Assembly (NCBI GenBank): GCA_039621445.1 | Contig: CP154954.1 | Span: 14,681,667 to 14,745,666, forward strand | Direction of reading: 5' to 3' | DNA: 64,000 nt | Origin: Euglena gracilis | Lineage: Eukaryota | Part shown: positions 1 through 64,000 of the stretch, piece by piece | How positions within the stretch are numbered: position 1 is the first letter of the stretch | How the letters are laid out: every line of letters starts with the position of its first letter | Position numbers and translations under genes: made by a program | The notes under the pieces: model-generated | What the model saw: the letters and a program-made list of their open reading frames with translations, nothing else | Database searches by the model: none | Told to the model about the DNA's origin: nothing

Positions 1-6
1 CTCGTG

Positions 7-255
7 NNNNNNNNNNNNNNNNNNNNNNNNNNNNNNNNNNNNNNNNNNNNNNNNNNNNNNNNNNNNNNNNNNNNNNNNNNNNNNNNNNNNNNNNNNNNNN
101 NNNNNNNNNNNNNNNNNNNNNNNNNNNNNNNNNNNNNNNNNNNNNNNNNNNNNNNNNNNNNNNNNNNNNNNNNNNNNNNNNNNNNNNNNNNNNNNNNNNN
201 NNNNNNNNNNNNNNNNNNNNNNNNNNNNNNNNNNNNNNNNNNNNNNNNNNNNNNN
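7..255. other. Assembly gap (N run)
   Basis: 249 consecutive N. Confidence 0.99.
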
Positions 256-640
256 CAAATCACTCTCTGGTGGAAGCACTTGACAATGGCGTGCGGCAAA
301 CCCATGCAAAAAAAAAAAAACGGTCGCTGAGTCTGCGTACTATTTTGCCATATATTACCAAATTGTGTGCAATCCATGCAACCATAAAAAGCAAACCCAC
401 CCGTGGAGGTTGCTACAACCCCAACCTTCGGCTAAACACGGCAGTCGCCTGCACGCCCGCCCGAACAGCTCTGGAGCCCGTCCACTCAACCCGCGCATCG
501 GCACCGCAAGGCAGCGACAGAGTGGAGAGCATTTTGTTGAGAGTATGACTAACCTGGGGGCGGATGGAATGTTGCAAATGCTGTTGTAAGCCAGCAACCC
601 AAAAAGCAAAGCTAATGGCAAAACAACTGAATCAGGGCGA
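256..640 (-). repeat. Long repeat X, copy 0 (fragment, inverted relative to the other copies)
   Basis: Reverse complement aligns by eye with 15884-16222 and with 47005-47080 plus 47725-48072 (shared block GCTCTGGAGCCCGTCCACTCAACCCGC). Confidence 0.9.
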
Positions 641-2871
641 TGATAAATGAACCCCCCCGGGGGGGGTCCAGTTAAGAGGCAGGAAAATTTGGGCTGGGCT
701 GGAAAAAAGCTGCTGGCTGACGGTCCCAGGCTGGAGCTGAGCCTGGACAACTTTTTCCCGACCCATTTTCGCCGACTTCCGTACATCTAAAAGCCAAAAT
801 CTGTTAACGTTTCATTGATGAGGAGAAGGGGGTCCGGGGCTGGAAAAAGGCTGCAGGGAAAAGGCTGCTGGCTGGCTGGACCCTTCGGGGGGTCAAAATT
901 CAAGACCCTTCGGGGGGTCAAAAAAGCAACGTCCTGAACTGAATTATAATGAAAAACAACTACAAATGAATTGAAAATTGTCATATTACCAGAAACAGAA
1001 TTCGAAAAATGAAAAGCCAGAATACACAAATCAAAAAACTGCTTTTGAAGCAACAACAATGCTCCCCTCAACTCCTCCGCGAGCAGCCCCCCCCCCGTCC
1101 GAGCTATTTCCACAATGGGAAGGGAATAGCTCACTGTTATAGCACTTTCATGAAGAAAATCTTAAAACAGTGCTCAAAATTGACCTTTTTTGGAAGGTTT
1201 CAAACATCACTTTTTGGCAAATGTGCTTGGTATTGACCATTTTTTTTGCGAAAATCCAAAAAAAGTTGCCAAAAATAACACCTTTTTGGGCTTTCCCGCA
1301 TCGGGGATGGGGAACATCAACACAACAAAGACATTTATTTTTCAAAATTGTTTCTTCAAAAAAAAGCAATCAATAAACACCAAAAATGCCGCAACAAAAG
1401 AACACGTGACGCAGATTTGAAAAATGATATTGTCGGTTTGCCCAATTGCATTCTTATGCAATTACTGCTGATGGAATTGGTCTAAAAAAACGCGTGCCCC
1501 CAAAAAAGTCGAAAATATGCATTTTTTTAAAAATTATTACGATTTTGGATTCTGCAAAAAAAATGTAAACCATCGCAGTGTAAAAATTTGCACTCCCCCT
1601 TGGTGGGGGTTGGGGTTGCCCAAAATTTCTGACGCTCTGTAAACGGCAGACGATGCGGAAAACCGCTTCCAAAAACAGTTTTTGAAGTTTCTTTAAGAGG
1701 TCCCGATTTCGTCCAATCTCAGTGGATATTTGGCTTGCAGTACCAAAGTCCTATAAAGTCGAAAATACACTCGAAATGACCCATTTTTTTCAAATTGTAT
1801 GAAAATGAACGAAATCGGTAGGGAAAATTCAAAAAAAAAAGGAAATTGTAGATTCACACCTGGTTTCTGCTGTCATCGGCGTGGAAAGAATGCAAAGCCC
1901 ATGCAAGGAGGGGAAAACAGAAAAAAATAGAAAGAAAAGAAGCAAAAACATAGAAGAATAGAAGAAACAGGAAGCGGTAAATATCGCATTCCGCTTTCAA
2001 AAATTGGAGATGTGCAACAGAAAGTGAACACAAGCAATAATATTTGATGTAATCTGGACAAAACATATACATATTTTTCGCAAAACAAAAAGGAAGCGGA
2101 AAACCACTTTCAAAAACATCAGAAAATGTATAGTGTAAAATGGAATATTGATGTACGACTGCAACCAAGCAATATTACATTCAGAAGGAAATGCTGAACA
2201 GTTATAAAAGTAACAGAAACGAGACAAATTCAGCAGTAATTGTATGCATTATCGGAAGGACATAATTGACATACAAGGCTTAAGACAGTCTAAGTGGAAT
2301 GCAAAGCAATACAACACAGAACAATACAGAGCTTCTGCTCCTCTGTCCTCGATCGAAGTGGACGGTTATTTGGAGGTGACGAGGAAATGGTTGTGAAAAA
2401 CACAAGTTAAAGAAGCGGTTTTCCGTTTCCTCAACCCAACAGAATGTTTTTTGGCCAGAAAAAAGTGACAAATTGTGTACATCAGAAGAACCATTGACCA
2501 TCTGAATGGGAAATTACATTACAATCACTGAAATTTGAAACAGCCCAGAGAAGTAAAACTGTGTCATAACAACATTCAACAGTCAGTCTTTACGCATCCT
2601 AAAGCAGAACCCAAAAACAGAGTATTTATTTATGTTCTTGTCTAGGCACTCAGGTGAATATCCGACCATGCCCCCCAGGCACCCTCGATGTCCGTAGCCA
2701 TGCCAAAGAGACACAGAAACAAAACGATCGACACGAGTGTGCTTGGGGTGCGGGTACGTGTGTGATGTTGTCTGGTGTCTGGGATCCGGGGTTCTGGGGT
2801 CACAGTGCGATGACGTTTGTCCCACGCCGGCGGCACCCGCCGCCTGCTGCCACCGCAGCCGCCTTGGCCAC

Positions 2872-3522
2872 TCAGTCCTCGTCAACCATCATCTCCTGGA
2901 TGTTCTCCAGGGCGGACCGCTTCCGCGACACCAGAGAGGCGGTGCAAGCTGGTAACAGAGTAACATCAGACTGAAACCGGAGTTTTGCAGAAAAACCTTT
3001 CGTCGTCCTCATTCTGTAAAGGAAACAAGCAAGGAAAATGTCCAAACAGCATTCAGTCCTGAATGAAAGACATTTTTAAAATAGGTGTAATTTGCAATTT
3101 GGTAACAAAGCGGAAACACATTTCCTCAATAATAAAAAGTAATTATATGAATAATTATTGAATAAAGATGAAAGGCATATATGAATGACTCAATGAACAT
3201 TGTCAAGAACTTTTGCACCACTCCTTGTGCGCCACACGCTCTGGCGGCTCCAGGGACGACTCGGAGTGTCGGGCTGGCTGCGAGGAGGCGGACCCCCGAG
3301 CGCCCTTTTTGAATGTGTCTTTGACCTTTTTGTGCGGCTTGTCTTTGGACTCTTTCTCCTTGGGCTTTTCCTGTGATTCTTTAGTCTCCTTGGATTTGGA
3401 CTCCTTTGCCCCCCCGGCCACCCTGCTTGGGTGGGGGCTCCTCCTCCGTGGGTGATGCCGGGGTCGCCTCCGTCCCCTCTGGAATGAATCCGGAGATGTT
3501 CAGCCAGAGTGGTCCGCAAAAA

Positions 3523-3583
<61 letters not shown>

Positions 3584-4868
3584 CAACAAACAAATTAAAT
3601 ATGCCAAACATTTGAAAAGAAAAAAGTATCAAGTGTAAGTTGTATAGCGGATTTGCATTTCTCAGTTAAAAAGAATCTACTGCTGCACCCACTCCGTCAC
3701 CGGGAGCATGGCCTTCACCCAGGTCTCCTGAGAGGATGAAAACAACCACATCAGAATGAAATTGAAGCGGGGAAACATTTCAAATTATATTCTTGTCTAT
3801 CAACGCATTACCATAATGGACATTATTTTTGTCCATTTAGACATGTTTCTCATCCTCTGCAGGTATTATGATGCCAACACCAAGCACACCAGGACGCTAT
3901 CCACCGTCTCCCAACAGCCCGTCTTCTTGTAAACGGTCTTCAACAGCTCCGTCTTCATCGAGTTGTAGGGCACCCCATGTACTTCAGCGGCCTCCCGGTT
4001 GTAGGTGTCCTCCTTTAGGAGCCAGTGCAGGCGGTCTGCCAGCGTCATGTCCATCACATTCCCGTCCATGTCCTGCAGCCTGCCGGCCAGCTGCTGGCAC
4101 TCCTGTGTGGGTGTTCTCCTTCACCACTTTGCACTGGAACCTCTCCGTGAAGGCCGGGGGCGCATCGGCGATCGCGGCGTCGGCGATGGCTGCCGCGGCC
4201 AGGAAACGATGTTGTCCACTCAGTATGACCCACTTCCCGGCAGCTGTGCAAAGGATGCCACAGAGAAATTTGCATTCACCCACCTTTACGCAAGCAGTGT
4301 ATAAAAACAGGGGGGAAAATGAAGAAATATAAAAGTAATCCGAATCAGTTCTGCATATAATTTGGAGTGAGTGGAAATATCACCTCGGGAAAGCAGACAA
4401 AAACACAGGGAGGTAGGGTGGGCTCCTCTCTCCGGCCACCCAGTGAGCATCAGCTCCTGCGGGAGATTGTTCTTCAGCTCGGTGATGACGTCGTTGACGT
4501 GCTCCTGGCAAGGCCGACGGACCTGCCCCCTGCTCAGGTCATGGTCCACAACCAGTTGCCCGGCTGCAGGGTTACGTCAGTTCTTTCTGGATGAAAATAT
4601 CCATTTTCCAAGTTGATGAAGCGTGCTTCCGTTTCGTTTTGAATCACAAATTATTTTTTTGCCTTGCATCGCAACAATAACTGAAACTTAAAGTTGACAA
4701 CCATGACAATTCAATTGAGCTTCGCATTTCTTTTGTTCAGCAGAAGTGCAGCAACCAATGTAATTTTGTTCCCTCTGCAGCCACATCTCCTCGTCCTCCA
4801 GCAGCTTCGGAACTGACTGTCCCTAGACGTCTCCCTTTGACAACTTCATTGGAGGAATGCGTATTTGT
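2872..4868 (-). pseudogene. Spliced ParB/Sulfiredoxin-fold (GQHR) protein gene with K/E-rich C-terminus; frameshifts and a stop
   Basis: Exon ~4420-4563 reads DHDLSRGQVRRPCQEHVNDVITELKNNLPQELML. Exon from 4243 reads GKWVILSGQHRFLAAAAI (motif 4194-4220, GxxRxxA), then ...QQLAGRLQDMDGNVMDMTLADRLHWLL. Further exon-like blocks at ~3682-3728 (ETWVKAMLPVTEWVQ), ~3220-3510 (KESKSKETKE...) and 2872-2948. Most are preceded by pyrimidine-rich CAG acceptors. Confidence 0.75.
3526..3576. repeat. (CA)n microsatellite
   Basis: Direct reading. Confidence 0.97.
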
Positions 4869-5329
4869 CTGCGGGGACAAACAGAGGACAAATATGGACA
4901 AATATGGATATAATCAACCAATCTCTATGAAATCAAGCTGAAATGAACATAATTTTTTCATTTATTTCGAAAAGGTGTTCTAAAATGCAGCCAAGTAGCT
5001 TTTCCCCCCCACATTTCCAGAGTTGTTTTCACACACACCCTACTTTTAAGTCATTTCCGAAACGCAGCCAAATAGCCTTTTTCCCCTACATTTCCAGTGT
5101 TGTTTTCACACACACCCTATTTTTAAGTCATTTCCCGTACCAAACAGCACCGTCAGTAAAAAAAAAGAGGAATTTTTCTCACCGTGTTTCCTGCCAAGAC
5201 TCAGTAGGTTCTTTTCGGCCTCTGCATTGGGTAGAAGTACGTCATCGTGTGAACCCAGCTTGACCCAAAAGTTGTAGCACGACAGACCACCTCCAAAAGT
5301 CACTGCACCAAGATGCCAGTGACACACCA

Positions 5330-7750
5330 CTGCTACTCTCCGGGTGGACCGTACAGGGACTCCGGCGGCTCGTATATGCTGCTACCCTCCTCCATCTCCC
5401 CCAGTGAGGCTAAAGACTCTGCCACCTCTCCAGCGTCGTTGTCACCGAAGTGGTTCTCCGCTTCCTACATGTCATGCAAGATATTTCCGCTTCATCAGTG
5501 GAGGCAGTGGTGGAATTTCTCCTGCTTCAGCCGTGCTTCTTCTGTGTGCCAAGAAGGTGGAGATGGCCTCTTGTCTTTCCTGCAGAAATTCACACAACCA
5601 ACGTTGTTCTTGAGCCACTCCTCCACGTCCGATGCGAGGCACTGCCCTCGGATGAGGGTCTGCAAAGAATGCCGCAGGACAGGCAGCAGCTGCTCAGTGG
5701 TCATACGTGTTGGAAGAGGTTCGGGTGCCATCCAGGTGGAGAAGTTCTCTGGGTCCAGCAGCCACTGCACGGTGGTGCTGTCCCTCTTTGGAAATGGACG
5801 TTCTCCGGGGCTTCCAACCAAGCCACGCACACGACGTGCCATCTCCTGTACCAACTGCCGCCAAAGGCTACCATGGCTGTGATGAGCCTCTTCGGAGGGG
5901 GCACCAAGGTTCAGGAACAGCTGTAGCGTAACGTCGAAGCTGGTCACGCGCGGGTTCCGCTGGCAGAGGACAGCCTCGACAGCATGACCTCGCAGCCGGG
6001 CAGCCGAGCAGCCGTCACATCCAGTCTTGCCAGACCAGCAGGGCGAGGGAGATGGTCCGCCGGTATTCCGAGGGCGGCCTTCCGGGAGTCATCAGTCGTT
6101 CCAGGTGCATCAGCAGCAGGAGGCATTTCTGCAGCACCAGACGAGTGGTGGTGCCCTTCACCTCGTCCTCCGGTCTCCCCCTCCAGGTACACTGTCGCAC
6201 CTCGTGGCCCAGGTGCAGCAACGCTGGAGAACACCAGGATATTCCACAGCCTCTGCAACAGCTGGTACGGATGCAACCGGAGCATCTCCTGTTGTACAGC
6301 TCGCGTAGTCCCTGAGATTGTCAAGTCCGTCATTTGTGTAGTCAATTGTCAACTGAATTGCAGAAAATTTGTTATTCACATTCACAATTCACCGCCTAAC
6401 AATCAAAGCAAGCGGAAGTCCACTTCACTGCGATTTTGTGCCACTCAGATCGGGGCATGACACACTCGCAAGACAACAGAAGGCTGGCAAACAGCTTCTC
6501 CATGTACAGCACTTTCTAATGGCTCCGCAGACTGCACGTCAGGTGGTGATCACCGGGGGACACTTCCAGGTGGGCCAGGACCGGGAAGAACGCCCGGTAC
6601 ACGATGGCCACCATGTGCTTGTACGCGTGCCAGATACCGCACAGCAGGCCAGATAGCGGGACATGTAGTACCGTGATGCCGATGCGGAGTACAGCAGCTG
6701 CAGGCACTGGTTGTGGATGTTCTCATCCACCACGGAGTCTGGCGCCGAGTCAGGTGCTGCAGGGATTTGGCCGTCTGCAGCACAAGCAGGAGGTCCAGGT
6801 TGGCTGACACCACCTGCTCGGTCAGTGACAGTGGACGCCACTGTCACCGACATGCAGGGACCGCATGTCGGTCCGCCGACATCCAGCGGCACCCTGATCG
6901 TCTTCTCCGTCCGCTGCATCCATCGGATTGACCCACGGCCTGGTGCAGCAGCGGCAACGCAGTACAGCAGGAGGAGGCCACAACTTCCAGGTTGCCGGTG
7001 AGCTCGCTCAGTTCTGGATGTCCTGGAGACACCGGGAAGCTCACGGAACGTGTCCTCATTCCCTGGCACAGCAACACGTTCTCCAGCTGCGGAAATCATC
7101 CCCAGTGAGTAGTACATGTGTTACCTGCCAGGCAATCATTTAGCACCTCAGACCCAAAGATTACCATCAAATTATCATTTGTCGGCAATCCGCTTCATAC
7201 TGCCAAATAGCAAAAATAAATCTTGTTTCTGTATTGCTAAACGTGATATGAAACTCATTTAAATATGGTGATTGTTCATACCCAACCTGTGATTGTATAA
7301 AGTACCCTGCACTGATCCGAAAGCCGTGAGGTTCTGGCTCAGGTTCGGCATCGTTGGGCCTGTTCCCCACCAGCAGCCAGCAGAAGTTGTCCAGCCAGAG
7401 GATGATTTGGTGGTTCCACAGGGAGGATGTTCCGCACATCCGCCGCTGCCCGGGCTGCCACCGGCTCCTCCGTGCGACCCACAATACCGGTGTGTCGCAG
7501 TGTTCCCTGCGTTCCTCTCGGAAGCAGCTGCAGCGTCCGCATGCTGGGAGTGTTCTGCGTCATCGTACTGGGGTCCGCGAAGGGCTGCGCCTGGCGATGC
7601 AACGTACACCACACAGTGTACGTCCCAGTGGCCAACCACCGAGGATGGCGAGACACGACCGCAGGAAGACCTCCCGCACCGCGTCCACTGTGTGAACGCC
7701 GTGAATGGTGTGAACGCCGATTCAGCACCATGCAGCACAGTGCCACTATG
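5330..7750 (-). pseudogene. Spliced DDE transposase, Academ/DUF6589-like; multiple frameshifts
   Basis: Motifs in order on the minus strand: IILWLDNF (D at 7389-7391), SQNLTAF, IRVPLDV, VVDENIH (6713-6733), GIWHAYKH (6615-6638), EYRRTISLALLVWQDW (from 6068), CEVMLSRL (5971-5994). This parallels the DN..D / D / GxxH / Y.R / E order I recall for Academ-type transposases. Not database-verified. Confidence 0.7.
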
Positions 7751-8309
7751 GCTTGGGCCCCTGCCCCTGTGTCACGTCATGAAACAGGTCCCATCCGGAA
7801 CCTGGCTGACCACAATGTAAATAAGCTCGAAGGTCCCGAATGTTCAGGACCAGTTCCACGGACAAAAAAGTGAACACATTATGGCCAAGGAAGAGGATCA
7901 CCGCTTCCTTATTGTAATTTGCAAACCTGGAACTCTAGAGACATAAAAAAAAGTTTATCTGTTTATGTATGAAGCAGTTTTACGCTTCATTTGAATGCTA
8001 CTGGTGGTTTTTTAGGTGCTGTTTGGCAAGTGTACCTTGATTTCAGAAACAACAGGTGCAACATGGCATTGGTTTTTTTAATTGGCTCATCCGGAGCACG
8101 ATGCAAGGTAAAATCCTTCCCAAAACACAAGTACCCGGGAATTTACCATGAATTGGTGTGGATGGTGGAACAGCCGCCGAAACGTTCAGTAAAATCTTTG
8201 CGAGACAGAAGCGTAGGGTTGGTTTCGGTAATTTTTGTTTGTTTTTTTCTGCAAGCGGAAAAACGCTTCCCTGAAACTCGCATTTCGAAGTAATACGCGT
8301 ATTTTGTAT

Positions 8310-9750
8310 TTTGTTCCAACCGCGCGTGGTCGCTGTCGTTACTCCAACCTGCATGACCGCCTGCGTGACCACAGTCACCACCTCCCCTGCGGCTGCTGAC
8401 GTGATCACTGTTACTACCTGTATCTTGATCTCAGTGTATACGTGCTGTGCCAACTTCCCTGTGATGAGTGACAGGGACACCAGGAAAACTGCTTTTGGTA
8501 TATACTGGTGCTGTAAAAAATGCGCACAAGCCATCTTGATGATCCCGACTGCCTGCGTGATCACAGTCATTACCCTCATATACGGCTTCATATCGAAGCG
8601 GATTCCCACTGCCTGTGAAAGCAAAAAGTAGACCCGCATTGGTGTGGCACAGCAGACATTGTGTGGAAGGGGTGGGCAGTCCCCGCCGCACAGGGTCCGT
8701 GCCCACAGCCAGTCCGGTCCGCTGAGGCCATGCCTGTAAACTGAATGTGTGTTGTTTGGGCAGTTTAGTATTTTGTGGTCACAGCGCTTGGTATGAACAA
8801 TCAAAATCGCGTTTCAAGTTGTAGGTGAATCAGTTTTCCGCTTCATTTTTTCGATTTATAAAACAAATGTACAAGTAAAAATAAAGTGATGGTAAAAGCT
8901 CCTCGAAGTTCACGGTTGCGGAGGATTTCTCATGGACTCGATGAATTCTGTATGGAATGCTTAGAAACATACACAATTTGCTGTGGACTGATTTCGCTTG
9001 TGGCCCACCGCGCGTATTTACTCAACTATGCACCTGGAGAAGAACAATGTGACCATGATGTTTTGACAGTGCTTGATACTGGTAAACAATTGTGTACTTT
9101 GTGAGTAACATTTCAATATAATTGTTCGCCAGTTACAGAGGAAGCGGAAAAACACCTCTTGTTCAGTTTACTGCTGTGTTTTGTGTTGATCCGGAAAGGG
9201 ATTGGATTGAAATGTTGTTAACCGTTCAACGATTGATTGAAACAGAAAGTGCACTCAGCATTCTTCAGCACGTATTGTAGTTTGTGAATCCAGAACAACG
9301 GGGAGCCTGGACTGTACGCCTGCCCGGTCCAGCGAAAGCCGTAACCGAACCCCTGGCGACCATGCACCGTTCAGGGGTATGGGGAAGTGAAATGGACCCG
9401 GTCCAGCCTGTCCCCTTTTTTGTTTGCAATTCAGCGTCATTTGGCACCACATTTGTGTTTCTTACTGTTTCATTACGCAGAAAACCGCTTCCTCAGCCGT
9501 ATATGACCTATTTTTCATCGACCTACGAATGTGTCTCGCACACCAATCAACCGCTAAACTGCTGAGTGCACCGTCAACCCCGAAGGTGAGTGACCGGTGC
9601 ATTTCAGGTACAAGATGATTTTGTCTACGGTAGTGCAAGGCGGGGAGCCACGGGGCTGCCGGGTGCCTGCTTCCGCCGCATGCGGCTCTGGCAGCCAACA
9701 GGTATACCCGACACCGACGGTGGCCAACGTCGGTGTCAGCGAGAGTTAAT
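8310..9750 (-). pseudogene. Possible 5' exons of the transposase gene or another cargo gene
   Basis: GC-rich blocks between AT-rich spacers, some after CAG acceptors: ~8635-8733 (TQCLLCHTN), ~9290-9410 and ~9600-9750. No family motif recognised. Confidence 0.3.
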
Positions 9751-10243
9751 GACAAAGGATGAACGTGGTCTCTCCTCTTTTTCAATTTGCAATGATGTGT
9801 TTCTCTTAATGTTGGTGCTGTTCTGTTTTCAGCAATATCATGTGTTGCAGTATCCGTGAAGCGGTATTCCGCTTCGTTGCTTCGTTGTGGTTTATGCTTT
9901 ATTTTGCCATTATATTTGTTGGTAAGTAGTGTACATAGCAAAACTAGTTAAAGCCACTTAGTACCTATCTATCTGTTTCTAAGGTGTTTATTGGGGATGT
10001 TTGTATGCTTACAGACATATTTGCTACTATCTTTTAGTGTTACGTATTTCTTTCTGATTTTACATTAAAATATATTTTAAAATTCATTGAAGCGTTTTTC
10101 CGCTTCATCGACTCCATCGTCGTATACGTGTAAAAACTTTCTTCGTCCAGTGCAATTTAAAAAATTTGACCGTTTTTGAGAACAATTTTACCGGTTTCTG
10201 GAATGCAGTCAAAATTTTCATGGGCAATTTACACCGCTTCAAA

Positions 10244-11328
10244 TTGAGGTGAAAACCCCAAAAACAACCATTTTTGGCCATTTTGGACCCTTTTCATCAA
10301 TTTTTTTTTCACGTTACAGGCCGGTTTTCATTGGCCTGCTGAGGTTTTATTGCCACTCACCCCCCTGGGGGGCGTCCACTATCCGACTGGCAGGTGTTTG
10401 CTGGAAAAACAGTTCTCCCAAGGGGGTAGGGGTCCACCTTAAGAAATTCCGGGCGTAGATTTACGACGCGGCTGAATTAATCAAAAAAGTCATTAAATTG
10501 AATTATCGAACATTCAAAATATTGTGTGCCTAAAAAAGTAGAGAGCATGGCGCATTCTCATTCTCTGACAAATTCCCAGAGCTCTGATGGCCAAAAAATG
10601 AACGAGAATGTCACAAGCATCATTGTGTGGTTTTGAAGCATGATTGTTTTGTGTTGGCACACCCTGCTTAATTATTTGCTGGCTGGATTCAGAATGAACA
10701 ATGGAACTATCAGGAGCCATGTAAGGGACCACATGCACAGTAGTCTAGGGCTGCTGAAGCTCTTGCAATCCCATCACCGCCAGTTGGCCGTCCAAGTCGG
10801 CAGAACTTTTGCAGAAAGTTGGTGCGGTGTATTTAGGTGCATTTAATGACATTTGAACTCCAAGCTTCCAAGCCAAAACACCCTTGTTGGGTTTTATACC
10901 AATTTTATAAATATTTCATAATTATCATATTCCCGGGCTCTGGGTTTCTAGATTCTAGGTCCAATCCATCTGAAATCCAATTTTCCCCTGTTTTCTTTTT
11001 ATCTTTTATGCCAAACAGGGCTCCTGGTTTCAAAGTGCCAAGCTGTTTTGGTTGACCCAGTGCGATTGAACCCAATGTGTGTGATTGAGCATGCAACTTT
11101 TTAATACACCACCGTTGTGTGACGAAAAAAATTGCCTTCCCCCCTTTTTTGGTGGTTCTAGTAACGCGTCTCGGTCTTGGTTTCTTTCTGTATTTTTTTT
11201 TGTAGAATTTCGCCAGGCAAAAAATTCATTACAGCAAAGTGCGAAACGTTCGATGAGTCATCCCCACTTTATTGTTCCGAAAAAGCAAGGGCTCTTCAAG
11301 TGTGCGTGTGTATGTGAGTATGAGTGTG

Positions 11329-11359
<31 letters not shown>

Positions 11360-12960
11360 ATGGTGTATGTACAAGCATAAATAGTTTGGGCGTCCAAAGT
11401 CGGGGGACAGAGAGCGCATCATTTGGGAGGTTCATTATTTGATCAGAAAAAATCATATTGAAAATAATGATATCCGCACTTTTTGATATTCATTTCATTT
11501 TTTTTCGATATTTCCCATATTTGTTGGTCCAGTATATTTTTCCAAAATATGTTTGTTCTTTTATGTGTCTTTTTTTTGAAGAAGAAGATTGATGTTTCCC
11601 CCTGGCCAGGGTCCATTATTTGCGGATATTTGGAAGGGGCGTGCATGGTGGTGATGAATGGTGAAGTTCAAAATTATTATTATGTGGCAGGGTGAAGTTT
11701 GTGCCCCCCAAGGTGGTCTCAGGTATACAGAAGGATAGTGTTACGGTTGCAATTTTCCGGTCTAAGATTTCTTTGTATATTTCTGGACAGCAGTATTTTA
11801 TGAAAGCTGTGTATGAATTGCACAGAATGTTTATTCTCGAAAGGGGCAGGGGATTGGTTAGGAACAGGTTTAGGGTTCCCCCCCGTTGGCGTTCTTCCCT
11901 CGTAGATTTGCTCGATGTCAGACTGGTTGAGTTCTTGCCAACAGTGTCGGGACAATCAGAATTCATAACAGTAATGGCAATTGTCTTGTGTCAGAAGCAG
12001 GCGGCTATTCCAGACATTGGGAGCAGAATGACCCTGGATTTGCCTTGCACACCCCACTCCCTCCAGCCCAACCAGCTCGGACAGCAGTGTTGGGACCTCC
12101 GGTCCCTTCGGCTGGAGCCCTCCGCTCACCCTGGCGGTGACCGTGCCACCCATGCCTCCACGGTGGTCGTGCCGCTCCATCGATTGCCACCGAATCCGCC
12201 TTATCATGAAAACCACACAACTGCAAATACTGGAATTGTTGAAGAAAATGAAGGGATCCTTAATTTGAGAAACAGAAAGGAGATGGAAAATTACTGGTTT
12301 TATCTTACGCTTCCGGGAGCATACTGTAATGTGCAGTGTGCAGAGGTATTATATTAAAATTTTTATAATAAAATTTTCATATCAATTAATTATTTACAAT
12401 ATTGTTTGTGATAGCATATACCAATCGTTGGAGGAGCGAATTTGTCAGGCAAGGACCGTTTTCAGTAAAGGTCAAGGTAAACCTTGCCTTCTTTGCTTGC
12501 GCACTGATAAGTTTTTTCCAGCTTTTTTGAATATTTTTTCAGGCTCTCAATCATGTCTCAGGCTTTTTTACGACAGTGCAATTGTGTGTGCCAAACAAAT
12601 GTTATTGCCGAATTGTATGCCACGCCACAGATAGCCCCCCCCCCCCCTTCTGGAGAAGCCCCCCCATTTCACAGCAGAACCCTCTGACGAGGGCTGCCCC
12701 ACTGAATTACAAAAAAAACCAGGTTTGTTTCTGCAGCAATGATGTCCTGAATTGTACAGTGTCACCTGGGAATCTATCCCCCCCCTCTATATCTCTCTCT
12801 GTGTGTGTGCCTGCGCGCATCAATATTTCTTTCTTTTGTTGGAATTTCCAAAGTTATCTTTAGGCAGCCCTGAATTAAAGATGTTATTTCTTTGCTGCCC
12901 CGAAACGCCTTTTCGATCTCTTTGTGTCACGTTGCTCAATTTCTTTTCATATTTAATGGT
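10244..12960 (+). repeat. Long repeat X, copy 1 (internal fragment; empty TC site at ~12770-12800)
   Basis: Colinear with 17693-19622, and with 50008-50163, 53346-56280 and 59420-59580. Shared blocks include GGGCTGCTGAAGCTCTT.CAATCCCATCACCGCCA and GACGAGGGCTGCCCCACTGAAT. Confidence 0.92.
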
Positions 12961-12967
12961 GTTTGGC

Positions 12968-14080
12968 TCTGCCCGAACGTCGTCGCCCAACAGCAGCGCA
13001 GCGAAGCTGTTGATGCTGAGGCTGTTTATCTGCATCTGCTGCGCCTAGTTGTCACCCCCGGCCAGCTGCCGCACTCCGACAGGGGGTGCCGTACTTTAGC
13101 ACCCATACCGGTACCGCCCTGGCACCTCCCGCCGCTCTTTCTAGATGTCCTCCGCCATCTTCTTCAGGACAGCCGTGAGGTGCTGCCCTCCAACGACGAC
13201 ATACTCCCGGTCTGTGACGGAGGGTGAGAGGCAGGCAGGAAGGGAAAGGAAATTCAATCTTCTGTTCCCTTGTGAAGAGGTGCTTGTCGGGCCAGCCACC
13301 GGCCCAGGGGCGTTGGGCTCCACCGCCACCTTCTTCTTCCTCTTCTTCTCCGCCTCCAATTCCTCCCCTTCCGCCTCTTGGGGGATTTGGGTTGGAGCGG
13401 GTTGCAAGGAGATGCAGCTGCCACAGCTGCTCCAAGTAGTGGCTGCGGAACGGGACATGGGGTCCACCAGGGGCAGCACCGCCACCACCACCCGTTCAGG
13501 TGCTCCGGTAACTCTGCCCGTAGTAGTCGAACCGCAAGACAGCGGGGTTCCCGGCCAGGTCGCGACATAGCTGGGCCTGCCGCTCCAGGGCCAGCCGGGA
13601 ACGGTAGGCAGCAGAGTGCAGCAGGGTGACGGGTGGCCCACACCCGGGTCGCATTCCGCCGCTCCCCGGACAGCGACCACCTTCTGGCCGAACTGACCCG
13701 CCGCCCCCGCCGACATCACATGGAGATGCTGCTGTGGGATGCCTGGGCGTCGCTCCAGGCCCATCACCAGCACGCCTGCCCCCGTTACCGCTCGTCGCCT
13801 ACAAGGACGTGCTGCTGCCCACCACCGGTGCCCTGGGCCGCTTCCTCCGCCCCACCAGCTTGTAGAGGGGGTGGGACGGGTCCACCGTGGCCATGACAAA
13901 GTCCGCGCACGTGGCGACGAATGTGTCCCGCAGCAGCCATTCGATGGTCTTGCCGGCGGTGGTGCAGAATTGTCTGACAGGGGGGTAAGCGTGTCGGGGA
14001 CGGTGGAGGGTCTGCGGTTGGTGGGGTATGGAGTTGTGGTGGGTGTAGGGACCTCTGATTGCCGGGATCCGCCGACACAA
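12968..14080 (-). pseudogene. Second, divergent ParB-like (GGQH) pseudogene
   Basis: DREYVVVGGQHLTAVLKKMAED (motif 13177-13203) followed by PPVGVRQLAGGDN*AQQMQINSLSINSFAALLL, paralleling ILSGQHRFLAA...QQLAGRLQ...MTLADRLHWLL of the first gene. Upstream GC-rich exon-like blocks include EAEGEELEAEKKRKKK. In-frame stops present. Confidence 0.6.
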
Positions 14081-14737
14081 CAGCCGGTCAAAACCACACA
14101 GCCGAAGGGAGGGGTCCCACCACGTTAAAAGATATTGAGAGATCAAAGGATGAATGTGCAGGTGCATTCATTCATCATTCATGTTGATACCATTATTAGC
14201 AGGAATGTGAATTTGCGCATTCTTTTCAGTAACAGTGAATGCACACCTGCACATTGTGCAGTGAAGAATGGGATGGTTACATTTGCAGATTATATCCATT
14301 TCAGGTGTGGCCAGATGGTTGGAGTCTGTGAACGCGTTTGTCAGCTGTAAAATTGTTTTGATATTCACTTTCAAACCATCAACAACGGCATCGGGGGATA
14401 ACATCAGATCCTGTGTTTATCAACAGTGCTCAGGTATTGTGTGCCGTACAATTTGAAACCCATATGGTTGGAAGAAACCTTGTGCAGCCAACCCCAGATA
14501 GGTGTATCTCACCCACTCCCAGATTATTGTGGATTCCCCCTCGAAAACATTTGGAAAAATTTTTAGCTGTGGTCTTTGGCCAGGCTGGACTGACCTCATA
14601 GGAGGGGAGCCCATGGTGAGGGAAAAGCATTCAGGATGCAGCAGCCTCGTAATCACGTGAAACTCTCCGTTCTGACACCCGCTCACTCAACGCAAGCAAG
14701 GGCTTGAACTGCGTTAAACCTTGGGGGTAGCAACAAC

Positions 14738-14940
14738 CAAGCACCTATAGTACAAATGGCCGAAAATGGCCGAAAATGGCCGAAAATGGCCGAAAATGGC
14801 CGAAAATGAATTTTTGGGCTCTATAGGTAGGTGGGGGTCCCGAAAATGGCCGAAAATGGCCGAAAATGGCCGAAAATGGCTGAAAATGGCCGAAAATGGC
14901 CGAAAATGACAAAAATCGGGGGGTCAACTATAGGTGCTTG
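14738..14940. mobile_element. MITE (hAT-like), internal (AAATGGCCGA)n
   Basis: Perfect 14-bp TIR CAAGCACCTATAGT; 8-bp TSD GCAACAAC at 14730-14737 and 14941-14948. Confidence 0.95.
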
Positions 14941-17900
14941 GCAACAACCACCACCGGCCCGCTTCCAACAGCTTGTGGTGCCAGAAGGAGGAATTTTTGG
15001 ATATCCTTATTGCGTAGATGCGCATTTTCCAAATAACCAATATCTGCGCATCCACGCCTTCCTTTCTAATCTCTAACAAATACACCCTCGTTTTCTGCCC
15101 TCGTCCTCACACACACACCGTAGGCCCCATCCCATTCAAAACATCCATCACATCCATACCACCCCAATTATTTTCTCCAACCGCAATTCTGCTGCCCCGG
15201 CGGGGTGAAGGTGGGTGGGCGGCGTCAACTGGAGGTCACCGCACAATCTAGGGTAGGGTTTTGGGGATCGGTCAGGCAGGCACCCCTGTCCGGTGACCGA
15301 TTCTGTTTTCTTTACCCTTTTTGCAAAGACCAACCCGACCCTGGGTACCCTGGCTACCCCCTCGGGTGGTGTGCCTGCTATCTGCAGGCACCTTATAGCA
15401 CCCATCCCCCACTCCCCCCCTGTTGGTAAAAAAAAAGTCACAAGCCTCACAAACATTTCAAGGTTCAAAGCACTTTTATAGTTTATGGCCAACCGCGTGC
15501 CACCATCCAAGGTATGCCTCCATCCCGGCACCCATCATTCCAGTCGGTGCCTGCTAGCTGAGAAACAATGAAGAGAATCTTGTGATCCCTGCACCACTGT
15601 GGCCTGCAATGAATTTGTCCGCGTCATCAAAGGTTGTTCAGTTTTGGGTTTAACGGAATGTTGTTTTTGACACATTATTGGTTTTCTGTTGGGTTTGTTA
15701 ATTTGGCAGCCCATTTCCGGCATAATTTGAACCTGCTCGCTCACTCATTTGTTGCTGTCTAGTTGTTTTTCCATGGCCAAAGAGTATTTAAAAAGTCTAT
15801 CATTCGATAGGAGGGAGTTTTGTTTTATCATATTTGATTGACACAAATACAATGGGGAATTTAATTTCGTCTCAAACTTGCACGGCATTTGCAACGTTCC
15901 ATCCGCCCCCTTCCCCATTTTTGCCCAGGCAAGCCTTGCTCCCAACAAAATGCTCTCCTCTCTGTCGCTGCCCTGCGGTGCCAATGTGCGGGTTGAGTGG
16001 ACGGGCTCCAGAGCGGCTCGGACGGCGTGCAGGCGATTACCGTGCTTTTCCGAAGGCAGGGGTGGTATTAACCTTCCCTGGATGGGTATGCTTTTTATGG
16101 TTGCATTGGATTGCATACAATTTGTAAATATAGGACAAAATAGTAAGCAGTGTCGTCGACCATGTTTTTGTATGGATCTGCTGCACAGCATCGTGAATTG
16201 CTTCCACCAGAGAGTGATTTGCAGAAACAAATTCAGATGCTCCGGCCAACAATCAGCAATTTTTTTTTCATTTCTCGTCTTTTTTCCCCCTGGAAATTTC
16301 ATTCCTGAAGTTTGGGGGTTGTGGTCGTTGGGTTTTAGAGGCACCGTTGTTGCTATTTGGAGGTACCGTTGGCCGAGTCGGCCCTCCCGGGGCCAACCAG
16401 GGCCGATTTTGCCGATACCCGTAGGGCTGGTGGGGATGCTGCCACACCACGCCCACCTCGTGCGGCACCGCATGCTCCGCATGGCGCACCGTGTGCACCG
16501 TGTGGGCTCATTTCCAACATTCCTCGAATTTATATTACATTTTGGCCACCTTTGGCCGCTTTTAACGTTTTTGTTTGTTTAATCTTCGGCTATTTGTTGC
16601 CAGTTTTTGGCTTTTTGCCTTATTTGGTGTCGTTTCCCATTTGAAGCATTCTTGATGTCATTGTCGGTCATTTCATGGCCACTGTTTTGCAATTTTAACA
16701 GTATTTCGATTTTGAACCTTTTTTAGCCATTTTTTTGCCTAATGCAGTGGTTGCAGATATGGTGGCACAGAGTGCCGCACGTGGTGCACTTGCGGCACCA
16801 TGAGGTGCACGTGGTGCCACAAAATATGTGATGCACGTGTTGCGGAAGGGTCCCCAGTGCCAAATATGAATTTTGTTGGCTGATTTATGGGGAGTGAGTG
16901 TGAAGATTTTATCCCCTCTTCCTTTGTTCCCTACGCTTTTGGTGCAAACAGTCTCCCTCTCCTCATTCTTTGATTTCTGTCTTGTTTGTACTGCAAGTGA
17001 ATTTTGTGAAGGGAATGAGCGACAGCTGCGGTTCGAAACATAATTAAGTATTATTGAGGGGTCCAGCCAGCACCCTTTTTACAACCAGCACCTGCACCCC
17101 CGAATGGGCTGCAAAGCGTCCCTTTTGTCTGGAGGTTTGGTTGTTCCTTGATTGAGATGGTACATTTTGCATGTGATTTGTAAACCATCAAGACAGTGAC
17201 GGTTGAAAACATCTTTTGGTGGTGATAAAGTGTTAATAGAGTGGGAACACAAGAACACCATCTGGAATGGCATGTGATTGCTCAGATGAAGGATGGCTCC
17301 CAAAACGGTTAAATTGGTTTCAATTTCAAACAGCCAAAATTACTGGAAAGTTGCTGGAAAAAATGGCTCACCCTGGCAAAATGGCAAAATGACAAAATGG
17401 GGAGGCTAAAACTGGACCACGGGGGATAAATTGGCTATTCGAGGGAAGAAGACAATGTAGCTTCGTAATTGAATGAAATGTGTCTTCCTTCCTTCAAATC
17501 TTTTTTTCCAGAAATTCTCTGCATTAAAGTACTGCAGTTGGCTTTGCCGTTATAGAAGCTGGGAAAAAGTGCTGGCTGGACCCCCCCCCCTAGAGGGGTC
17601 CTATTCAGCTGCTGAGCTGGACCCGGCTGGCACCCGAAAGCTGGCAAAAAGGCCCAAATCTACCTGTCTTGGATTTTTTCCCAGCCAACTTATTGAGGTG
17701 GAAACCTAAAAAACGACCAACAATGGATTTTGGCCATTTTTGGCCATTTTGGACCTCTGTTAATCAATTTTTTTTTCGGTTCAGGCCGGTTTCACTGCCC
17801 TGTGAAGATTTCATTGACACTCACCCTCACCACTCCCACTTACTCTTAGGGGGGAGCGTCGGCCATTCGAATGGCAGGTGTTCGCTGGAAAAAATGGTGC

Positions 17901-19557
17901 TGGTTCAAACCCCCGGCAGGGGTGGAGGCAGGGGGGGGGTCCCTGGAATGGGTTGGAATGGGGGCACAGGTTTATGATGTGGCTGAAGACATCACAAAGT
18001 CAAGTAATTGAATTCATCGGATATTCAAAATATTGTGTGACAAAAAGAGTAAAAAGCATGGCACATTATGTGACAAAAAATCCCAGCCCTGGCGACGTAA
18101 AATGTATGACATTGTCACAAGTATCATTGTGTGGTTTTGAATCATAATTATTTTGTATTGGCACACCTCCTGAATGTCCGGCCAATTACGTGACGGCTGG
18201 CAAATTCGGAATGAACCATGGAGCTGTTAAGAGCCGTGTAAGGGACCATATTTGCACAGTGGCCTGGGGCTGCTGAAGCTCTTGCAATCCCATCACCGCC
18301 AGTTGGCCATCCAAGTCGGCATGTCCCGCTGCAAGGTTCTCCTGTAATGTAAAAGAGTGGTTATGAGTTTTTTTCTCGTTGTGTGTGTGTGTGTGTGTGT
18401 GTGCGTGTGCTTGAGTGCGTGTGTCTGTTTATAAGCGTAAATAATTTGTGCAGCCAAAGTCGGGGGACAGGGCGCTGTAAGTTGGGTAAGCTGTAGTTTT
18501 CTGCGTGTAATTTTAGACAGCAACATTTTATGTAAGCTATGTATGAATTGCACCGAATGTTTATTACCACATTGGTACCACATTGGGCAGATAATTGGAT
18601 AGGTTCCGATTTAGGGTTCCCCCATTGGCATTATTCCTTCCTAAATTCGCTAGATCTGAGATTGGGTGATTCTTGCCAACAATATCAGAACAATAAGAAT
18701 TCAGAACAATAATAAAAATTGGTGTGTGTGTGTATGTCAAAAGCAGGTTGATTTTCCAGTATGACCCTGTCCTTGCCTTGAGCATCCCACCCCCTCCAGC
18801 CCAACCAGCTCGGACAGCAGTGTTGGGACCCACGGTCCATTCGGCAGGAGCCCTCCACTCACCCCAGCGGTGGCCGCACCACACATGCCTCCACGGTGGT
18901 CGTGTGGCTCTATTGATTGCCACCTATTTCGCCTTATCTTGAAAACCACACAACTGCCAATACTGGAATTCTTGTCCAGCTGAAGAGTGAAGAGCTGGAG
19001 GGATTCTGAATTTGAGAAATAGAAAGGCAATGTAAAAATAACCGGTTTTCTCCTGTGCTTGCGAGAGTAAACCGTAAAGTGCTTGTTTTTAGAGGATTTG
19101 AATGATTTTTTTTCTCATCAGGTAATACGTGTGGCATAACAATTGGTTATTTACAACATTGCTTGTGGCCGTATATACAAATCGTTTGAAAAGTGAAAAT
19201 GCCAGAAAAGGAACGTTTTCAGTAAAGGGAAGCCTTGACAAGGCTGGTAATTGATCTTGCATTTGGGGGGGGGGGTTGCGATATTTTGCGAGACATTGCA
19301 CGGCCTTGCAATATTGGCGATATTTTCAATTGTCTTCTTTTCTTGCATACTGTCATGTTTGTTTTTTCATCCAAATTTATTTTTTGAATATTTTTTTCAG
19401 GCTCTCAATCAGGTGTTAGGCTTTGTCACGACGGTGCAATTGTGTGTGCCAAACAGATGCGATTGCCGAACTGTATGACACGCCACAGATAGCCCCGCTT
19501 CTAGAGGAGCCTCCCCATTTCACAGCAAAACCCTCCGACGAGGGCTGCCCCACTGAA

Positions 19558-19622
19558 TCACAAGACAACCAGGTACGCTTCTGTGACAATCATGTCCCAA
19601 ATCGTACAGTGTCCCCTGGGAA

Positions 19623-19684
<62 letters not shown>

Positions 19685-20778
19685 CGTGGGTTTCCCTTGC
19701 CTTTCCCTTTCCCCCTCCCCCCTCCCTTGGCCTCCTGTCCCCCGGTGGCTGCCCGTCTGTCTGGCGCGCTGGGCTGCCCCTTCCCTTTCCCCCTCCCCCC
19801 TCCCCTGGCCTCCGGTCCTCCGGTGGCTGCCCGTCTGTCTGGCGCGCTGGGCTGCCCCTTCCCCCTCCCCCCTCCCTTGCCTGCTGGTGGGTGTGTGACG
19901 GTCCCCGTGCGTGCGTGCGTGCTGGGGGGGCGGCGCTCCCCCCGTGGGCTCCGCACGCCTTTCACGCCACCCCTGGACCCCGCACCAGGGCCCGGGGGCC
20001 CGGGGATGCCACCGCCGGCAAGCCCCCCACCCCCCAGGGCCCCGTCGGCGTGGTACACCTCGTTCTGGTACCCGCATGACGGGCACGGATGGCAGTCTCC
20101 GTGCCCGGCACGCGGGTTTCGGGGATCTCCGCGGCCGCGTCGTTCTTGGGCTCCGTCGCCTCGTCCACGGCCTCGTCCTCCGCGTCCTCCGCGTCCTCCT
20201 CGTTTCTCTGGTGGCGGCTGCCTGCTCGCTTGGCGGCTTGGGGGTTCACACCCAATGGATCTCTTCCGCCCCCGGCGTTGTTGCTGTGGCTGCAGGGGGC
20301 CCAGGGGTTTTCGTCCCTTAGGTCCGGTCGTTACTGCTGCTGCTGGCGGGGGCGGATTCTGCCGCCATTGGTCGAGCTCTTGCTGCATTTCTTGCAGCGC
20401 TCGTTGGAGCCCTTGGAGGCGCTTTTGGAGGCGTTTTTGGCCGGTGCTTTTGCTGTTTGCCAGCCCTCTCCTTGGGGTTGGCCCTGCCGCTTCCTTGTGG
20501 GGTGACGTTTCCTTTGCCACCCTTGCCTCCTTTCCTGGGCTGTGTCTGTCCTTTTCCTGTTTTTTGTCCTCCTCGCTGGGCCCCCCCTTTTGGGTTGGGC
20601 TGTTGGTACCCTCTTTGGGGTGGTCCGGGGTTTTTTTCTTTCTCTCTCTCTCTCTCTCTCTCTCTTCCGCACCCAGCAGTAAAGGAGCCAGGCGGTTTCG
20701 GATCCAGCCGGGCCTTCCTTGTCGATGCCCCCGACGCCCGGCTGGTGGGGGCAGACCGCCTGGTGACGGGGCACTCAT
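19558..20778 (-). CDS. Putative ORF1-like protein (406 aa) of the hammerhead-bearing element: coiled-coil, RGG box, CxxCxxC
   Basis: True ATG at 20776-20778. Contains QKRLQKRLQGLQRALQEMQQELDQW, RGGRGGRGGRGRGRG and CHPCPSCG. The duplicate at 22123-23378 is frameshifted, and GC-rich DNA gives long ORFs by chance. Confidence 0.4.
20688..20763 (-). ncRNA. Type III hammerhead ribozyme, U3:A8 core variant (copy 1)
   Basis: Minus strand: CCAGGCGGU-C-UGCCCCC-accagccgggcguc-GGGGGCA-UCGACAA-GGA-aggcccggcugga-UCC-GAA-ACCGCCUGG. This gives stem III 9 bp, GUC cleavage triplet, stem I 7 bp, core, stem II and GAAA. Confidence 0.85.
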
Positions 20779-21579
20779 GCTCCGCGGGTGGGCGCGTCAT
20801 GGACCCCAAGGGTATGCGGACCCTCAGGGCCACCCACGGCTCCATCCAGGCAGGCGAGATATAGCCCCGTGGGCACCCACCTGGAGAGCGGCTCCGCGTG
20901 TTGCATGGCCCTCGGGTGCTGCCGTCACCCGAGGAACGGCCCAGGAACTCCGGTTGCCAGGAGCGGGGACCCCGGGGGCCACTCGCCCCCCTCCTTGGCG
21001 TGAAGGTGGTCACCACTCTGGGATACTCTGGTCCACGGCCGGCGCCGATTGGGGTCCTGGCACCCCGTCAGCCCGCCTCCTTCACCCAGAGATGGGCCAG
21101 CCTTCCCGGAGCTACAGCCCGCATAGAGCCACTTGCTTCGACCCCAAGCAAGGTGTGGGGAGCCCGACCTGCGACTCACCAGGAGGGTCACGGGCTTCAC
21201 CCACACGTGGCTCTTTCCTCTGTGCCGACTTGCACTGGAGGCTGTGCGGGCGGGACTTTGCGCTCGAGTCCTTGCAGGCCGAGAAGCACCACCTCGGTTG
21301 CTGCGTGGGGTGGCCTAGCTGATGTTTGTAAACCGCGTCAGCTGGCGGGAGCCCATATTCTTTTCGCCGTGGGCGGTGGCGGCGTCGGCTCACCCCGGAC
21401 TCCGAGCCCCTAGCCGTCTTGGGCTGTGTGGGGAAGCGCTTCAGTCCCATGCGCCTGGCCTCGAAGGGCTCGCAAGCGCTAGTTGCCCGGAAGGAAGGCC
21501 GGGACTTTTGTTCCACCCGTTGTGGGGTGGCCGCGGTTTCCCGCGTGTCTCTCTCTTTCCGCACACAGCGGTAAAAGAG

Positions 21580-21655
21580 CCAGGCGGTTTCGGATCCAGC
21601 CGGGCCTTCCTTGTCGATGCCCCCGACGCCCGGCTGGTGGGGGCAGACCGCCTGG
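21580..21655 (-). ncRNA. Type III hammerhead ribozyme (copy 2)
   Basis: Same 76-nt sequence, 892 nt from copy 1. Confidence 0.85.
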
Positions 21656-22225
21656 TGACGGGGCACTCATGCTCCGCGGGTGGGCGCGTCATGGACCCCA
21701 AAGGGTATGCCGACCCTCAGGGCCACCCACGGCTCCATCCAGGCAGGCGAGATATAGCCCCGTGGGCACCCACCTGGAGAGCGGCTCCGCGTGTTGCATG
21801 GCCCTCGGGTGCTGCCGTCACCCGAGGAACGGCCCAGGAACTCCGGTTGCCAGGAGCGGGGACCCCGGGGGCCACTCGCCCCACTCCTTGGCGTGAAGGT
21901 GGTCACCACTCTGGGATACTCTGGTCCACGGCCGGCGCCGATTGGGGTCCTGGCACCCCGTCAGTTTTTTCATCCAAATTTATTTTTTGAATATTTTTTT
22001 CAGGCTCTCAATCAGGTGTTAGGCTTTCTCACGACGGTGCAATTGTGTGTGCCAAACAGATGCGATTGCCGAACTGTATGACACGCCACAGATAGCCCCG
22101 CTTCTAGAGGAGCCTCCCCATTTCACAGCAAAACCCTCCGACGAGGGCTGCCCCACTGAATCACAAGACAACCAGGTACGCTTCTGTGACAATCATGTCC
22201 CAAATCGTACAGTGTCCCCTGGGAA

Positions 22226-22285
<60 letters not shown>

Positions 22286-23287
22286 CGTAGGTTTCCCTTG
22301 CCTTTCCCTTTCCCCCTCCCCCCTCCCTTGGCCTCCTGTCCCCCGGTGGCTGCCCGTCTGTCTGGCGCGCTGGGCTGCCCCTTCCCTTTCCCCCTCCCCC
22401 CTCCCTTGGCCTCCGGTCCTCCGGTGGCTGCCCGTCTGTCTGGCGCGCTGGGCTGCCCCTTCCCCCTCCCCCCTCCCTTGCCTGCTGGTGGGTGTGTGAC
22501 GGTCCCCGTGCGTGCGTGCGTGCTGGGGGGGCGGCGCTCCCCCCGTGGGCTCCGCACGCCTTTCACGCCACCCCCGGACCCCGCACCAGGGCCCGGGGGC
22601 CCGGGGATGCCACCGCCGGCAAGCCCCCCACCCCCCAGGGCCCCGTCGGCGTGGTACACCTCGTTCTGGTACCCGCATGACGGGCACGGATGGCAGTCTC
22701 CGTGCCCGGCACGCGGGTTTCGGGGATCTCCGCGGCCGCGTCGTTCTTGGGCTCCGTCGCCTCGTCCACGGCCTCGTCCTCCGCGTCCTCCGCGTCCTCC
22801 TCGTTTCTCTGGTGGCGGCTGCCTGCTCGCTTGGCGGCTTGGGGGTTCAAACCCAATGGATCTCTTCCGCCCCCGGCGTTGTTGCTGTGGCTGCAGGGGG
22901 GCCCAGGGGTTGTCGTCCCTTAGGTCCGGTCGTTACTGCTGCTGCTGCGGGGGCGGATTCTGCCGCCATTGGTCGAGCTCTTGCTGCATTTCTTGCAGCG
23001 CTCGTTGGAGCCCTTGGAGGCGCTTTTGGAGGCGTTTTTGGCCGGTGCTTTGTGCTGTTTGCCAGCCCTCTCCTTGGGGTTGGCCCTGCCTGCTTCCTTG
23101 TGGGGTGACGTTTCCTTTGCCACCCTTGCCTCCTTTCCTGGGCTGTGTCTGTCCTTTTCCTGTTTGTTGTCCTCCTCGCTGGGCCCCCCCTTTTGGGTTG
23201 GGCTGTTGGTACCCTCTTTGGGGTGGTCCGGGGTTTTTTGCTTTCTCTCTCTCTCTCTCTCTCTTTCCGCACACAGCAGTAAAGGAG

Positions 23288-23363
23288 CCAGGCGGTTTCG
23301 GATCCAGCCGGGCCTTCCTTGTCGATGCCCCCGACGCCCGGCTGGTGGGGGCAGACCGCCTGG
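23288..23363 (-). ncRNA. Type III hammerhead ribozyme (copy 3)
   Basis: Same 76-nt sequence. Confidence 0.85.
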
Positions 23364-24181
23364 TGACGGGGCACTCATGCTCCGCGGGTGGGCGCGTCAT
23401 GGACCCCAAAGGGTATGCCGACCCTCAGGGCCACCCACGGCTCCATCCAGGCAGGCGAGATATAGCCCCGTGGGCACCCACCTGGAGAGCGGCTCCGCGT
23501 GTTGCATGGCCCTCGGGTGCTGCCGTCACCCGAGGAACGGCCCAGGAACTCCGGTTGCCAGGAGCGGGGACCCCGGGGGCCACTCGCCCCACTCCTTGGC
23601 GTGAAGGTGGTCACCACTCTGGGATACTCTGGTCCACGGCCGGCGCCGATTGGGGTCCTGGCACCCCGTCAGCCCGCCTCCTTCACCCCGAGATGGGCCA
23701 GCCTTCCCGGAGCTACAGCCCGCATAGAGCCACTTGCTTCGACCCCAAGCAAGGTGTGGGGAGCCCGACCTGCGACTCACCAGGAGGGTCACGGGCTTCA
23801 CCCACACGTGGCTCTTTCCTCTGTGCCGACTTGCACTGGAGGCTGTGCGGGCGGGACTTTGCGCTCGAGTCCTTGCAGGCCGAGAAGCCCCACCTCGGTT
23901 GCTGCGTGGGGTGGCCTAGCTGATGTTTGTAAACCGCGTCAGCTGGCGGGAGCCCATATTCTTTTCGCCGTGGGCGGTGGCGGCGTCGGCTCACCCCAGA
24001 CCCCTAGCCCCTAGCCGTCTTGGGCTGTGTGGAGAAGCGCTTCAGTCCCATGCGCCTGGCCTCGGAAGGCTCGCAAGCGCTAGGTGCCCGGAAGGAAGGC
24101 CGGGACTTTTGTTCCACCCGTTGTGGGGTGGCCGCGGTTTCCCGCGTGTCTCTCTCTTTTCCGCACACAGCGGTAAAGGAG

Positions 24182-24257
24182 CCAGGCGGTTTCGGATCCA
24201 GCCGGGCCTTCCTTGTCGATGCCCCCGACGCCCGGCTGGTGGGGGCAGACCGCCTGG
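24182..24257 (-). ncRNA. Type III hammerhead ribozyme (copy 4)
   Basis: Same 76-nt sequence, 894 nt from copy 3. Confidence 0.85.
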
Positions 24258-24776
24258 TGACGGGGCACTCATGCTCTGCGGGTGGGCGCGTCATGGACCC
24301 CAAAGGGTATGCCGACCCTCAGGGCCACCCACGGCTCCATCCAGGCAGGCGAGATATAGCCCCGTGGGCACCCACCTGGAGAGCGGCTCCGCGTGTTGCA
24401 TGGCCCTCGGGTGCTGCCGTCACCCGAGGAACGGCCCAGGAACTCCGGTTGCCAGGAGCGGGGACCCCGGGGGCCACTCGCCCCACTCCTTGGCGTGAAG
24501 GTGGTCACCACTCTGGGATACTCTGGTCCACGGCCGGCGCCGATTGGGGTCCTGGCACCCCGTCAGCCCGCCTCCTTCACCCCGAGATGGGCCAGCCTTC
24601 CCGGAGCTACAGCCCGCATAGAGCCACTTGCTTCGACCCCAAGCAAGGTGTGGGGAGCCCGACCTGCGACTCACCAGGAGGGTCACGGGCTTCACCCACA
24701 CGTGGCTCTTTCCTCTGTGCCGACTTGCACTGGAGGCTGTGCGGGCGGGACTTTGCGCTCGAGTCCTTGCAGGCCG

Positions 24777-24900
<124 letters not shown>

Positions 24901-25633
24901 TCTGAATGGTGTTGATGGGGGAACTCCTTTGGGGGGAACTCCTTGACGGCCCGAGAGTGTGTGCTTGTGGGGGGAAGTGTGTTGTCAGTCGGTGTGGGCG
25001 CGTGTGTTGTCAGTCTGTGTTGCGGTTTCGCCCCACGCTGGCGGGTGTGGCATCGTTAAAGGTGACGACCCTGCCAAACCTCGTCCCCGACCGCTCTTGT
25101 CTGTGTGGAACGCTAAAAACGAGCTCTCCCAGTCACCCTCCCGGTGGGGGGGGGGGCTAAAAAAATCCGAAAACAAGGCAGCATGGGACGGGAAAATGTC
25201 TCCACTACCTGTGGGGCACCCTCCGGGACAGCACCCGGGAAAGCCAGTCAAGGCCCTTTCGGCGCGGAGAAAGGCAAAAATTGCCGAAAAATACGGATGG
25301 CACCTGAAGGCCTGCGGCGCAAGTACCCAATTCTAAGCCGCTGATACTGGGGTCGCAGCACTGGGAGAGGGGGTGGCCTGAGCCGCAGTTGCTCAGCGGA
25401 ATTGCCGAGGGTTTAACCCACAAAATGGGGCGCTGGGGCGAGGCATAGGGGTGCGAAAAAGCAACCACGCCATATGCAATTATGGGGAAAATGCCGTTAA
25501 TATTTCTATTTATATATATATCTCTCTCTGCGTGTGTGTGTGCGCGCGCGTGCGGGTGTATTTTGGACCCATTTTGGGACCCATGTAGGAGGTCCCCCCC
25601 CCAAAAAAACCCCATTTTTTCACCCCTTCCAAG

Positions 25634-26595
25634 CAGGGGTTTTCTCAAGACGGAGGACACCTATCCCCTGGGGGGGTCAAGCCAGCCAGCAGCAAAAATT
25701 CGGGCTGGGAGCCCCCTCCCGGGGGGTTGAGTGAAATTAAGTCAGGTCCAGCTCCAACTCCCCAGCCCAGGGTTTGATATAAGGAGGGCGTACATGGTTT
25801 AGGTGGGGAGGGGGTCCCCCCCCCCCCCCCCCCCTCCTGGCCCGCAGGGGGGGTCCGGACCCCCCCCCACCTGCCAGGGGGGTCCGGACCGACCCCGGGA
25901 CCCCCCCCAAAAAGGGTCAATTTTTTCCTCCGGCGCTTTGCGCCGAAAATTTTTTGCATTTTTCGCACATTTTTGCCCAAAAAGTGCGCAAAATGGCACT
26001 TTTGGTCGTTTTGGGGGGTCAAAAATTTTCGGTAACCCAGACCGCGCAACTGTTTAGGTGGGGGGAGGGGTGTCCCCCCACCCCCCCCCCCCCTGACCCG
26101 CAGGGGGGGGGGGGTCCGGCCCCCCCCCACCTGCCCTTATGTCGAACCCTGCCCCAGCCTTGATCTCGCTCCATCCACCAAAATGTCGAAAATTGCAAAA
26201 AAATTTTAGAAAATTTTTGTTTTTCACCGATCCAGCCCAGCCCAGTCCCCTCCAGCCCCGGACCCTCCCCTCTCCCCCGGGCCAGCCGGCCGAAGGCCGG
26301 CCAGCCGGTCGCAGGGTGTCCAGGCAACTGGGCTGTCCAGCCCACCTTTCCCTGCATTTTTCCCCCTCATTGCAGCTTCCTCCATCACAGCCCCCAGCCT
26401 TGACCTAGCTCCATCCATCAAAATGTCGAGAAGGCGAAAATGTCTTGGAAAATTTTGTTTTTCACCGACCCAGCCCAGCCCAGCCCCCTCCAGCCCCGGA
26501 CCCTCCCCCTATACCCCCGGGGGGGTCCAGCCAGCAGCTCATTTCCAGCCGCAGGCTGGACCCCCGGGGGGGGGGGGTCTTTAAGAAAACCCCTG
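25634..26595. mobile_element. MITE (hAT-like) nested in Y
   Basis: TIR CAGGGGTTTTCT / AGAAAACCCCTG; TSD CTTCCAAG at 25626-25633 and 26596-26603. Confidence 0.92.
25768..26151. mobile_element. MITE (hAT-like) nested in the previous MITE
   Basis: TIR CAGGGTTTGATATAAGG / CCTTATGTCGAACCCTG (15/17); TSD CCCCAGCC; second copy at 43752-44152. Confidence 0.95.
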
Positions 26596-29500
26596 CTTCC
26601 AAGTTTTTAACATTTTACAAAATTTCCAAGAGAAAAGAATCTCAGTAAAGTTTTATTGTGCCAAAACTTGGTCCAATTTTCTTTGACCTTCGTTTTTTTT
26701 ACCCCCTCCTAAAAACTACCAATTTTTAGTCATCAAAATTTTGAGATTTTTTTTGTGCAAAAAATGTGGTTTTCCATCAAAAAAATTATGTATTTTGGGT
26801 TCATTTTTCAGAAAAAAGTTTTCAAGAATTTTCCCCGGCTAAAACCCCCGTTTTCCCAAAATTGGTGAAAATGCTGTTGTGGGTTGGTGGGCGGTCGACC
26901 CCCCCCCCACCTCCCGGGTGGGGGTGGTCGATCCCCCCGACCAGGCCTTCCTGTTCTGCCCTGCACCTGAGGAGGGCTGGCTGCTGGTTAGCTGGCTGGA
27001 CCCCCCCCCCCGAGAGCAAGGGCCTCTCCGGCTTAAGAAAACCCTTGCATATGGCACTGCTCGTATGGCGCTGCATTCGTTTTGTTTGACCAGTTGTAGT
27101 TGGTCCGTTTACAATTTCGGTGCCGTTCCACCCAGCAGGATGGACAGCGAAGCGGCTTGCTGCTGATAGCCAGACTCCCTATGCCATGCCTCTCGCGACT
27201 CTTTCCTTTGTTCATGACCCCTATTCTTTCGAGTGTCCTTGGTTTTATGCCAAGAAAACTCTCTAATTTCTTTACAGAGGAGTCTTGGAATCACGGTCCG
27301 CTCGTTGTTTTTCTGTTTTGCGCTTTTTTTTGTTTTTGTTTTTTTTTTTTTTTTTTTTTTGGTGGGTTATTTTTTGGATTTGGTTTTTTTTTGGATATTT
27401 CTTTTGGGTTTTTTTGTTGTTTTTTTTTTGTTCTTTTTTTTTTTTGGATTTGCCGTCTTCCAGCATCCCCCCCAACCAGCAGTTTCTTATTTTTGGCTTG
27501 CTGGACCCCCTGGGTCTGAAACAGCTGGAGAATTAGCGCCGGGTTCTGTAACGTCTTGGTGTATTTGACAAAACAATGAGAAATATGTTTGTAAAAGCGG
27601 TTTCATTGTGGCACACCCGTCCATGACCCCCACTCAAGAGAAGTTTGGCCAGCTCTTTTGCATTTCTAAGATTTTTTTTTACAGCCAGTTGCATGTTAGG
27701 GCATTTCTTCTGTATGCATATGTTGTAAATGTTATGCCGTTGTGTACGTCATTCCTTTGCAAGCTGTTTAGCATCTGCTCTTTGAAGTTTCCTTTATTTG
27801 GTCTCAAATAAAAATGAGTTTGAATTTAATGTCTTCAATGTATAATTTTTCGGTTCGCTAGGAGACCAATTTGCAAAAAAAATTTCATATTGATCCCAGG
27901 GACTGCGCCAACGGACCTCGTGCCATATGCTGACGACACATCCCAGCATCTTCCTCTCGGCCTGAGGATGGTACGCAAAGTAAAAACCCTTGTTTTGTCA
28001 GAAAGCTTTTGTCACCAAAGACATAACGTATCATTTAATAATACGTAATCAAAAGAGATTGGGCTATGGATAATTTGAGGTTGTACATATACACCTACAT
28101 ATACACCGGGGTCTGTCTCGGTCTTGGGTGACGCAACTCGCAGATAAGGAATTTCCTTTTGTCGGTTCGAATGCTCGCAACATTTTTTTCCACAAAAGTC
28201 GGACCCCGCATCTGGGAAAAGCTGAAAAACTGCTTGTTTCGCGCCTCACGAACCCGTAGCAATTGCAAAAATTGGCGCACTCACTAGCCTTAGTGGGGGG
28301 GGGGGGGGGGGGGCGTAAACCGAAAAACATTTTCCTTGTTCCTGTGGGTATTTTCGGAATCGCTGTGAAATGTTCTTTCTGTATTTGGGTCATTTGTGGG
28401 GTCAAAAAAAGCGGCAAAAAATTCTTGGCAGCCCCCTGGCACGTTGTCCTCTACGACCGGGTCGTCAGAGTTGGGGGGGCAGACATGCTTCTGGTCCATG
28501 GAAAACTAGCATCATCACAAATGTAATCACAAGAGCAACAAAGGCTGGTAATTTGGACACAGAGAATGTTTAATTGAAAGAACATCTGGCTTTCGTTGTT
28601 TTTTTGGAGAAACAAATCATCAACCATTGTGAATTATTACAAGCTGTTGCAAAATGAAGAAATTCCTGTCTCAGGCAGTGCATCCTGTTCGGTAGGTTAC
28701 GTCTTGTGACAGAAAGTTTGTCTCCGCTCCATGTGCAGTCTTATATGTTTTATTTCCTACCGCAAATTGTTTTCATGTTGGTTTACATAAACTGTGAAAA
28801 TGATGTAAAAACAGAAGTGTATTTTCATGCAACCGTTGTTTGTCGCACATTGCACACAAGGTTGCTGTGACATTTCATGAGGAGAACAAAAAAAAACAGG
28901 CAGGATATTTTCCACAGCTTTCAGCTGAAGGGATGTGTTGTGCGTTACACTGACTATGTGCACATTTGCGCACACCAACCATTTGTGTTTTTTGTGCAAA
29001 ATGTTCGGTGTGTGCATTGGCGCACATCGATCACCTGTGCATTTATGCCAAATGATATGTGTGTGCATTTGCACACATCGACAAATTTGTGTATTTTTTA
29101 CTTGCAAAATACACAAAATGGTCGATGTGCCCAATTTTGCACGCCAACCTTCAGTTCACAAGTAAGACCTGAAAATTTGACATACGCACATTTCGGTCCA
29201 TTAAAAGCGGATATGTATTTTTCATGCCACAACCATTAATGTATTCCAGCTGCACATCACGTCGTCCAACTCATGCGAACCCATCGGCATGAAACCTGTG
29301 TGCACCGCCTGGGCGGTGTGGCAGGGGTGTGGGGGGGTGTGGGGAGTGGTGTGGGGGGGGTTTGGGGGTGTGGGGGCTATTTGCTACCGGGGGCGCCAAT
29401 TTTTGCAGTACCTCCGTTTTGCATCACGGAGGTTTCTGATTGTCCTGCGAAATACGTGCGGAGCAGTTCATTCGTGTCCTTGTCTGTGAAACGGGCAGTT

Positions 29501-29862
29501 AGCACATACCGGCTGGTATCACCTTTGGGGTCCCCCCCACTCCCTTCCACTGACGCGCATGCGCCATTTCCCTCAAGGGTGATGGCAAAAATGGGTGAAA
29601 TTTTGTCGGAGTCCAGGGGAAGATGGGTGCTGCACCTTCCCCCCCCCCCCCCCCCGGACTCCCCCCCCCCGCTGGCCCTCACTCACCCCCTCTCCCTATT
29701 TTGAAAAAAATTCATTCTTCGATTTTTTTTCAAGAAAAACAGTCTTAAAGTATGAAAAATTTGGCTGGTTACCTGGCGCCTCCCCGGAGCGTGGGGAATG
29801 TTTGTTTGTGTGGGCTCCGGGCCTGCCATGCATTATCTTTTTTGGGGCTGTCACTCCCCTTC

Positions 29863-29964
29863 TTTGGCAGAATTTCTTGTTTTTTCGGCTTTTTTTTTTA
29901 TTTCTCGATTTTGTTCCATAAAAAAAAAAAAAAAAAAGCCGAAAAAACAAGAAATTCTGCCAAA
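29863..29964. repeat. Perfect ~37-bp inverted repeat
   Basis: TTTGGCAGAATTTCTTGTTTTTTCGGC-Tn (29863-29899) and An-GCCGAAAAAACAAGAAATTCTGCCAAA (29928-29964). Confidence 0.93.
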
Positions 29965-32900
29965 ATCCCCGGCATGCATGCAATTTGCTCGGATCTGTCG
30001 CAATCGAGCTCCCCATCGATCCAAATTCTCAAAGTTCTGGAATCGCTGGCGAAGAGATCAAATTCCATGCATGTTTTCCGTGCATGGAATTCCACGCATT
30101 CCATGCATTCCGTGCATGTGTTTGCGCACACCAACCAAAAGAAGTCTATGTGCGAGTTTCACCACCCAACCACCCAAGTCAGTAAAAATGTGTCGTCGTG
30201 GCATTTCAAGTCAGTTTGGCACCCACCCACCCACTGCTGGAAAGGGCTGTTAGGGGGGCCAATATGGCTTCAGCTTTTATATTCCAGTGATCGGCCATTC
30301 CCATGTTCTCCCTCAAATTCCCTTCCAGAAAGAATCACGGGGTTCCCACATCCCACTGAGGTGGTTCTATTTTCTGGTATTCAAATAATTCAGTAAATAA
30401 TACAAAGGAACAGAGAATCAAAGTCAGAAATGAGAAAGAGAATGGTGGGAGAAAAGAAAAGGCGATGGAAAATGAGAATGACTGGAAATAAGAAGCAACA
30501 TGCGTGAATCTGTGGCAGGAGGAACTAAAAAGAATGCGACAAAAATAGCCCACTCGGTGGCTATATATGGCTACCGAGAGTCAGGCGCCCACACCCAAGC
30601 TTCCATCAAAGGTCCCAGATGGTTCTGGGTGTGTTCCGTTGGAGCTGGCTGCTCCAGCATAGCGGGTGTGTGTTGCAAGTGTGTTACTGAGGCAGACAGA
30701 CCGGCAGGCAGACAGGCAGACAAAGAATGCGAGACACAAAGAATGAGAGGGAGGGGTATTGCCCCGGGCTTTTGGGAACCCCTGGAATCCAGCGGGTGAT
30801 GGAATGGGTGGTGGATGGGGTGGTCGACCTCCCCCCCCCCCCCACCAGCGAGCCTTCCCACATTACTGGTGGCGCCGATTTTTCGGTCAAATTTTTCTTT
30901 GTGGGCTTGGATGGGTGGCGGGTCGACCCTCTGGGGTCAACCCCCTATCAGGTCCCGCAAGGCCCTTTGGGGTCCCCTGTTGGAGGTGGAGTTTTGGCTA
31001 TTTTTGTTTTACCAAACAAAGGATGGACTTTTTCATACCCCAAAATTATCCCCAGAAATTGGGTCCCCAGACCTCTCCCCCCTGGGGGGGGAACCCCTGT
31101 ACCTGTCCCTGGCTGGGATACCGGTACCTCCCCCAGTCTTTAAAAGAAAAATTGATGCCTATACAAGGCAGAGAGGCAGACAGAGGCACAGATATTGGTT
31201 GTTATGTGCATTCATTTCAGTTTATGCTAATTTTGTTATCCTCTGACACAAATCAATCAACATCCCCGTACCTGGGGCATGTCATTTTGCAATTTCATTT
31301 TACAATGCTTGCCTGTTATGCGGTTCTGAGTTAGATGGTTCGTCCATTTTCCATCTGTGTCTGCTGCCTGTCAACGGCAAACTTTTTGTTTGCACCGTTG
31401 CTGCTGCGGAAGGTTATTTTTTTTCCATTCAGGCAACGCCGTGGAGTGCTGATGCGACTGCGTCCGAAGTCTGCTGGGTGAGAGGGAGGGAGGCAGGCCG
31501 CCCCAGGCAGGCCGCCCCATCCTGTGGCCATCAGTCCTTTTTCACAAACAGTCCAGACGCTGCAGAACGACCGGGGACACACAGCAATGTTCACTCATGT
31601 TTCCAAAGACGGGCCTTCCAGAAGAGGTGATGTCTGGATTGTGGCTTTTTTTTTATTTGAAATAAATCCAAGCGAAACCAGCGCCTATTTACACCATTTT
31701 TAGATTCATACCTCGCACGCAAAAGCACATTCATGGAACAAAGACAGAATCGATGTGCTGATTTTTAGTAAATGTTGAGTGTTGAAAGCCGGTCAAAAGT
31801 CTCCCCTGAAATAGCAAGTCCATTTTCAGTTTTCAATTTTCCAGAGGAGAGTTGAGAAGAATGGATAGCTCCGGTTTGCCACGATGTATTTGGTATATGT
31901 TCCAAGGATGAAGATAGGTGTAATGAACCTGATGGGTGCAATGGAGCAGGAGCACACCACGCTGCGGACCAGTTGCTTGGAGCCGTTTTGAACCCACCCC
32001 AAGTTATAGTAGAATCCCCTCCTCGTGATAACTGACCTTCAACCTACCCACCATTATCAGCCCACAAGACAAAGAGCCTGGCTTCTGGTTCTGTAACGTT
32101 TTATTCATATTTTTACATCAATCTCCCACATTCAATTTGGAGTGGTTGTTTCTTAGACATGAATGAGTTGCAAATAATTTTTTGCCTCCTTCTTCGAATT
32201 CTTCGAATACAAAAATTTTCAGCGGTGTGTGTCAGGGATTGGTGTTCATATTGAAACAGATAACTACGGATGATTCTGGCTGCTTTTTGGGCAATTTTAG
32301 CCTCCTTTGGCCCACTTTTTTTTTGTCACTTTTGGCGATTTCTGACTGTTTTTTGTTTTGAATTTTGTCATTTTTGGCTGTTTCTGGCCGATTCCAACCG
32401 TTTTGTGGCCATCTGCATATTTTTTTTCTTTCAATTTGCTTTAGCCTTTTGTGACTCTTTTTTTTTTTCAGGCGGCTTTGCTGCTTCTGGGCGTTCCTAG
32501 CTGCTTCTGGCCGACTTAGTCATTTTTCAGTGACATTTTCCTCGTTGTAGGCATTTCTGAGGCGATATGACGATCAATCTTTATGTTCTCATTGGTTGCA
32601 GCAATTTCTGGGTGGATGTCCTCAGCCAGTACAGGCATTGTCGCAATAACGGATAATTATGGACAATTATGGATCGCAACAAATGATGCCCCATGCTCTG
32701 ATTGTCATCCTAATTCACCACCTCTCAATAGCGATGCGAGGCTTGCAGCTGTCATTCAGTCTCCACTAAGACCCCGTGCCCTGGTTGCTATTGCCGTGCT
32801 CACGCCAGGTGTAAACACCCCATCCGCTGATGACCCATATCTCCCCACTTTGTTTGGGGTGCCTTTCGCATTCCAGGTCGGGCGTCACTTAAGCCGAAGG

Positions 32901-35559
32901 GCACCTCATCCCTGGGTTGGAGGGTCCACCAGCCAGCTGCTTTTTTCCAGCCTCGGACAGCCCCCTATCGACGAGTTTTGATTTATTTTGCAGTCCTAGA
33001 AGGAAGGCTGGATGGTAACAGATTCTTTTTTTGCTTTTGAGGGGCACATCCGGACAAAAAATAAAACACGCAAAATGCCAGAAAAAGTGCTGGCTAGCGG
33101 AATATTTGGTCGAAGAATCTTTTTTTTTTCGCAGGTATTTTTTCAGTTTCGATTTTCTTCTACGTAGTTTGACCCCAGCAGCTTTTGCCCAGCCTGCCCA
33201 AAATTTTCCATCCGCACCCCCCGGGGGGGTCCTCAGGCGACGCCCTGTTTCCAAATGTCTGTTCTTGTAAGCTTCAGCTGCTTTGCCAATGCTTAGGTCT
33301 TCTTCATGGCAGCTGTTGGAATGTGTCCAACTCTCTGATGGGGGGTGGAAGGGGCCACCAGACTCATCCCAGGGATCGAAATATGTGTGGTATATGATGT
33401 GTATGTATTCGGTCAATGTTCGATTTCCAACCAGCTTTTTTTTGATCCAATCATTTTTGGTCATTTTTAAACACTTTCCTTCGCCTTTTCTTCTGGCCAT
33501 TTTCAAGCCTTTCTGTGATGATTAAGAACTCCTGACGCCTTTTTTTTTCCCTCTGCCCAGGTTCTTGGGAGGGCAGACGACTGGTGATTGGCTGGTTTGA
33601 TATCAGATTTCTTTGGGGACGTGTTTTACTCTTGCCACCATCATGGCAATATATCTTGTGATATTTCTCAGCAGTGAAAATATGCACACATCCGGAATAA
33701 CCCCAAATTAACAAAACACGAAAAAAATTATTATGCATTTAAAATATATTGTCGGAATAAAATTCTGATCACAGAATTGTGTCAGATAATTGAAGAAACA
33801 ACTCGTTGATTTTTTTTATTCCTCTGATTTGTGTTTGCCACAGCCCGTTTTGCGGGGGTCCTGATTAGTGTTTAATATCCTTGTTCTTTTGCGCCTCGCC
33901 GATACATCGTCACGCCACAGTTTAGGGGAGGGGGGCACTCCCCGCCTCCTTAAACCACAAGGGTTAGTTGGACCACCTGCCTGGCCTAGTGTCCAACATT
34001 GGGTTGGCTGCCTTGGAAACCCCCTCAAACAGTCAGATGCACTCGCCGCTGCCGTCCCAGCGCAGGCGGTTGTCTTGTGTGAACAACCCGTTAGTTCCTG
34101 TTGTGCTGCTGTTGGCCGTTTTCTGGATGCACCCCGACCCAAGCCCCCATCGTCAGAAGCGCATTAATGGGGCACTGGACCACTCTCTGCACAAACACCC
34201 TTGCCGAAAAAAAAAACAGCTTTTCCTGATTGGCAGAATGTGGCTTCGGTGACGTGTGTGTTTCTGTGGTCGCTTCGTCAATTCACAAATCAGGTGAGTT
34301 GAGAACATTTTGAAAATGAAGATTTGCTGAAATGGATTCAAGAGGGTCGGCAGGGTTATGTGCAACGACCTCCCCTCTTCTGGTCCGATGCGATCATTCT
34401 GGATACATTGGGTCCATAAATATATGTTTTTTTGTTGTTGTTTTTTGCTAATAAAAGTACATAAATAAGCAAATAAAAATACACAGTGAAATGAAAGAAA
34501 TAAATGAAACATGGTGAAATGACCAAACATGGAAAATATTACAATAAACTGCTGAAAATTTTAATATGACTCGGAAAAAGGGCGACTCAAGATGTCAAAG
34601 TTGACGTGAATTTTTAAAAGCGGCTTGCCATTGTGCAAGCTTGCAATAAAATGACCAACAATGACTAAAAGTGGCCAGAAACGGCAAACTGGCCAAAAAT
34701 GACGCTCAGACGGTCAAAAATGGCCAAAGAAATGAAATCAGTCAAAAAAAAAAACGGACAAAAAATCCCAGGCACCTGCCCCCCCCAACCCTCTCCCTGC
34801 ATGCAAATTTGGCACCCCTGAAGCGTGCCCCCCTATTTTTTAACGTTTTTGGCTCACGTTGCAACTGGCCCGCTCGTTACCAGATTCCAAAACCAGAACC
34901 ACAGAACCAGAACACTGATTGGGACTGGTGGTCAAACTTTTCGTGCGAAACTGGACAGCTGACTCAGGAATTTCAACAGTGCAGACACAAAACTGAAAGA
35001 CGAACCAGCAAACAGCAGAAACACACTGCAGCAGCAACAAGCAGCAGTCATTCTTTGGTGCTCCCAATGATCTCCCAAGGAAGGTGTGAGAGAGAGTGTG
35101 AGAGCTGCCAACCCGCCCCTTTTCACTCAAAAACTCCCTAAAAATAAAAATAAAATGCAATTTTTGAAACAAGCCGCGAGGGGGATCGAACACACCCTGG
35201 GCAGGGTGAAAGATCCGACGCAAAGGGGTGCCAGCCACGGAAAAACGGAAATTGGGGTTCCAGGTACACCGATACAACATGGTTGCAGAGGTAGACTGCC
35301 CAATTTTGACTCCCCTCCAACGTGCGATTGCGAACAACGCCAGAGGCTGTAAAAACTGACGCTGACATGCCAGCTGCCCCAACCGCCAATACTGGGGTGG
35401 TGGAGCCAGCGGATGGCTGCTCAGCCATGTACCAACCACTGGAGACGCCAGCTGCCTTAACCACCATCGCCTCACCGACATTACAGTGCCAAAGACATGC
35501 AATGACAGCCCACTTCTAAATTTCTAAACACACAAATTTGCCCCCTGGGGTTGCCCCCC

Positions 35560-36145
35560 CAGGGCAGAACGGGAATCGGCCGAACAGCCAGGGTGGGTGC
35601 CCCCCCCCACCATCTCTTCCCGTTTTTCCGGGAGCACCAATTTTTGGACCCGAAAAAAAATTTTACCCATTTTGGGACCCATGTAGGGGGTCCCCCCAAA
35701 AACCACCCAAAACCCCATTTTTTTCACAGCTTCCAAAAATTCAACATTTTCTCAAAGTTTTGATTTTGAGAGGTTTATGAAGCAAAAAAATGCCATTGAA
35801 AGTCCAAAAAAATTCAACAAGAAAAAAAATGTCAGTAAAATTTGACTGTGCCAATATTTGGTCCACTTTTTTTTGACCTGAGTTTTTTTCAAACCCCCCC
35901 TAAAAAGTACCAATTTTTTAGCCCTGATTTTTTTTGAGATTTTTTTTCTGAAAAAAATGTGGTTTTCCATCAAAAAATCATGTGTATTAGGTTCATTTTT
36001 TAAAAAAGATTTCAAATTTTTTCTGGCCAAAATCCCCGTTTTTCCGAAATCGATGAAACTGCTGTGATGGGTGGGGGCGGTCGACCCACCCCCCACCTCC
36101 CGGGGGGGGGGGTGACCCCCCACCAGGCCTTCTCGTTCTGCCCTG
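35560..36145. mobile_element. MITE family Y, full length
   Basis: TIR CAGGGCAGAACGGGAA / TTCTCGTTCTGCCCTG (15/16); TSD not convincing. Confidence 0.8.
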
Positions 36146-36316
36146 CCTCCCCCGGTGCTGGCCTTCAATCATGGCCTGGGAGGAGAGGAAGATCACACGC
36201 GGCGATGTTTTCGCCGATCTGTGCTTTCTTCCCTCCACTTGTCTGTGGACCCCGGAATATTAACCCTTCCAAAAATGAGACCCCACAAAAAATAAGACTT
36301 ATCGTGGGCCGTTCAA

Positions 36317-36927
36317 CAGGCGGGGGGAACCGATATGTGCAATTTTCATACAATTTACGTAATCTTTTCGCAGTTTTTCCCGCAATCTTCGCAATTTTTT
36401 CCGCAACTGTTCCGTATTTTTTCATGTTCCACAATGAGTTCTGGCCATTCCCTGAACGTTCCAAAAGAGAACCAAGGTTATTTTTTTTTATTTGTTGCAA
36501 ATTTGCCAAGATTTGTCAAAGTTTATAAATTTTGACAAAATTTGGCGATTTCTGGGCATTTTTAGGCTTTCCCCAATTTCTGCTGAGAATGATGAAAAAG
36601 GTTTGACTGAAAAAATCTGCATCCTGGATTAGTTTTCACCTGAGACCAAATTTTTAGACAATTTTTTGCCGTTTTTGACTTCTTTACCAAATAAATGCCA
36701 TATTTCCAGAAGTTCCAAAAGTTGTGTTTTTGGACCTTTTTTGGTGGAAAGAGGTGAATTATGGCTCAAAATTTCCATCGATGTTGAAAACTGACCAAAT
36801 TTGAGAAACCTCCAGCAGAAGTGTGTTTATTCCCAAAACCGCAATTTGTGCATTTTTTTTGCCAATTTTTCTGCAATTCCCACAATTTTTCAGCAATTTT
36901 TCTGCAATTGGTCCACCCCCCCCCCTG
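36317..36927. mobile_element. Probable MITE with CAGG-polyG ends and (CGCAATTTTT)-like internal repeats
   Basis: CAGGCGGGGGGAACCGAT ... ATTGGTCCACCCCCCCCCCTG; resembles 47121-47596; no TSD found. Confidence 0.55.
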
Positions 36928-38138
36928 CGACTGAGCAAAACTTCAAAATAAGATCCCGCAACAAGACTCCTGGTGCAAAGCGTCGGGGAGGGCCGCTTTT
37001 TCTTGAAAATTTTGGTGGTTTACCCCAACAATCTATCATGTCTTGCTCTGGGGGGGGGGCTGCCTAGGGTCCATTAGCTGGCAATTTTGCTGGTCACTAG
37101 GTTCCCCAGACCGTGAATCCCGCTCAATCCTTGACACAAAAATGATGAAGTTCTAGGGTTTTTTGAAGTGCAAAAAAAATGTGGTAAAATTACACCAATT
37201 TCCACATTGCGCACCGAAGGAATTTTTTTAGTGCTTTTGGGAACCTGAAAAATAATGATTATTCTGGGCCCCGGTTGGTCAAGGAAAAATGCAAATATAG
37301 GATCTTCCCGGAACAAGACCCTGGAGGTTTCCAGCAATGGACCCAAAGTTAGACTCAGGTCATATTTTGGGCGGGGATCACGTGAGCGTTGGTCCAGACA
37401 AACCTCCACCCCCCTTCAGACTGATGGAGGATCCGGGACCCCCCAGAAACCCAAAAAAGAAGACAACTTTTTTTTTCTCCGGTGCATTGCACCAGAATTT
37501 TTTTTCGTGTCTATTTTGGCCTATTTTTCAAGAAGAATTTGGAAAACGCGATTTTTGGGGTTTTTCAAGTCCCAAAAAATTTCCGCCTTTTTTTTCCCCG
37601 GGAGGGAGTCCAACCCTCCCTTTCGGTGGTGTCCAGACCACTCCCTTCTTGCCTGCTCATTTCGTAACCTGGTCGACCTCCTTCCTGGTCAGAGACAGAA
37701 AAATGTTTTAGCGGCTGCCTCCCTGGTGAGAGACAAACATTCATGGTTATTGAACAGGGATGGGAGGTTGTTGGGTGGAAAAGGACCAGCCTGGACGCAA
37801 ATGAACAATGCAACCCCAGTCCTGGTGGTCAGGCTTCTTCATAAGGGTTCGCATTCCAACCCTGGGGGGGTCGACTGAAGCTAGTCCGAGTTGGGCTTGG
37901 ACCCCGGGGGGGGGGGTCCACTTGCAGGCTAGGTGGTGGTTTTTTTTTAACAAGTCACCGGCGCCAAGCGAGAAATTTTTACTTGAACCCCAAACCTTCC
38001 AAAAGTGCCCGTCTTTTTTTTTGGAACTTTTTTGGAACAAGCCGAAAAAAACACCCACCAAAAACCCATCCACTCGGCGCAGCCAGTTGGTGTGTGTTTT
38101 CCAGTGGATTTCCAGTGGGGGATTTTAGGGACCCGGAC

Positions 38139-38397
38139 CAGGCTTCTTTTTAAGTAAGAAGACCCCCCCCCCTGGGGGGGAGGGGGGTGGGTGGGTGGGT
38201 CCGGGCCGCCCCCCCCCCCCGGGTTGGGGGGTCCTGCGCCGGAGGCGCCGGGTATACCTTTTCGGCGCAAAGCGCCAAAATTTTTTGAAAATTGCCTTTA
38301 ACGGGCCCGATTTTGGGGGTCCCCGCCCCCCCAGGGGGGTCCCGCGCCACCCTGGGTGGGTGGGGGGACCTCCCCGGGGGTCTTGAAAAGAAGCCTG
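38139..38397. mobile_element. MITE (hAT-like)
   Basis: TIR CAGGCTTCTTTT / AAAAGAAGCCTG; TSD ACCCGGAC at 38131-38138 and 38398-38405. Confidence 0.95.
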
Positions 38398-38959
38398 ACC
38401 CGGACTCCGGACCTCCCAGCAGAGAGTGGCCCAGTAAGTGGCTTTTCTAGTGGCAAGTTTCAGAACCCCCGGGATCTCAAGGGAAAGCCTGGCTCTGATA
38501 ATGCAATAGGTGTGTGTGTGTGTGGTGTGGTGTGTGTGTGTGTGTGTGTTTATGCTTGTGTGCAGTTGTGTGTTTTTTTTTTTAAATTACAGGTCCTGGT
38601 TTTCCATTGGAAATTGTCCAATCATGCTGGTTTTTCGCATCGGCACTCGATTCGGCTGCACTGGTCCTGAACCTGTACACCTGCAATCTGACCAAGTTTT
38701 TCAAAATTCACTCTCGTTCCGCCCTGCTCACTGGAATATGGTGAGAGAGCACTTTCTTCCTTCCCACCTCATTCGTTGCACTGCAACTGCTTTGACCGTG
38801 CCACGTCTTTGCCTGTGGTAACAGAGGATGCTTTGTTTATGGGTGTCTGTGCAGTGTCAACTGAAATGCATTCCAAACCTCCACTCCACTGGTGAATGTG
38901 TGATCAAATAAATGCTTTTTTGCGTTTTTTCTTGTTTGACCCCCTGTTTGTGTTTTGAG

Positions 38960-39310
38960 CAGGCTGAAGCACTGACCGACCCCCCCCCCCCCGGGGGGGT
39001 GGTTGACTGGTTTTTTCAGAGTGATTGACTGGTTTTTGGCCTGGACCCCCTCCCCCCCCCCCAAGGGGTGGTCGGCCAAGTGGGCAAAAGTGGCTTGAGT
39101 GACCCCGGCGCCGAAGGCGCTGGATAATTTTTTTTGGCCTAAAATGGCGGTTTTTCTGGAAAATGGAAAGTGGCCGTTTTTCTGAGTGGCCGACCACCCC
39201 CCCCCCCCGGGGGGGGGGGGTAGTGGCTGGCTGGTTTTTTGAAAATGAGTGACTGACTGGTTTTTAAAAAAGTGGAGTGACACCCCCGGGGGTCGGTAAA
39301 AAATTGTGTG
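38960..39310. mobile_element. MITE with imperfect TIR
   Basis: CA...TG termini, subterminal ACCGACCCC/GGGGTCGGT; TSD GTTTTGAG at 38952-38959 and 39311-39318. Confidence 0.85.
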
Positions 39311-41139
39311 GTTTTGAGGTGCCTACCCCCCATGTGTGATGAACCCCCTGGCCCAATGAACAGGGGGTCCGGACTTTCCAACTTTTCATCTTTTACAGCA
39401 ATGCAAATGCCCATACACTCATGCTCAAAAATTTTGCCCGATTCGGAATCTCTTGATTTTATTTTGGTGTTCATTCGGCTTGGGGGGGGGGAGGTACATG
39501 AAACATTGCTGCACAATAAAAATTAACCTCATGTTTATGGATTCCGGATTATTTCACATTCTCCTTTGGAGAGTGGTCAACCAACGATGGTGGGTTAGGC
39601 GTGAACCGTCACTGCTTGATGGGACAAGATATCGGAAGACTTGGCACAATGCAGCTTTCATGAAATGGCCTCTTTCCAACCCATGGCAACCTGCTGAAGC
39701 GTCCCCCACTGGCTGCATCATTTGTTGACCACTGGTTAACATTTGGGGGGGTTAGCTGCAGGTGAGATTCTCATTCAGACGGACCAATGCAATGTCCAAT
39801 GTAACTCAAGCAGCTCCCCCAATTTTATATTTTGGTGGAATTTCAAGGTCCTCATTTTCCCCAATAATGTGCATTTTCTTGTCCAAAATGGACGATTTCT
39901 GGAAAAAAAATTCTGGTTTCTCCTGAATGCCACCATGGGTTTATGTTATGTTTGGGGGTTTTGCACTATTTTTATGTACTACTCCTGAATACCTGGGACA
40001 AGGAGGGGGTTGGCTTTCAGAAGTTGAAAGTAGGAAGTTTGACTGATTCAGCCTGCGTCCATCAACCAACCGCTCCTGCCGACACCTGATCGTACAGCTT
40101 CCCACGCTTTCCCCTGCTTCGGGCCCAGGCTTTTTCTGTTGTTCTGAAAAAACTGAATTGGTGAGTTAATTCTGACGTCAAACCCACTGGGTCACGAGGG
40201 TTACCTTGGCCCCCTATTACTTACATGCAAGCTTGGCCCCCCAAAGTTGGCCTTTTCTGCAAATTTGCAATCTTGGCCTTTAGTAAAGTTTTTTTTCCAC
40301 AGATCTTGCAGAATACTCACCGAAATCTCAAGGATTCCAATTTCGCGCTATGGTTTTTCCAGGCAAGAGGAAATGCTATCTGGACCTGTTTTCCTTCCCA
40401 AGTCTGTGATGACCAAGGTGACTGCTTTTGGGGAGGGTGTTACACAGAGTCTGGACAGAAATACATGGGAACCAAAAATGTTGAAGAATCGACAACATTG
40501 TGAGATCATCCACGTGAAAAGACAAAAAAGTAGCAAAACTTGATCTTCCTCGTGCTCGTGGGATAAGCACAAAATATAAAATTAAAACAAAGATTTATTT
40601 CAAAGCAGTGGGTGGGAACTCTGTGGTGCAGACATTTTTTCGCTGGCTCTGCTTTCTTCTTTACGTGGAAACAGCATGCCAGGTTGAAACAACGGGTTTT
40701 TGGCGCGCACGGGGATCCTGGACCCCCCCCCCTGCGATGAACATTCACCGGGGAAAGGGGGGGGTACCGGGCGGTGAATGTCACCATTTTGAGCGTTTGG
40801 GTGTTTTTTTTTTGCTTTGTCATATTTTGTTCTTTTTCCTCTAAAAATGACTATTTTGATGCTGTTTGGTCGGAAATTTTGATAAAAGCTTCACCGGTGA
40901 AGTTCACCATTGGTTTATGCGAGGGAGGGAAGGTGTCCAGGACCCCCCAGTGAAGTTTCAAACGGTGAGCCTCACCACAGGGGGGAGGTCCAAGATGACC
41001 AATACTGCCGGATCTCCAAGGCTGATGGCGGCCGGGAGTCCAAGATTCAACAGACAAAATTCTTCCCAATGCGAAAAAACCTTCCGGTCGCCTTCGGTGG
41101 CCGGCTTTTTGCAAAAAAAATTTGGGGTTGTTGCATTAT

Positions 41140-41283
41140 GGTGGGCTTCCTACTCATGAAGGCGACAGGCACCGTACGCTTGGCCCGTGCGTCTTCTGGA
41201 GTAGGAGCCCTATCCTCCCCAACCAATTGATACTGGCTCGCATCCACTCTTAAAACAAATTGTTTGTCTGGATTAACGTGTTT
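41140..41283 (-). pseudogene. Ty3/Gypsy pol RNase H fragment
   Basis: HVNPDKQFVLRVDASQY...PVAFMSRK matches the F.L.xDAS...PVAF.SRK signature; internally deleted. Confidence 0.8.
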
Positions 41284-43751
41284 TAGAATTAATTCATTGC
41301 ACAACAGTGATTTCATTTTTTAAAATGTCACAATGTTGGATGGGTCCCAAGCAGGGGTTTTTTTAGTCTTGGACCCCCTCCCCCGGGGGGGGAGGGGGGG
41401 TAGGGTGGGTGGGTCCCTTGGACCCCCTCACCGCAGGCAGAGGGTGACAATCCAGCCCCCGGTGACACATCTCAAAACAGGAAAGGGCTCGCCCAGTCCA
41501 GGGATGCAATTCCACCCAGGGTTTCACCATCCATAGGCCAGAGACGCCGATACCGCGGACGTTATTGTGTCCTTGGGGGGCACACCTCTTGCAATCTGAA
41601 GTGTGCCACTGAGTCCGGGTTATATCGGACCTTCTTTCATCCCCCAACCTTGACCGCTTTGCGGGGTAGCAGTGTGCTGGCTTGACCTCGCTGAACCATC
41701 AAATGTGCTGGAGGGAGCTACCCGTGGGACACTTCACAGGCAATTTTCCGCGACTCCTGTTATTTGGTTTGGGAGAATGACAAACATTGTGTGTTGCTCC
41801 GATTTTTTCCCTTCCGATTTTAGTGGTGTATGGACCGGACATTTCCCCCTGACTATGGACAAAGAAATTGCAAGCAAAACAGCAATGTTATGAAAGTCTC
41901 GGAAATTCAAACAGAGCCGCCATGGAGGCTTTCAAACCCACGGGGACATGTACCTCTCCACAACGTGGGAACGTGCCTTCGACCATGGCGCCTGCCATTG
42001 CAGAAGCAGAGAAGCTTTCAGAGAGATTGCATCTTGTCCACCCCCGAAACTGTCTGTGTCGGGTGTGCCGCCCCATACCCCTGTGACATGCCCCCCCCCC
42101 CCCGGCGAAGGGCAGTTCTCGGCGAGGGGGACCTGATTTTTTAAACTATCTGACACGCATTTTCGAATAATTTCTGTTTTTTAATATTGTTTTCTATTTT
42201 CTGCTTTTTTTCAATCTGGCAACTCCGTAGTTGGCAAAGTACAAGAACCCTAGAGCGGCTCGTGCAACCTATTGAAAATGAACAAAGGAGCAAAATTACT
42301 GGAATACAACAGAACAGTCAACAAAAAATAACAACAACAACAAAAAACGCAAACAAATTGTATTATGAGAAAGGGCTCAAGAAACCATGTAAATGTGACA
42401 TAAATTGAAATAATTAAACAAGGTAAAGCAGAATAGAAATAAACAGAGCAGCATCTGGGAGCATAATTTGCGTGCATCTTCTTTGAATGCATCTTCTTCA
42501 CATACCCCAGTACATACCCCAGTTTGTGGCCTGTCGGATGGTTCCACTTTCCGCTTTCAGTAATACCTCCAATTGTCTAGCACACTTGGAAATGTTTTGT
42601 GACTTCGAAGCAGTGTTTTCTTCAGGTGCTGGCTGGACCCACAGCCCTTTTCCAGCTGAAAATTAAGGTTATCAAAACCCAAACACCCACCCTCAAAACA
42701 CCCACTTTTGACCATTTTTGGACCGAATTTCTCCAATTTGCATCCCAAAAAAATCCCCCAGCCCACCAGTACCACGGGACCTCTCCCACCCGTCCCCCCG
42801 TAACTCTCACTCTCCACTCATTGTTTGAGGGCATTGAATTTTTTCGACCTTTTCCCCCTGAATTGGTCAGAAATGCCCCCAAAGGAGTGGTGGGTTCTGC
42901 TTGTGTCTCCCCTTCTCAGGGTAGTATAGGAAGCTCCGCAGACAGAGGTAGATGGGGGACCCCTAGGGGGTCACCCCCCCTAGGGGGATCCCCCATCCCC
43001 CTTTCTAGTTTTGGAAGTGGGTCCGCCACCCCCCCCGTCCTCTGCGGGGGCAAAATAAAAATCTTCCGGCGCTTCGCGCCGGGGGTGTATTCTAGGACCC
43101 ACTTGAGGCTCAAAGTAATAATATGCACTCGATGGCGAGAATTTCCAGCTACCAAAACTGGAGATAGGAGGGGTGTTTGCCCCCCCTCCCCAGATTCCCA
43201 AACAAGCCTGCCCCTCCTTCTCCGGAAAATCGCCGCCGTGAGGTCACGCGGTCACACGCCTCCCAGTCACATCCCGTGCCCTGGGGCCCAGTGCCGGCCC
43301 CTCACTCGCCCCCACACGCGTGCTGCCTTCCGCCTCGGTCGCCTCCATCCCCAGGGTGGGACGCGCTGCCAGTTGCCCAGGCGCTGATGCCATTTTCCAT
43401 GAAGAGACCATGGAAGCTGAGGACCACCCTCGGTAAGTCTTGCGGATTTAGTCACCCCTTTTCACCCCAGGGTTTCACACTTTCTTTTTGACAATCAACA
43501 GAAAGATTCAGGGTCCTTTGGTAATGAAGGTGCCCATTGTTCTTTTTTCCCCATTGGGCCACAGAGACCCCCCCGCCAGGCTTATGGTTGGGACAGTCCG
43601 TTGCGGTATATCATTTGCAGTTATAAGACGCTGTTCTTGAAACTCTTTCTTTGTGTTGGATATTTTATTTTTGCGTCTCTTTGTTATGAGCATGTGTTGA
43701 CTTTGAAAGTTTTGGTTAGAAATGATTCCGATTCAAATCTGACTTTGGGGC

Positions 43752-44152
43752 CAAGGTTTGATATAAGGAGGGCGTACATGGTTTAGGTGGGGGGTGCCCC
43801 CCCCCCCCCCCCCCTCCTGGCCCGCAGGGGGGGTCCGGACCACCCCCCCCCTGGGGAGGGTACCCGGGACCCCCCCCAAAAAGGGTCAATTTTTTCCTCC
43901 GGCGCTTTGCGCCGAATTTTTTTTGCATTTTTTGGCACATTTTAGCCCCAAAAGTGCCCAAAATGGCACTTTTGGTCGTTTTGGGGGGTCAAAAATTTTC
44001 GGCTGGCACTTCGCGCCGGGCTGAAATTCGGTCACTCGGGCCGCACCCGTGTTTAGGTGGGGGGGGGTGGCCCCCCCCACCCCCCCACCTCCTGGCCTGC
44101 AGGGGGGGGTCCGGACCACCCCCCCCCCCACCTGTCCTTACATCGAACCCTG
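43752..44152. mobile_element. MITE (same family as 25768-26151)
   Basis: TIR CAAGGTTTGATATAAGG / CCTTACATCGAACCCTG; TSD TTTGGGGC at 43744-43751 and 44153-44160. Confidence 0.95.
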
Positions 44153-47120
44153 TTTGGGGCCCAATTTTCAGCTGAGACCTTTTTCATTAGAAACGTGAGA
44201 AACGGAAAAAAAAATATTATTATATTATTAATTGTATTTATGTCACAACAATACAAACGTTTTTACAACAATCTTTTTCGAAAGGGAAAGAGAAAATTGT
44301 GTTTCTTTTTTTAGAACATTTCAAACAAAATGAGTTTTAATGACTAATTTAATATTTTCAAAATGGAATGAGTCACTACCCTAGTTTTTTTTTTACAACT
44401 TTTTTGTTCTTTCAGAACAACATTCCAGGATTCTGCCAGAATTCTGCAAGTTCACGACCTTGACCAGAATACAACTCCGGAGGTCAAAGTGGGGGACTGA
44501 ATTCCCTTTTCTCTGCCACGGCCCACAGATTTTTTTGGGGCCTCAACTTCTCAAAACCTCAATTTCTGCCGTTTTGGAGGAAAAAAATTGTCAGAGTCAG
44601 AAGATTTGGAATTTTGGGCCATTTTTGGGATCAGATTTTGACCAACAATCCCTGGACTCATTAACTCCCCATTTAGTTCATTCACCGTTTCATTGACCGA
44701 TCCCAACCATGGTGTAATCACTCTGGGGCATTGTTTTTCCTCCGTAGGGACAACCCGCCTAAGAGAAAAACCAGACGAAGATGACGGAAGTTCCCGCATC
44801 ACTGTGGAGGCATTTGGAGTTTCAGAGACCTCCTCCATCAGAAAGGAGTATCCACATGTGCAGGGACACCAGGGATTTCAGGGACCTCCTTGATTCGTCA
44901 TTTTATCAAAGGCGGGAATCCTCACTTCCCATTGCGGACTTTCCGGAGAGTGACGCCTGCATGTAAAAAGTCCTTATTTTTCGGTTGAAGTGTATTGCGA
45001 CAGGAATTTTTTTTTTAAGTTAGGGACCGTCCTTCTGATCGACAGAAGTGCTTTCTTTTGCATTTCCAACTCAGACGAAATATTTTTGATGTCAACTCAG
45101 GGAGTGGGGTCATATTCCCCCTCGAGTCAGCTCAGTCTTCCCGAGTTTCCAAGTACCCCTCGGGTTTCCAAGCTCCCCACGGCCAAGAGGATCTGTGAAA
45201 ACGTACGAGGCGACAGCAAAACTTTGTTGTGTTTGACTTTGACCTAATAATGATGGTGAAACCGCGGCTCGTTTGTTTCGTCCCGTCCCCCACCGCCGCT
45301 GCCGGCCCACCCTGGCGGTCTCTTCCTTCCACTGTTGTGCCTCTGCCACTTGGCTGGGACGCTCCCCCCTCCGGTCTGCACCGCCAGCGCTGACGCACCG
45401 CCAGTGCGCCGGGCCTTCCACACACGCACTCAGCCGCTGCGAGTCGCACACTCTCGGGTGACAAAGAGACCTTTCCACCCCTGGACTGACCCCGTGTGGA
45501 AAGCCACGCAAGACAACCGTTCACAAGTCTCTCTCTTTTTGCTCTCTGTTCCTGCTCTTTTCCAGGAGCAGGCATGATTATTTTTAATGCACCTTTTCCC
45601 CGAAATTTTAAAGCATTTTAAGGCCTTTTTAAGCCTTTTTAAGGCGCTATTTTGGTCCAAGGGCTGTTGACCCTTAAAAGCGAGTAATCCGTCAGCGTCC
45701 AGCCGCCCTTCGGGCGGCGGGAAATAAATACATCTCATTGATGGGGGGTGGGGGGGTCCAGGGCTGCAAAAAGCTGCGGGCCCCCCCAGGTGTCAAATTT
45801 TTTTTAGGCAATAATACTTAAAAACAGCTGAAAATTTAATGAAAACTTTTCGCATTTTCAGGAACAAAATTTGAAAAATTGAAAAGCCAGAGCACCTAAA
45901 ACAAGAAAAACCAAGCAAATATGATAAAACAAAAAATTGCTTTCTGAAGCACACAACAAGTCAGTGACTACACAGGGAGGAGAAATCCCTATAACGACAG
46001 GACAGCGGGGACAGAGGGGAGAGTACAGGTTCCCGGGCAGGTCTGGGTCAGAAGGGAAAAGAGCTGACATTTTCGTCCCTGGGGGAAAGCCTCATTTTCC
46101 GAAACAGCAGGGGGAGACAGCAGACAGAGCATTGACGAAGGGAAGGCTGGGGGAAGAATATCAAGGGGTAAGAATTTTGTTGGGCCATGAGCAAAATAAC
46201 CCAAACTGTTAAAAGGTCCAAGATAACAAGTAATGCCGAGGGTCCACTTTTGGGGCAAGCCTGCATGCAACGAGGAGGGGGCGAAACGCCCGGGGAAGGG
46301 TGTTCAGGGAAGAGATACCCCCCAAACCAGCAAGGGAAACACCCCCCCTGTTCAAAACACGGCAAGGTTTTGGGTTTGTTCTTGACACGGGCAATCAATG
46401 ACACAGTGTGTGAAATAAAAGGGGGCCAAGGTATGTCTGTCCCTTGGGAAACACCTGCTTCGATTGCTAAATCCCCCGAATAAGCAATTGGTTACCTATA
46501 TTTATGTTTCTGAAAAGGGGCTGAAGGTGATTTGAATTTGGGGGTGAATGTTTCTTTCAAGCTCTCCAATGCCATTTTCATGAATATTTTCTTCACAGCA
46601 CCAGGCTCGGAATGTCTTTTGTTTGGGGTTTGCTTGCATTCAGGTGTCGGCCAAAATAGTCCAAAGGGCTGCTGAAATTTGGGGGTTACTCACAAAGGGG
46701 TTGCTAACATTGGGTGGTTTTTTCATGGTCTTTGCTATGGTGTTTCCAGTCTAATTCATCCCGTCAGGCTGGCCCTGTCCACCCCCAGGTCCCTCCCTCC
46801 TGGCCAGGCATTGTTATTTTTAAGGCGGCTAGAAAAACTTTAAAATCCCTTAAAATCCTTAAAATGGACTGGCGGAATTTTCTCTGACCGATCAAGAATC
46901 AAAGATCAAAATCTCGCCAAAACAAGCCAACTTCCGGAAGAAAAAATGATGTCTGGCATTGCTGGAACATTATCTATCCAACCAGAACTCAAAAAAATGT
47001 GTTTTCCCCTAATTCAGTTGTTTCGTCATTAGTCTTGCTTTTTTGTGGTTAAACCCCCCATGGGTTGCTGGCTTACAACAACTGGTATTTTCATCTGGGT
47101 GGCTCGTTTGCACCCTAAAG

Positions 47121-47596
47121 CAGGGGGGGGGAAATTCGTTTCGCATTTTTTCGCATTTTTTTCGCATTTTTTGCGCATTTTTTCAAATTTTCCAAAAATG
47201 CGCATTTTTGCGCATTTTTTCGCATTTTTTGCGCATTTTTTCATTTTTTTCAGCGCATTTTTTTTGCTTTTTGGCACATTTTTTCGTGACTTTCCAAAAT
47301 TTTCGCATTTTTTGACCATTTTTGCAATTTTTTGCAAAAAATTGATATTTTCGACTTTTTTTGAAACTTACATTTTCCTCATTATTCTACATAATTTCTT
47401 CAAATTTGGTGCCATTTTTGCTTGTTTTTGGGTAATTTTTGCATTTTCGTGATTTTTGCGCATTTTTTCTCGGATTTTGCACATTTTGCGCATTTTTTCC
47501 AAAAATGCACATTTTTTTGTGCATTTTTTTGTGCATTTTTGCGCATTTTTGCGCATTTTTTCCGAGGACGGGCGAGCGCATTTCCCCCCCCCCCTG
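47121..47596. mobile_element. MITE with (GCGCATTTTT)n interior
   Basis: TIR CAG-polyG-AAAT / ATTT-polyC-TG; flanking duplication CCTAAAG at 47114-47120 and 47597-47603. Confidence 0.88.
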
Positions 47597-49278
47597 CCTA
47601 AAGACCATTGGAATCTTAATAGCTGTCCTGAATTAGTTTGCCCCTTTGTCTGTTGTGGCCAACACGAACACAACGGGGGGGGGAGCACACGGGGGGAGCA
47701 TTTAACCTCAACCCAGATTTGGACAGCATTTGCAACGTTCCATCCGCCCCCACCCCCTCTTTTTCCCAGGTTAGCCATACTTTCAACAAAATGCTCTCCT
47801 CTCTCTCGCTGCCCTGCGGTGCCGATGTGCGGGTTGAGTGGACGGGCTCCAGAGCGGCTAAGGCGGCGTGCAGGCGATTGATTGCTGCGTTTAGCCGAAG
47901 GTTGGGGTGGTAACTACCTTCCCTGGATGGGTATGCTTTTTCTGGTTGCATGGGATTGTATACAATTTGGGGGGAAAATATGAAAAAGGAGTACGCGGGC
48001 TCGGCGACCTTGTTTTTGCATAGGTCTCCCACACGTCATCGTCAAGTGCTTCCAACAGAGAGTGATTTCCAGCAACAGGCCAATGATCAGCAATACTTTT
48101 TCCAGTTTCTTGTCTTTTTTTACCCTGCAAGTTTTATTCCTGAAGTTTAGTTGTTGTAATTGTTAGTGTTTGGCTGTTTGGAGGCACCATTGGCCGAGTC
48201 GGCCCAGCCAGGGCAGACTGGGGCCAACCATGGCGGATTTTTCAGGTGGGGTTGAGACCAGGGCCAGCCGGGGGGGGGGGGGGGTGCCGCCAACCACGTG
48301 CACCACGTGTGGCACCGTGTGCACCGCGTGACGCAGTTTGCACCATGTGGGAAGTTTCACTCATTTCCAACATCGCTCAAACTTTTTTCCCACTTTGGCC
48401 ACCTTTGGCTGCTTTTAACCTCCTTTTTCATTCTTCGGCTACTTGTTGCCATTTTTTTTTCCTTTTTTTGTTTTATTGGGTGTTTTTTCCCATTTGAACC
48501 ATTTTTGATGTTGTTGTTGTTGGTCATTTTTGGCCGCTGATTTGCAATTTTGACAATGTCTCAATTTTGAGCCTTTTTAGCCATTGCTTTGCCTGTTGTG
48601 GTGGTTGCAGATCTGGTGGGGCGTCGTGGTGCAGCACCATGCATTCCACGCGGTGCCGCGAAACATGCGATGCACGCGTTGCGGAAGCATCCCCTGCGCC
48701 GAATGAAATTTGAATTTGAAAATTGAAAAATGAAATTTGTCGACCAAGTTATCGGAAGTGAGTGCAAAGCATTCTGCCCTGTTCCCTCTCCCTCTCCTCA
48801 TTCTCTGGTTTCTCTCTTGTTTGTATTGCAATTTGAATCTTGCGAAGGGAATGAGCGCCTGCTGGAATTCAAAACAGAATGGAGTATTGCTGAAGACTGA
48901 TGAAGTTAAAATAATGGCAATTGTAATCAGGAAGAGCCACAGGGCGATGCAATTTCCACAGACAAGAAGATGTCACGAGGAAAATGCATCATGATGTAAA
49001 AAAGGCAGCTTTTTGGGACTTCGCCTACTTCCATTCTGACTAATTTCTTTCAGCAACCAGAAAAAAGGAAGTATGGCCAACGAAACTGAATTTATCTGAG
49101 TGTCATGCAGAGAGAACATTTGGTTTGTGCTTGAAGCAGGGGTTGTCTTTAAGCCGAACCAATTCGAATCTATTCGTAAGGGGTCCAGCATCCTTTCCAC
49201 AGCCTTTCTACAATTGCCCCTCCCCGGCTGGGCAGCAGACCTCCCTTTTGTTTGGAGCTTTGGTTGTTATTTGATTGA

Positions 49279-49518
49279 GATGGTGCAATTTGCATGTGAT
49301 TTGATGGTCCAATTTGCATGTGATTTGATGGTCCAATTTGCATGTGGTTTGATGGTCCAATTTGCATGTGATTTGATGGTCCAATTTGCATGTGATTTGA
49401 TGGTCCAATTTGCATGTCATTTGATGGTCCAATTTGCATGTGATTTGATGGTCCAATTTGCATGTGATTTGATGGTCCAATTTGCATGTGATTTGATGGT
49501 GCAATTTGCATGTGATTT
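49279..49518. repeat. 24-bp minisatellite x10 (GATGGTCCAATTTGCATGTGATTT)
   Basis: Direct reading; the unit is single-copy in X copy 2 at ~17156-17179. Confidence 0.96.
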
Positions 49519-50163
49519 GTGAACCATGAAGGTAGGGCCGGAAGCCATTGTTGGTGGTAAAAGAGTGTTAATGGAGTGGGAACACAAGAGCTCCAAGATT
49601 GGAATTGCGTGTGATTGCTCAGACGGATCAAGTTGCGAAGGATAGTGAAGGAAAATAGTGAAATTGTTTTCAAATTGAAATGGATAAATTCCTTGAAAGT
49701 TGGAAAAAAATGGCTCACCGTGGCAAAACGGCAAAGTGACTAAAACTGGGCTTGGGGATGAATTGGCTGTTGAAGAGAAGAAAGCTTTCGAAGGCAATGT
49801 AGCTGCTTAATTGAATGAAATGCATCTTCTTTGCTTTAAATATTTTTTCCAGATATTCTCACATGAAAAGATTACAGTTGAGATTGCTGTTATTGAAGCT
49901 CCAGAGGGGTGGGTCCTAATCAGCTGTTGGATTGAACCGGCTTGGCACCCGAAAGCGGCAAAAAAATGCCCAAACCCACCTGCCTTGGGTTTTTTTTTCA
50001 GCCAGTTTATTGAGGTGAAAACCCCAAAAACTATCAAATTTTGGAAAATGGCCATTTTTGACCATTTTGGACCCCTTGTCATCAACCTTTTTTTCGGTCC
50101 AGGCTGGTTTCACTGTCCTGCTGAGATTTTATTGTCACTCACCGGCTGGCAGGTGTTAGTTGG

Positions 50164-51205
50164 CAATTTGTTCAACCCAAGACAACCGATCCCACAAGAA
50201 TACCTCCCTCTTCGACCTGAATGAGACGAAGACGGAAAACGGAAATACGTGAAGCGCCTGTTCGGCAAAACCCTCCGAAGAGAGATCTTTGCCTCATTAT
50301 TCAAGGGCAAACGTGCAAATAAGGATGTGTTAGCCATCCCGATACTGGACTGACTTCCTGGTGGATCGGGAGGAACCAAATTTATCGGATGGCAAAACTT
50401 TCGTCTAGGACCCCGTACAAAATTTCCTGAACTTAAACCGGTGGAGTCCGAAGCAGCGCCGTCTGCAACTGAACAGGAACCCACAACAGTTGCGTCATCC
50501 ACAACGACAACAGCCAAAAGAGCAGCGAAGTCTGCAACCAAACGTTCGGAAGAACGTTTGCTACAACCTCCATCTACACCTACAATGCCTGCGGAACATA
50601 CCCCCGTATATTCTTCAGACTCGTCGTCCGTTTCGTCCTCTGGGTCCTCCGGAGTGAGGAAATGGAAGAAGGGACAGACAATGAACACAGCACACGCTTC
50701 GTCTCCTCTGCCACCATAAGTTCCCCGTGGATTTCTGGGGCTTTGGAGTGCGCGGTCTGACGCATTCCAAATAATAATCCAAAATGTGGCCGGATTCATC
50801 GTAAGGCCTTCCCCCTCAAGCATCCTCCCAGGAATCCGACACGTAGGGAGAGGCTGCTTGATGACCTGTGGAGACATCGAACCCAACCCCGGACCAGCGG
50901 ACCACCACATGGTCGACCTGGCACACGGCGCAGCCCACTGAGACGCCGCAGCGGTCATCGACCCAGCAGGTCAAGAGGTCAACCTGCGTCTCATCCAGGA
51001 TTCCATCATCGTCGGCCCTCCTCGATGCCCCATTTAGGACATTCTACAAGACCGCATTCATACAGTGCGCCATGTAACCTGCCAAATGTCAGCAAGGGGT
51101 ATCGGACACTCTGGCCGACTTGACTACACACACTACGCCACAACCCCAAACGACTCCAACCTCTTTGCGATTCTCGCATTCCCCAAGCTGGTCCTAAGAA
51201 CCCGG
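50164..51205 (+). pseudogene. Non-LTR retrotransposon relic (CRE/RLE-like pre-RT region) with 2A peptide
   Basis: One frame broken by stops: ...GRGCLMTCGDIEPNPGP (DIEPNPGP at 50873-50896)...DILQDRIHTVRHV...NLFAILAFPKLVLR. The last motif resembles the L..xPK..L motif I recall upstream of RT in CRE-like elements. Absent from other X copies. Confidence 0.65.
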
Positions 51206-51335
51206 CGTCCCAAACGCCGGTTTTACCACAAAAAGGGGGGGCGGACGCCGGTTCAGGACAGAACCAGCGTCCGACCCCCCCTTTGTTTAAAGCGGCGTTT
51301 TAGAGACGCCGGTTCAGGACAGAACCGGCGTCCCC
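51200..51335. repeat. Fold-back cluster: two GACGCCGGTTC-AGGACA-GAACCRGCGTC hairpins
   Basis: Copies at 51244-51271 and 51305-51332; they lie where the retrotransposon similarity ends. Confidence 0.8.
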
Positions 51336-51569
51336 AACCTTTGGTCAAAAGGCACTCCCAGGACCAATCTCTGACCACTGATCTGAAATATCACGCTATT
51401 TTGAATTTTGCCAAATTCCGACGATCGCGAGCGTATATCTGGCTGTGTCAATCGTCCAGGTACAAAGTCACACCTCAATTGAAAGCTCTTTTCATCAGAC
51501 GACTAGCGATCACCACCAAATTCAGCCACACCGCTACCCTCACCCCCCCCCTATTTGGCTAATGGCCGG

Positions 51570-53340
51570 GCCAATATTTTTTTGTTTGTTTTGCCAAAGT
51601 GCGGCATTATCGTCAACGGGCATGTTTTCCTCTTGCGCGGTGTCAGACGTTGTATCGAGTTCTACCTCGAAGGGTAGATGTGACCCGGCTTTTCCCGGTC
51701 ACATCAGTGTAAGTTGGCGCTGGTGTGGTAGCAGCTGAGGTCTTCGCCCGCTTTCCTGATTTTTTACCACTCCCAGGTGCAGGTGGTTTTGGCTCGTTGT
51801 GTCGTTCAGCAGGTTTGCATGGGTCTGCAGGCTGCGGTTTAGGCTTAGGTTTACTGCCTTTTTCTTTCCTTTTTCTTTCTGTGGCGGAAAGGGGCGCTCT
51901 GCAGGGGACTTTGAAGCAGGTTTTTTGTTGGTGTAGTGGTAGGTGGTACGTCAGGTGCCGTCGGTACCACCTGTTCAGGTGTGTGTGTGTACCACTACGG
52001 GTGTTGTGTCGTGTGGTGGCGTTGTTTCGACCGTAGTCGATTCGGTCGTTGTCACCACTTCGGGTGTTTGGACAGTGGTTTGTACAACAGGAGTAGAGCT
52101 GGCCGCGTCTGCTGCCAGTTCTGCAGTCGAAGCCGGAACTTCTTGTGTGGGTTGTTCGCCACGTCCCGTGTCACGGGGATTTCACGTTGAGGAGGAAGAC
52201 CTCGATCTCACCATTGTGATTATCGAGGTAAGTCACTTCGGACGCCTCCTAGGATGCGTCCTGCTGCCTGCCCGACTCCTGGTGGTATGAGTATGAAGTC
52301 GTCTGGGTCCGCTGTAAATGCCGAAATTCACGTTGTATTTGTTCAGTCTCGTCGTGTAGTGATTATATCTTCATCAGTTGCTTCTCGTCCACTTTCCCCA
52401 CGTGCGGAGGTGGGTGGAACCGTGTCTCTCAGAGGCGCTGCGGCCTTTGTAGGGTTTGCAGGCACTTCGGCCATTGTAAGTTCTGTAGGAGCGTCAGGTT
52501 CCGCGTCTGGTAATGGTGTTTGTGGTCGTGCCTGAGCAGGCGTTGTAGCTGGCATTTCGGCCCTTACAGCTTTTTGTGCGCTGTACTCTCCGCGTTCCAG
52601 ACTCCGCAGACGCCCAAATGACGAATTTTTGTGGATATGTCAGGTCGATTCCGACCACTTGGAAATGGGGGCCGTAGTGTTCGTTCAGAAAAATTTGGTA
52701 ATTGTATCAAAACATTTCGTGTGGAAGTGGGAATACTTCCCATAGCATGCTTTGTGGTCCGATTTCTCGGATATCGTCGAACATTGTCTTCAGTGCGTCA
52801 AGGGTTGATTCCCATCCGTATTGTAGACATAGATTTGGATGTGGTAGGTAGTGTCCTTTGCTGGCTGGGATTGCAAATGAGCCGAAGTTCATGCAATGGA
52901 ATCTGAGCCAGAAAAGGAATTGCCAGAATCCCGGCAATTTGTGAATGCCATCCTGGCTTTCGTAGCAGGAAATTGTACCGTCGAAAAAAAGCCTCGTGCT
53001 TTTTCCTTGTACAGTTTGACCATATGTCGGTGTATTTCTGGAGCAACCACACAGGGGTGTTGCTCTTCGTAGTATTTCTGCATGATTGTGTCACATCCGT
53101 CTGAAATCCAGAACAGATGGTCAATCATGAATTGTACGTCCAGGTCGTAACCGTCCCAAACGCACAAAGGGTGCAGCCCAACGAGAATGGGCGGAGGCCC
53201 AACAACAACGAAGACTCCTCGGACACATCTGCCACAATCCCCTCGAAGTTATGGAAATCGGATACGCCAGACAAAACCACCGACAAATGCTTCTGCACGT
53301 GCAGACATTCCAATGGAGAGCACGGGTATGCTATGCATTA
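51570..53340 (-). pseudogene. Degenerate intronless coding relic of unknown family (part of the 50164-53345 insertion)
   Basis: Overlapping frameshifted ORF pieces (52889-53167, 52707-52937, 52343-52555), then P/T/K-rich low complexity; no motif recognised. Confidence 0.4.
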
Positions 53341-54594
53341 GAAGTCTGAAAAACGGTGGTGGCTCGCTGGATCCCAGGGGGTGGGTCCAGCTTTAGAATT
53401 TCCCTGGGATGGGGTACAGGTGTACGATGTGGCTGAAGACATCAAAAATTCAAAGCAATTGAATTATCGAATATTCAAGTATTGTGTGTAAAAAGTATGG
53501 CATATAAGTGTGACAAAAATTCCCAGAGCTCTGATGGCCAAAAAAGGGATGTGAATGTCACAAACATCATTGTGTGTTTTTAAATCATGGTTGTTTTGTT
53601 TTGACATACCCTCCTCAACCTCCGGCCAATTATGTGGCCATGGCTAGGGCACCAAATTGAAACCAGCTATTAGGAGCCGTGCAAGGGACCACATGTGCAC
53701 AGTTGCCTGGGGCTGCTGAAGCTCTTACAATCCCATCACCGCCATTTGGCCATCCAAGTCGGCAGGGCTTTTGCAGATTGCTAAGGTGCATTTACTATCA
53801 TTGGAACTCCAAGCCTCCAAGCCAACCTTTAAAGCAATTTTATGACTTCATAATTATTATTTTCCTGATAAGAAGTCCAATCCGTCTGTGACCTAATTTC
53901 CCCCTCGTTTTTTGGATCTTTCATGCCATACAGGGCCCTTAGTTTCAAAGGTACCAACTCTCCTGTTTTTGTTTTCCCCAGTTTGTTTGATCCCGGTTTG
54001 TGTGACCGAGCACTTTTGCAACTTTTTGATACACCTCCCTTTTGCGACGAAAAAACCGTTGAGCACCTCCCCCGTTTTTTTGGGTGGTTTCTTCTGGCCC
54101 CCCCCCTTCTTGTCGTACGACCACCCATCATTTACAACCACGCCCCGGTCACAGGTTGCAGATTTAGAAAATTTTAACATCATTTTACCTGCGGCCACCC
54201 CCTCATTTACGACCGCCCCCCGGTCACCGGTTGCAGGTTACGGGGGTGTTACGACCCCCCCCCCCCCGGACAAGGGGGGGCGGGTAATACCGTGCCTCGT
54301 TGTTTGTTGTTTTTTCTTTATCTTTTTTGCAGCATTTCGCCACGCAAAAATGGATTACAACAAAGTGCAAAACGTTCCATGAATTCCAATCAGTCAAAGC
54401 GCGTCCATTTTACTGTTCCAAAAAGTCAAGGGCTCTTCAAGGACAAAACGACATCCCCACCGACATCTCTTTTCATGTCCGTCAGCCCCGGGCTCCATTC
54501 CCTGCCTGATATTTTCCACTGCAGTGCAGGGTTCTTCTGTAATGTAGCAGAGTTTTTATGAGGATCTCCCTCTCTCTCTCCCCCTCTGTCTCGC

Positions 54595-54597
54595 TGT

Positions 54598-54628
<31 letters not shown>

Positions 54629-54851
54629 CGTGCGTGTGCGTGCGTGTGTGTGTGTGTTGTGTGTGTTTTGCAAGTGTGTGTGTGTGTGGGTGGGTGGGTG
54701 GGTGGGTGGGTGTGCGTGTGCGTGCGTGTGTGTGTGCGTGCGTGCGTGCATGCGTGTGTTTGTGTGTGTGTGTGTGTGTGTCTCTGTGTGTGTGTGTGAG
54801 AGCGTGTGTGTGTGTGTGTGTGTGCGTGTGTGTGTGTGTCTGTGTGTGTGT

Positions 54852-54884
<33 letters not shown>

Positions 54885-54895
54885 AGTGTGCGTGA
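54595..54895. repeat. Compound (TG)n microsatellite
   Basis: Direct reading; shorter equivalents at ~11300-11360 and ~18380-18423 in other X copies. Confidence 0.97.
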
Positions 54896-55087
54896 ACACC
54901 TGTATGTGGACAAGCATAAATCGTTTGGGCGTCCGAAGTCAGGGCAAAGGGGCTGTTATTCTGGTGTAACCCTGGCCTCGCCTTGCACATCCTGCTCCCT
55001 CGAGCCCCGCCAGCGGTCCATTCAGCAGGAACCCTACGCTCACCCCGGCCGTGACCGCGCCACCCGTGCCACTGCGGTGGTCGTGCC

Positions 55088-55683
55088 CAGGGTTTTTTTT
55101 TTAAGTCGTGGACCCCTGGGGGGGGGGGGGGGTGGGCCCGGCCGAGCCGCCCCCCCCCCCCAGGGGGTCCTCCCGGAGGGGGGTGGGACATAAACTCCTC
55201 CAATCAATAACCCCCCGTTTATTATTTGGACACTCAAAGTTGGGGTCCAGGGGGGTTATTTTTTGGGGGGGTTTATTATTTGGGCAAAATTTTCGAAGTC
55301 AAAAGTGGACTTCACTTTTTTGGCTTTCTGGGGCTTTTTTTTGAAAAAAGGGTGCTTTTTTTGGCATTATTTGTGCACCACTTTTATCCATTTTGTTGAT
55401 TTTTGCAACATTTCTGCTATTTTTACTCATTCTTTCCCTTTGTTTTCACACCTGCGGAGGGGGTTTATTATTTGGGCGGCCAAAGTCGGTCCTCAGGGGT
55501 GGGGTTTATTATTTGGAGAGGGGTTGCTTTTCGGCACCTTTGCGCCGAAAAATTTTGAAGAAGTTCTATTTTTGGCATTTTTCGCAATTTTTTGGCCAAT
55601 TTTGTGGGTCCCTCCGGGACCCCCAGGGGGGGGGGGTGGGTGGGGGAGATTTCCTCACCCCCCCGTTTTTTTAAAAACCCCTG
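55088..55683. mobile_element. MITE (hAT-like) inserted in a conserved X module, possibly with a nested element at ~55193-55524
   Basis: TIR CAGGG-Tn-AA / TTAAAAACCCCTG; TSD GTCGTGCC at 55080-55087 and 55684-55691; empty site GGTGGTCGTGCCGCTCC at ~12162-12178. Confidence 0.93.
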
Positions 55684-56439
55684 GTCGTGCCGCTCCATCG
55701 ATTGCCACCGACTCCGCCTTATCATGAAAAACACACAATTGCCAGAGTTGTTGTCCAGCAAAAGAAGAGGAAGGGATTATCAATGTTGAGAAATCGAAAG
55801 GACACACAAAATGACGTTTTTCCCTTGCTCTTCCGAGAGTATACCGTAATGTGTTTGGTCGGGTTTTTGAATATAAATTTTCTAAAATGACATGCGTGAT
55901 AAAACAATTGGGTATTTACAATATTGTTTGTGATAGCATATGCCAATAGTTGGAGAGAAAATGTTAGACAAGGACCAGTTTTTTTTGAAAATCTCTCAAT
56001 CAGGTCTTAGGCCTTGTTACGACAGTGTGTGTGCCAAACAGATGTGTGTGTATGCCAAATGTGTGTGCCAAACAATTGTGTGTGCCAAACAGATGCGATT
56101 GCCGAATTGCATGCCACGCCACAGATAGCCCCGCTTCTTGAGGAGCCCCCCCATTTCACAGCAGAACCCTCCGACGAGGGCTGCCCCACTGAATCGTGCG
56201 ACAACCAAGTTTGCTTCTACGACAATCACGTGGTGAATGGTGCAGTGTCCCCTGGGAGTGTCTCTCTCTCCCCCCCTCTCCTTTTTCCACAAAAAGTGAG
56301 GTTAAGCACAGGGAAGGTCCCTTGAGCTCGTCCCAGGAAGGCTCACAGGCTCTGGCTGTCTGGGTGCCCGTGGGACGAAGCCCCGGGACCTGTTCCACCC
56401 GTTGTGGGGTGGCCGCGGTTACCCACGTATCTCTCTCTT

Positions 56440-56720
<281 letters not shown>

Positions 56721-57243
56721 TCCTCTATCTCTGGATTTGGGCGCATTTTGGCGCCAGGCAGGTCTTGCCCGGGCTGCCAATTGAGTCTGGGGACCAACTG
56801 CCAAGTTTGCACGTTAACAGTAGCGGCAGGCCATGCACAAAACAGGCTAAAATCCTAAAAGCCTGAAGAGGGGGGGCAAGCAAATTTTCATTTAGTGCGC
56901 CGCGTAAAATTCTTTTTTTTCTGCTCCGCGTGCGCCGCGGCATTAGAAATTTTGTGACCGCGTGCGCCGCGGAAGGTTTCATTCTGTGCGCCGCATGTAC
57001 CGACGGCATAGCCATCCCAATTATCCCCTGCCCGTGCCATAACAAAAGAAGGCATGTGCCGCGGGAACGTCATTGGTGCGCCGTGGGTGTGTTGTTGGTG
57101 CGCCGCGGCAGCTTTTCAGGTGCGTCGCAGGTGTGCCGCGGCAAAAATTCAATTGTTTGCCGCTTGCGCCTCGGAAAGGTAAAGGTAAAAAAAGGTAAAG
57201 GGGATGCCCACCCCGTCCCGCACACAGCGGGCAGGTCCGAAGA

Positions 57244-57338
57244 CCTGGGCGGCTTCGGAACCAGCCGGGCCATCCTTCTCAATCCACCAAAGCCCGGCAG
57301 AACCAAGGCAGTCACCCAGTGGTGGGTGACTGCCTTGG
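57244..57338 (-). ncRNA. Diverged, probably inactive type III hammerhead (core UUGAGAA)
   Basis: GUC...CCACCA/UGGUGG stem I, UUGAGAA, GGA-uggcccggcuggu-UCC, GAAG. Loop I is interrupted by a 21-bp inverted duplication. Confidence 0.7.
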
Positions 57339-58399
57339 TTCTGGGCATGCTCTGTGGGTGGGCTAGTCATGGACCGAAAGGGATGGCGACCCCGGGCCAC
57401 CCACAGGTGAGTCACGTCCCCTTGGGCACCCTGGAGAGCAACTCCGCAGTCACATGGCCCTCGAGTGTGCCCCACACCCGCGGAATGGCCCGTGTGCTCC
57501 AGTTGCCAAGGGGCTTGGGGCCATGGTATGTCCCACTTCGCTTGCTGCTCTGCGGACAGGGTTGGTGGGGCACAGGCACCACGCTGCCTGCCGCCCGCCT
57601 GAACATGGTTCGGTCTTGTTCGGGGAGCGTGGCGTGAGTGGTTGAGGCCCTTGGGAGGGGGGGAGGCCCTTGGTGGTGGTGCCTGGAACCAGGGTTGTCA
57701 GCCATGACAGTCACTTTCGTGCCAGTCATGTGTGTGGCGCTCGAGAATCCGTGGGCATCATTAGGGCTTTCGCGCTTCTTGCCATTCTTGGTGATGCTTC
57801 GTTGCTAGGGGCCGGCTGATGCCCAGATTTTGTTGTGTAAGGTCTGGGTCCCATGACTCGCAGATGGCCCCCGTCCTCGTCCGGTTTTTTCATAGTCCGT
57901 CAAACCGCTCTCCACCCCTCTTTTGCTGCGCAGATTCACAGATCAGATCGATAACCCCGCCACGGTGTGCTTCTGATGCTTGGGGCGTCCCCCTCTTTTG
58001 GATGTTGCATGGAGACTCGCCCGGGCTCTCCGAGGTCGGGATTCTTACAGCATCACCCCCGGGTCAAGCCATTGCTGCTTACAGGTTGGGCACACCTCAC
58101 CTCTGGGGCGCCCCCCTCTCCATGCCCCGGCCAGTGGACGGATTAGGACACTCCCATTTGCGCCGCTTGCGATGGCGCACGTGTGACTCCCGGACGATGA
58201 TCACCGTGTCCAGGACTCGGGTATGGGAGGCGGCGGTGGGGCAAGGCGGCGGTGTCATCTCGACCAGCAGGTCGTCGATGCCACCAGGAAAGGGTGTCAG
58301 GTGGCTGAAGACAGTGAGGAAAGCTCCACGGGAGAGGTCATGGGGAGGGCTGTGGCCCATGGAGCTGGGGGCGTGCGTTTGGGGCCATTTCCTTGGAGA

Positions 58400-58735
58400 A
58401 CCAGCTGCGGAGCTCACGATCTCGGTGACGTTCCATCGCTAAAAGAGGAAGCGGCTCCACACGGACTGCACAAGGCGGCGTGAATACCCCCGCCGCCAGA
58501 TCGCATTACGGAGAACGTTGGCCACGGACTGCTTAAAATACCCCATGTGGCTGCAGGCCATCCGGGCGAACTCCAGGCGGCCCATGATGACCCCGCCCAG
58601 CTGCTCGGTGGGAGCTGCTCGGCGTCGGTGGCCAGGGGGCAGCGGACGATGTGGTCGGGGTACTCCTCCTCGCGGTTGTGGATAGTGGTGTGCACCACCC
58701 GCTCCCCTTTTGTATGGCATTGTATATACATCCTT
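58400..58735 (-). pseudogene. Penelope-like reverse transcriptase, C-terminal (thumb) fragment
   Basis: TTIHNREEEYPDHIVRCP / APTEQLGGVIMGRLEFARMACSHMGYFKQSVANVLRNAIWRRGYSRRLV, matching the PLE pattern T.xYxK...F.IV..P.....P....GV....L.R....C.....F.......L...RGY. One frameshift; catalytic core deleted. Confidence 0.75.
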
Positions 58736-61700
58736 CAGTCTTCAGTGATGTGGGCTGCTGCCTTTCGATGATGCTGCTCTTGCCGCGGTGGTGCTTGTTG
58801 CGGGTGGGGCTGGGGTGCCGATGGCCAGCACAGTACAGTGTGCCAGATAGTGCCTCTCTGGCCAGGTGCTGTCCATCGTGCCATTTTGATGCAGACTCGC
58901 TGCCCCCAACTGCAGCCGTGCCCTCTGGGCCTGGTGGTGCTGATTACTGCTTTGATTAGGCATTGGACTGGCATGGGAAACTGTGCGCGCCCATGCCAGT
59001 CCCTGCGTTCCCCTGAGCGAGGCGGCCACTGCCCCAGTGTCCAGCCCCGGAAGTGGGCGTTGGTGGCTGCACACTCTCTCTTTTGTCATGAAGGTGGTCA
59101 CGCCTTTGGCATGTTTTTGTCCATGGCCGCCATCGCCGCTGCTGGGGTCTTGGTTCGCCCATCAGCCCGACCACCTTCACCCAAAATGTTGCAAAGGGTC
59201 ACTTGCAAGGCAATTTATGGGGAGCTTTGAACTCACCAGGGAGGTAAGAGGCTTCACCCCATGACCCTCTCCCTCTCTCCCTTCCTCTCTTTTTTTCAAT
59301 TCCTGTGAGCTCGTTTTGGACAGTCTGTACCACGCAGAATATATATACCCTCACTAAATGATTTATCCCACAATGATTGTGTCTCTTATTCGAAAAATTC
59401 CCTCCCTCTCTCTCTCTCTCTCTATGTGTGTGCGTGCTCGCATAAATATTCATATATTTTCATTGGAAATTCAAAGGTGTTCTTAGGCAGCCCTAAATTA
59501 AAGGTTTTTTTTCCTTGCTGCCCCACAACCATTGTTTGCTCTTTGTGTCATTTTGTTCAATATCTTTATATTTTCAACGATGGGTGGAAAAACCACACTG
59601 AGATGGGTGTGTTTGGTTTTTCATAGTTTCGATTCTATCGCGTGTTCCGTTGACAGAGGTATATTCAACACTTGCGCCTCATCCCCCCCCCCCAGGTCTC
59701 CCCCATGTCGTTCAACCCACCCCTGGTCGTTGATTGCAAAACATTGGTCATATGAAGGGGTGGCTGTTGTTACCGGCGGTGGGAAGGACTTGAGCTGCTG
59801 TCACTGTCCATTTTGTTGCAAGGTTGGCAAGACAAATTTAGCATTTGGGGCATGTATTTTGCCTGCGGTTGTCAGTCATAGCTTCAGGATTTACGGACCT
59901 TCCCCTGGGGTCCTCTGGACAACTGGGAAATGAGGTGCTGGTTTGTTCCCCTGGAGGGGGAAATTCAATGGGGTCCAGCCCCAGCAACTGGTACCCCAAA
60001 AGCAGCCCAAATACAACTGGGTTGGCATTTTTTTTCACTAAAATTTGCAGCCGAAAACCCCAAACCCGCAAAAAAAATGCCATTTTGGGATTTTGTGGGC
60101 TATTTTTCACCCTTTTTTCAAAAATGTTGGTACGCCTGGCTTCACTGGGTGGTCGGTGGCCCCCTGTGGGGTCCACAGCCCACCTGGGAGGGCTGGCTGC
60201 TGGATGGCTGGCTGGACCCCCCCGAGGGCAGGGCCCATCCGGCTTAAGAAAATCCTTGCATACACTACTCCAGTGGCATTGTTCGTTCATTCGTTTTGTT
60301 TGAGCAGTTGTAGTTGGTCCGTTTGCAAGTTTGGTGCCATTCCACTCAGCAGGACGGACAGTGAAGCGGCTTGCCAGTGATAGCCAGTCTCCGCTTTCTA
60401 CCCATGCCCTTGGTGCACATGCCACGCCTCTACCAATTGCAAGCCATTCCTTCGTTCATGATCCCTATTCTTTCAAAGGTCCCTGGTTTAATGCGAAGAG
60501 AATCCTTCGTTTTCTTTTCAGAGGAGTCTTGGCAAACCAGACAAAAGAATGTGAACCATGTTTGTAAAGCGGTTTTATTGTCACCCACCCACCCACCAGC
60601 CCAACGCACAGGAAAAAGTTCTTTTTTTCATTTCTTAAGTTTTTTGTGTGCACCATTCCTCTGCAAGCGGTTAGCGACTTTTTTTAGTTTTGTTTTGTTT
60701 TTTTTTCTCAAAAATGAATTTGAAATCATTGTGTTCAATGTGTTTTTTCAGGTTCGCTTGGAAAATTATTTTGCAAAATTTTTATCACATTGAATCCAGG
60801 GACTGCGCCAATGGACCCCGTGCCATATGCTGACACCTCCCAGCATCTTCCTCCCAGCCTGAGAATGGAACGCGAAGTCAAAACTCTTTGTTATCAGAAA
60901 GTTTTGTCACCAAAGATATTGCCTGAGCTAATTGATTGAGACATAATCAAAAAAGGATTGGACCATGGACTATTTCCCCCCAAATTTGAGGTTGTACACC
61001 TTACATTAACAGCTTTGGAGCAGCATTTCTGCCTCATTGTGCAACTTGTGTAACACCCCCAAAAAAGCACCAGGAAAATTCAGTGGGAATGTGCCCTGTG
61101 TCCACAAGCCCCCCCATGGATGAGTAATTCGTTTTTGGCCCAAACCCTTTGGGGGGTCAGCAAAAAACAACAACGTTGAAATGACCCGGGAAAATTTTGG
61201 TGTTTTTTTGATTGTGATCAATTTGGATTTAGAGTATTTAGGTCCAGAGTGACCAACCCCCCGGGCCTGGGGGGATTATTGACTGGTTTCTTTTTTTAAA
61301 AAAGATGCCCGACTCGTCGTGGAAAGAGTCGAAGTAACAATGCCAGGGCCTTTCTTAGGTGACGTAACTTGCATTTAAGGAATTTGCCGGTGTGTGCGAA
61401 TTCTCACAACGTTTTTCAAAAATCAACCACTGCATCTGGGGAAACAAATATCTGCTTGTTTCACGCCTCTCGATACTGATAATGTATATTGCAAAAATTG
61501 GTGCCCCCACTCAGAGGTGGGGGTGGGGGGTGGGGGGGGGGGGGGTGAATCCAATAATAATTTCCTTGTTTCTGTGTGCATTTTTCGCTGTGAAATGTGC
61601 TTTCTATATCGGGGAACTGTTTGGGTAAAAAAAAACGGGAAAAATTCTTTGCACAAAAGGGTCTGAAAGTGGCATTTTGAGTTTTATTTGAGGGGTCGGG

Positions 61701-63659
61701 GGAAGGGGAGATCCAGGGGTGGGCAGCCCCTCCCCCGGGTAAAGCCAAAAAAAATTCACATTTTAGAACCATTTTTCAGGGGGGAAAACGTCGAAGAATG
61801 TGAAGTTTTTGAAAAGGGGGGATTAGTGGGGGGCAGGGGGAGAGGGGAGGTGCAGGGGGAGAGGGGTGAGGGAGCGATGGGGGGGGGGAGGGGGGGCGGG
61901 TATGCGGGTGGTAGAGCTAGAGTATATTATGATTGTGACATGAAAAACACACCTCCGAAATATTGTATGTTAAAATTTGGGCACATCGACCATTTGTGTG
62001 TTTTTGCAAGTAAAAAGTACACAAGTGGTCGATGTGTGCAAATGCAAACATCGACCATTTGGCAAAAATATTCAGGTAGTCGGTGTGTGCAAATGCACGA
62101 ACTGACCATTTTGCACAGATCCACAAATGGTTGGCGTATGCAAATATGCACGTGTTCAGTGTACCGCAATCCATCTCTTCAGCTGAAGTTGTGGAAAAGA
62201 TCTTTTTTTTTGCCTCATAAAAAGTTAAAAGCTGCCTTTTTTGTTTTCAGCTGGTCAAATTGTTTAAGGTTTGTGAATGGGAACAGTGTGCAATGTGCGA
62301 CGAAGAACGGTTGCAAACGTCCCTCTGTTTTTTTTTAGCATTTTGACGGTTTATGTAAACCGACATGAAAACGATTGGAGGTAGGAGATAAGACATTCAT
62401 TGCCCATGGAGCGGAGGCAATCGTTTTGTCACAGAACGTGACCTACCGAACAGGATGCACTGCCAGAGACCGGAATTTCTTCCCCGTGTAATCATTCAGC
62501 ATCCACAATGGTTGTTCACCAAAAAAAACAAGTTCCAGAATTCAAAGTGTGCATCTATAATCTTCTGGTTACCTGGGTCTGGAGCCGGTTTCCCATTTTT
62601 TACACCGTGCTGTTTCAAATCAAATCTCAAATATCTGTATCCAAAACACCACCTTTTTGTTGCTCTTGTGGCTACACTTGTGATGATGCCAGTTTTCTAT
62701 GGACCTGAAGCATGTCCCCCCCCCAATTCTGATTACCCGGTCGTAGAGGATAACGTACCAGCCTCGGTGGTGGTTGTTGACAGCCTGGTGGCTGCCAGAA
62801 CGCCATAACCTGCAATCATGTAATGTGACGGCTGCGGCCAAACGAAATCAATGGGACGAACGGCAAGGGCTTTTGAGGATTAACCATCGACCCATTGGCG
62901 CGGGTGAGCGTGAGGCGCGACGTGCTCTTGGTTAACCGCATACCAGAGGTCTTTGTCTCCATTTTGACCTTTAGAGCAGAGGATGTGGCAGCTGGACTCG
63001 TGCAAACCCGAAGATACCAATGCCGGTGGTGGTTGGGGCGGCATACGATGTGGTCTGTTTGAACAAACACATCCCCATTATGGACCATTTCCCCTGCGGC
63101 CTGCACACAACTTGACAAACACCCCAGACACGCCCTCTTTCCCTCTCCTAAACCCCCCATCATTTTTAAATAAGATGTTTATCACCCCTGATCCCACTAT
63201 GGGTATGAAAACCGAATTGCACAAAAAAAAAAGCTTTTTTCCCGTTTTCATCCCCAAACAAAAATAACAAAATAAATTATTTCACCCCCACACCCCCCCC
63301 CAATGCTCCTTCAGAAAGAAAGTTGTTTTTACCCCACAACCCGTGAGGGAAAATTATTTGTGGGGGTGTTGAAGACGTATTTTTGGGATCATTTTTTTTC
63401 ATTATCGTTCGCGACAATTAATTTTCTGTAACATTTTTTGATGAATAAAATACAATTCTACTGCAGCTCAATTGGCAGAGTGTCTATTTTGTGTGATTTT
63501 CAGATTATATGAGGCACCTGGCTCCTCACTCGAGCCTCCTGGAGCCTCCTTCAGGTGACCTCCTCGGCCGGGTTCCATTTTTTTGGAGACCCCAAGGCAG
63601 GAAAAAACAAAAATGTCTATCAAAATTCCGAGGAGAAGCGGAGAGAAAAACCGGGTGTT

Positions 63660-63692
<33 letters not shown>

Positions 63693-63888
63693 CCAAGCCT
63701 GCCGTGCATGCCGGGGATTTTGTGCCATCCAGAAATAAAAAACAGCTCGAAAAAAAACAAGAAATCAGTCAAAGCAGGATTGACAGCCCCCAAAGAAGAG
63801 AATTCGCTTGGATCTGTCACACTCGTACTCCCCATCGATCCAAGTCCTCGGAGTCCTGGAAGTGCTGTCGAAGAAATCAAATTCCAGA

Positions 63889-63923
<35 letters not shown>

Positions 63924-64000
63924 CCACACCAACCAAAAGAAGTCTATGTGCGAGTTACACCACCCAACCACCCAAGTCAGTAAAAAATGTGTCGTCGTGG

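Follow-up and report, generated by a model that had tools for sequence, protein, structure and literature searches.

A dispersed array of 18-bp palindromes in a decayed DNA transposon of Euglena gracilis, with a possible role in element self-recognition

A 64-kb stretch of Euglena gracilis DNA (hereafter, the window) contains an array of an 18-bp palindrome, GAAGCGG-N4-CCGCTTC, that has a fixed 4-nt spacer, lies mostly in non-coding DNA, and is restricted, as judged within the 64-kb window, to a DNA transposon, silent and decayed, that lies on the minus strand and was studied in one copy. Tentatively, and with somewhat less than even confidence, we read the palindromes as an array for self-recognition: the sites would have been bound by a sequence-specific and probably dimeric protein that the element itself encoded.

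Allowing up to three mismatches, 17 matches to the palindrome were found in the window, 16 of them at positions 1652–10106, compared to a mean of 2.26 and a maximum of 5 in dinucleotide shuffles of the window (n = 100). The element region (1600–10300) contains 1, 6, 13, and 16 matches at ≤0, ≤1, ≤2, and ≤3 mismatches, respectively, whereas shuffles of this region alone (n = 1000) gave means of 0, 0, 0.019, and 0.24 (maxima: 0, 0, 1, and 2), showing that motif density exceeds the dinucleotide-shuffled background. In the other 53.7 kb, the corresponding counts were 0, 0, 0, and 1. The original prediction described this remainder as holding half-sites only; exact half-sites do occur there at about chance level (4 GAAGCGG and 6 CCGCTTC), but so does one full match with three mismatches. 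Among 6-, 7-, and 8-mers, the words most enriched in the region relative to the rest of the window came from the motif itself. When spacers of 0–15 nt were scanned, the 4-nt spacer alone was enriched (16 matches inside the element region and one outside), and each other spacer gave at most 5 inside matches, mostly the same sites found again, which bears out the near-constant spacing first noticed. By simple arithmetic, this fixed spacer sets the half-site centers 11 bp apart, or about one helical turn. Both spacer types originally described are present among the 16 copies (AAAA in 5, TTTT in 4, other letters in 7), and the orientation of spacer and flanking bases is mixed at both ends of the element (8 and 8 overall). 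A metagenome scan for the dyad returned isolated single sites only.

About 13 of the 16 copies are located in the flanks of the element's genes. Three occupy the 3' flank (1652–2429), at 1652–1669 (1 mismatch, AAAA spacer), 2093–2110 (2 mismatches, AAAA), and 2412–2429 (1 mismatch, TTTT), together with a variant at 1971–1997 that has a 13-nt spacer and 1 mismatch in its arms. The 5' flank holds about 10 (7890–10106), beginning with 7890–7907 (1 mismatch), located at, or a little ahead of, the point where the transposase reading frame begins, and continuing with 7971–7988 (2 mismatches, TTTT), 8252–8269 (2 mismatches, AAAA), 8595–8612 (2 mismatches), 8827–8844 (2 mismatches, TTTT), 9141–9158 (3 mismatches, AAAA), 9474–9491 (3 mismatches, AAAA), the only perfect copy at 9858–9875, and 10089–10106 (1 mismatch, TTTT). 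Between the flanks, copies were found in AT-rich segments at approximately 3735–3870 (3764–3781, 3 mismatches) and 4577–4780 (4618–4635, 2 mismatches), in a transposase homology gap and putative intron at 6228–6470 (6409–6426, 2 mismatches), and in a C-terminal part of the transposase frame that is not conserved (5447–5464, 1 mismatch). Two weaker copies with 4 mismatches lie at 3107–3124, in an AT-rich segment (2947–3200) that is the putative last intron of the second gene, and at 7179–7196 (right arm exact), in a homology gap and putative intron at approximately 7086–7321. Exact half-sites are present at 2917, at 5487–5493 just after the copy at 5447, and at 10234–10240, where CCGCTTC ends at the point (about 10240–10243) at which similarity to paralogous segments of the window resumes. 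When the 13-nt-spacer variant, the two weak copies, and the three half-sites are considered along with the 16 matches, the earlier estimate of about 20 copies was fair, and the four examples quoted with it (2412, 8252, 9858, and 10089) occur in the sequence exactly as given. The 4.7–6.4 kb stretch, which had been described as free of copies, contains the site at 5447–5464 and the half-site at 5487.

Coding-like DNA makes up 36% of the span and contains only 2 of the 16 copies (P = 0.035), so that the mostly non-coding placement reported earlier holds for the other 14. The copy at 7890 is probably in the 5' UTR, the copy at 5447 is in the non-conserved coding tail just mentioned, and no copy falls in the conserved transposase homology blocks. 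Introns are putative throughout, being placed from protein-homology gaps and AT-rich segments. Avoidance of coding DNA would also be expected from selection against any insertion in exons.

The large gene of the element (5345–7900, minus strand) encodes a transposase of an unnamed DDE-type family. Homology and the fold predicted for a homologue both back this label, which was given to it originally. Homology is distributed over three blocks (7653–7322, 7085–6471, and 6227–5345) that contain at least 5 frame changes and at least 3 in-frame stops; therefore, the present copy is a pseudogene. Three RNA runs contain almost no reads from the element region. The family has no name in any domain library: Pfam matched 0/10 and 0/33 proteins in the two sets searched, and a language-model search pointed to DUF6589 in 29 of 30 matches, which we treat as a lead only. 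The fold was predicted for the homologue P0005, in place of the broken copy in the window (pLDDT 81.4), and resembles the P-element, Hermes, Transib, and RAG transposases (Z about 10), with residues 133–560 aligning to solved transposase structures (P element: Z 10.0, rmsd 5.3 Å over 288 residues; Hermes [hAT]: Z 9.8, 5.5 Å over 275 residues). Like the P element, Hermes, Transib, and RAG1, the P0005 model has an RNase-H-like fold with a helical insertion, even though its sequence identity to them is 8–11%. Across 33 sequences, D164, D259, E387, E517, and E520 do not vary, and they include the putative catalytic acidic triad. By this predicted fold, the transposase is P/hAT-like.

The limits of the element are less sharp than its contents. 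Terminal inverted repeats were not found, the two flanks sharing nothing beyond the motif itself, nor was a target-site duplication of the element, whose left end could not be placed. The right boundary at about 10240 rests on an alignment of 71–75% identity, and its precision is limited accordingly. Decay of an old copy may hide both terminal repeats and a target duplication.

Downstream of the transposase, on the same strand, we modeled a putative second (accessory) gene with several GC-rich exons (2872–4870). It includes a GQHR-type motif around position 4200, a helix-turn-helix candidate in 3866–4120, one frameshift near 4115–4120, a Lys/Glu-rich exon (3203–3499), and an acidic C-terminus ending at 2872. 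No match to this gene was found in Pfam, PHROGs, or PDB sequences, a homologue search was empty, and no enzyme domain was recognisable. Its 84-aa exon gave weak helix-turn-helix matches (TraR C-terminus: E 0.011; sigma region 4: E 0.12), and fold searches with this exon returned generic helical matches only (Foldseek: E above 0.5; VIA: Z ≤5.7). The description of the product as ParB-like was not confirmed: Pfam, PHROGs, NCBIfam, PDB sequences, phage tblastn, and the homologue search all lacked a ParB match, and the GQHR-type motif was recognised by eye only; these searches used single exons, over two of which a ParB N-terminal domain (ParBc) would be split.

Comparison of the copies revealed that the core is 86% conserved, whereas the flanks, as originally noted, are unrelated and share nothing except a T two bases beyond the arm (14/16 copies). 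A conserved core within unrelated flanks indicates constraint on the sequence. A diverged second copy of the 9858–9875 site, from a run X19 contig, retains 17 of the 18 letters of the motif, spacer included, and differs in the preceding 11 bases. Half of the 28 substitutions among the copies are transversions (14), and the decay pattern therefore says little.

The dyad for a dimeric protein that was proposed at the outset is the best-supported reading, given the fixed spacing, the conserved sequence, and the non-coding placement, while binding itself is a prediction. The product of the second gene would be the favored candidate for the binder, followed by the N-terminal part of the transposase. 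An active ancestor may have carried approximately 20 near-perfect 7-4-7 dyads, roughly one per 250–350 bp, in every non-coding part of the element, from the 3' flank through the introns of the two genes to the 5' flank of 2.3 kb. Binding of a protein to these dyads would mark or coat the element along its full length while leaving the rest of the genome untouched, and might thereby counter silencing, regulate the element's own genes, or bring parts of the element together for transposition. The present copy is dead, with broken genes, a locus unread in RNA, and sites that have drifted 12.5% from the consensus.

A rather unlikely alternative is that the palindromes are classical subterminal repeats, bound by the transposase to assemble the transposition complex, that reach unusually far inward from both ends. 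Members of the P and hAT groups bind subterminal repeats, and the fold of the large gene's homologue, the concentration of copies in the two flanks, and the exact half-site that ends at 10240 are all consistent with this idea. However, the copies at 3764, 4618, and 6409 lie deep inside the element, as much as 4 kb or so from either end, as do the weaker ones at 3107 and 7179. The mixed orientations at both ends provide no end-specific polarity, and terminal inverted repeats were not detected next to a boundary that is itself imprecise.

We regard as improbable a neutral origin, in which the array has no function and is either a worn old internal repeat or a short unit spread by slippage or gene conversion and purged from exons. 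Some pairs of sites share additional flank bases (88% over 26 nt at 1652 and 2093; 91% over 23 nt at 7971 and 8827; 77% over 35 nt at 2073 and 9121), hinting at duplication of a longer unit, and nothing maintains the sites today in a dead element. Longer units that decay neutrally should, however, lose core and flanks alike, contrary to the pattern described above, and neither the dyad symmetry nor the exact 4-nt spacing in 16/16 copies is explained.

A plasmid-style partition or operator system is similarly doubtful. Here, some 20 parS-like dyads, distributed over all introns and flanks, would be loaded with a ParB/helix-turn-helix dimer that coats the 9-kb element, providing a private address used to resist silencing or to hold and segregate excised copies, next to a transposase of an unnamed superfamily. 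The KorB operators of plasmid RK2 and bacterial ParB-parS systems comprise many dyad sites across a replicon that are bound by a dimeric ParB-family helix-turn-helix protein. Multiple dyads of the ~13–18 bp class on one replicon resemble the 16 copies of the 7-4-7 palindrome, but those systems are bacterial, whereas the Euglena array belongs to a eukaryotic transposon with putative introns that shows neither a ParB HMM match, in searches by single exon, nor a partner ATPase gene.

It is very unlikely that the palindromes act as hairpins, whether as an RNA signal for introns, processing, or termination or in DNA that is single-stranded while it replicates or transposes. The consensus can pair into a stem of 7 bp closed by a 4-nt loop. 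As single-stranded DNA, the perfect copy has a folding energy of −8.3 kcal/mol, and 7 of the 16 copies reach −4.5 kcal/mol or better. Mixed orientation is no objection, given that either strand of a palindrome yields an identical stem. The compensatory-change check named with the RNA-hairpin alternative found no such change: the arms vary independently with 0 double changes, and 83.0% of cells are paired, compared to 84.3% in shuffles. Moreover, 9 of the 16 copies no longer fold appreciably, the sequence itself is conserved beyond mere pairing, and no Rfam family matched. With no covariation and with most copies in flanks outside any plausible intron, the RNA hairpin is without support. Least probable, by a little, are host transcription-factor sites recruited as enhancers or repeatedly inserted micro-MITEs (tiny mobile palindromes), for even though several copies have a GGAA/GCGG-type core in their half-sites and palindromic arms could mimic two abutted element ends, no copy with ≤2 mismatches exists in the rest of the window, the metagenome sites are isolated, and target-site duplications, expected of MITE or introner-type insertions, are lacking (8/16 copies without a flank repeat; repeats of ≥5 nt in 2/16, both A-rich low complexity, and in 34/2000 controls).

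As a self-recognition array, the element would be a clean test case, with one 18-bp dyad at fixed spacing in about 20 copies across all non-coding parts; if the motif proves common genome-wide, the finding is ordinary. To our knowledge, the way in which a transposon distinguishes its own DNA from the rest of the genome has been worked out in detail for only a handful of elements, chiefly VANDAL/VANC. In maize En/Spm (TNPA sites) and in the subterminal repeats of hAT and P elements, an element protein binds multiple short sites near both ends, and some TNPA sites are inverted pairs. Those sites stay within a few hundred bp of each end, whereas the Euglena copies reach into the putative introns of both genes. 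In VANDAL21, a Mutator-like element of Arabidopsis, the VANC21 motifs of introns and flanks are recognised by an element-encoded protein, so that the whole element and nothing else is marked (PMC5735166). The Euglena palindrome likewise occurs in the putative introns and flanks of one element. However, the VANC motif is a 9-bp, non-palindromic sequence in tandem repeats, in contrast to the dispersed 18-bp dyads with a fixed spacer and unrelated flanks; the transposase family also differs, no VANC-like protein is present, and binding in Euglena, like any effect on methylation, is hypothetical. The proposal of ParB-type accessory proteins in algal transposons dates only from 2025. Red-algal Plavaka elements carry inverted-repeat arrays beside a ParB-like accessory gene, PAG3 (bioRxiv 10.1101/2025.02.11.637652), the Ectocarpus Sola1 element Sola1-1_Ec32 carries a ParB-like/methyltransferase accessory gene (PMC12477816), and the authors propose that the ParB-like proteins bind their own transposon (bioRxiv 10.1101/2025.02.11.637652; PMC12477816). 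The algal systems share with the Euglena element a DDE transposon, an extra, putatively DNA-binding gene, and inverted-repeat units on one element, and they differ in that their repeats form tandem arrays adjoining the gene, their protein includes an oxygenase or methyltransferase domain, and the elements measure 17–21 kb. The Euglena repeats are instead dispersed over about 8.6 kb, next to a second gene that has no recognisable enzyme domain and an unconfirmed ParB likeness. Should a protein of the element prove to bind the dyad, the two together would constitute a compact, sequence-specific tether for a whole locus, and self-marking through dispersed sites would have evolved in more than one transposon lineage.

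GAAGCGG-N4-CCGCTTC palindromes were found at 17 sites in the 64-kb window (≤3 mismatches), of which 16 lie between 1652 and 10106 and one, with 3 mismatches, in the remaining 53.7 kb. This density is well above the dinucleotide-shuffled background of the window (mean 2.26 sites, maximum 5). Shuffling 1600–10300 alone (1000 times) gave 0.24 sites at ≤3 mismatches and 0.019 at ≤2, compared to the 16 and 13 observed, which bears out the recurrence described in the original prediction. When spacers of 0–15 nt were scanned, only the 4-nt spacer was enriched (16 sites inside the region, one outside), and an unbiased word count returned CCGCTTC, AAGCGG, ACCGCTTC, and their relatives as the top over-represented 6-, 7-, and 8-mers of the region. 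No other dispersed palindrome family was detected in the window apart from members of the tandem duplication, a GC-rich (about 65%) region at 19361–24780 with a 2.6-kb unit (98.7% identity) and an additional partial copy. A scan of metagenome contigs for the exact motif identified 119 loci with one site each, a second match (≤2 mismatches) at 7 of the 119, and no clusters; these loci resemble chance occurrences or terminator-like sites in unrelated organisms.

The copies occupy both flanks and the interior of a decayed DNA transposon. Three are located in the 3′ flank (1652–2429), which also contains a variant with a 13-nt spacer (1971), and 10 in the 5′ flank and leader (7890–10106). Three others (3764, 4618, and 6409) fall in AT-rich segments separating exon blocks, and weak copies with 4 mismatches (3107 and 7179) in two further AT-rich segments. 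Because these three variants and the exact half-sites at 2917, 5487, and 10234 can be added to the 16 copies, the earlier figure of about 20 is fair, and the four copies quoted with it are exact in sequence. The interval 4.7–6.4 kb had been described as free of copies, but one with a single mismatch (5447) falls within it, in the tail of the transposase frame, which is not conserved. Abutting this copy is a 33-nt stretch (5466–5498) that contains a half-site and three stop codons and separates two parts of the tail that share one frame. The mostly non-coding placement held: 14 of the 16 copies lie outside coding-like segments and two within them, these segments being scored as 36% of the span (P = 0.035), and none occurs inside the blocks conserved with other transposases. 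Throughout the non-coding DNA, density is approximately one copy per 250–350 bp.

RNA-seq data over 1100–10700 (9.6 kb) provided 5, 2, and 10 reads from three runs (about 5–6% read) with no readable splice junctions; the element is nearly silent here, and its introns are putative. Half or more of the sampled words were present in 18 listed runs, none of them RNA; these stem from at most 15 studies (the number counted for all 20 matching runs), which implies that this copy of the element is fixed rather than polymorphic. In sequencing run X19 (type guessed, contigs thin), one contig matches 48 nt beside the perfect copy and then diverges, with the palindrome kept at 17 of 18 positions and the same spacer, indicating that this part of the element exists in one or more further, diverged copies that retain the site. 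An X19 contig lacks 127 bases (7489–7615) bounded by GT...AG on the plus strand, opposite to the coding strand; the missing piece is an antisense intron or else reflects a deletion in another copy.

The broken transposase gene lies on the minus strand (5345–7900). With the 197-aa ORF, no homologues were found at ‘longer’ lengths, and the family emerged in a full HMMER scan with the longest open frame (5495–6088), which returned 22 proteins, including a 150-aa protein at 98% identity, protein P0002 of a diverged sister lineage at 66% identity, and full-length relatives of 671–770 aa at about 30–39% identity. Using the 770-aa full-length homologue P0005 as the query, we obtained 59 proteins, all unnamed or ‘hypothetical’ and all lacking a Pfam domain, with some clusters of 45–65 member sequences and some on contigs of 0.3–2.3 Mb. 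JGI metagenome contigs and IMG/VR yielded no relative of the transposase. When P0005 was aligned to the window (tblastn), homology blocks at 7653–7322, 7085–6471, and 6227–5345 were interrupted by five or more frame changes and three or more in-frame stops, therefore the window copy is a pseudogene.

None of 10 family proteins matched Pfam, and no shared family was found across 33 of the 59. The AlphaFold model of P0005 (33-sequence alignment, pLDDT 81.4) was closest to the Hermes and P-element transposases in Foldseek (E 2.5e-3), and a second structure aligner ranked the P element (Z 10.0, rmsd 5.3 Å over 288 residues), Hermes (Z 9.8), ISCth4 (8.0), Transib (7.5), and RAG1 (6.7). Acidic residues compatible with a DDE center are invariant in 33 sequences, and the motifs W-x-D-N, P-L-D, V-D-E-N, and W-H-x-Y-K-H are kept (P0005, P0009, P0018, and P0029–P0084). 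The homologues, the P-element/hAT-like predicted fold, and these invariant residues uphold the ‘transposase’ label. A language-model search returned DUF6589 proteins of basidiomycetes in 29 of 30 matches, which we treat as a lead only; in the literature searched, one paper mentions DUF6589 in passing. This eukaryotic family may constitute a superfamily not yet described or a branch that existing models miss, with DUF6589 as the lead.

Downstream of the transposase, GC-rich blocks on the same strand (4870–2872) were interpreted as the exons of another gene. One block contains a GQHR-type motif near 4200; the others are an 84-aa block (3866–4120), a Lys/Glu-rich block (3203–3499), and an acidic C-terminus that ends at 2872 and is preceded by a good 3′ splice site. 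Near 4115–4120 the frame is shifted. Between both genes, a 77-nt unit occurs in two tandem copies (4978–5131, 87% identical). The ‘ParB-like’ label given to this gene product was not confirmed in searches of single exons (Pfam, PHROGs, NCBIfam, PDB sequences, and phage tblastn), which were run exon by exon for a putative domain that would span two of them. The phage-genome tblastn search yielded six weak matches, none to ParB, no homologues were found at ‘longer’ lengths, and the protein atlas search (uninformative best score of 0.78) contained no ParB match. The sole hints of DNA binding were weak matches of the 84-aa exon to helix-turn-helix regions (TraR, E 0.011; sigma factor, E 0.12), and its predicted fold (pLDDT 76.9) had only weak or generic helical matches in Foldseek and a wide VIA search.

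Two of the window’s diverged paralogous segments contain nothing that corresponds to positions of about 1050–10240. Three such segments (10243–12802, 15854–19647, and 47693–56280) share the same order at 71–80% identity, and the palindrome region is missing from the second and third. Similarity restarts at 10240–10243, right behind an exact half-site, in an alignment of only 71–75% that blurs the junction correspondingly; no placement was found for the left junction against the paralogous segments. The window’s left edge has an assembly gap of 249 N (7–255). Classical subterminal transposase sites would fit the clustering of copies in both flanks and the half-site found at the junction, but the copies deep in putative introns and the lack of end polarity make this explanation unlikely. 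Comparison of the two flanks yielded just the palindrome and no terminal inverted repeats, and a candidate end alignment was unconvincing and set aside. Other repeats were observed in the 5′ flank. A 28-nt direct repeat is present three times (8355–8382, 8391–8418, and 8547–8574), each enclosing a small inverted repeat (GTGAC..GTCAC type), and may belong to a promoter. In a GC-rich island, 10-bp arms form a perfect inverted repeat around an 8-nt spacer (9710–9737); the islands beside it (9632–9679 and 9799–9846) are still common to the diverged X19 copies.

The 16 copies share the consensus GAAGCGG TTTT CCGCTTC (mean column identity 86%), with AAAA spacers in five, TTTT in four, and others in seven; oriented by the T-rich spacer, eight copies lie on each strand. 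In the flanks, conservation is limited to a T two bases beyond the second arm (14 of 16 copies), the other columns being random-looking. A functionless remnant of internal duplication would account for the few flank bases common to some copies, but it leaves the contrast between core and flank and the exact spacing unexplained, and we consider it quite improbable. In the arms, 28 of 224 positions (12.5%) are substituted, by nine CpG-type transitions, five other transitions, and 14 transversions; decay at CpG sites as the main source of variants was thus rejected (9 and 14 of 28).

The arms change independently. No copy is altered at both members of a pair, compensatory changes are absent from the 16 copies, and paired cells (83.0%) do not exceed the shuffled control (84.3%). 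The perfect copy folds at −8.3 kcal/mol as single-stranded DNA, and −4.5 kcal/mol is attained by only 7 of the 16; no Rfam match was found at gathering thresholds. A hairpin signal, the RNA alternative raised earlier, is very doubtful given this lack of covariation and the majority of copies outside introns. Sites for a host factor or insertions of micro-MITEs have hardly any likelihood, given the motif’s absence from the other 53.7 kb and the lack of target-site duplications around the 16 copies, eight of which lack any flank repeat and two of which have repeats of ≥5 nt, both A-rich runs.

Our reading of the element draws on one dead copy in the window. Within that scope, we infer tentatively, as a possibility somewhat short of even, that the palindromes are arrayed sites at which a dimeric protein encoded by the element binds sequence-specifically; the binding, the binder, and its purpose are all part of this inference. 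It follows from the fixed spacing (half-site centers 11 bp apart), the conservation of sequence instead of pairing, the unrelated flanks, the confinement to one element, and the even coverage of its non-coding DNA. Such a protein would most naturally come from the element itself. The observation is thus confirmed and the dimeric-operator reading proposed for it partly supported: the fixed spacing and the conservation of sequence over pairing agree with it, whereas the ‘ParB-like’ identity of the protein was unconfirmed.

Two published systems behave likewise, the VANC motifs of VANDAL elements and the inverted-repeat arrays beside ParB-like accessory genes of algal transposons (algal case: bioRxiv 10.1101/2025.02.11.637652, PMC12477816), and a ParB-like/methyltransferase accessory gene is reported for an Ectocarpus Sola1 element (PMC12477816). 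The Euglena element differs in having dispersed palindromes instead of tandem repeats, an accessory gene with no recognizable enzyme domain, and a transposase of an unnamed family. The nearest case in the literature searched on palindromic or subterminal motifs was Muta1, which has a terminal palindrome and subterminal repeats inside its TIRs.

Follow-up and report, generated by a model that had tools for sequence, protein, structure and literature searches.

A candidate conserved RNA hairpin, and perhaps a variant retrozyme-like hammerhead, in an abundant repeat of Euglena gracilis

Introduction

Does a 76-nt motif that recurs in a GC-rich repeat of Euglena gracilis encode a self-cleaving ribozyme, or does its fold only resemble one? 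The motif lies in a 64-kb stretch of DNA, which was analysed as a whole and is called the window here. A sequence-only reading had drawn it as a type III hammerhead. In our judgement the motif is a conserved structured RNA hairpin, and perhaps also a variant, retrozyme-like hammerhead.

Several known hammerheads provide a frame for this question. Plant LTR retrozymes are described as carrying type III hammerheads within direct repeats of 300-400 bp, on either side of a non-coding centre of 300-600 bp (Cervera et al. 2016, PMC4918200), and as giving rise to circular RNAs of 600-1000 nt (PMC4918200). A typical type III hammerhead, as characterised in PMC7936874, has 6 bp in helix I and 4 bp in helix II, closed by loops of 6-8 nt and 4 nt, respectively. 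The pseudoknotted type III hammerheads treated in the same paper come from toad and termite HDV-like RNAs and from dipteran genomes.

Results

A hammerhead-like motif in four identical copies

The 76-nt string occurs four times with 0 mismatches, where 0 copies are expected (100 shuffles):

20688..20763, minus strand: motif copy 1, hammerhead-like or rod, predicted cut 20754/20753
21580..21655, minus strand: motif copy 2, identical, predicted cut 21646/21645
23288..23363, minus strand: motif copy 3, identical, predicted cut 23354/23353
24182..24257, minus strand: motif copy 4, identical, predicted cut 24248/24247

In a descriptor search, all four read stem III (9 bp)-GUC-stem I (7 bp)-UCGACAA-stem II (3 bp)-GAAA, which confirms the type III drawing. 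The strand order of a type III hammerhead, with three helices around the core, is found in 4/4 copies; U16.1-C17 precede stem I and GAAA follows stem II in each (descriptor). All four also have G12-A13-A14, A15.1 paired with U16.1, and a base other than G at position 17. The cut that had been proposed between 20754 and 20753 on the minus strand follows from the hammerhead numbering of copy 1, whose parts are, in RNA order:

20763-20755, minus strand: stem III, 5' strand
20754, minus strand: C17
20753-20747, minus strand: stem I, 5' strand
20746-20733, minus strand: loop I
20732-20726, minus strand: stem I, 3' strand
20725-20719, minus strand: core UCGACAA
20718-20716, minus strand: stem II, 5' strand
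20715-20703, minus strand: loop II
20702-20700, minus strand: stem II, 3' strand
20699-20697, minus strand: GAA
20696-20688, minus strand: stem III, 3' strand

Loop I has 14 nt, loop II 13 nt and stem II just 3 bp. The complementarity claimed for the loops is exact. Loop I carries CCAGCCGGGC and loop II its reverse complement, GCCCGGCUGG, and their pairing makes up the 10-bp helix of the computed fold.

Core positions and chance expectation

The core reads U3 C4 G5 A6 C7 A8 A9 against the canonical C3 U4 G5 A6 N7 G8 A9, so that G5, A6 and A9 are kept. With U3-A8 taken as natural covariation, the sole deviation among 11 conserved core positions is at U4. That U3-A8 is tolerated had been assumed, and is indeed documented as a natural covariation (PMC3088659, section 8; PMC4209133), with ~1,300 matches described among Schistosoma PLEs (PMC4209133). 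C4, in place of the near-invariant U4, is fixed in all 4 copies and combined with U3-A8. According to PMC3088659, changes at U4 cut in vitro activity strongly, and a viroid U4C variant lost much of its in vitro activity and retained infectivity (citing its ref. 30). The same source gives loop-loop Watson-Crick pseudoknots for ~40% of hammerheads and a stem II that may be 1-2 bp.

Canonical searches do overlook the motif, as had been predicted. The Rfam hammerhead families gave no match at the gathering score, nothing at E<=5 in the whole 64-kb window, nothing at E<=10 in 5 kb, and nothing at E<=10 even when 101 nt were searched.

Chance matches to the drawing are rare. A relaxed descriptor had 0 matches in 60 shuffled windows and 60 sets of unit-composition shuffles. 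A more generous one, with one core deviation permitted and stems of at least 5/3/5, matched 5 times in 21.5 Mb shuffled at window composition and never in 21.1 Mb shuffled at unit composition; no match in the total of ~42 Mb had a stem I of at least 7 plus a stem III of at least 9. Our own analytic estimate puts the joint features at roughly 1e-10 per position. This counts the core bases G5, A6, A9 and G12-A13-A14, the A15.1-U16.1 pair, a pairable 3:8, any base but G at 17, a 7-bp stem I in place and a stem II that opens with G-C. As a reading of the nucleotides, the hammerhead drawing holds, and such a fit is statistically unusual.

Two alternative folds

The minimum-energy fold of the motif is a rod. 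From the outside in, this nested hairpin has the 9-bp stem III, the 10-bp helix and, at its apex, a 5-bp hairpin at motif positions 29-33/39-43 in which the core is sequestered. It reaches -43.0 kcal/mol vs -29.9 kcal/mol for the hammerhead secondary structure, which is 13 kcal/mol less stable. What had been called a 10-bp kissing helix is, in this fold, an ordinary nested helix of the rod. As a duplex of loops I and II it is worth -22.5 kcal/mol, but the rod, as the competing fold, uses it too. With linkers of 3-4 nucleotides, a loop-loop helix of all 10 bp would probably be sterically strained. Over the first 38 nt, the lowest energy (-14.6 kcal/mol) belongs to the stem I hairpin, and the rod is favoured from nt 60 on, that is, before stem III is transcribed. 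In the fold of the 892-nt monomer, stem III pairs both ends. Going by these computed structures, the motif can take up two alternative folds that have stem III and the 10-bp helix in common.

The motif could also be a structural hairpin and nothing else, a serious possibility that we nonetheless consider doubtful. The nested rod would then be the conserved functional form, serving the repeat's RNA in, for example, reverse transcriptase recognition, packaging or stability, and the hammerhead drawing would be a coincidence of unpaired and apical nucleotides. That Rfam gives no match, that C4 is non-canonical, and that the rod is the minimum-energy fold in the main and the diverged copies (see below) all agree with a plain hairpin. 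Such a coincidence is nevertheless hard to reconcile with joint hammerhead features that are very unlikely by chance (0 in the ~42 Mb of shuffles), or with the arrangement of one motif per tandem unit, a setting typical of eukaryotic repeat hammerheads as described in PMC4918200 and PMC7761336.

A diverged homologue

A single diverged relative lies some distance away, and no further relatives of the motif were found elsewhere:

57245..57319, minus strand: diverged homologue of the 76-nt motif, 50/76 identical, core UUGAGAA, GAAG for GAAA

This copy had been cited (as 57244-57338) as covariation support for the hammerhead, with both loop sequences kept and stem I changed to a still-paired CCACCA. 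UUGAGAA and the loop II 10-mer are indeed kept; the loop I 10-mer matches at only 8/10 positions. CCACCA (57320-57325) is not homologous to the 5' strand of stem I, and sits 5' of the stem III homologue. The homologous stem I keeps 2/7 pairs (4 unpaired, 1 gap), and the claimed support falls away. A15.1-U16.1 of the main copies has become G-C, and the diverged copy fails both hammerhead descriptors.

The rod, in contrast to stem I, is preserved. The diverged copy keeps 22/24 rod pairs at 34% divergence, with four double-sided changes, where random placement of the same 26 changes keeps a mean of 14.5 (P=0.00011). The rod-specific 5-bp hairpin, which is incompatible with stem I, keeps 5/5 pairs, and the rod is again the minimum-energy fold (-34.8 kcal/mol, z -3.0). 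Stem III keeps 8/9 pairs with three double-sided changes, in a comparison with one relative only, and stem II is unchanged (3/3 pairs). The motif as a whole is no better conserved (50/76) than its flank (135/197). The survival of the rod (P about 1e-4), together with the loss of stem I and of A15.1-U16.1, speaks for a plain hairpin; yet 3/4 of the compensated pairs fall in stem III, which is common to both models. The only diverged relative keeps the plain long hairpin, and self-cleavage is therefore a possibility and not a demonstrated fact. We consider active self-cleavage of the motif plausible, but somewhat short of an even chance.

The diverged copy also bears on the history of the core. 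Its U4 is more likely to reflect CpG decay than an ancestral canonical U4, because the main copy has a CpG there (TCG to TTG). C4 is probably ancestral to both lineages, and the element would therefore have amplified carrying C4. This counts against a vestigial hammerhead, that is, a true type III ribozyme of a retrozyme-like ancestor whose useful cleavage was lost through C4 and the strong rod, in a family that amplifies without cleavage. We regard this history as unlikely. It would account for an architecture that is near-complete but for U4, for the strong loss of in vitro activity reported for U4 changes (PMC3088659), for the rod's energy advantage of 13 kcal/mol over the hammerhead secondary structure, and for the loss of stem I and of 15.1-16.1 identity in the diverged lineage. 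A young-looking, homogeneous family nevertheless retains all other hammerhead features, as an unselected relic need not.

Strand asymmetry in the diverged copy points to RNA. G-U wobbles on the minus-strand RNA have arisen there at 6-71, 19-60, 29-43, 31-41 and 32-40; on the plus strand, the same positions would be A-C or C-A mismatches. A covariance model scores the diverged copy at 92.8 bits on the minus strand vs 16.5 bits on the plus strand. It is thus most improbable, in our judgement, that the motif is a DNA-level palindrome with no RNA role, its nested inverted repeats being either a side product of how the repeat evolved or a DNA site to which a protein binds, since the wobbles are tolerable on minus-strand RNA only and the model favours that strand. 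Such a palindrome would fit the similar folding of the two strands (-44.1 vs -50.8 kcal/mol for 92 nt; z about -3 for the monomer on either strand) and the possibility that contigs from RNA libraries stem from DNA.

The repeat unit and its composite element

Each motif belongs to a non-coding unit of 892-894 nt with 66% GC (2-kb bins), one motif per unit, and the cut-to-cut spacing in tandem units is 892 and 894 nt:

20663..21555, minus strand: full unit, 893 bp, GC-rich, without credible coding capacity
20754-21645, minus strand: predicted monomer RNA between two cut sites, 892 nt
21557..21964, minus strand: partial unit covering unit positions 3-409, with 98.5% identity to the full unit
23265..24156, minus strand: second full unit, 98.5% identical
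24159..24780, minus strand: partial unit covering positions 3-623, with a long (CT)n tract at its end
19361..20662, minus strand: module X, purine-rich on the minus strand, without protein relatives
21964..23264, minus strand: second copy of module X, within a tandem duplication
55982..56280, minus strand: diverged module X homologue, 80-87% identical to the 3' terminal part of X
56383..56437, minus strand: copy of a ~55-nt box, the box following the unit end, 89% identical to 21501-21555

Module X ends, in minus orientation, in an A-rich 3' tail (about 19361-19400), and (CT)n at 20626-20675 marks its junction with the unit. The module X homologue at 55982..56280 shows X and the unit to be parts of one composite element. 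The box copy at 56383..56437 adjoins a (GATA)n tract.

A tandem duplication of 2603 bp (19361-21963 / 21964-about 24566) shapes the locus. Block 1 is laid out as 409 + 484 + 409 bp, and the upstream copy of block 2 reaches unit position 623; the boundary at position 409, just before which lies the purine-rich GGGTGAAGGAGGCGGG, is merely the junction of the duplication. A plant LTR retrozyme would have a tRNA-Met primer binding site straight after its 5' repeat, a polypurine tract ahead of its 3' repeat, and 4-bp target site duplications. Microsatellites and the duplication mask the element ends here, so that no target site duplication can be recognised. The 12-nt tRNA-Met primer binding site does not occur in the element at up to 2 mismatches; the best matches in 19361-24780 have 3-4 mismatches out of 12 and are not next to a repeat end. 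Pfam finds no family among the 143 ORFs of at least 110 aa in the window and, for ORFs of 75-109 aa (the 150 longest out of 236), one RT_RNaseH_2 fragment only. There is no Penelope-like reverse transcriptase in either set.

Abundance and RNA libraries

The repeat is very abundant: 2,979 contigs from one DNA run match the stretch, 1,187 of them at 99% or more. Judged by these sequences, the abundant family looks young and homogeneous. The repeat sequence is also present in contigs of RNA libraries, which may stem from DNA. A metatranscriptome run contains a closed 922-nt cycle, equal to the unit length plus k-1, which fits tandem DNA and a circle equally. Across 878 nt there are 26 variant places, and 20678-20772 has no variant with a share of 5% or more; this gap is unremarkable (about 0.1 by our own arithmetic).

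Discussion

We tentatively prefer to read the structured RNA in the 5' module of this very abundant, non-coding, A-tailed, retroposon-like repeat as a type III hammerhead, a variant of the sort that retrozymes carry, although we rate this as a little less than evenly probable. During minus-strand transcription, the GC-rich stem I hairpin would be the first to form. The complementarity of loops I and II, in part or whole, could then keep stems I and II side by side, as a clamp akin to the Watson-Crick pseudoknots of other hammerheads. Once stem III closed, the core (U3-C4-G5-A6-C7-A8-A9 / G12-A13-A14) would cleave 3' of C17. Transcripts of tandem units would yield monomers of ~892 nt with 5'-OH and 2',3'-cyclic phosphate ends, joined by stem III. 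The RNA would afterwards relax to the more stable blocked rod, with the core paired, and a host ligase might circularise it. We infer cleavage, the pseudoknotted active fold, circularisation and retrotransposition.

The motif resembles plant LTR retrozymes in its type III topology, lack of coding capacity and GC above 50%, and in having two to four hammerheads in tandem with stem III joining the monomer ends. Its cut-to-cut length of 892-894 nt is inside the 400-1000 bp range of plant retrozyme repeats. The hammerhead is also blocked within the long arm of the minimum-energy fold, and a "blocked conformation" is described for the minimum-energy folds of plant retrozymes (PMC4918200). Unlike in plant LTR retrozymes, there is no tRNA-Met primer binding site beside a repeat end, the direct-repeat boundary is set only by the local duplication, and an A-rich tail ends the composite element, as in a non-LTR retroposon. 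The core also differs (U3, C4, A8; the Rfam model fails), as do loops of 14 and 13 nt with a 10-nt complementarity.

As in the motif, C3-G8 is replaced by U3-A8 in repetitive retroelement DNA in PLE (PMC4209133) and scattered (PMC3088659) variants. The PLE variants with U3-A8 are, however, described as minimal type I ribozymes that work in dimeric form and have a weak stem III (PMC4209133). The motif differs in its type III topology, its 9-bp stem III, its long loops and its extra C4, and the window ORFs searched with Pfam include no Penelope-like reverse transcriptase. A C at position 4 is natural and biologically viable in the U4C viroid hammerhead (PMC3088659, ref. 30), but it is there a minority variant of a canonical ribozyme, while C4 is fixed here in 4/4 copies together with U3-A8.

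Loop I-loop II Watson-Crick pairing is shared with the pseudoknotted type III hammerheads (Perreault et al. 2011; PMC7936874), and the loops, with GCCG and CGGC, fit their GCCR/YGGC pairing consensus, a weak resemblance. The pseudoknots reported there have 4-6 bp, compared with 10 contiguous complementary nucleotides here, which are also nested in the competing rod. Stems I and II (7 and 3 bp) and the loops (14 and 13 nt) further depart from typical type III dimensions. Metazoan non-LTR retrozymes and satellite hammerheads (PMC7229834, PMC7761336, bioRxiv 10.64898/2026.07.22.740005) share tandem units with one hammerhead each, non-coding sequence, high copy number and a SINE-like character. 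They are described as type I, with units of ~150-400 bp and GC below 50%, in contrast to type III, 892-894 nt and 66% GC here. U3-A8, U4C and loop-loop pseudoknots thus each have a precedent, and their combination would be a new variant.

A bolder reading, which we think rather unlikely, is that of a natural hammerhead with a core (U3-C4...A8) not described before, in which the 10-nt complementarity of loops I and II switches between two states. As a pseudoknot it would clamp stems I and II for co-transcriptional cleavage, and as a nested helix it would lock the RNA, once cleaved, into a ligation-friendly rod. The motif would then belong to a eukaryotic retrozyme of a new kind, in which type III ribozymes and GC-rich units of 0.9 kb meet an A-tailed body in non-LTR style.

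If the motif does not cleave, it would be a clean case of a conserved GC-rich nested hairpin that mimics a ribozyme, with the lesson that a single diverged copy should be aligned by homology before covariation is claimed. If it does cleave, C4 in combination with U3-A8 would have to be counted among the tolerated hammerhead cores, and covariance-model and canonical-descriptor searches would be overlooking a very abundant ribozyme family. The architecture of plant-type retrozymes (type III, ~0.9 kb) would then be linked to an A-tailed retroposon body.

Identical minus-strand motifs fit a type III hammerhead

A 76-nt string occurs four times on the minus strand with 0 mismatches, where none would be expected by chance. 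The main copies are as the sequence-only reading described them: a custom descriptor assigns stems I, II and III of 7, 3 and 9 bp, and the loop I 10-mer CCAGCCGGGC is the exact reverse complement of the loop II 10-mer GCCCGGCUGG. Across the whole window and both strands, this descriptor matches the four motif sites only.

Motif copies, each an exact string match
20688-20763, minus strand, copy 1 (predicted cut 20754/20753)
21580-21655, minus strand, copy 2
23288-23363, minus strand, copy 3
24182-24257, minus strand, copy 4

Elements of the motif RNA in the hammerhead drawing, 5' to 3'
CCAGGCGGU, stem III 5' strand
C, position 17, directly 3' of that strand
UGCCCCC, stem I 5' strand
14 nt, loop I
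GGGGGCA, stem I 3' strand
UCGACAA, core strand
GGA, stem II 5' strand
13 nt, loop II
UCC, stem II 3' strand, then GAA
ACCGCCUGG, stem III 3' strand, last element

Within one window, such a fit by chance is very unlikely. A relaxed descriptor (C3:G8 or U3:A8, any base at 4, stems of at least 5/3/5) gave 0 matches in 60 dinucleotide-shuffled windows and 60 shuffle sets of unit composition. A more generous one, permitting one deviation anywhere among nine core positions, found 5 matches in 21.5 Mb of shuffled window composition and 0 in 21.1 Mb of unit composition, none with stem I of at least 7 and stem III of at least 9. By extrapolation, a scan of many windows could yield a few coincidences, and shuffle statistics by themselves are insufficient to decide on a hammerhead.

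Individual departures of the motif from typical hammerheads have natural counterparts. Type III examples usually have a 6-bp helix I with a 6-8-nt loop and a 4-bp helix II with a 4-nt loop (PMC7936874). U3-A8 covariation is found in natural hammerheads (PMC3088659), and U3-A8 variants gave about 1,300 matches in Schistosoma Penelope-like elements (PMC4209133). Viroid RNA with the U4C change is viable though its activity in vitro is weak, loop-loop Watson-Crick pseudoknots occur in about 40% of hammerheads (4-6 bp in those tested), and stem II can be as short as 1-2 bp (PMC3088659). Each oddity of the motif therefore has a precedent. We found no report of a natural core uniting U3-A8 with C4, although figures S4-S7 of PMC3088659 and the additional files of PMC4918200 may contain such cores. 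No Rfam hammerhead was recovered at gathering score, nor did looser searches list one, whether at E<=10 over 5 kb, E<=5 over the window or E<=10 over 101 nt alone.

The motif belongs to a composite tandem repeat

One motif lies in each copy of a GC-rich, non-coding tandem unit, with predicted cut sites spaced 892 and 894 nt. The units have about 66% GC vs 38-56% in the rest of the window.

Unit copies
20663-21555, full unit, 893 bp
21557-21964, further copy
23265-24156, further copy
24159-24780, further copy

The units sit inside a 2603-bp head-to-tail duplication (19361-21963 and 21964-about 24566; 99-100% identical), each block comprising 1.46 units and a 1.3-kb companion, module X (19361-20662 and 21964-23264). 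In the second block the upstream unit array is longer, reaching unit position 623, and is followed by a (CT)n tract of about 110 bp (24781-24890). Each unit array is followed downstream, in minus-strand orientation, by a (GA)n tract and then by the purine-rich module X, which ends in an A-rich tail. The same order, with X tail, a box of about 55 nt and unit pieces, recurs at a diverged locus (55982-59183). X and the unit thus form one composite element.

Read along the minus strand, the box (21501-21555) comes after the unit end and contains a CCACCC/GGGTGG hairpin. It appears again at 56383-56437 with 89% identity, adjoining a (GATA)n tract, and a weaker version opens module X (20590-20625). 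In three RNA-labelled runs, contigs fuse 21512/21514 onward to unrelated sequence, so the box seems common to several repeat families.

Nothing coding-like was seen in the composite element. The 412-aa minus-strand frame of module X had no Pfam family above threshold and 0 relatives among 8,000 scored candidates of 226-721 aa. Outside the repeat, 143 window ORFs of at least 110 aa contained 0 Pfam families. The only protein-family signal among the ORFs searched in the 64 kb is an RT_RNaseH_2 fragment (Ty3/gypsy-type RNase H domain; one match, E 9.2e-07), found among the 150 longest of 236 ORFs of 75-109 aa.

Several other features were recorded. At 29860-29966 a long near-perfect palindrome, probably a hairpin of foldback or MITE-like type, gave matches on both strands to numerous unrelated miRNA precursor models, each far short of its threshold. 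ARAGORN calls an unusually long (97 nt) tRNA-Gly(CCC)-like feature at 26877-26973, where Rfam has no tRNA at gathering score. An assembly gap of 249 N occupies positions 7-255, and CpG observed/expected is about 0.65 across the window.

The repeat resembles plant retrozymes in spacing, GC content, type III topology and a hammerhead blocked in the minimum-energy fold, as these are described in PMC4918200 and PMC7761336. It lacks the signature of plant LTR retrozymes, since no tRNA-Met primer binding site was found near the unit end.

A rod competes with the hammerhead

At minimum energy the motif folds as a rod, not a three-way junction. The parts of this rod are stem III, an internal loop (9x7), a 10-bp helix in which the loop I and loop II 10-mers pair with each other, and a 5-bp apical hairpin (29-33/39-43) in which core U3-C7 are paired. 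The rod reaches -43.0 vs -29.9 kcal/mol for the hammerhead secondary structure, whose ensemble probability is essentially zero. By topology, the 10-bp helix could coexist with stems I and II as a kissing interaction; its energy as a free duplex is -22.5 kcal/mol. A pseudoknotted hammerhead could thus rival the rod, if sterically possible; with linkers of only 4 and 3 nt, partial loop-loop pairing seems more realistic.

As the transcript grows, the first structure to form is the stem I hairpin (-14.6 kcal/mol at 38 nt), and the rod is favoured from nt 60. Stem III joins the two ends of the folded 892-nt monomer, which folds about 3 sd better than shuffles on both strands.

The diverged copy conserves the rod

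Comparative evidence on the motif comes solely from one diverged copy, placed by homology alignment at 57245-57319 (minus strand). A covariance model built on the two helices common to both folds, scanned over the window with filters off, recovered only the four copies and this one; all other matches had E >0.2. Overall, the diverged motif is conserved no better than its upstream flank (50/76 vs 135/197 identical).

Its differences spare the rod, keeping 22/24 pairs. When the 26 differences are placed at random, a mean of 14.5 pairs is kept, and 22 is reached in 0.011% of 200,000 trials. Stem III keeps 8/9 pairs with three double-sided changes, one converting A15.1-U16.1 to G-C; the 10-bp helix keeps 9/10; and the apical hairpin keeps 5/5 with one double-sided and two wobble changes. 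Folded by itself, the diverged RNA gives a still more complete rod (-34.8 kcal/mol, z -3.0).

Stem I keeps only 2/7 pairs (four unpaired, one gap), while stem II is unchanged. This alignment contradicts the earlier claim that the diverged copy gives covariation support to the hammerhead. The CCACCA/UGGUGG pairing proposed as its stem I was rejected as non-homologous, as the segment involved lies on the 5' side of the sequence homologous to stem III; the pairing would also add unpaired bases at the junction, and the diverged copy fails both descriptors. U4 of this copy stands in place of the C of a CpG and is therefore probably decay. A vestigial hammerhead is unlikely on our weighing.

The wobble pairs that arose in the diverged copy are tolerated on minus-strand RNA only, and the shared-helix covariance model scores 92.8 bits on the minus strand vs 16.5 on the plus strand. 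This argues for RNA-level constraint on the minus strand; that the pairing is a palindrome of the DNA is highly improbable.

The diverged copy also contains a perfect 20-bp hairpin (57299-57342, minus strand; fold z -6.15). It arose by inverted duplication, and in it an inserted segment is paired with the sequences homologous to the 5' strands of stems III and I.

The unit is abundant in public runs

The unit is present in twenty public runs, and one DNA run holds 2,979 contigs on the stretch, 1,187 of these at least 99% alike. The runs were examined as contigs only, a form of data that carries no RNA start, end, strand or level. In a leaf-litter metatranscriptome run (X16) the unit forms a closed 922-nt cycle, which is equally compatible with tandem DNA or a circle and does not prove transcription. 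Linearised, this contig has its first base at 20752 (minus strand), one position away from 20753, where the 5' product end is predicted. We rejected this as cleavage evidence, as the cut point of a cycle is arbitrary or may stem from a variant 31 nt away.

Among the loose DNA-contig ends listed, no well-supported one lies at 20753/20754. No variant of at least 5% share falls in the motif in public-run contigs, an absence that is not significant. Searches for relatives found none in JGI metagenome contigs (22-base motif pattern; 26-base flank pattern), IMG/VR viral contigs or GTDB genome contigs.

Hammerhead function and the conserved hairpin

What speaks against an active ribozyme is the lack of a match to the curated model, C4 and the 13 kcal/mol deficit; the strongest point is that the relative lost stem I and A15.1-U16.1 while the rod was conserved. 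The same loss favours a structural hairpin whose hammerhead resemblance is coincidental, a possible but somewhat doubtful reading given the rarity of chance fits. The near-complete architecture, together with the tandem, high-copy, non-coding setting, makes hammerhead descent or function plausible. From sequence, we tentatively favour the motif as an active variant hammerhead that would alternate with the rod. What is firm is that a very abundant retroposon-like repeat carries a conserved, strand-specific nested RNA hairpin.
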